Virus record (IMG/VR): IMGVR_UViG_3300005337_000018
From: an uncultured virus (IMG/VR IMGVR_UViG_3300005337_000018)
Taxonomy: Duplodnaviria; Heunggongvirae; Uroviricota; Caudoviricetes
Length of the DNA: 22,235 nucleotides
Direction: 5' to 3' (one strand)
Made by a program: the position numbers and the translations under genes. Shown here one piece after another: positions 1 through 22,235 of the stretch (positions within the stretch are counted from its first letter, which is position 1; each line of letters starts with the position of its first letter). Below the pieces are notes generated by a model, which saw only the letters and a list, made by a program, of their open reading frames with translations, was not told the origin of the DNA and made no database searches.

Positions 1-266
1 ACCTTCACCGAGAACGGTGGAGTGACCATCGCGGCCGTGCCGACACACTGCATGATCGCCTGAGTCAGCTCCGGCCCCAGATCACCGGAGTCACCCAGCC
101 AGTTCAGCGTGATGTGCGGGGAATCATCCACCAGATCAGTGGCCGGATCCGTCTCGGCCGGAAGGGCGACGGTCAGCGCGCCGGTGTATCCGTCCGACTC
201 CTGTTCCTTCTCGACCTTGACGTAGGTGACCTCGACGTCGGACTCGGCCTCGTTCTCGTAGATCAC
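1..266 (-). CDS. 2H-phosphoesterase (2'-5' RNA ligase/Acb1-like) protein, 5' part only, runs off the window
   Basis: Not in the ORF track. GTG at 266 overlaps the portal stop (GTGA), with GGAGG upstream. Manual translation MIYENEAESDVEVTYVKVEKEQESDGYTGALTVALPAETDPATDLVDDSPHITLNWLGDSGDLGPELTQAIMQCVGTAAMVTPPFSVK; PHITL (HxT) motif, HITL at 105-116. Confidence 0.65.
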   Translation of the reverse strand, partial: MIYENEAESDVEVTYVKVEKEQESDGYTGALTVALPAETDPATDLVDDSPHITLNWLGDSGDLGPELTQAIMQCVGTAAMVTPPFSVK

Positions 267-1921
267 TGCGCAGCCTCCTGTGGGGCACCACCGGTGGGAG
301 ACAGGATGTTCCGCGCAGCGGACGGGAACGGCACCACGGAGTTGTCCAGCGCCTCGTCACGCTGCTGTCCCAGGATCGACGGCAGCGCGACATTGAGCAG
401 CGCCGTGGTGACCTCGGGCGGGAGTTGGCCCTTGGTTTCCAGGAGCATCAGCGCCAACTCCTCCTCGCTCGGCGCGTCGGCATCGGAGAACCCGTGTGCG
501 CGCCGCCAGGAGTCCGGCGAAATCAGGTAGCGGTCGAAGCCGTCGGAGGCATCCTGCGCCGCGTTCGGCCGGGTGACGATCTCGCTCGGGTCGTACCAGA
601 TGACGACCCGGTTGATGTCCTTGTCCTCCCAGCCGTTCGCCTTCAACACCGGCCGCAGGTACACCGCGGTCAGCGAGTCGGACAGCACCAGGGCCAGTGG
701 CTCGATGTTCGCCTTGTACAGATCCTCGGAGATCTGCACGGCGTTGGAATACTTCACGTTGGCCAGTCCGGTGACCACTTCCTTGGGCACATCAATGCCC
801 TGCAGGATGCGCTCGAGCGCCCGCTCGGCCCGGTTGACCAGCCACTCGTCGGAGCTGCGCTCGAACGTCTTGTGGGTGATCTGACTACCCAACTCACCGG
901 GCCCGGTGACGACCATCGGAACCACCGCGGCGGCCGATCCCTCGTCGGTGACCGGCGTCGTCATGGAGTCCATGAGCTGTTCCAGGAACTGGCCACCGGG
1001 ATCAGCCACGGCACCCGGGGCTTCCCCGGTCCACGGGTCATCCGGTTCGTCGGTGACCGGGTCCGGGGTGATCGTCGCGTTGGCCACCGAGATGCCGTCC
1101 GGCACGAACAGCAGACCGGCGTTCAGCCGGGACCGGGTGGCCGATCGCACGAGTCGCTGCAGCATGAGCAGTTCCTCGATCGGGTCCGCGACCGCGACCA
1201 TGGAGGAGTCGGGCTCCTTGGAATACCGCGGATGCTGCCGCCAGATCCGGGCGATGTAGGTGTCGACCGGAAGTTCCCGCGTCGTCTGGTTGGATCCACG
1301 CATGGACACCAGCGCGGGTCCGGTCGGCCGTACCTGGACCTCGTCGGTCGAGTAGATCCCCCACGTCTTGACGGTGGCTTTCGGGTCCAGCGGGTCCGGC
1401 TCCTCGAGTTGCATGAGGTAGCACTCGCCCGGGACCGACATGTTCAGCGAGTAGGACCGCACCATCGAAGCGAACGCATCGCCTACCAGTTCGGAGACGA
1501 CCCGCTGCACCTCGGCGACCTGACCCGGGGTCAGATGATCAACTGCCTCGTCGGACTCCGACGCCCGGGTGACCTCGATCGGTGCCTGGTCCGCACCCGC
1601 AACGACGGCCCCGTAGATCCGGATCCGGGACAGCACATTGGCGACCAGGTTGAACCCGTAGTGGATCTCCCCGACCCGCTCGTAGCCGGTCCACGCCTCG
1701 GACTGCCACGCGGTGAACGGACGGTTGAGCGCCGCAGTGGCGAGATTGACCCGCTCGGCCGACGCGGTGATCGTGCGCGTCTTGTTGTAAGCGGCCGGAG
1801 TTGCCCGTTGGAGCCCGGTCGGTACCTGGCGCGCCGCCGCTGTGATCGGCTTGGGCTTTCCGGAACGGTTGGATCGGGTCATCGGCCCAGCGGGCACGGG
1901 ATCACGCCGGAACAGCCCCAT
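263..1921 (-). CDS. Portal protein
   Basis: 552 aa; WQSEAWTGYERVGEIHY, RIWRQHPR..PDS and RSRLNAGLLFVP motifs typical of actinophage portals; downstream of TerL/MuF. Confidence 0.88.
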   Translation of the reverse strand: MGLFRRDPVPAGPMTRSNRSGKPKPITAAARQVPTGLQRATPAAYNKTRTITASAERVNLATAALNRPFTAWQSEAWTGYERVGEIHYGFNLVANVLSRIRIYGAVVAGADQAPIEVTRASESDEAVDHLTPGQVAEVQRVVSELVGDAFASMVRSYSLNMSVPGECYLMQLEEPDPLDPKATVKTWGIYSTDEVQVRPTGPALVSMRGSNQTTRELPVDTYIARIWRQHPRYSKEPDSSMVAVADPIEELLMLQRLVRSATRSRLNAGLLFVPDGISVANATITPDPVTDEPDDPWTGEAPGAVADPGGQFLEQLMDSMTTPVTDEGSAAAVVPMVVTGPGELGSQITHKTFERSSDEWLVNRAERALERILQGIDVPKEVVTGLANVKYSNAVQISEDLYKANIEPLALVLSDSLTAVYLRPVLKANGWEDKDINRVVIWYDPSEIVTRPNAAQDASDGFDRYLISPDSWRRAHGFSDADAPSEEELALMLLETKGQLPPEVTTALLNVALPSILGQQRDEALDNSVVPFPSAARNILSPTGGAPQEAAQ

Positions 1922-1929
1922 GAGCGATC

Positions 1930-1935
1930 AGGGTA
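1930..1935 (-). promoter_or_regulatory. Candidate -10 element (TACCCT) for a near-leaderless portal transcript
   Basis: TANNNT 8 nt upstream of the portal ATG, no SD. Confidence 0.4.
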
Positions 1936-1971
1936 GCCGCTATCAGGACAGACGGAACAGCACGTCAGGTG

Positions 1972-2403
1972 TTATCGGGACCGGCTGTAGCGGGTCGGTG
2001 GGACCCCGTAGGGCCTGCTTCCCTTCACCTGAGTCTGCGCAAGATCGTGTCTCGGGTTCTGGCTGATCCGAACTCCGGCGAACGGAGACCAGTTCCGGAC
2101 GGCCCGCGCCCCGCAGGAACATCCGCCGCCCTGAGCGACGACGTAACCGCCGGATGACCCACCACGGAATGACATTCCGGAGGTGTCGGCCGGAATGTCG
2201 TAGCGGGAGATCGCGGCACCTTGCTGCCCGGATCCCTGCTGCCAGGCGAGGATGATCCCGCGATCGGTGACGATGGCCCGGAGCTTCACGCCCTTGGGCA
2301 CGGCCTCCGGCATCGGCGAGAACGCGGCCGGAGTGATGTCGGCAATCAGGATTGCGTCCTCGCCCGCTGCATAGAGCGGTGCGGTCATCGTCGTGGTGAT
2401 CAT
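1972..2403 (-). CDS. Hypothetical head-region protein with GGCSCG motif
   Basis: 143 aa, GGAGG SD upstream, collinear with the head operon. Confidence 0.8.
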   Translation of the reverse strand: MITTTMTAPLYAAGEDAILIADITPAAFSPMPEAVPKGVKLRAIVTDRGIILAWQQGSGQQGAAISRYDIPADTSGMSFRGGSSGGYVVAQGGGCSCGARAVRNWSPFAGVRISQNPRHDLAQTQVKGSRPYGVPPTRYSRSR

Positions 2404-2421
2404 GGGCTCATCCTCCCCGGG

Positions 2422-2718
2422 TCAGCTCGGTGGTGCTACCCGCTCAACCACAGCATCCGCCAGCAACGCCAAGCCTGACAAAGCAAGTATCCGCACGGCG
2501 ACCCGGCCCAGTCGGAACCGCGACAGTCCAGCGACCACGGCCGCGGCCCATATGCTCGTACACGCCGGACACTCGATCATGTACGCGGCGCGTTCCTTGA
2601 GCGAGAACTCCGGCGCTTCCCCGGCCCACTTGTCGACCTTCATCCGCAACGGCCGGGTGATCTCGTCCTGAGTGACGAGTTGAGTGAGCCGTTGCACGGC
2701 GAACACCTTGGTCAGCAT
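2422..2718 (-). CDS. DUF1360-like membrane protein
   Basis: RLTQLVTQDEITRPLR...YMIECPACTSIW motif plus hydrophobic C-terminus; ATG at 2718 overlaps the upstream stop (TGATG). Confidence 0.75.
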   Translation of the reverse strand: MLTKVFAVQRLTQLVTQDEITRPLRMKVDKWAGEAPEFSLKERAAYMIECPACTSIWAAAVVAGLSRFRLGRVAVRILALSGLALLADAVVERVAPPS

Positions 2719-2933
2719 CAACTCGCCTCTGCCTCATCCAGTTCCTTCACCAGCGCATCGCGCGTCGGATGAGTGCTGACCCGCAGCGCGCGGTTCCGGC
2801 CCGGTCGCAGGTCAACACATCGTGCCCCCGGCCCGGCATCGCATGTCGGGCAGGCCACGACCAACGCCCGCGGGATGTGATGGAGCGTGCCGCACGCGGT
2901 GCACTTGAACTCGAAGAATCGGCTTCCTGGCAT
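2718..2933 (-). CDS. Small zinc-finger protein
   Basis: CxxC (CTAC) plus ALVVACPTCDAGPGARC...HPTR, a common actinophage Zn-finger pattern. Confidence 0.75.
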   Translation of the reverse strand: MPGSRFFEFKCTACGTLHHIPRALVVACPTCDAGPGARCVDLRPGRNRALRVSTHPTRDALVKELDEAEAS

Positions 2934-2934
2934 G

Positions 2935-3096
2935 TCATTCCTTCCCGGTCAGGATGGCCAGGGCGATAGCGCCCATGCCGAACCCGACGGCGATCGCGGC
3001 CCACGCCGGATCGAAGATCGCAGCAACTGCTGAAGCAGCCGTGACGATCACCAGCGCAACTGTGGCGACCGGCAACCAGCGCACGCCCTTCAACAT
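2935..3096 (-). CDS. Small 2-TM membrane protein (53 aa)
   Basis: MLKGVRWLPVATVALVIVTAASAVAAIFDPAWAAIAVGFGMGAIALAILTGKE; ATG at 3096 lies 6 nt after TACACT. Confidence 0.75.
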   Translation of the reverse strand: MLKGVRWLPVATVALVIVTAASAVAAIFDPAWAAIAVGFGMGAIALAILTGKE

Positions 3097-3102
3097 CCCG
3101 TG

Positions 3103-3108
3103 AGTGTA
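3103..3108 (-). promoter_or_regulatory. Candidate -10 (TACACT), leaderless promoter
   Basis: TANNNT 6 nt upstream of ATG 3096, in an AT-richer intergenic spacer. Confidence 0.55.
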
Positions 3109-3116
3109 TAGGCCAC

Positions 3117-4100
3117 TTAACTGGATCCACCGAACAGCGCGGCGTAGACCTTCTCGCGGCGCGCCCGGTCTTCTTCCCAGCGCTGCATCTCGGCCTCGCG
3201 CCTGGCCATCTCGTCGTGCGGCAGGTCCCCGCGACGCTTCTTGATCCAGTACGCCGGGAGGTAACTCTGCTCCGGACCCTCGGTGGAGCGCCGGGTGAAC
3301 GTCAGGAAGCACCGACAGTTGATCGTCTCGTCCAGCGGAGCACCGAGTGACACGTCACCGGGGAAGTTCATCTTCGCGCCGTGGATCGAGACGAACGGTT
3401 CGCCGATCGGCACCGAATGACTCTTGTAGCTCGTGGCCCCCAGGAATTGGTGACTCGGCCGGACGTGGGAGTCGCCGACGCTCTGCCAGTTCTTCCACAG
3501 GGTCGGACGAGTCCCCTTGATCGGCGCGGTGTCCAGGTCGTGCTCGAGCACGGCGTTCATCTGTGCCGCGTTCCGGCCGGTGACGGCCAGCATCTCGGCC
3601 AGCGTGGTCGGCGGATTGGAGCGGTCCGGCAACGTGCGCTCGGCGCGCCGGACCGGCCCGGTGTTCTCCGGGTTGGTGCGCATCAGATCCGCAGGCGTGG
3701 CCGCCGGATTCGCGTCGTGTCGTTGGTAGAACTGCAACACGTTGACCAGTTGGTTCATCATCGTGTCGACGGCGGCCAGGCTCGATGACTGCGCATAGGG
3801 CAGGAGCCGGTTGGCGTCCCGGTCCCGCACCCGTTGCCGGGCCAACGCTCGTTGTGCGACCTGCAGGAAGGCTCCACCGGCCAGCGCATCCAGCTTCAGC
3901 GCCTTCATCCACGCCGATGCCGGTCCGACGATCCGGCCCTTGGCCGTGCGGTAGGCGAGGTACGCGGCGAACACCGCCAGCAACGCTGGGATCAGCGCGC
4001 TGCCGTCCTCCTCGACCGCGGCATTCTCGGCATCGGCCGCAGCCTGTTGGGCAGCGGTGAGCCGGGTCCGCGGAGGTGGGGTCTGCTCCGGGCTAGACAC
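3117..4100 (-). CDS. MuF-like (SPP1 gp7-like) minor head protein
   Basis: KNWQSVGDSHVRPSH...VPIGEPF...FPGD...ETINCRC signature; GTG at 4100 overlaps the TerL end; the longer track ORF to 4760 is an off-frame overlap with TerL. Confidence 0.85.
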   Translation of the reverse strand: MSSPEQTPPPRTRLTAAQQAAADAENAAVEEDGSALIPALLAVFAAYLAYRTAKGRIVGPASAWMKALKLDALAGGAFLQVAQRALARQRVRDRDANRLLPYAQSSSLAAVDTMMNQLVNVLQFYQRHDANPAATPADLMRTNPENTGPVRRAERTLPDRSNPPTTLAEMLAVTGRNAAQMNAVLEHDLDTAPIKGTRPTLWKNWQSVGDSHVRPSHQFLGATSYKSHSVPIGEPFVSIHGAKMNFPGDVSLGAPLDETINCRCFLTFTRRSTEGPEQSYLPAYWIKKRRGDLPHDEMARREAEMQRWEEDRARREKVYAALFGGSS

Positions 4101-5598
4101 CGGTCCTGATCCCCCTGCCGCGCCCCAGGATCGATCCACGGCCCCGCGGGAGCGCGGCTTGGTGCCGGGTGTCCATCTGCAGTTGTGCCGTCGGGTAGAT
4201 CGCGGAGACGCCGGTGGAACCCTGTGCGGCGGCCGACGGGAACAGCCCGGCCGCACAAGCATGGACCAGCGCGTCCATCCGGTCCGGGGAGTAGCCGGTC
4301 TCTCCGGCCACGTAGGTGGTCTGCTGATCTTCCAACTCCGGCATCCGGTTGATGTGGTGGATCCGGCCCTGCTCGTAGGCGGCCCCGACCGGCTCGGCAC
4401 GGACGGCCTTGGCCTTGGAGGACCACACGGCAACGTAGTTCGGTGGCGGCAGACCGGCCGCGACCGCAGCCTGATTGACGTTCTGCCGGACCAGCCCCAT
4501 GCCCTGGTTGACCTCGGCGACGACCGTGGCCTGGTACTTGAACGCGGCCTGCGCCACCCGGTCGCCCCAGTTCGCCGGGGACATCCGGCCGGACAGATCC
4601 TCGACCACGAACGCATGGCGACGCAGGATCGGGAACGACCGGTTGACGAACACCACCACGATCCCGCACTCGTCCCGTGGCTTCTCGGCCACCGACGGGT
4701 CGACCCCGATGATCCGGATCCACTGCTGACCGGATGGCAACCTGCTGACCCGGTTCGCATCGATGATCATCTGCGAGATCATTGCGCCTTGGACCTCGTC
4801 CAGCAGTTCGCCGTCCAGTTCCTGTCGGCCCAGTGTGGTGCCCTCGTACAGCCCGAAGATCACCTCGCGGTAGATCTCCGACAGGTGGACGTTGTCGCTC
4901 GTCCGGCCCCGCCGAAGGATCACCTTCCCGTTGTCGCCGGACGCAGAGTCGGCAAGGATCTTGCGGATCGCGGGGACCCGTTTGGGAGTCGTGGTGGCGA
5001 GGATCTGCGGTCGTTTCCCCAGCCGGGTGGCGATCCGCAGGTTGTCCCACGCAGTCAGTTCCCCGGCCCCGACCCGCTGCCGGTAACTGGCCAACTCGTC
5101 GGCCCAAGAGATGTGGAATGCCGGACCGCGCAACTGGTCCGGCTCCTCGGCCGAGAAACACAGACAGACCCCGCCGTTCGGCAACTCCACCCGGCGTCGG
5201 CTGGGGATCCAGCGAACCTGGTCCACCATGCTGGGCGGCCAGATGTTGAGGAGTCCCGACGGTCCTTCCAGCATGGTGTCCCGGACGTCACCGGCAGTCC
5301 TCCCCAACAGCGCCACCCGTAGGTGCCCATCCCCGCGCTCGAGCTTGGCCCAGTTGCCGTCCAGTTCCCGTAGCCATTCCCCGCCGCACCGGGTCTTGCC
5401 CCACCCGCGTCCGGCCATGGCGAATGCCACGGTGAAATCGGCATCCGGCTCGTCATCCTGGACAGGCAGGATCTGGCTCGGTCGGCCGGTCCAGCGCCAG
5501 TCGTAAGCGAGCTTGTCCAGATCCAGCCCGGCGAGAACGGCCTCCTGCTGCTCCTCCGGGAGCAGCGCTACCTGTTGCTCGACCGACAGGTCATCCAT
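4093..5598 (-). CDS. terL: Terminase large subunit
   Basis: Walker A AGRGWGKTR, Walker B SWADE, TTTP coupling motif, RNase H-like GVDPS / DECGIV / PDRMDAL. Confidence 0.96.
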   Translation of the reverse strand: MDDLSVEQQVALLPEEQQEAVLAGLDLDKLAYDWRWTGRPSQILPVQDDEPDADFTVAFAMAGRGWGKTRCGGEWLRELDGNWAKLERGDGHLRVALLGRTAGDVRDTMLEGPSGLLNIWPPSMVDQVRWIPSRRRVELPNGGVCLCFSAEEPDQLRGPAFHISWADELASYRQRVGAGELTAWDNLRIATRLGKRPQILATTTPKRVPAIRKILADSASGDNGKVILRRGRTSDNVHLSEIYREVIFGLYEGTTLGRQELDGELLDEVQGAMISQMIIDANRVSRLPSGQQWIRIIGVDPSVAEKPRDECGIVVVFVNRSFPILRRHAFVVEDLSGRMSPANWGDRVAQAAFKYQATVVAEVNQGMGLVRQNVNQAAVAAGLPPPNYVAVWSSKAKAVRAEPVGAAYEQGRIHHINRMPELEDQQTTYVAGETGYSPDRMDALVHACAAGLFPSAAAQGSTGVSAIYPTAQLQMDTRHQAALPRGRGSILGRGRGIRTGV

Positions 5599-5599
5599 G

Positions 5600-6205
5600 T
5601 CATTCCCTGGCGATCAGGGCGATGTCCATGCCGGAGTACGCACCGTTCGACGTCAACGTCGCCGACCCGCTGGCGTTCGCCACCACCTGGAACTGAACCA
5701 CCGAGTTGGCCGGAACCGACCGGAAGGCCCAAGCACCATAGGACGTGCTCGCCGCCCGGATGTGTTGGTAGGCCATGACCTGATCGGAAGCGTTCTCCCG
5801 CAGCTCCAACTGGACGTTCTCCCCGGCCCCCAGTGCCGTGGCGTACCCACGGAAGAACACCATGGCGAACCGGAGGTGACTCTTGGCCGAGATCACGGTG
5901 TTGCTGATGTAGCCCAGCGTTCCGCCGCCACCCGGGAATGACACGCCAGCGGCAGCAGTGTGGTACCACTCCATCCGAGCGTATGCGGACACGGTATCGA
6001 TGTTGGCCTGCAAGGAGTTTCGCAGCGCGTTGTTGTCATTCGCCGCCGTGGTCTTGTTGGTGTTGATGAGCGTCGTCAGTTGCGACTTGTCCGACGCCAG
6101 CCCGGCCGCAACCGCCTTGGCCAGATCGGCGAACGCATCCGGCCCGTCCGCGACGTCCGGTAGTTCGGGCCACGGCAGGTTGTACGGTGCTCCGGTTGTT
6201 CCCAT
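5600..6205 (-). CDS. Minor tail/structural protein
   Basis: N-terminal TTGAPYNLPWPELPD..GPDAFADLAKAV typical of actinophage minor tail proteins, coiled-coil, beta-rich C-terminus; AGGAGA SD. Confidence 0.7.
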   Translation of the reverse strand: MGTTGAPYNLPWPELPDVADGPDAFADLAKAVAAGLASDKSQLTTLINTNKTTAANDNNALRNSLQANIDTVSAYARMEWYHTAAAGVSFPGGGGTLGYISNTVISAKSHLRFAMVFFRGYATALGAGENVQLELRENASDQVMAYQHIRAASTSYGAWAFRSVPANSVVQFQVVANASGSATLTSNGAYSGMDIALIARE

Positions 6206-6247
6206 CAATCTCTCCTGTTCCGGCCCGGCCTCGCGGCGGTGCCCATG

Positions 6248-6265
6248 ATTATGACCGGCCGGTCA
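6248..6265 (-). promoter_or_regulatory. Candidate -10 (CATAAT, 6248-6253) overlapped by a perfect 14-bp palindrome TGACCGGCCGGTCA (6252-6265)
   Basis: Read directly in the spacer upstream of the 6205-terL block. Confidence 0.45.
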
Positions 6266-7843
6266 CGGTAGAGCCTTGATCACCCAGATCACGCCGATCC
6301 AGGGAGGCGTGGTGTCGGTCGCTCCGGTGTTGGCCGGGGTGGTCGAGCCGGTCACCGTCGGCCCGCCGGAATCCGTCGTGCCGTCCAGCGGGGTGCCGGA
6401 GGTCTGCGCCACCGAGGAGCCGGACCCGGCCGAGTTGACCGTGGCCGTCGGGGTCCAGGACGGGACGCCCGACTTGCGGTTGACGTAGAGGCTGGGCGTC
6501 GAGGCGGCGACCGCGACCAGCGCCCAGCCGTTGCCGGACAGCGTGTGGGAGTGCGCGGCGATGGTGTGGGTGTGCGGATCGGACGTGTGGGTGTGCGTCG
6601 CCGTGCCGCCGTTGGTGTTCGGCGTGCCCCAGCGCGGGAACCGGGGCAGACCGCCGAGCGCGAAGTTGGGCACGTTGAACGTGGTCGAGCCGTCCCCCGC
6701 GCCCCAGGTCGTCCCGATGGCCGCGAACAACTCCGGGTAAGAACCGGCCCCGGAGCGCAGGTACTCACCGCCGTCGCAGCGCAGGTAGCCCGGCGCGGTG
6801 CTGTTGCTCGGTCCACCCCACGGGCAGATGATCCCGACCGGCGTGGCGTCCCGTGCCGGGTTCAGCGCAACCCAAGGACCGAATGACGCGGATGCCAGCG
6901 ACCGGAAGTACATCGCCTGCGTGGTGATGTTCGACTGCATCCACCACTGGTTGGCCACCGTGTTCGTTGCCGACTTGACGGTCATCACGGTTGCGCTGGC
7001 GGCGATCGGCCACCCGCCGTCGGCCTGCGCCTCAGCCAGCGTCACCGAGAAGATCGACACGCCGATCGGGTAGGAGACAGAGCCTGCTGCTGATGGCACC
7101 GGAAGGATCGTGCGAGCAGCCGGGTCCGTCCACGCCGTGTTGAAATCGGTCGCGTCGACCTTGGTCAGTACCTGCGCGGCAGCACCGCCCGCCGGGACTC
7201 CGGCACCACTGCCTGCTGGCCCTTGCGCTCCGGTGTCGCCCTTATCGCCCTTGTCACCCTTCGGCCCGGTTGCTCCGGTATCACCCTTCGGACCTTGCGG
7301 GCCGGGAACGGGTCGCAGGAAGGCGACGCGAGTCTGCTGCCCGGTGGTCGGGAACCCACCGAAAAGCGTGCTGTACAGAACCACCGTCGTAGAAGCCCCG
7401 ACGGTGATCGAGGTGATCGTTCCGGCCAAGCTCTCGCCGACGGTCATCCCGTCCAGTTGGATGATGTCGCCCGCGACGACCGTCGCCAGGGTGCTCGCCC
7501 AGTTGGTGCCGCCCACGTCGAGATTGGACATCTCGACCCGACCGATGGTCGCGTAATACTCGCCCGAGCCCGGGGTCGAGCTGAGGGTCCGGTTCCAGTA
7601 TTGGATGAGAACCCGCGACCCGCCGTACAGGCCGGTGGTTCCCCTGTCGCCCTTCGGTCCGGTCGGCCCCGGCACAGTCGAATCTGCTCCGGTGTTTCCA
7701 GTCGCGCCGGTCGCGCCGGTGTCACCCTTCGGTCCTTGACTGCCGGTCGCGCCAGTCGCACCCGTGTCGCCCTTCGGGCCCTGCGGACCCTGAGATCCGG
7801 GATCACCCTTGGGACCCTTGATGTTCCCAGTCAGCGTCGCCAC
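6263..7843 (-). CDS. Tail fibre-like protein: collagen repeats plus tail-collar domain
   Basis: GXY repeats; PVGIICPWGG...GYLRCDG...YPELFAAIGTTWGAGDGSTTFNVP tail-collar motif; TH(T/S)H repeats and terminal PPWIGVIWVIKA; GTG at 7843 gives MATLTGNIKGP, paralleling the neighbour's [11 protein letters not shown]. Confidence 0.85.
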   Translation of the reverse strand: MATLTGNIKGPKGDPGSQGPQGPKGDTGATGATGSQGPKGDTGATGATGNTGADSTVPGPTGPKGDRGTTGLYGGSRVLIQYWNRTLSSTPGSGEYYATIGRVEMSNLDVGGTNWASTLATVVAGDIIQLDGMTVGESLAGTITSITVGASTTVVLYSTLFGGFPTTGQQTRVAFLRPVPGPQGPKGDTGATGPKGDKGDKGDTGAQGPAGSGAGVPAGGAAAQVLTKVDATDFNTAWTDPAARTILPVPSAAGSVSYPIGVSIFSVTLAEAQADGGWPIAASATVMTVKSATNTVANQWWMQSNITTQAMYFRSLASASFGPWVALNPARDATPVGIICPWGGPSNSTAPGYLRCDGGEYLRSGAGSYPELFAAIGTTWGAGDGSTTFNVPNFALGGLPRFPRWGTPNTNGGTATHTHTSDPHTHTIAAHSHTLSGNGWALVAVAASTPSLYVNRKSGVPSWTPTATVNSAGSGSSVAQTSGTPLDGTTDSGGPTVTGSTTPANTGATDTTPPWIGVIWVIKALP

Positions 7844-7847
7844 GGAA

Positions 7848-8444
7848 TCACGCGCCCGCAAGGACGAAGACGTCTCCGGTGGTGGTGTTCAGGTAGTGAT
7901 CCCCGGCGATCGATCCCGCGATCGGCTCGACCGGGTTGGCCGTACCGGAGTACCAGCCGGTGCCCCGTGGTCCTGTCGGACCGGTCGAACCCGGAGTACC
8001 GGGGACACCTTGGGTACCGGTGTCACCTTTCGGACCCTGTGCGCCGGTTGCGCCGTCGGCACCGGCCGGACCCGTCGCTCCGGTATCACCCTTCGGACCT
8101 TGCGGGCCGGTCGGACCGGCCGGGCCGGTGATGTTCCCGGCGTCCGTCCACGAGTCACCGTCCCAGACCCACAGGTGGCCGGTGTCCGAGGTGATGTAGC
8201 CGTCGCCCGCGTCGTCCGGACCGAGATCTCCGGGCAGGGATCCGGAGTCCGGCACCGACCCGACGATGGTGACGCCGGTGCCCGGATCACCCTTGGGACC
8301 TTCAGGACCCTCGGGACCCTGTGGACCCGTGGCACCCGGATTGCCGGGAGGACCCTGGGCACCGGGTGTGCCGGGGGTACCGGGGGTTCCAGCCGTCCCC
8401 TGTGGCCCCTGGGGACCCTTCAGATTGCCGACCAGCGTCGCCAT
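7848..8444 (-). CDS. Collagen-like fibre protein
   Basis: Two GXY runs separated by [25 protein letters not shown]-terminal [22 protein letters not shown]. Confidence 0.88.
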
Positions 8445-8457
8445 GACCGTTCCTCTC

Positions 8458-8940
8458 TCACACCATCGCTATGACGCCGGGCGGCATTCCAGCGGTCGGG
8501 TCGAACGGATCGATGACTGACGTCAAGCGGTAGTAGTCACCGGTCAGCTTGTCCAGGTACAGGTCGCCGACCCGGGCAATCGGGTCCACGAACGGTTCGT
8601 CGGGCGGACCGTCCCCGGTGAACCACAACGTGCCGGGCGGGCCCGGGGTCGCACTGCCGACCGGCACCCACTGGCCACCGATCCAGGCAAGGATCTCCGG
8701 AGTGTTGGAGTCGATCCACAGATCGGTCTTGCCGTCGGCGTTCGCCGGTGACTCGGCCGAGATGATGACTTCCTCGGGAGCATCCCCGCCACCGCCGCTG
8801 CCACCGCCCTTGGCCTCGATCCAGTACGGATCCGTGTAGGACCCGGTGCCGTGGACGATCGTTGAACCGGCCGGGTCGTCCACGACCAGGCACCGGCACG
8901 TGGTGTACCGATCCCCGCCGCAGGATCCGCATCGGGCCAT
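8458..8940 (-). CDS. Minor tail/fibre-associated protein with Cys-rich N-terminus
   Basis: MARCGSCGG...CRC...GTGSYTDP N-terminus; DLWID and WFTGDGPP...[13 protein letters not shown] fibre motifs. Confidence 0.75.
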
Positions 8941-9044
8941 CCGCCGCCGTCCGAAAGTCGAGTCGGGTTCACCGGGGAGGATATGCCAGCGGAAGCACCC
9001 CGGACCAGGACGACCAGGTCATTCGGTGTTTGTTGAGCGTGCGG

Positions 9045-9050
9045 TATTCT
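9045..9050 (+). promoter_or_regulatory. Candidate -10 (TATTCT), leaderless promoter of the plus-strand island
   Basis: TANNNT 6 nt before ATG 9057, no SD. Confidence 0.55.
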
Positions 9051-9056
9051 CGCCCG

Positions 9057-9416
9057 ATGGCCTCGTTCCCACCCATCATCCGCTGCAACGGTGTGCACCC
9101 CGGCGAGACCATGGATCCGGAGGACATGGCCCGGCTCCTCGAGCGCATCGGCGGCAAGGATCCGTTCAACGTCCCGGTCTGCACCCAACCCGGCCGCAAG
9201 GTCCACGGCGTGCACACCCGGATGCCCTACCCGATCCTGCAGATGATCGACAGCGGCGAGCTGCACGATCTGCTCGAGTTGATGGTCGCCGCGGCCGTGA
9301 ACTCCGGGGAATCGACGGTCACCCTGTGGGTGGCGGACGAGATGAGTCCCTACTACCCCCACCTCAAACTCGACATGTCCTGGGACATACCGAGACCCGA
9401 CCTGGAAAGAGGCTGA
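9057..9416 (+). CDS. Hypothetical protein (119 aa)
   Basis: MASFPPIIRCNG...; GC3-rich codons; first gene of the plus-strand block. Confidence 0.75.
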   Translation: MASFPPIIRCNGVHPGETMDPEDMARLLERIGGKDPFNVPVCTQPGRKVHGVHTRMPYPILQMIDSGELHDLLELMVAAAVNSGESTVTLWVADEMSPYYPHLKLDMSWDIPRPDLERG

Positions 9417-9421
9417 ACCGC

Positions 9422-9649
9422 ATGGAGTTTGGAGTCGGAAGCATCGGGCTCGCCGCCCTGATCACCTCGGTCGGGGGTGAGGTGGACGAAATCGACGGCA
9501 CAGTGAGGATCCTGACCGCGGAGTACCCGAACCCGGAGGATTACGCCTCGATCGTCCGGCAGGCCCACGGTGCGCTCGGTCGTTACCGGGACCGCATCAA
9601 GAAGGAGGAGTTGACGGTTGATGGCGTGGTCGATGCCCAGCCCGAATGA
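9422..9649 (+). CDS. Hypothetical protein (75 aa)
   Basis: MEFGVGSIGLAAL...; AAGAGG upstream; 5 nt after the previous stop. Confidence 0.7.
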   Translation: MEFGVGSIGLAALITSVGGEVDEIDGTVRILTAEYPNPEDYASIVRQAHGALGRYRDRIKKEELTVDGVVDAQPE

Positions 9650-10106
9650 CATACCGATCCTGCGGCCCAAGCCGCGGGCCCTGTTCCACTACACCTGCGA
9701 GCACACCCGCAAGACGGTCGGCCAGAACGGGCTGATCCGTCCGGCGAACCAACTGATGGACCCGCACGTCCTCGCCGAAGGCAGCGACGTGTCCCAGCTC
9801 CTCACCTCGGTGAGCTGGTGGTCGACGCACGGCGACATCGGCAAGCACAACGCCCACCTGGTCGGACTGAACAACCCGGACTTCCGCTGCGAGCGCTGGG
9901 CCTACCGCTACCGCGCGGTGCACAACGAAGTGGAGCGCATGGTGCCCTGGGAGGTGGAACAACTCGCCTGGCCGGAACACATCGCGGAGGCGGTCAACTC
10001 CTGGCACGGCGCGGAACCGCTGTCCTGGTACGTCTCGACCAAGCCGGTGCTCGCGCTCTACTCGCCGATCAAGGTCGGTGGCTGGGCCGGTCTGGTCAGT
10101 TCCTGA
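9633..10106 (+). CDS. Hypothetical protein, possible ADP-ribosyltransferase-like fold
   Basis: LFHYT...GLIRP...VSWWS pattern resembles H-Y-type ART folds; strong GC3 bias; start uncertain (9618-9633). Confidence 0.55.
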   Translation: MPSPNDIPILRPKPRALFHYTCEHTRKTVGQNGLIRPANQLMDPHVLAEGSDVSQLLTSVSWWSTHGDIGKHNAHLVGLNNPDFRCERWAYRYRAVHNEVERMVPWEVEQLAWPEHIAEAVNSWHGAEPLSWYVSTKPVLALYSPIKVGGWAGLVSS

Positions 10107-10107
10107 C

Positions 10108-10137
10108 TTGACAGCAAGTGCTACCAACCTGCATACT
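10108..10137 (+). promoter_or_regulatory. SigA-type promoter TTGACA-N18-CATACT
   Basis: Consensus -35 at 10108-10113 and -10 at 10132-10137, upstream of AGGAAGGGAG SD. Confidence 0.7.
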
Positions 10138-10168
10138 GTTGGTGTCAACAGAACAGGAAGGGAGCACC

Positions 10169-10540
10169 ATGAGTGCCTACGAAATTGCCGCCAAGTACGG
10201 GGTGGTCGAGACCAACGGGTTAACCGGTCCGGTCAACTACGACGCCTTCGCGCCGGGCGACATCACCGCCGACGAGCTGGCCGCCCGCGGCGGCCGCTTC
10301 ACCCGGATCCGCCTGCTCACCGAGCGGGGCTACCCGAACATGGACATCAGTTACATCCATGCCGAGGTCGACGGCGTCCCGCACCACGTCCGGATCGACT
10401 TCGACAGCCACAGCCTGCGGCGCAAGACCTACAGGTCCGACCTGCAAGCCGCGCTGATCCGCGACTGCGGCATCACCAAGGCCGACGTCAACCGGCTCGG
10501 TGTCTGGAACGACGGGACCTACTCGATCCTGTACGGCTGA
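10169..10540 (+). CDS. Hypothetical protein (123 aa) in its own expression unit
   Basis: Strong SD, GC3-rich codons, TRIRLL..GYP..DISY motif; promoter upstream and terminator downstream. Confidence 0.85.
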   Translation: MSAYEIAAKYGVVETNGLTGPVNYDAFAPGDITADELAARGGRFTRIRLLTERGYPNMDISYIHAEVDGVPHHVRIDFDSHSLRRKTYRSDLQAALIRDCGITKADVNRLGVWNDGTYSILYG

Positions 10541-10547
10541 CAGCAGA

Positions 10548-10580
10548 AACCCCCCGGCGGAAAGAAGTCGCCGGGGGGTT
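10548..10580. terminator. Intrinsic terminator hairpin (possibly bidirectional)
   Basis: AACCCCCCGGCG / CGCCGGGGGGTT 12-bp perfect stem starting 7 nt after stop 10540. Confidence 0.8.
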
Positions 10581-10768
10581 CCCGTGTCGAGACCAGGTCA
10601 CCTCTGGTGTGTTCGACTGCTGACCGCGGCACCGAGCCATGAGGAACATTTCCAGCGCTGCGTCACCAGGTGCGGATCGGCGCTGCCGGATCGGAATCCA
10701 ACGGACCTCGGATACGGGGGAAAGCAGCACCAGGATGCCACGACACGCCCAGCCCGCGCAACTATTAG

Positions 10769-10796
10769 TTGAGTACCGACGACATTCGAGTAGGGT
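10769..10796 (+). promoter_or_regulatory. Candidate promoter TTGAGT-N16-TAGGGT, leaderless
   Basis: -10 ends 6 nt before ATG 10803. Confidence 0.5.
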
Positions 10797-10802
10797 CCTC
10801 CC

Positions 10803-10997
10803 ATGATGTTCGCGCTCCCCGCCGTCCGCTCCACCACCTGGGTGTCCAACGCCGACGGCCGCACCGTTCACCTCGTCGCGCTGATCGTGGTCGCGCCCGA
10901 GGAACTCGGCAAACGAACCCTGCTCTACGGGGTCGACAGTTTCGGGAACTGGCTCACGGCCGGGCCCGCCAAGGACCAAGGGAAGATCATCCAATGA
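10803..10997 (+). CDS. Hypothetical protein (64 aa)
   Basis: First of four ATGA-coupled ORFs. Confidence 0.7.
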   Translation: MMFALPAVRSTTWVSNADGRTVHLVALIVVAPEELGKRTLLYGVDSFGNWLTAGPAKDQGKIIQ

Positions 10998-11182
10998 AGG
11001 AACCGTCCCTGGCATCACTCATTGCCCTGGGAGCGTTGTACGCGGCCGTAGGAGCCGACCCGGAGGAAGCCGAAGCCATGGATGCCATCGTTGCCGAGCA
11101 CCCGCGTCCGAGAACACCGGCCGAAGCGATGAAGATTGCGCGGGACGCTCTGCGCGAGTTGCGAGAAGGGGACGAAACATGA
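10994..11182 (+). CDS. Hypothetical protein (62 aa)
   Basis: MKEPSLASLIALG...; ATGA overlaps at both ends. Confidence 0.7.
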   Translation: MKEPSLASLIALGALYAAVGADPEEAEAMDAIVAEHPRPRTPAEAMKIARDALRELREGDET

Positions 11183-11355
11183 TCGCTCGAACCATCGTCA
11201 TCGCCGGAGCCGTGCTGTTCCTCGGCTGCCTGGTTGTCATTCTGGTCGGGAACGCAGCGGCACGTTCCTGGGGCGGAATCGTCGGAGCGGGATTGATCGC
11301 CGCGGCCATCACTGGATTGGCCGCGAGCAAGGACCGTGACAGCCGCGAGGCATGA
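11179..11355 (+). CDS. Small 2-TM membrane protein (58 aa)
   Basis: Not in the track. MIARTIVIAGAVLFLGCLVVILVGNAAARSWGGIVGAGLIAAAITGLAASKDRDSREA; ATGA overlaps, GAAGGGGA SD. Confidence 0.7.
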   Translation: MIARTIVIAGAVLFLGCLVVILVGNAAARSWGGIVGAGLIAAAITGLAASKDRDSREA

Positions 11356-11486
11356 GCCTGGCGTGCTGGCGCGGCCAGCACAGCAAGTGCCCGGATGCCG
11401 GGCTACCGACCGAGGAATGTTGGTGCGACTGCGGGTGCCACCTAGCCAGCGTCGATGACGACAACCTCGGCATCGATGACTCCTGA
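11352..11486 (+). CDS. Cys/His-rich mini-protein (44 aa)
   Basis: Not in the track. MSLACWRGQHSKCPDAGLPTEECWCDCGCHLASVDDDNLGIDDS; ATGA overlap; 3' end overlaps terS convergently. Confidence 0.6.
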   Translation: MSLACWRGQHSKCPDAGLPTEECWCDCGCHLASVDDDNLGIDDS

Positions 11487-12233
11487 GTCCTCGGTCGCCG
11501 CGTAACTGAAACCACCGCCGAACTCGTCCCCGTCCTCGGTGTTCTCGATGGCGACCGGAGCCAGTGCCTTGAGCCGGGCCCGCACGACGTCGGCGAGCGA
11601 CTCGGTCTGCTCGGCCCTGGTCGCGGCCAGCACATCCTGCGGAATGACAGCGATCTGGACCTCCGGCTTGCCGACCAGCCCGACCCGGTCCAGGATCGCG
11701 GTCGCCGCGGTCACCCGGGCCAGCTCCGACCGGCCGTTGTTCGCCACGTCCAGCAGCGCGGTGGCCGCCGACGGCGCACCACCGGCGAGGATCGTCCACG
11801 CGGTCTGGATGTCCGTGGGCCCACCGGGCTTGACCACGCTCGAGCGCCGCGCCCGATCGGCCTGCCCGAGCAACCGGATCCGGTACTGCGACAGCGCCAG
11901 CGCCATCCGCTGCGCGACGAGATCCCCGTTGATCGCCTTGGTGTACGCACCGCGCCAGAGCGAGGTGACTCGCTCCAACTCGACGGCGAGGTTGATCGGC
12001 GTGTCCGGATTCCGGCGCTCCAGCTCCTCCTCGACCAGCGTGACCGCCTGATCGAGCGTCACATGCAGCTCGGCCGCGATCTGCACATGGGTCATCCCGG
12101 ACAGGTACAGGTCGACGGCCTGAACCCCGAGTGGATCGGGAAGGACGTCTTCTTCCTCCGCCGGATCGGTCATGGCCCGCAGCTTACTGCCCAGTTGAGA
12201 CCGCTGACCTCTCCGAATGACACGCTTCGCCAA
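11442..12233 (-). CDS. Putative terminase small subunit (HTH plus two TerS-like modules)
   Basis: HTH DLYLSGMTHVQIAAELHV; ELERV..LW....KAINGD...RIRLLG; second module ARVTAATAILDRVG; start either TTG 12233 or ATG 12173. Confidence 0.65.
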   Translation of the reverse strand: MAKRVIRRGQRSQLGSKLRAMTDPAEEEDVLPDPLGVQAVDLYLSGMTHVQIAAELHVTLDQAVTLVEEELERRNPDTPINLAVELERVTSLWRGAYTKAINGDLVAQRMALALSQYRIRLLGQADRARRSSVVKPGGPTDIQTAWTILAGGAPSAATALLDVANNGRSELARVTAATAILDRVGLVGKPEVQIAVIPQDVLAATRAEQTESLADVVRARLKALAPVAIENTEDGDEFGGGFSYAATEDSGVIDAEVVVIDAG

Positions 12234-12242
12234 CGGTTGATG

Positions 12243-12437
12243 TCACACATCCGGAGATACGTCGTCTGTAAGAAGTCGGGGAGAGCTTCGCTCATCGGAA
12301 TGGCACTCGCATCGGCAATCACCACCCCATCGCCAGGGCAGCGCATCGCACGATGAGTGTTGCCCGCCGCGACAGTCCAATCGCATATGTGGTGGCCGGT
12401 CGTCTCCCGGCGACCGCGGCTTCGGGATTCGTCCCAT
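12243..12437 (-). CDS. Cys/His-rich small protein (64 aa)
   Basis: CRGGQHSSC...CRCECH; CACTCT 6 nt upstream of the ATG. Confidence 0.6.
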   Translation of the reverse strand: MGRIPKPRSPGDDRPPHMRLDCRGGQHSSCDALPWRWGGDCRCECHSDERSSPRLLTDDVSPDV

Positions 12438-12462
12438 GCGTACAGAGTGCCCTAATTGATCT

Positions 12463-13212
12463 TCACTCCTGCACGCACACCAGAACCGGCAGATCCCGGT
12501 CCACCGGGGCGCGCTGGTGTACCTCCACCTCGGCCTGAATCCAACCCGAGGGACAAGGCAGCGCGGTCGGAGTCAGTTCGATGGTGCCGGGTGGACCGGT
12601 AGGCCCGATCTGCCCGGACGGCCCCGGCGCACCTGTCGGGCCTGGTGTTCCCGGTGGACCGGTCGGTCCGGCCGGACCTGTGGGACCTGATGGCCCGGTT
12701 GCCCCGGTCGCACCCGGCTCACCGCTGGGTCCGGGTGGGCCTGTTGCCCCGGTCGGACCGGGCGCTCCGGTGGGCCCTGCCGGGCCAGCCGGTCCCGGGG
12801 CTCCGCTCGAGCCCGGAGCGCCGTCCGCTCCCGGCACACCGTTCACCCCCGGCGGCCCCTGATCGCCCTGTGGGCCTTGCGGACCGACCGGGCCGGTGTC
12901 TCCGGGTACCCCGGGTGGCCCCGGACCCCCTGGTGCCCCGTCAGAACCATCGTTCCCGTCGGTTCCGTCCACGCCGTCCTGTCCGTCCTGACCGTCGGCA
13001 CCGGGCTCACCTTGGGGGCCAGCCGGACCCTGCGGACCGGAGGGACCCGGCTGACCCTGCTCAGTGACTACCACGGCGGCCGGTGGAACGGGGGCTGACG
13101 GGGGCGTCGTGTCAACCCCCGCCAGCGCTTGCCAGCCGAACACTCCGATGAGCACGACGGTGGTGCCCGCCGCCGCCATGCCCATCGCGTAGATCGGGCG
13201 GGTCAGATCCAT
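12463..13212 (-). CDS. Membrane-anchored collagen-like protein of the lysis cassette
   Basis: N-terminal hydrophobic helix, long GXY run, C-terminal CPSGW...LVC; starts immediately after the holin-like stop. Confidence 0.85.
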
Positions 13213-13458
13213 TCAGTCACTCGACGGGGGTTTCTTGCCGCGCCCGAGTGAATGACCGGCGATGAGTCCGAGCACCGCACCGAGCAATGTGGTCACGATC
13301 GAACTCAGGGACGAAACCGCACCGCTGGTGTCGACCTCCGGATGCACCGTCTCAATCACCACAATGCCACCGGTCATCAACAGCAGAATGACACAGACCG
13401 TTCCGGTGATCATCAGGACCATCACCTCGATGACGGGTCGCTTGGGCCCCTCCCCCAT
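13213..13458 (-). CDS. Putative holin (2 TM, basic C-terminus)
   Basis: 81 aa, two hydrophobic segments, GRGKK tail, GGAGG SD, directly after the endolysins. Confidence 0.7.
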   Translation of the reverse strand: MGEGPKRPVIEVMVLMITGTVCVILLLMTGGIVVIETVHPEVDTSGAVSSLSSIVTTLLGAVLGLIAGHSLGRGKKPPSSD

Positions 13459-13472
13459 CAGGGCCTCCCGAA

Positions 13473-14264
13473 TCAGGTCGCGTTGTCGACCCTTGTCATG
13501 CGGTACGCAGCGCGGCCGGTGTACGTGGCGCTCGCCCCCAGCGCGTCGGTGATGGAGCCTTTCACCTGCGTCTCCTTGCCCGACCCGGCGTCCGTCTTGT
13601 TGTACGAGACGATCTTGTCGGTGCGCATCCTGTCCAGCACTGCGTCCGCGATCTTCTCGGTGTCGGTCTCATCCATCTCATCGATGTCCGGCAGCACACC
13701 CGGCCGCCATTGCCCGTAGTCGTCGGCATACGCCCGGTCAAGATCGACGTTGGCCCCGACCAGTTGGACGTTGTTGCTGTACTGCCAGAGCTTCGCCCGC
13801 GGATCCCGGGTGTCGGACCAGGCGTAGGTCTGCCACGCCCAGTCGGTCACCCCGCGGTCCAGCATCTCGGTGACCACCGCCTCGCCGCCGTACATCCCGG
13901 CCACGTAGGGCGACAAGTGCGCGGCGTACTCGAGCAGAAAGTCCTCGATGGCGTTGAACTGGCTCGACTGCGCGTCGAAGTCCACCGCGAAATAGATCGG
14001 ACGTCCGGCCGGTACGCCAACCGACTTTGCCTGCTTCACCGACTCTGCGGCGCACCACTGCGCGGATGGCGTCGTCTGGCCATGCCCGGCTTCCCACACG
14101 ACCACCCACCAGAGCCCGGCTTTCGCCCCGGCGTCCGCTTCGGCTCGGGTGAGGTTCTTGACCGGTTCATCCGAAAGATACCGGCAGGCGAAATGCTTTC
14201 CCGCGGAAACCAACTTCGCGGGATCCGGCCGGTCGTAGGAGTAGTCGACGCCTTCCAGAGCCAC
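13473..14264 (-). CDS. Endolysin, GH25-like/DUF1906 (Rv2525c-like) glycoside hydrolase plus shared C-terminal domain
   Basis: GVDYS, FACRYL, KNLT, IYFAVDFD, GMYGG, WQTYAWS, VDLD motifs. Confidence 0.88.
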   Translation of the reverse strand: MALEGVDYSYDRPDPAKLVSAGKHFACRYLSDEPVKNLTRAEADAGAKAGLWWVVVWEAGHGQTTPSAQWCAAESVKQAKSVGVPAGRPIYFAVDFDAQSSQFNAIEDFLLEYAAHLSPYVAGMYGGEAVVTEMLDRGVTDWAWQTYAWSDTRDPRAKLWQYSNNVQLVGANVDLDRAYADDYGQWRPGVLPDIDEMDETDTEKIADAVLDRMRTDKIVSYNKTDAGSGKETQVKGSITDALGASATYTGRAAYRMTRVDNAT

Positions 14265-14268
14265 CGGC

Positions 14269-14478
14269 TCAGGTCTTGTTGTCGACCGACGTCGCGCGGT
14301 AGGCAGCGCGACCCGAGTAAGTCGCGGAGGTACCGAGAGCGTCGGTGATCGACCCCTTGACCTGGGTCTCCTTACCGCTGCCCGCGTCGGTCTTGTTGTA
14401 CGAAACGATGTCGTCCTCGCGCATCTTCTTGATCACCGCGGTGGCGACCTTCTCGATGTCGTCGCTGCTCAAAGCCAT
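14269..14478 (-). CDS. Predicted in-frame internal product: stand-alone endolysin C-terminal domain (69 aa)
   Basis: GGAGGAG (14487-14493) 8 nt before in-frame ATG 14478, at the GGGDDD-M linker. Confidence 0.6.
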   Translation of the reverse strand: MALSSDDIEKVATAVIKKMREDDIVSYNKTDAGSGKETQVKGSITDALGTSATYSGRAAYRATSVDNKT

Positions 14479-15111
14479 GTCGTCGTCTCCTCCGCCGTCC
14501 ATGTACCGCTGCACGTTCTTGACCAGGTCCTGACCCTGCTTGCTACCGGAGGCAACCCCGCCCTCCCACGACATGTCGATCTTCCGGTTCGACCAGGCGT
14601 AGTGGTTGATCGCCCGGTTCGCGCTGTAGCCCCACTGCATGAACTCGGCCGCGTTGATGGCGAACATGATCTGCAGCATCACGTTCGGCCACGGCGTCGA
14701 GTCACCCGGGTGCTGGCACTCGGTCCCGGAGTAGGACTGGTTGCCGGACATGTCCCCGGCCGACCCGGCGACGGCGTAGTTCGGCTGGTCCTGCTTGGTC
14801 CGGTTCAGCACCGAGGAGTTGCCGGTCCCGGCGTGATTCATCGGACCGGTGCCGATCAGGTACGCCTTCCCGTTGACGTCGGCGAACCAGTTGACGGTGG
14901 ACCCGCTGGCGAGAGTCGAGACCAGACTGTTGATGTAGCTCTGGTCCGGGTTCAGGCTGCAGACGTAGTGGTGGTTGACATGGCCGACCGGCTTGCCGTT
15001 CGACCACCCGGTGCCGTTGCTCCGGCCGTAGCAACCGGAGTATTCGGTGACGTTGAATCCCCAGTCGCGCAACCGCTTGACGATCGCCTTGAAGTCGTCG
15101 GTGATGCTCAT
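14269..15111 (-). CDS. Endolysin, N-acetylmuramoyl-L-alanine amidase (Amidase_2-like) plus shared C-terminal domain
   Basis: NHHY, NHAGTG, GTE, INHYAWSNRKID match the actinophage amidase pattern HHT..HAG..GIE..GHKEW..KxD; ATG 15111 in an ATGA overlap. Confidence 0.85.
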   Translation of the reverse strand: MSITDDFKAIVKRLRDWGFNVTEYSGCYGRSNGTGWSNGKPVGHVNHHYVCSLNPDQSYINSLVSTLASGSTVNWFADVNGKAYLIGTGPMNHAGTGNSSVLNRTKQDQPNYAVAGSAGDMSGNQSYSGTECQHPGDSTPWPNVMLQIMFAINAAEFMQWGYSANRAINHYAWSNRKIDMSWEGGVASGSKQGQDLVKNVQRYMDGGGDDDMALSSDDIEKVATAVIKKMREDDIVSYNKTDAGSGKETQVKGSITDALGTSATYSGRAAYRATSVDNKT

Positions 15112-15353
15112 CCTTCTTCGCCCTCCGCGTCTCCGCCCTCCCGGACGATCCGCCCGTCGGCCAGGCGCACGAAGCCACGCTCCACCCAAAGCTGACGGAG
15201 TAGGTGAGCGAGAATGGCCCGCCGGACCTTCGGGTCCGGATCCATCCGCTCGACCAGCAGTTGGATGTCGACGTCGATGCCGCCGTCCCCGCCGTCCCCT
15301 TCGGTGTCGCCGCGGGGTAGGAGGCGTTCGCGCTCGTCTCCGGGTTCGGTCAT
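15108..15353 (-). CDS. Small acidic protein coupled to the amidase (81 aa)
   Basis: MTEPGDERERLL...; GAGAAGGGA SD; its TGA overlaps the amidase ATG. Confidence 0.7.
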   Translation of the reverse strand: MTEPGDERERLLPRGDTEGDGGDGGIDVDIQLLVERMDPDPKVRRAILAHLLRQLWVERGFVRLADGRIVREGGDAEGEEG

Positions 15354-15360
15354 GGGGCAT

Positions 15361-15392
15361 CCCTTCTCATCAGGGCTGATGCGGGAAGGGTA
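15361..15392 (-). promoter_or_regulatory. Candidate -10 TACCCT plus SD-occluding hairpin upstream of the lysis operon
   Basis: mRNA CCCUUC-CCG-CAUCA-GCCC-UGAUG-A-GAAGGG; -10 at 15387-15392 overlaps the 5' arm. Confidence 0.5.
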
Positions 15393-15403
15393 CCTCTTGC
15401 GGG

Positions 15404-15772
15404 TTACCGCTGGTCGATCACGGCGAGCATGGCGTACTCCGGATCGAGCACCCCGCCGATCGAGTGCAGCCATTCGGCCCACCGTCGGGTGTGGCCGTCA
15501 CCCGTGGCGATGTGCGCCAGCTCGTGCAGAAGGAGCTTGGACGGCGTGGATCGGGTCGTGTCATTCGGGTCGAAGCACCATTCGCGCTCCCGCACACAGA
15601 TGACGTTGAAGGGCTCGAACCCGGCGCGCGGCAGATGGCTGTGCGCCCAGTTGGTGCCGAACGGCCAGCTCGCGGCACACCCGTTCACCATGATCATCGC
15701 AAGGTTCGGGGTGTACGGCATGACGAAGCCGGGCGGGAGGTTGGGTCCGTCGAACCGCTCGAGCTTGGCCAT
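15404..15772 (-). CDS. Zincin/SprT-like HExxH metalloprotein
   Basis: LLLHELAH...GHTRRW...IGG. Confidence 0.75.
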   Translation of the reverse strand: MAKLERFDGPNLPPGFVMPYTPNLAMIMVNGCAASWPFGTNWAHSHLPRAGFEPFNVICVREREWCFDPNDTTRSTPSKLLLHELAHIATGDGHTRRWAEWLHSIGGVLDPEYAMLAVIDQR

Positions 15773-15978
15773 CAGAGCATGGTGTCAGCCTGAGCCCCGG
15801 AAATCTGCACCGTGTAGGACTCGACCCACTCGTCGCCGTTGACCTCGAGCGAGGTGATCGGGTTGATCTCGATCCGCGGCCGGACGAACTCGTCCACGTG
15901 GGCCATCACCATCACCCAAGCGGACTGCAGATCCGGCAGGTCGGTGACGGTGAGTCGGATGGTGCGCTCGATGATCAT
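15772..15978 (-). CDS. Hypothetical protein (68 aa)
   Basis: MIIERTIRLTVTDL...; ATGA overlap, AAGAAGGGA SD. Confidence 0.7.
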   Translation of the reverse strand: MIIERTIRLTVTDLPDLQSAWVMVMAHVDEFVRPRIEINPITSLEVNGDEWVESYTVQISGAQADTML

Positions 15979-16082
15979 TCGCCGTATCCCTTCTTGGACA
16001 GGTGCCGGGCGATCCAGGCGAGGGTCAGGAGGAAGGCGAGCGAACACCAGCCAGCAAGGAACCACAGCAGGTTGTTCACCAC
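15975..16082 (-). CDS. Single-TM micro-protein (about 35 aa)
   Basis: (M)VNNLLWFLAGWCSLAFLLTLAWIARHLSKKGYGE; GGAG before the GTG; stop overlaps the next ATG. Confidence 0.5.
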   Translation of the reverse strand: MVNNLLWFLAGWCSLAFLLTLAWIARHLSKKGYGE

Positions 16083-16134
16083 GGGGGACTCCGGGATTGG
16101 GCGGGGTAATGACAGGGCACGAGTATCGTGCCCA

Positions 16135-16548
16135 TTAGTCCGTTCTAGGAGGTGCCACATGATTCCTCTGTTGGTTGTGCTGGTCGTCCTGGCAATCGTT
16201 CTGGGAGTGTTCGGATTCACCGTGCACGGCCTGATGTGGCTGTTCTGGATCGGCATCGCGGTACTCGTCGTGGCCGTCATTGTCGGCGCGGTCAACCGGA
16301 CGTCGATCCGTCGCTGACCCATCGGCCTGTTCGTCCTGTTTGACCTCGACCCGCGCGGCCTGCCACGCGGACCAGTGGCCGGACACCAGCGCCCACAGGC
16401 TCAGCACCGCAACGTAGGTCACCGAGTTGATCCAGCCGGTGAACAACGACACCGGGATCATGACGATCCAGAACAGGGTCATCCACCCGTTGACCCGGCG
16501 CATGAACACCGGGTCACCTTGGACCATGGCCCAGAGACTCTTGATCAT
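16135..16548 (-). CDS. Membrane protein (2 TM) with a hydrophilic tail that is the antisense of a nested gene
   Basis: W.TLFWIVMIP...WINSVTYVAVLSLWALVSGHWSAWQAAR; ATGA overlap with the upstream gene. Confidence 0.75.
   Translation of the reverse strand: MIKSLWAMVQGDPVFMRRVNGWMTLFWIVMIPVSLFTGWINSVTYVAVLSLWALVSGHWSAWQAARVEVKQDEQADGSATDRRPVDRADNDGHDEYRDADPEQPHQAVHGESEHSQNDCQDDQHNQQRNHVAPPRTD
16159..16317 (+). CDS. Small hydrophobic 2-TM protein (52 aa), nested antisense
   Basis: AGGAGGTG SD just before ATG 16159; MIPLLVVLVVLAIVLGVFGFTVHGLMWLFWIGIAVLVVAVIVGAVNRTSIRR. Confidence 0.75.
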   Translation: MIPLLVVLVVLAIVLGVFGFTVHGLMWLFWIGIAVLVVAVIVGAVNRTSIRR

Positions 16549-16805
16549 CCGAGATGTGAATTGGCCGCCCGGCCTGCGAGGGATTGCAGCAACATCTCGG
16601 ACAGGCCGGGTTCCAGTTCGAGTTGGTCGTTGTCCTCGGCCACCACGAATGATCCGGTCAGCTCGTGGACGGTCATCCGGCCACCGGGCAGCGTGAGCCG
16701 GAATGACACGACGTAGCGCGTGCTGTCCACGGTCAACGGATCCCGGCGGAACACCGCCTCCACGATCCAGCCGTCAGGAATCTGCGGGCCGGTCAGTTTC
16801 TGCAT
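16545..16805 (-). CDS. Hypothetical protein (86 aa)
   Basis: GAGGAG SD before ATG 16805. Confidence 0.75.
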   Translation of the reverse strand: MQKLTGPQIPDGWIVEAVFRRDPLTVDSTRYVVSFRLTLPGGRMTVHELTGSFVVAEDNDQLELEPGLSEMLLQSLAGRAANSHLG

Positions 16806-16822
16806 GGGATCTCCTCGGGGGT

Positions 16823-17044
16823 TCACGACCGTGGCCAATGGTGCCAGCGGAAGTTCGGAGTACCTACCCCCACCGGGGGTCCGACGTGCTCACCGAAGTG
16901 CTTGCGTTCCAGATCGCACCGGCAGCCGAACTCACAGCCATGTCGGGACCGGCACCGAGAGTTGGCGATCACCGCTCCCATCACCATCACGATGATCAGC
17001 GCCATGATGCCGGTGACCACGGTGACCAGCGTCGAGTCAGTCAT
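16823..17044 (-). CDS. Membrane-anchored Cys/His-rich small protein
   Basis: MTDSTLVTVVTGIMALIIVMVMGAVIA followed by CRSRHGCEFGCRCDLERKH. Confidence 0.6.
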   Translation of the reverse strand: MTDSTLVTVVTGIMALIIVMVMGAVIANSRCRSRHGCEFGCRCDLERKHFGEHVGPPVGVGTPNFRWHHWPRS

Positions 17045-17249
17045 TGTCACTCTGGATCGAGAACCCGTATGCGTCAAAGCGTTTCGGGTCTTCATCCGGT
17101 TTCAGGTCATCATCCAGCAACCAACTGACCTGCTCGAGCGTGGGAGCGGTGTAGTCCTGGCAGTTCCCGCACCACCCTTCCTTCCGGTCATTCGGGTTGT
17201 AGGACGTCCGGCCGCAGACCGGGCAGACGAACGGCGGGGAGTCAGGCAC
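17037..17249 (-). CDS. Small zinc-ribbon protein
   Basis: FVCPVCGRTSYNPND...WCGNC. Confidence 0.75.
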   Translation of the reverse strand: MPDSPPFVCPVCGRTSYNPNDRKEGWCGNCQDYTAPTLEQVSWLLDDDLKPDEDPKRFDAYGFSIQSDND

Positions 17250-18645
17250 GGGATCGTGCGATCCGTTGTTCGACCATGGGTAGGTAGGTGGCCTCGCGCT
17301 CGATCCCGATGGCCCGGAACCCTTCCAGCATCGCGGCCTCGACGGTGGTGCCGGAACCTACGAAGGGGTCCAGCACGGTGCCGTCGGGCGGGGTGACCAG
17401 CCGGACCAGCCAGCGCATCAGGGCCAGCGGCTTGACCGTTGGGTGGCCGGTTCCGTCGACCGAGGGACGTTCGGACTTGGAAGCCTTGGCCACGTAGAAG
17501 AACCGGGACGCACCACCGGTGTCGGCATGGAACGGCGCGATTCGGTCGGTGCCGTTGAAGTGCCCGGCCATGCTGCCGCGCTCGGACCGGCCGGTGAGCG
17601 TGGGACCGCTGGCCCGGCCCGCGGCCCCGGTCTTGGGGGCCTGCAGATCCAGGACTTGGGCCTGGGACTCGTCCAGGATGACGTTCGCGGGCCAGCGACC
17701 GAGTGACTCACCGGGATGATCCTCGGCGAACCGTTCCGGTGTGGTCCGTGAAACGACTCGCCCGGAAGCGTTGTGCTCGGCCGCAGCACCCGCACGCTGG
17801 CCGTCCAGGTGGTTCGTCGCTCCCTTGCGCCGTGCGATGGACGGGTTGACCTCGTCCTCGGCCCCGGCGATCCGGGTGCCGTCGATGTTCAGGGCCCCGG
17901 TGCCGTGGGTCAGGACATTGACGGCCACGGTGCCGATGAGGGGTTTGCGGGCCACGATGATCGGCTCGAACGCGGGCTTGAGCGCGGTGCCCCAGCCGGA
18001 CCACCGAGTGGCGTCCGCGGTGGCCGGTGCTGTTGTGGTCGGCACGAACTCCCGGCCGTTGTCCTTGATCCAGCTTCCGGTCGCGTTCTGGTCCGCACCG
18101 GGAATCATCCGTTTCACCGGTCGGCCCGTCGAGAGCACCTCGCGCTCGGCACCGGCCATCTTGTCCATGTCCTTGGAGATGTCCCGGGACTTGGGGAAAC
18201 CGGATCCGTACAGCCAGGCGATGGAGTCCCGGATCTCGAACCCGGCGTCCTCGATCGCCGCGGCGAGCCGGTGCCAGGTGCGGGTGCCACCGAATGACAG
18301 CAGGTGCCCGCCGGGCTTGAGCACCCGCAGGCACTCGGCCGCCCACGCGGTCGACCACTGCTGGAACTTGTGGGAGTCGTGGTCGTGATACCCGCGGTCG
18401 TGGGTGCCGCCGTAGGCGTAGATCCCGCGCTGCTCCTTGCCGGTGGCCATCTGGCCCTTCATGGCGGCCGGGGAGTCCCATTCCTTGCCCATGAAGCCCA
18501 GCCCGTAGGGCGGGTCGGTGACCACGGCGTCGACCGAGTCCGGTGGCAAGGTCGCCATGACCCGTAGGCAATCCCCGTGGTGCAACCGGATCCCGCGGAC
18601 GGGATCGAAGTAGCGGGCGGCGGAGATCGCCATCATGGACGTCAC
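17242..18645 (-). CDS. Orphan N4-C/N6-A DNA methyltransferase (beta class)
   Basis: HHGDCL, TDPPY (motif IV) preceding HPTVKP and VLDPFVGSGTT (motif I); start GTG 18645 (GTGA overlap) or ATG 18636. Confidence 0.93.
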   Translation of the reverse strand: MTSMMAISAARYFDPVRGIRLHHGDCLRVMATLPPDSVDAVVTDPPYGLGFMGKEWDSPAAMKGQMATGKEQRGIYAYGGTHDRGYHDHDSHKFQQWSTAWAAECLRVLKPGGHLLSFGGTRTWHRLAAAIEDAGFEIRDSIAWLYGSGFPKSRDISKDMDKMAGAEREVLSTGRPVKRMIPGADQNATGSWIKDNGREFVPTTTAPATADATRWSGWGTALKPAFEPIIVARKPLIGTVAVNVLTHGTGALNIDGTRIAGAEDEVNPSIARRKGATNHLDGQRAGAAAEHNASGRVVSRTTPERFAEDHPGESLGRWPANVILDESQAQVLDLQAPKTGAAGRASGPTLTGRSERGSMAGHFNGTDRIAPFHADTGGASRFFYVAKASKSERPSVDGTGHPTVKPLALMRWLVRLVTPPDGTVLDPFVGSGTTVEAAMLEGFRAIGIEREATYLPMVEQRIARSRA

Positions 18646-18989
18646 TGCTGGGGCCTCCGGATGAACTGCCAGGTCCCGGCCAGCGGATGGTTCGGCGGGG
18701 CGATACGAGCAAACCATGTCCCGGCGTCGCCGGGCTCGGGCTCGGGGAACCGGCTCCGGATGGCCTGGTGCACCGAACAGGCACGCAGGTTGGATTCCGG
18801 GTTCAGTCGCTCGAGCAGCGGGTGCTCCACGATGAACTCGATCTTGCTGGGCTCGAAGACGTCGGCACTGTCGGTGTGGAGCAACTCGATGGTGTGGTGA
18901 GTGGTGGTGAGTTGGGTATCCAGCATGGCCCGTTGGACGGGTGTGAGCAGGTCGACGGGGGACGGGTCCGGGTGGTCAGACGACACCAT
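18642..18989 (-). CDS. Hypothetical protein (115 aa)
   Basis: GGAGG SD; tight overlaps with both neighbours. Confidence 0.7.
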   Translation of the reverse strand: MVSSDHPDPSPVDLLTPVQRAMLDTQLTTTHHTIELLHTDSADVFEPSKIEFIVEHPLLERLNPESNLRACSVHQAIRSRFPEPEPGDAGTWFARIAPPNHPLAGTWQFIRRPQQ

Positions 18990-19428
18990 GGTCGGCGGCC
19001 CTCCGGGACAGGATCTCGTAGGCCGCGCTGTACTGCTCGGAGTTGGGCTGGATGGCCGCGATGACGGCCTGGGCCTTGGCCGTGACCCGGATGAAATCCG
19101 AGATGCCGAGATCCGGGAACAGGTCCCACATCTCGCCCATGAAGTCCGCGTTGGCGGCCTGCCCGATGAGCCGGAACGCGATGGTCAGGATCGCGGTGTC
19201 GACCACGACGTCGCGGGTGGGCGGGGGAGTGCCGGGAGCGGTGTCGGCGATCCGCAGTTCGGCCGGGAGTGACACCAGCGAGGGGTAGGCCAGCTCGGTG
19301 GTCGAGACGATGTGGTCGCGGTGTTCGGTCTCCGGCGGATTGCAGGCAAGGTTCTCCGGGCTGGTCCAGCGGCCGTCGTCGCGTTCGAGAAGGTGGTGGC
19401 AGCCGGGGCAGTTCAGGGTGTCAGGCAA
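18976..19428 (-). CDS. Hypothetical protein with N-terminal CxxC (about 150 aa)
   Basis: Helical-looking C-terminal half with GC3 bias; TTG 19428 overlaps the upstream stop; start uncertain. Confidence 0.6.
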   Translation of the reverse strand: MPDTLNCPGCHHLLERDDGRWTSPENLACNPPETEHRDHIVSTTELAYPSLVSLPAELRIADTAPGTPPPTRDVVVDTAILTIAFRLIGQAANADFMGEMWDLFPDLGISDFIRVTAKAQAVIAAIQPNSEQYSAAYEILSRRAADHGVV

Positions 19429-20095
19429 GGTCGGATCCGGGGGTTTCGAGCTGGGTCCGGGCCACGGCGGCATTCGCCCAGAACGCGGCCTCCTCGAGTT
19501 TGGTCTGGGCCAGCGAGGACTCCCGGCCGGATGGCACGGACTCGGCGAGGTACAGGGCCAGCGAGGTGAACCGGAGCCGGATCTCCTGATGGGCCTCGGC
19601 CACCTGGTCACTGGTCGGCGGGTGGTGGGCGAACCGGTCGCGGATTTCGTTACGGGAGGCGGATGCAGGGTGCACGGATGATGGTTTCCTTTCCGGGGAC
19701 GTGTTCTCCTGGCGGATCAGGGCTTCCAGGATGCGCCGGGCGTCGTGGAGATAGTGCTCGGGCCGGGGTTTCTCGCCGTAGGGCTTGTCGCCACCGAGAT
19801 CGTCCCCGGTGTCCAGCACGACGGCGAGCGCGGCGGCCAGAGCTTCCTGCGTGACGCTCTGGACGGCGAGGACAGGAGTGGGAGGGGTCTCGGTGGGGTC
19901 GGGCGGCGGCCAGTGGCCGTACTGGGGTTGCGGTTGTGAGCGGCCGAACTCGCGGTAGTGCACGGCGGCCCGGTCCGAGAGTCCGCAGACGTCGCACACC
20001 CGGTCCGATCGGCCCCGGTACGGGTGCGGGGTCCGGGCGACCAACAGGGCCCGGGGCCACCACCGTAGATCCGGCTCCCAGTTGTCGTCACTCAT
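19421..20095 (-). CDS. Multi-domain protein with N-terminal Zn-binding motif and C-terminal Acb2/Tad1-like helical hairpin domain
   Basis: PHPY..CDVCG...VH; C-terminal EIRDRFAHHPP...RESSLAQTKLEEAAFWANAAVAR. Confidence 0.75.
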   Translation of the reverse strand: MSDDNWEPDLRWWPRALLVARTPHPYRGRSDRVCDVCGLSDRAAVHYREFGRSQPQPQYGHWPPPDPTETPPTPVLAVQSVTQEALAAALAVVLDTGDDLGGDKPYGEKPRPEHYLHDARRILEALIRQENTSPERKPSSVHPASASRNEIRDRFAHHPPTSDQVAEAHQEIRLRFTSLALYLAESVPSGRESSLAQTKLEEAAFWANAAVARTQLETPGSDLA

Positions 20096-20360
20096 AGAGT
20101 CCCAAATCGTCGGTGAGCCTGGTCAGTTCGTCTGCCGCTGCCTGTTGACCGGCGAGCCGTTCGGCAGCGGCCTGTTCCGCGTCGATCTGTTCGAGGATGG
20201 CATTCCGGGTGGCGGCCACGGCGACCTCGGCCTGGTCGATCTTGAACTTCCGCTGGGCGGGTCCGGCCAGGTCCCATTCGGGGCCATCGGGATTCGAGTG
20301 GGCGTACAGGGCGCGGGCCACGGTCTCGATGAGCGGGCTTTGTTCAGCGCTCGCGCTCAT
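20088..20360 (-). CDS. Hypothetical helical protein (90 aa)
   Basis: IETVARALY...W.....QRKF..QAE motif; ATGA overlap. Confidence 0.7.
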   Translation of the reverse strand: MSASAEQSPLIETVARALYAHSNPDGPEWDLAGPAQRKFKIDQAEVAVAATRNAILEQIDAEQAAAERLAGQQAAADELTRLTDDLGLYE

Positions 20361-20686
20361 GGGGATGCCGCCAAGCGGTAGGTCGGGCATGGCCACGGGG
20401 TCATGGACCCGCACTCGTCACAATGGTTCGGGGCGTCGGGCTCGTGGGCGGGTTCCTCGGAGCCACCGAATCGGGAGCACCAGTGCGTGATCGGCTCGCC
20501 GGAGTCGGCGTGCAGTTCGATCAGGGCGGCCCGCAGAGTGGTCAGGGTGGTATCGGTGGTTCCCCGCCAGACCGCTTGGGCTGGCTTGTTGGCGTGGTCC
20601 CAGCCGTCGTGACGGCCACGGGCGTCCGTCGGCCAGTCGCATCCGAAGTGCTCACCGGCCAGGTTGAGGGCCGCTGTGCAGGTCAT
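20357..20686 (-). CDS. Cys/His-rich hypothetical protein (109 aa)
   Basis: MTCTAAL...C...H...H and HCDECG..WPCPT; ATGA overlap, GAGGTG SD. Confidence 0.7.
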   Translation of the reverse strand: MTCTAALNLAGEHFGCDWPTDARGRHDGWDHANKPAQAVWRGTTDTTLTTLRAALIELHADSGEPITHWCSRFGGSEEPAHEPDAPNHCDECGSMTPWPCPTYRLAASP

Positions 20687-21066
20687 CGGGGGATCACCTC
20701 GAGCCAGACGGCCTGCGGGTGGGTGACCGCCAGGTCGTTGACGGTGCGCAGGTGCCCGGCCAGGTCCAGGGCCTGCACGGTGAACGGCTCGGGGGGATGC
20801 AGGGGTCGTTCGTCGGGCTTGGGCGGTGGGGTCGGAATGACACGGAGGAACAGCACCCGCCCGGACCGCGAGTCCAGCGGGGTGAGGTTCTTGCGAACGG
20901 TGGAGGAGTCGGGCTCGAACCAGTGCACCCACACGTCGGCGGCCAGGGCCGGGTGCCACCGGGAGTCGGGGTCGGTGGTGGGTGGTTCGGGGGGAGTGGG
21001 AACGGGAGTGGGGTCGTGCAGGACCGGGTCCTGGTCGGGCGGGTAGGGATGGGTGGGGTCAGGCAT
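20683..21066 (-). CDS. Hypothetical protein with Pro-rich N-terminus (127 aa)
   Basis: GGAGA SD; overlaps both neighbours. Confidence 0.65.
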   Translation of the reverse strand: MPDPTHPYPPDQDPVLHDPTPVPTPPEPPTTDPDSRWHPALAADVWVHWFEPDSSTVRKNLTPLDSRSGRVLFLRVIPTPPPKPDERPLHPPEPFTVQALDLAGHLRTVNDLAVTHPQAVWLEVIPR

Positions 21067-21508
21067 GGCGGGTGTCTCCCAGAGTCGTGTGCCAGATCAG
21101 GGGGAAGGCGCGCAGCCACGGTAGGGCACCACGGCGCAGGGCCACGAAGGACGGGGTGGGGTGGTCGGGGTCGGTTCGGCGGTGCCGCATGTAGAGGGTC
21201 AGGTCGGCGGCCAGCAGGACCGCGGCGAGGAACGGCAGCACGGTCAGGGCCAGCCCGGAGTAGCACAGCACCGCCATGACGGCGAGGAAGATGCGGAAGC
21301 CGGAATGACCCGTGGTCTGCTGCCAGGTGGGCACGGAGCGGTTGAACCGTCCCAGGGCGGCAGCGGCTTCCCGGTTGCTCTGGTTCCAGGCCGCGCCGAT
21401 GGATGGGCCACGGCTCCGGGCGCGACCGCGCTTGGAGTGTGGAATGACGTTGCCGGACACGGAGAACGGTCCCGGCAGGTGGGCGTGCCAGCGGAGTCTG
21501 GGCATCAT
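21059..21508 (-). CDS. Membrane protein (149 aa), first gene of the leftward accessory operon
   Basis: GAGGAG SD; basic N-terminus followed by hydrophobic segments. Confidence 0.7.
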   Translation of the reverse strand: MMPRLRWHAHLPGPFSVSGNVIPHSKRGRARSRGPSIGAAWNQSNREAAAALGRFNRSVPTWQQTTGHSGFRIFLAVMAVLCYSGLALTVLPFLAAVLLAADLTLYMRHRRTDPDHPTPSFVALRRGALPWLRAFPLIWHTTLGDTRHA

Positions 21509-21536
21509 GGGCTCCTCTCGTCGGGGCTACGTGTTG

Positions 21537-21542
21537 AGTGTA
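21537..21542 (-). promoter_or_regulatory. Candidate -10 (TACACT) of the leftward accessory operon
   Basis: Lies in an AT-rich patch about 29 nt upstream of ATG 21508. Confidence 0.45.
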
Positions 21543-21559
21543 CGTCATATTTGGTTGAG

Positions 21560-22235
21560 CGCGCTATATGGGGGATCTCGCGGGGGTGGGCCGGTTTCGA
21601 GGGGGCTTGTGCTGTGGGGTTTCCGGGTGGGTTGTCCACCCGTGTGGATGGAATGTGGATGGGGACTCGGACGACGGGGCTGGAAAGTGAGTGGGGTTCG
21701 GTCGAGAAGGTGGGGGCGCTACCCCGCCGGGCCGCCGCCGGAACCAGTCGGGGTCCGAGCAACCGACCGCAGCCACCCACCCGGGGGGTGGGGTGGCAGG
21801 GGGACAGCAGGGCCGAATGAAGGCGTGAGTGCGTGGCAGAGCAGAGCGTGGGGTGTGGGGCAGGGGGTGGGGGGAGGGGCAGGGCCTCATGCCTCGAGGG
21901 TGATGCGAGGGGGAGGGGGGAGGGGGTAGCAGGCAGGTGTGCAGGAGAGGCAGAGCAGGGCCTGGAAAGGCAGGGCAGGACAGAGGAGAGGTAAGGCAGG
22001 ACAGAGGAGAGGTGAGGAGGAAGTGAGGAGAGGCAGGGAGGAGTTGAGGCAGGAAGGAGTGAGCAGGCAGGGGGGAGGGGGGTGGCAGGTGGTACAGGTG
22101 CAGGAGGACGTGAGCCTGGGAATGACAGGGGGGTTTGTGCAGGTCAGGACGTGTTGAGTGGGGATGACACATGAGGATCAAGCGCGAGGGATCAAGAGCT
22201 GCAGCTCGAGCTGCTCGAGCTGCAGGAGCTGGCAA
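21560..22235. other. Non-coding G/purine-skewed low-complexity region
   Basis: Long G-runs and AG tracts on the plus strand; ORFs give only P/L/S/H- or G/R-rich low-complexity translations. Confidence 0.75.
21974..22013 (+). repeat. Direct repeat GGCAGGACAGAGGAGAGGT x2
   Basis: Identical 19-mers at 21974-21992 and 21995-22013. Confidence 0.85.

Follow-up and report, generated by a model that had tools for sequence, protein, structure and literature searches.

A previously unclassified C-terminal module common to two adjacent endolysin genes of an uncultured phage

Introduction

In an uncultured member of the Caudoviricetes (IMG/VR record IMGVR_UViG_3300005337_000018; the whole stretch of 22,235 nucleotides is called the window here), two neighbouring lysin genes with different catalytic domains end in the same segment, and the question addressed here is whether this segment brings both enzymes to the cell wall, joins them into one particle or has some other role. 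Which bacteria a lysin attacks is decided by its C-terminal domain, and no other lysin part is taken over more often into engineered lysins and diagnostic probes. It had been predicted from the letters of the DNA that the segment is a new wall-binding or oligomerization module, through which amide-cleaving and glycan-cleaving heads, together with free copies of the domain, could be assembled into one complex (the original prediction). The locus is best read as the lysis cassette of an uncultured actinobacteriophage with the peptidoglycan hydrolase split over two adjacent genes.

Results

The lysin pair and its common module

The features of the locus are as follows.

13213..13458, minus strand: holin-like protein of 81 aa, directly 3′ of the lysin pair (Kyte-Doolittle scan).
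13473..14264, minus strand: endolysin 2 (P0002), 263 aa, GTG start, Rv2525c/DUF1906 type (PF08924, PHROG 13480).
13476..13676, minus strand: copy B of the shared module, P0002 residues 197-263 (BLASTP against copy A).
14264..14271, minus strand: junction of the lysin genes, with the amidase TGA (14269-14271), 4 nt and the glycosidase GTG (14262-14264) (sequence).
14269..15111, minus strand: endolysin 1 (P0001), 280 aa, divergent Amidase_2 type (translation, PHROG 880, Kenrey homology).
14272..14472, minus strand: copy A of the shared module, P0001 residues 214-280 (BLASTP against copy B).
14476..14493, minus strand: candidate internal start, with GGAGG (14489-14493) and the ATG of Met212 (14476-14478) (sequence).

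When the translations of the two genes were compared by BLASTP, 50 of 67 residues were identical (75%, 0 gaps, E 2e-29) over the C-terminal 67 residues only, and all remaining local alignments had E values of at least 5.6. Counted on the same alignment, the last 46 residues contained 41 identities and 5 differences, which bears out both the claim that the amidase and the adjacent glycosidase end in the same domain and the 41/46 identity that had been given for their final residues. The block IVSYNKTDAGSGKETQVKGSITDALG was identical at 26/26 positions between copies A and B. Searching the window in six frames with a domain HMM detected exactly two copies of the module, each fused to a lysin gene, and no stand-alone module gene.

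Catalytic domains of the two enzymes

In P0001 the catalytic domain occupies about residues 1-205 and is joined by a Gly/Asp linker to the shared module at the C-terminus. Its match to Pfam Amidase_2 (PF01510) reached 14.2 bits (E 0.058) and fell below the gathering cut-off of 26 bits, and P0034, its closest homologue, had no Pfam match at E ≤ 0.01. The earlier amidase label therefore failed by Pfam score and was upheld indirectly, by the match to PHROG 880 ('endolysin', 6.5e-18) and by homology to the endolysin of Streptomyces phage Kenrey, which aligns with P0001 residues 10 to about 190 (pairwise E 1e-10), belongs to Amidase_2 in its own right (residues 39-181, 1.8e-19) and also has LysM. 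By tblastn, 118 phage records were matched (110 Streptomyces, 7 Mycobacterium and 1 Mycolicibacterium), as was the TM4 'lysin A, N-acetylmuramoyl-L-alanine amidase domain' (27%, E 1e-4); a tblastn match to Kenrey over 95-97% of the query length was rejected as a run-on of the alignment into the LysM domain. The zinc ligands of Amidase_2 are His, His and Asp/Cys. In an alignment that was purely pairwise and by sequence, P0001 'NHHY' was matched with Kenrey 'VHHT' at HH and 'NHYAW' with Kenrey 'GHGEW' at His; an Asp follows 9 residues later. Modelling of the whole amidase from a mixed alignment gave an unusable result (pLDDT 36).

P0002 consists of a glycoside-hydrolase-like domain (about residues 1-190) followed by the shared module. 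It had been described as a GH25/DUF1906 hydrolase, and the glycosidase label was right: PF08924 (Rv2525c_GlyHyd-like, formerly DUF1906) matched at 77.4 bits against a cut-off of 27.2 (2.1e-21), the match spanning model positions 3-195 of 198, and PHROG 13480 (endolysin) matched at 2.8e-31. By tblastn, 76 phage records were matched, including 67 Gordonia and 6 Rhodococcus, and the proteins among the 15 matches listed were annotated as lysin A or endolysin; a match to Archimedes over 95-97% of the query was rejected as a run-on into the middle of a 587-aa lysin. Searches of the PDB by phmmer with both whole lysins gave nothing significant.

Classification and predicted fold of the module

Comparison of the module with Pfam gave only noise at E ≤ 1 (best value 0.011, in 1 of 15 members), no family matched more than one of the 15 module members, and none of the LysM, PG_binding_1, SH3-type, LGFP, CW_7, CW_binding and SPOR profiles matched. 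No PHROG model covers the module, a sequence profile search of the PDB gave a best E of 0.44, and the sole NCBIfam match (TsaE; E 0.039, 13.8 against 60.1 bits) was rejected as a P-loop-like 'GSGKET' string. Residues 210-280 of P0001 were modelled by AlphaFold (pLDDT 82) as a helix (7-23), a beta-hairpin of two strands (26-32 and 39-45) and a second, long helix (46-70); small residues (Ala/Gly) line helix 2 in this model, and the invariant polar residues are the D, G and E of the hairpin and the RAAYR motif of helix 2. The Foldseek comparison that had been proposed as a check was run against the PDB and BFVD and had no match at E ≤ 0.001, the highest Z in a VIA-align comparison with 48,161 chains was 3.9 (long helices only) and the ESM Atlas gave no usable match, an outcome that is compatible with a relationship to solved binding domains. 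The original prediction of a new module unlike any recognised cell-wall-binding family thus agrees with the searches of Pfam, NCBIfam, PHROG and the PDB, and the shared segment stands as a discrete, previously unclassified C-terminal endolysin module. Its net charge is 0 and -1 in the two copies, and a charge so close to zero gives it no obvious affinity for anionic wall polymers.

Membership and spread of the module family

A family profile search yielded about 21 protein clusters, all of them metagenomic and all 205-291 aa long. In 21/21 members the module makes up the C-terminal ~65 residues and the N-terminal part is one wall-hydrolase domain, and in family members the two are joined by an acidic/Gly linker. 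By precomputed Pfam annotation an M15_4 peptidase (PF13539) carries the module in 11 of the 21; Amidase_2 heads are found in P0011 and P0035, amidase heads of the P0001 type in P0001 and P0034, and the PF08924 glycosidase head in P0002. This distribution indicates that the module is mobile (shuffled) among at least four kinds of lysin catalytic domain. Most members are known from contigs of 1-3 kb alone. The module was absent from 50,697 deposited phage records and, in GTDB genome scans, from ~185,000 species genomes; scans of IMG/VR detected no DNA of relatives, the only find of a JGI metagenome scan was L001, a 4.9-kb piece of this same phage with its genes in unchanged order, and the nearest virus record (G001), 6.6 kb long and a fragment, lacks the module. 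By these searches the module is a rare, previously unclassified family.

Apparent free-standing copies of the domain are probably truncated gene calls and were rejected. The sequence of one of them, P0013 (65 aa), recurs unchanged at the C-terminal end of P0028 (230 aa), P0012, P0013, P0015 and P0017 are known from one contig each (623-5515 nt), and a search for shorter stand-alone domain proteins found none. Two further proteins, P0014, which is 1095 aa long and repetitive, and P0018, in which 'FNKRDAGSGKT' is repeated, were judged spurious and excluded from the family; the repeats of the latter support the hairpin reading of the motif and nothing more.

Divergence and constraint of the two copies

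At the DNA level, 143 of 201 nt were identical between copies A and B (71%), and within the identical 26-residue block 13.5 of 19.2 synonymous sites differed (pS 0.70). Copy A was closer to the module copies of M15 enzymes from other phages (61/71) than to copy B (51/71); in the hairpin block the twins were mutual best matches, with 26/26 against at most 23/26 among the next-best copies listed. That the twins resemble each other for no separate functional reason, by recent duplication, a gene-conversion tract or compositional chance, might be considered since both copies adjoin in one cassette, which favours recombination. The probability of this is practically negligible, and the explanation is refuted: the BLASTP E value and the recurrence of the module in the protein clusters described above speak against it, as do synonymous sites near saturation beneath an unchanged peptide, at the DNA identity given above, and the closer relation of copy A to copies of other phages. 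The last two observations imply that the copies are kept alike by selection. Across six M15 members the mean identity of the module was 74% as against 54% for the catalytic domain, the module being the higher in 15/15 pairs, a pattern which indicates that the module is under strong purifying selection, stronger than that on the enzymes.

Gene junction, candidate internal start and flanking genes

No Shine-Dalgarno core was found upstream of the glycosidase GTG start, and this, together with the short junction, suggests that the amidase and glycosidase genes are translationally coupled. The point where the catalytic domain of the amidase gives way to the module is marked by an in-frame ATG, that of Met212, with GGAGG 10 nt before it; core and spacing match those of the gene's own start. 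Among the 234 internal in-frame ATG/GTG codons of the 24 ORFs of the window, three have GGAGG 4-12 nt upstream; no Shine-Dalgarno-like core was found before the corresponding boundary Met197 of the glycosidase.

The 81-aa protein encoded 3′ of the pair has hydrophobic segments at residues 7-40 and 47-72 and a charged C-terminus by Kyte-Doolittle scan, its gene has GGGAGG 5 nt before the ATG, and it had no family match in Pfam or PHROG. The same scan found no hydrophobic segment in either lysin. The lysin genes have as neighbours several small genes that are uncharacterised and one for a collagen-like protein with a membrane anchor.

Discussion

Role of the module

On balance, the module is probably a shuffled cell-wall-targeting domain, of which each half of a split lysin carries one copy, the halves acting in parallel. 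One gene would supply an amide-cleaving and the other a glycan-cleaving enzyme, the two being probably co-translated; the putative holin, with its two transmembrane segments, would open the membrane, and the module would then tether both catalytic heads to a common wall ligand, with the result that two different bonds would be cut at the same wall sites. Both wall binding by the module and the parallel action of amidase and glycosidase, as opposed to action as one particle, are what we infer from the architecture and its surroundings. The layout of catalytic domain, linker and C-terminal module favours this reading, as do the shuffling of the module among lysin heads, its constraint above that of the enzymes, the age of the two copies and the split lysin A genes described for Gordonia phages. 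The lysis context fits it, since enzymes without hydrophobic segments are followed by a holin-like gene with two such segments, and hairpin identity between the twins would be expected if one host-specific target had to be recognised by both. Host autolysins have many binding domains in common with lysins, and the absence of the module from the species genomes counts against targeting, as do its neutral charge and the lack of any known binding domain similar by sequence or fold. A 65-residue unit of two helices and a hairpin may need a partner for stability, and GGAGG with ATG at the amidase domain boundary hints at a more complex, multimeric arrangement, both of which also speak against plain targeting.

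Such an arrangement would follow if the module were an assembly device, whose self-association joins amidase, glycosidase and a free 69-residue domain, made from an internal start of the amidase gene, into a mixed multimeric lysin, which we consider unlikely. Such a lysin would be akin to CTP1L, CD27L, Lys170 and LysP7951, each two polypeptides from a single gene, except that it would have two different catalytic heads. The start configuration at Met212 points in this direction, as it has the core and spacing of a true start and is found at so few internal codons of the window, as does the observation that 24 of 25 unique domain sequences have an acidic run and then a Met or Val, 5-7 residues ahead of helix 1 (in P0034 the boundary Met lies 8 residues before the helix). 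The apparent translational coupling of the genes and the identity of the twins' hairpin block would suit assembly too, as would the modelled helix-hairpin-helix unit with small residues along helix 2, a kind of unit that may often be an obligate dimer, and PMC9430671 reports predicted in-frame internal starts in about half of the endolysins of Gram-positive and mycobacterial phages. On the other side, the glycosidase gene has no comparable core before Met197, and for the peptide Gly-Gly-Gly-Asp-Asp-Asp-Met it is enough that GGA encodes the first or the second Gly to produce GGAGG; since 14% of Gly codons here are GGA, a chance GGAGG is estimated at about 1 in 4. The conserved Met/Val may be a mere hydrophobic helix cap, the window holds no separate domain gene and the short look-alikes elsewhere appear truncated, and according to PMC9430671 the two polypeptides of one endolysin gene do not always interact. 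The full hetero-enzymatic particle, with two catalytic heads and a free 69-residue copy made from the internal GGAGG/ATG, is quite improbable; the multimeric lysins described to date include none of this kind. That the module instead docks to a protein of phage or host origin (for example the holin, an export or chaperone factor or the collagen-like membrane protein encoded nearby) and thereby times or routes the release of both enzymes is very unlikely. Its conservation, very high and above that of the catalytic domains, its invariant polar residues in the hairpin and in RAAYR, its absence from bacterial genomes, its neutral charge and the uncharacterised and collagen-like neighbours would accord with such docking, but a catalytic domain followed by a linker and a C-terminal module is the classical wall-binding architecture, and wall targeting is the reading retained here.

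The module is compact (~65 aa), strongly conserved, seen in uncultured phages only and naturally compatible with four catalytic heads. If it binds a component of the actinobacterial wall, it would be of use as a new tool for targeting and would point to an unsampled group of phages and hosts; if it instead, or in addition, joins the two enzymes and a free subunit, multimeric endolysins would extend to a complex with two catalytic heads.

Comparison with known lysin systems

A limited literature search turned up no phage described as having a pair of lysins with a common novel C-terminal domain. Endolysins made as two polypeptides from one gene by an in-frame internal start include CTP1L, CD27L, Lys170, LysIME-EF1, phi2638A, LysP7951 and Ms6 LysA. 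The linker before the C-terminal module of the amidase gene likewise holds a candidate start, with a Shine-Dalgarno-like core and an in-frame ATG, though a Gly-rich linker makes such a core fairly likely by chance; unlike in these systems, two lysin genes are present, the glycosidase gene is without an internal-start signal, and the module has no sequence or fold similarity to their binding domains. Two different catalytic subunits in one complex were not among the described two-polypeptide cases found. PlyC of streptococcal phage C1 consists of a catalytic subunit and eight copies of a separately encoded binding subunit; it is comparable in idea only, as a lysin assembled from separately encoded parts, whereas the window has no separate module gene and the module no significant fold match to solved chains. 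According to PMC9430671 and PMC4777826, internal-start endolysins are frequent, and some of their products multimerise through the C-terminal domain.

The modular organisation of mycobacteriophage LysA is summarised in PMC9671378. The mosaic recombination of one C-terminal module with different catalytic domains resembles that organisation, but the PG_binding_1-like and LGFP-repeat types of LysA C-terminus do not match the module in Pfam, and the activities here are divided between two polypeptides, both of which have a copy of the module. Payne and Hatfull, in 2012, reportedly set out such LysA proteins as shuffled combinations of catalytic and C-terminal wall-binding domains. Splitting the activities, with a copy of the targeting domain on each half, would be a design alternative to a large multi-domain lysin A.

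Split lysin A genes are a feature of Gordonia and other actinobacterial phages; for Gordonia phages, such genes, each encoding fewer than 300 aa with one catalytic domain, are described in PMC9671378. In Gordonia phage Button, genes 21 and 22 are annotated 'lysin A, L-Ala-D-Glu peptidase domain' and 'lysin A, glycosyl hydrolase domain'. Unlike P0001 and P0002, these halves have no common C-terminal segment (best alignment 16 residues, E 0.036, in this one example). The arrangement is otherwise that of Button genes 21-23, with an adjacent pair of lysins, each below about 320 aa and with one catalytic domain, followed by a holin; P0001, P0002 and the holin-like gene accordingly show the adjacent single-hydrolase genes beside a holin by which a split lysin A is recognised, and the catalytic domains of both are distant homologues of actinophage lysin A domains.

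Lysis cassette

The two lysins lie in a cassette that runs, on the minus strand, from an acidic ORF through P0001, P0002 and a holin-like protein to a collagen-repeat protein:

15108–15353, minus: acidic ORF of 81 codons, its stop overlapping the P0001 start (ATGA)
14269–15111, minus: P0001, lysin of 280 aa (from translation)
13473–14264, minus: P0002, lysin of 263 aa with a GTG start, 4 nt after P0001 and without a Shine–Dalgarno core
13213–13458, minus: holin-like protein of 81 aa; two hydrophobic segments, charged tail
12463–13212, minus: membrane-anchored collagen-repeat protein, directly after the holin-like gene

P0002 was assigned to PF08924 (Rv2525c/DUF1906-type glycoside-hydrolase-like; Pfam, 2.1e-21) and matched PHROG 13480 'endolysin' at 2.8e-31. 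P0001 scored 14.2 bits against Amidase_2, under the Pfam cut-off of 26; despite this it was accepted as a likely divergent amidase, because it matched PHROG 880 'endolysin' (6.5e-18) and its catalytic part aligned (E 1e-10) with the endolysin of Streptomyces phage Kenrey, which has an Amidase_2 + LysM architecture. No hydrophobic segment was detected in P0001 or P0002 by a hydrophobicity scan, and the cassette therefore looks like the canonical holin-dependent type. The coding status of the acidic ORF (81 aa) is uncertain, since it had no family match and its GC3 of 0.78 was not the highest among the three frames; its position is reminiscent of mycobacteriophage Ms6, where a small chaperone-like gene lies upstream of lysA. 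The ORF immediately upstream of the cassette (15404–15772, minus; 122 aa, GC3 0.89) contains a HELAH (HExxH-type) motif, gave no Pfam match at E ≤ 0.01 and no PHROG match at E ≤ 0.001, and may encode a small metallopeptidase.

Comparison of the two module copies

P0001 and P0002 were identical at 50 of 67 positions over their C-terminal 67 residues only (BLASTP, gapless, E 2e-29), and every other BLASTP segment between them had E ≥ 5.6. The last 46 residues, 41 of which the original prediction had described as shared by both lysins, were indeed 41/46 identical and included a block of 26/26 identical residues. A family HMM run over all six frames found exactly two copies of this module in the window, both the lysin ones (copy A in P0001, copy B in P0002). 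The copies had 143/201 nucleotides in common; within the 26-residue block, 13.5 of 19.2 synonymous sites differed (pS 0.70), so that synonymous divergence is near saturation although the peptide is unchanged. Over 71 aligned columns, copy A agreed with M15-peptidase copies of other phages at 61/71 and 57/71 positions, versus 51/71 for copy B; in the hairpin block the twins were each other's best match (26/26), with at most 23/26 for the next-best copies among the matches listed. Recent duplication as the source of the likeness was refuted by the nucleotide and synonymous divergence and by the closer copies in other phages, and chance by the E-value and by recurrence of the family in 21 proteins. 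The twin likeness is real, and the observation is clean.

Module family and predicted fold

A word-based search with the module returned 8 proteins, and HMMER over 1.84 billion representatives, with a profile of the two window copies, returned 10 at E ≤ 0.001. Two of the latter, the repeat protein P0014 and a protein with FG-GAP-like repeats, P0018, were set aside as spurious; the P0018 match (E 8.7e-4) came from four short stretches and was judged convergent or local only. In P0018 (369 aa, metagenomic), six-fold 'F-N-[KR]-x-D-x-G-S-G-K-T' hairpins show a local resemblance to the module's invariant YNKTDAGSGKET. Searching longer proteins with a 15-sequence profile gave 21 members, all metagenomic and of 205–291 aa, with the module C-terminal in 21/21. 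The N-terminal part was an M15_4 peptidase in 11 of the 21 (precomputed Pfam), Amidase_2 in P0011 and P0035, a P0001-type amidase in P0001 and P0034, and a glycosidase in P0002 as the single member. Across six M15 members mean identity was 74% in the module versus 54% in the enzyme domain, the module being higher in 15/15 pairs. The signature of 25 unique copies comprised D-[IV]-x3-A-D-x-V in helix 1, D-x3-G-x-E-[ST] in the hairpin and A-L...R-A-A-Y-R in helix 2. The module was not found in 50,697 deposited phage records (including an E ≤ 1 search with two divergent members), in IMG/VR or in about 185,000 prokaryote species (one genome each).

No Pfam, NCBIfam or PHROG model covers the module, in agreement with the claim that it lies outside recognised wall-binding families; a PDB sequence profile gave a best E of 0.44. 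The AlphaFold2 model (15-row alignment; pLDDT 82, pTM 0.51) predicted a helix (7–23), two strands (26–32 and 39–45) and a second helix (46–70). Foldseek, one of the checks proposed originally, returned no match to this model at E ≤ 0.001 in PDB or BFVD, and VIA-align against 48,161 chains reached a top Z of 3.9, from long helices only. The insignificant top structure rows were HU, DnaD-N and PadR/LmrR, all helix-wing-helix pieces of obligate dimers, which is no more than a hint. We class the module as a new and rare family of lysin C-terminal domains.

Internal start and short look-alikes

The P0001 linker Gly-Gly-Gly-Asp-Asp-Asp-Met is coded GGC GGA GGA GAC GAC GAC ATG, which places GGAGG 10 nt ahead of the ATG of Met212, at the module boundary, with core and spacing matching P0001's own start. 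Among 234 internal in-frame ATG/GTG codons (24 ORFs), 3 have GGAGG 4–12 nt upstream: that of Met212 and two more, of which one probably marks where the methyltransferase really starts. The signal is a genuine lead to a candidate 69-residue free product, weaker than it looks because GGAGG is expected by chance, given three Gly codons, in roughly 1 in 4 cases by our estimate (GGA makes up 14% of Gly codons), and because the P0002 gene has no such core ahead of Met197. In 24/25 unique copies a Met or Val stands 5–7 residues ahead of helix 1, behind an acidic run (by eye), and in P0034 a Met stands 8 residues ahead; this residue would fit a conserved start codon and a hydrophobic helix cap equally well. 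In copy B (13560–13577, minus) AGGAG lies 6 nt ahead of an in-frame GTG (Val234), within the invariant GKETQV peptide; the corresponding Val codon in copy A is GTC. This AGGAG is probably a by-product of conserved codons, but it illustrates that Shine–Dalgarno-like cores arise easily here.

A module search limited to short proteins found none. Four short look-alikes, P0012 (67 aa), P0013 (65 aa), P0015 (90 aa) and P0017 (78 aa), were read as truncated gene calls and not as free-standing domains, because each came from a single short contig (623–5515 nt), P0013 is letter for letter the C-terminus of P0028 (230 aa), and P0015 and P0017 begin within the conserved end of the amidase domain.

Role of the module

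The module is modular, tied exclusively to lysin catalytic domains and under constraint above that on the enzymes; from the architecture we infer that it binds the wall. On balance, and with some reserve, we favour a split lysin: two enzymes cutting different bonds would be produced together, probably via translational coupling, and the holin would release them; each would carry its own copy of a mobile targeting module, and these copies would hold both enzymes on one common wall ligand. The original prediction suggested that the module could join the lysins into a multimer, for which the support consists of the internal start signal in the P0001 gene, the apparent coupling of the two lysin genes and the shape of the predicted fold; we regard this as unlikely, and its full mixed-complex version, a hetero-oligomer, as decidedly improbable. 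A protein-docking or regulatory role would accord with the module's neutral charge, its invariant polar residues and the failure to find it in bacterial genomes, but we give this role very little credence.

PlyC-type lysins, in which the binding subunit is encoded separately, are not matched, because the window holds no stand-alone module gene (six-frame HMM). In Gordonia phages, lysin A is described as split between genes that carry one catalytic domain apiece (PMC9671378); in the one example examined, genes 21/22 of Gordonia phage Button, the halves have no common C-terminal segment, unlike the twins here. One-gene, two-polypeptide lysins with internal starts are described as common, and some as multimerising (PMC9430671, PMC4777826); the present case would count among them only once production of the short polypeptide is shown. 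A limited literature search found no report of two lysins from the same phage with a new C-terminal domain in common. The case joins this domain family to an unusual twin arrangement within a split lysin.

Source phage and neighbouring genes

The source is an uncultured actinobacteriophage. Its portal is 41–43% identical to portals of Actinomycetia phage DSL-LC01 and of Microbacterium and Gordonia phages, G+C content is 63–70%, and contigs carrying its proteins reach 86.5 kb. Other window genes encode the portal, large terminase, a MuF-like head protein, collagen-like tail fibres and a DNA methyltransferase. The methyltransferase ORF (17242–18717, minus; 491 aa; PHROG 67 at 1.5e-82) probably starts at the in-frame GTG at codon 25, because GGAGG precedes it. 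Two neighbouring collagen-repeat tail-fibre-like proteins (6263–8444, minus; 532 and 198 aa) sit between the lysis cassette and the terminase/portal genes, which puts the cassette upstream of the packaging genes. The collagen-repeat protein of the cassette itself (249 aa) has a single N-terminal hydrophobic segment (residues 6–27), 53 uninterrupted Gly-X-Y triplets and, at the C-terminus, a short end that contains Cys; it matched Pfam Collagen at 6.7e-26, and its PHROG matches were collagen regions of tail fibres. A membrane-anchored collagen rod is unusual within a lysis cassette, and the protein may be a wall-spanning lysis factor or a misplaced fibre gene.

Follow-up and report, generated by a model that had tools for sequence, protein, structure and literature searches.

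A predicted Acb2-family sponge with an orphan N-terminal extension and a start-site signature at the module boundary in an uncultured actinobacterial phage

The open reading frame (ORF) at 19421-20095 encodes a 224-aa protein in which an N-terminal extension of 140 residues and a C-terminal hairpin domain of the Acb2/Tad1 type form a real, single-frame coding fusion. The window, that is, the whole stretch of 22,235 nucleotides that was analysed (IMG/VR record IMGVR_UViG_3300005337_000018), has the content of phage DNA and a base composition of 67% G+C. On balance we regard the protein as probably an Acb2-family sponge, predicted to form a hexamer that soaks up CBASS/Thoeris signals and to carry an orphan extension. 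A Shine-Dalgarno (SD)-like site and an in-frame GTG are found where the two parts meet. The ORF, the motifs and the candidate ribosome binding site that an earlier note had read from the letters of this DNA were all recovered at their places. The features of the ORF are as follows, from its start to its stop.

20088..20095, minus strand: ATGAGTGA, start codon of the ORF overlapping by 8 nt the stop codon of an upstream 108-aa ORF (20088-20414); from the sequence
19421..20095, minus strand: whole ORF, 224 aa; orphan N-terminal extension and C-terminal Acb2/Tad1 hairpin domain
19676..20095, minus strand: N-terminal extension, residues 1-140; no relatives found, coding GC1/2/3 signature
19958..20026, minus strand: possible zinc-knuckle motif H24-x9-C34-x2-C37-x8-H46; from the translation, pLDDT 50-62
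19868..19939, minus strand: Pro/Gln-rich linker, residues 53-76, the sole variable part among near-identical copies; from variant comparison
19703..19855, minus strand: two predicted helices, residues 81-95 and 112-131; AlphaFold2 with alignment A1
19687..19693, minus strand: Shine-Dalgarno-like GAAAGGA, codons 135-137; from sequence and duplex energy
19673..19675, minus strand: GTG in frame at codon 141, candidate start (internal or ancestral) of an 84-aa product; from the sequence
19457..19627, minus strand: Acb2/Tad1 hairpin domain, residues 157-213; PF24729, profile search, AlphaFold2 and BFVD
19421..19428, minus strand: TTGCCTGA, possible TTG start of a downstream 150-aa ORF (18976-19428) overlapping the ORF stop by 8 nt; from the sequence

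The C-terminal hairpin domain and its family

Membership of the PF24729 hairpin family is secure, the match lying far beyond chance. Residues 157-213 cover positions 2 to 58 of the 58 in the family model, with 59 bits against a cutoff of 27 (the Pfam gathering score) and E 5.4e-16, and residues 144-215 match phrog_1454 at E 7e-25. The C-terminal text quoted in the earlier note, RFAHHPP...GRESSLAQTKLEEAAFWANAAVAR, corresponds to residues 154-213. A HMMER search of 1.84 billion representative proteins returned 2505 representative relatives at E<=1e-3. Among these, all 150 of the listed relatives that were aligned carry PF24729, and their alignments mostly start at query residues 142-150. The near-invariant residues of the family are all kept (F155, H158, P160, R173, R191, E192, T198, E201, E202, W206 and N208). 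The clade is marked by F-x-H-H-P-P ahead of helix 1 and, across the hairpin, by GRE-SLA-TKLEEA-FWANA-IAR.

As for solved structures, the family profile built from the 150 relatives reaches Acb2 homolog 43 (Acb2_43, PDB 9PTQ) at E 3.1e-11 over 46 positions that include both helices, and the single sequence finds the same entry at E 0.0068. The profile also reaches the Tad1 chains 8KBH, 8KBG, 7UAV, 8KBE and 8KBB, with E values from 3.9e-4 to 3.9e-3 over about 20 positions, an alignment limited to the RE..A.T..EEA..W core. No Tad1 match was obtained at E<=10 in a full-length single-sequence search. In the profile comparison with Acb2 and Tad1 proposed in the earlier note, 9PTQ and the Tad1 chains were reached; neither PaMx33 Acb2 nor T4 Vs.4 came up at E<=1. 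Judged by its sequence, the 224-aa protein is an Acb2-family sponge homolog and not a Tad1. The call of an Acb2/Tad1-like domain holds, on the matches to PF24729 and 9PTQ and on the presence of the same protein in a published list of Acb2 homologs.

Acb2_43, the best solved relative by profile, is likewise phage-encoded and has the P-x-GRE-S...TKLEEA-F motif in common with our protein. It differs in being a stand-alone protein of 76 aa, whose short N- and C-terminal beta strands build the pocket for 3'cADPR, whereas in the 224-aa protein helix 1 is preceded by F-A-H-H-P-P and the domain by 140 additional residues. Compared by eye only, homologs #4 and #33 in the published set (PMC12393519) are similar in having F-x-[YH]-H-x-P before helix 1 and an end of the form ...EA-[FM]WANA-[IV]AR; as given there, they are 67 and 126 aa long and lack the Cys/His motif. 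Tad1 (7UAV, 8KBB-8KBH) has a comparable order, its C-terminal hairpin coming after an N-terminal domain, and the same core, but only those 20 or so residues align and there is no match to its N-terminal domain, which forms the gcADPR pocket. Finally, PaMx33 Acb2 and T4 Vs.4 (7UQ2), the founding Acb2 sponges, have the Pfam hairpin family in common with the 224-aa protein, although they lie out of reach of its family profile.

In terms of structure, AlphaFold2 with alignment A1 places two antiparallel helices at residues 163-186 and 191-217 (pLDDT 90-97), and the fold predicted from the single sequence has a mean pLDDT of 41. In BFVD the hairpin model can be superposed on actinophage proteins that have a hairpin domain, the best with TM 0.87 and rmsd 1.0 over 70 columns. 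A Foldseek comparison with Acb2 and Tad1, also put forward as a check, was non-specific: the PDB gave 0 matches at E<=0.001, with T4 Vs.4 (7UQ2) at rank 30 (E 3.4, TM 0.52 by target). With VIA-align, 733 chains reached Z>=5; the top ones were unrelated helical proteins, and 7UQ2 came at rank 36 (Z 6.5). Hundreds of unrelated helical hairpins match as well as 7UQ2 does in these weak comparisons. Since a lone helical hairpin matches hundreds of chains, fold searches of the PDB do not discriminate here, which leaves sequence profiles as the basis of the case for homology.

The N-terminal extension, its reading frame and its setting

N-terminal extensions on the hairpin are a recurring theme, and the one described here is among the largest. 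The number of residues before the conserved Phe has a median of 17 in the 148 listed relatives; it is 9-19 in 75 of them and at least 60 in only 14, which bears out the statement that these sponges are usually small and stand alone. Here, 154 residues precede Phe155, and the extension is the second-longest among the 150 sequences compared. The 224-aa protein thus exceeds the usual Acb2 size (small stand-alone proteins, typically below 100 aa), a size that is typical and not strictly defining. Cys-rich motifs ahead of the hairpin were found in at least seven of the 148 relatives (P0031, P0041, P0074, P0075, P0086, P0120 and P0146), in a screen that covered the 104 of the 150 sequences in which a regular expression found the core, plus P0031, which was added by eye. 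P0086 contains a zinc ribbon of the Lar restriction-alleviation family in Pfam (30.4 bits, cutoff 28.6; E 4.7e-7).

Within residues 1-140, the H/CxxC/H motif claimed upstream of the domain is present in the translation, and H24, C34-x2-C37 and H46 may form a Zn knuckle. The linker region is modelled as disordered, with pLDDT below 50 at residues 46-59 and 72-79. The helical domain that had been described in this part corresponds to the two AlphaFold2 helices, with pLDDT of about 68-71 for residues 81-95 and about 83-86 for residues 112-131. The model contains no strands in residues 1-140, a part that is of low confidence.

Word-index searches for relatives of residues 1-140, at near and shorter lengths, found only the 99% twin of the protein or none, and the full-length relatives found are only 99%-identical ones. 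Scans of metagenome and genome contigs found no locus with this part, nor a split arrangement in which it and the hairpin are separate genes. All that the scan of viral contigs yielded were hairpin genes standing alone, L001 (73 aa) and L002 (80 aa). Scores in the ESM Atlas were at most 0.77, and a BLASTP search of all six-frame ORFs in the window gave no paralog. No Pfam family matched the 140 residues, and the Lar-type restriction-alleviation zinc ribbon (PF14354) gave no match at E<=1.

BLAST alignments to two relatives, P0050 and P0051, reach back to residue 118. The idea that helix 112-131 belonged to an ancestral, longer hairpin protein was dropped, as residues 100-147 alone gave a best E of 0.30 against 146 relatives.

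The reading frame is continuous over both parts. The GC content at codon positions 1/2/3 is 0.74/0.52/0.84 in codons 1-140 and 0.71/0.52/0.86 in codons 141-224, in one and the same frame, and the sliding-window GC3 stays at 0.80-0.93 but falls to 0.70-0.73 at codons 121-150. Three source collections contain the identical 224-aa protein, on 3 contigs of which the longest has 86,520 bp. Two near-identical variants are also open in frame, P0001 (H61F, D66A) and P0152 (P64A, D66A; incomplete at its 5' end), and their substitutions are confined to the Pro-rich linker. The same frame on 3 contigs, together with two open variants, makes an assembly artefact unlikely. The earlier note had raised a possible recent fusion through loss of a stop codon upstream of 19675; the frame proved open in all three sequence variants, and the 420 nt upstream of codon 141 hold no stop codon in the same frame. 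At the start of the ORF, the overlap with the upstream 108-aa ORF suggests translational coupling, and the SD ahead of ATG 20095 is weak (-4.0 kcal/mol). At its end, the TTG of the downstream 150-aa ORF is a presumed start.

The surrounding genes are those of a phage, and the main ones in the window are given below.

263-1921, minus strand: portal protein (phrog_776, E 1e-100)
4093-5598, minus strand: large terminase (Terminase_6N and Terminase_6C)
6263-7861 and 12463-13212, minus strand: two collagen-repeat tail-fibre proteins
13473-14264 and 14269-15360, minus strand: two endolysin-type genes
17242-18717, minus strand: N6/N4 DNA methyltransferase

Compared with its counterparts in cultured actinophages (Microbacterium, Gordonia, Arthrobacter and "Actinomycetia phage"), the portal protein reaches no more than 43% identity. 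When 17000-22235 was compared with cultured phages, the sole similarity at the DNA level was about 200 bp of the methyltransferase, common to mycobacteriophages. The portal identity and the sparse DNA similarity indicate that the window comes from an uncultured actinobacterial phage. The ORF sits in an accessory region, as one of a series of small, unannotated genes upstream of the DNA methyltransferase, which lies two ORFs downstream of it. No promoter-like or terminator-like sites were found in 18900-21700.

One relative, P0088, combines the hairpin with a sub-threshold match to DUF6085, and the window ORF 18642-18989 has a sub-threshold DUF6085 match as well. A link between the two was dropped, since they show no pairwise similarity (E 12).

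Published relatives and likely function

Hadary et al. 2025 (PMC12393519) assembled a set of 4204 non-redundant Acb2 homologs, of which they tested 46. The exact 224-aa protein is row 3042 of the Acb2 homolog sheet in their Table S1, so the domain assignment is already in print; it is absent from the table of tested proteins. In the same sheet, YHPP occurs in 451 sequences, HHPP in 58 and FWANA in 500, and by these counts the clade makes up a large share of what that work calls Acb2.

Rows 1-41 of Table S2 in that paper include ten tested homologs with F-x-[YHF]-H before helix 1, as counted by eye (#4, 6, 14, 17, 20, 27, 33, 35, 37 and 38). Seven of the ten inhibited CBASS or Thoeris in the reported plaque assays. 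Six were active against the cGAMP CBASS of E. albertii (#4, 6, 14, 20, 33 and 35) and #27 was validated against type I Thoeris and cUA CBASS; #17, 37 and 38 were inactive (PMC12393519). The active homolog #33, of 126 aa, has an N-terminal extension of about 65 residues, so an extension of this kind does not preclude activity. Acb2_43 (9PTQ) is reported in PMC12393519 to form a hexamer, to bind 3'cADPR and to block type I Thoeris, not CBASS. The extreme N-terminus forms the ligand pocket in that protein, and the 140-residue extension could therefore interfere.

Taken by analogy with these relatives, a sponge function of the 224-aa protein is plausible. Translation would begin at ATG 20095, coupled to that of the upstream gene. 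The C-terminal 70-80 residues would then assemble into a homo-oligomer, by homology with Acb2 proteins, which are hexamers, and pockets between subunits would soak up the nucleotide alarm signals of CBASS/Thoeris. With the signal sequestered, the host effector would never be switched on. We infer oligomerisation, ligand binding and anti-defence activity from the family. The likeliest ligand would be a cyclic dinucleotide of the 3'3'-cGAMP type, with 3'cADPR second. In front of the sponge module, the lineage-specific extension would contribute its possible Zn knuckle, Pro-rich linker and two helices, and the SD-like site and GTG at codon 141 mark the module boundary.

Other sponges are known in joined form. 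The bioRxiv preprint 10.1101/2025.07.12.664507 describes fusions of sponge modules, among them Tad2-Acb4, Tad2-PF21825 and PF21825-Acb4, in which a sponge is joined to a second module in one phage protein. Such fusions were also used there to discover the Sequestin family, and are a precedent for finding new anti-defence modules. In the described cases both halves are recognisable families, unlike the 224-aa protein, whose partner has neither relatives nor a family.

The internal start site and alternative readings

The internal ribosome binding site that had been proposed is present: GAAAGGA at 19693-19687 is followed, at a spacing of 11 nt and in frame, by GTG at 19675-19673. Every base of GAAAGGA can pair with the tail of 16S rRNA (the anti-SD sequence). 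With a duplex energy of -10.3 kcal/mol, the site ranks 6 of 270 internal in-frame ATG/GTG/TTG codons in 25 ORFs, and among the five sites ranked above it at least one, 10169, probably marks a true gene start, in an ORF whose start had been assumed too far upstream. Of the 25 assumed gene starts, whose median is -4.9 kcal/mol, only four have a stronger SD and 21 a weaker one. The codons that make up the motif are rare, GAA AGG AAA CCA TCA being among 6 of 5416 five-codon windows with four A-ending codons (A3 frequency 7.3%). Of the other five such windows, one precedes the likely true start of ORF 10118-10540 by a short distance, and a second covers codons 3-7 of ORF 5600-6208. A start at GTG141 leaves 14 residues before Phe155, within the common range of 9-19 and equal to the modal length of the stand-alone relatives.

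The ORF has 8 internal in-frame start codons in 223 codons. The rough joint chance of the arrangement is below 0.01, by the author's estimate of about 0.33 (a start within an 11-codon window) multiplied by 6/270. Local RNA folding is unremarkable, the site being not more folded than shuffled sequence (z +0.71). SD and GTG141 together are moderately beyond chance, and support a genuine start-site signature at the boundary of the predicted sponge module. Most simply, a sponge gene that once stood alone would have started here, and the start may still work; the signature fits both a fossil of a once separate gene and a start still in use, and does not distinguish them.

The features just described are also what would be seen if both starts were used, ATG 20095 for 224 aa and GTG 19675 for 84 aa. 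The phage would then make an extended and a free sponge that may co-assemble, in which case not all six subunits may bear the bulky N-terminus. The duplex energy, the rare codons, the length left before Phe155, the low joint chance and the unremarkable folding all speak for such use, but a fossil start that is no longer used would show the same features. The spacing of 11 nt is also at the long end and GTG is a weaker start codon; furthermore, the full-length relatives include no distant one with the same architecture, and the region nearby has no promoter-like site. We therefore hold the use of both starts to be possible but doubtful. Another view holds that only the 84-aa product matters and that two neighbouring genes were fused artefactually, through an error of assembly or sequencing or a very recent read-through with inactivating effect; it would account for family homology that begins within a few residues of codon 141, exactly where an SD and a start codon stand. 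It has against it the 224-codon frame on 3 contigs, the open frames of P0001 and P0152 with substitutions in the linker only, the continuous codon-position GC, the stop-free 420 nt and the 8-nt overlap with the upstream gene, and we judge it highly improbable. An Acb2-family sponge with an orphan extension is the reading that we retain.

The extension could, on the other hand, be the active part. The hairpin would then serve mainly as a scaffold for oligomerisation, and the activity would lie in the N-terminal Zn-knuckle/helical part, for example an anti-restriction module or one that binds nucleic acids or proteins, and not primarily in sponging of signals. The Cys-rich N-terminal modules of the relatives, including the Lar zinc ribbon of P0086, the documented fusions of anti-defence modules to other sponges (10.1101/2025.07.12.664507) and the nearby DNA methyltransferase are consistent with this. 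However, our N-terminus has a single CxxC and matches none of those modules nor any family, and the near-invariant family residues are all kept, as expected of a sponge pocket under selection; we find this reading unlikely. A bolder combination would be a two-module counter-defence protein in two sizes, where the orphan N-terminus is a new anti-defence module and the SD-GTG site supplies co-assembling 84-aa subunits. By analogy, the Cys-rich and Lar-type fusions hint that the new module might be a second sponge or an anti-restriction unit. We would give this combination slightly less credence again, and keep the predicted Acb2-family sponge as our main reading.

Acb2-family sponges are a main route by which phages silence CBASS and Thoeris signalling, and prior work treats them as tiny stand-alone proteins. 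If the extension had no function and the internal start no use, the protein would be one more Acb2 homolog, already in a published table, from an uncultured actinophage. What this gene shows is a sponge module with a large lineage-specific extension and a start site kept at the module boundary. Should the internal start be in use, the phage would have a simple means to tune the composition of its sponge oligomer. A functional extension would offer a lead to a new counter-defence module through fusion, by the same logic that led to the Sequestin family.

Neighbouring genes and possible translational coupling

The 224-aa hairpin protein (19421-20095, minus strand) lies between two ORFs that each carry a single CxxC motif and have no family assigned:

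18976-19428, minus strand: downstream ORF, CPGCHH near the N-terminus
20357-20959, minus strand: upstream ORF, HCDEC near the C-terminus

In BLASTP comparisons, the N-terminus of the hairpin protein showed no similarity to either flanking ORF. Consecutive genes overlap by 8 nt at 20088-20095 (ATGAGTGA) and at 19421-19428 (TTGCCTGA), in one recurring pattern. Shine-Dalgarno (SD) sites are weak at many gene starts of this phage, with a median of -4.9 kcal/mol. This suggests that translational coupling is widespread in the phage.

Other genes and their starts

17242-18717, minus strand: N6/N4 DNA methyltransferase
6263-7861 and 12463-13212, minus strand: two collagen-triple-helix repeat proteins; one of them also has a phage tail collar domain
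9618-10106 and 10118-10540, plus strand: ORFs with no family
13473-15360, minus strand: lysis cassette with two endolysin-type genes

With positions 17000-22235 as the megablast query, the only match to cultured phages was around 200 bp of the methyltransferase gene, at 83-86% identity to mycobacteriophage methyltransferase genes. SD sites are better at GTG 18645 and at ATG 18636 than at ATG 18717, and one of those two may be the true start of this gene.

The block between the two collagen-repeat genes includes both plus-strand ORFs. In the second of these (10118-10540), no SD accompanies the start that gives the longest ORF (0.0 kcal/mol), whereas the internal ATG 10169 has a strong one (-12.3 kcal/mol) and an A-rich codon cluster ahead of it, so ATG 10169 is probably the real start.

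In the lysis cassette, one enzyme has an Rv2525c-like glycoside-hydrolase domain (PF08924) and the other matches phrog_880, an arrangement that presumably resembles the two-enzyme lysis sets in phages of mycolic-acid bacteria.

Metagenomic relatives of the hairpin domain

Matches to DUF6085, below threshold, were found in ORF 18642-18989 (minus strand) and in P0088, a metagenomic relative that also contains the hairpin. A link between the two through DUF6085 was dropped, as pairwise similarity is absent (E 12).

Among the other relatives, P0086 is a fusion of the Acb2 hairpin with a Lar restriction-alleviation zinc ribbon (PF14354). P0074 and P0120 have in common a finger-like C-x2-C...H-x4-H motif ahead of the hairpin. 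These three may be two-in-one anti-defence proteins.
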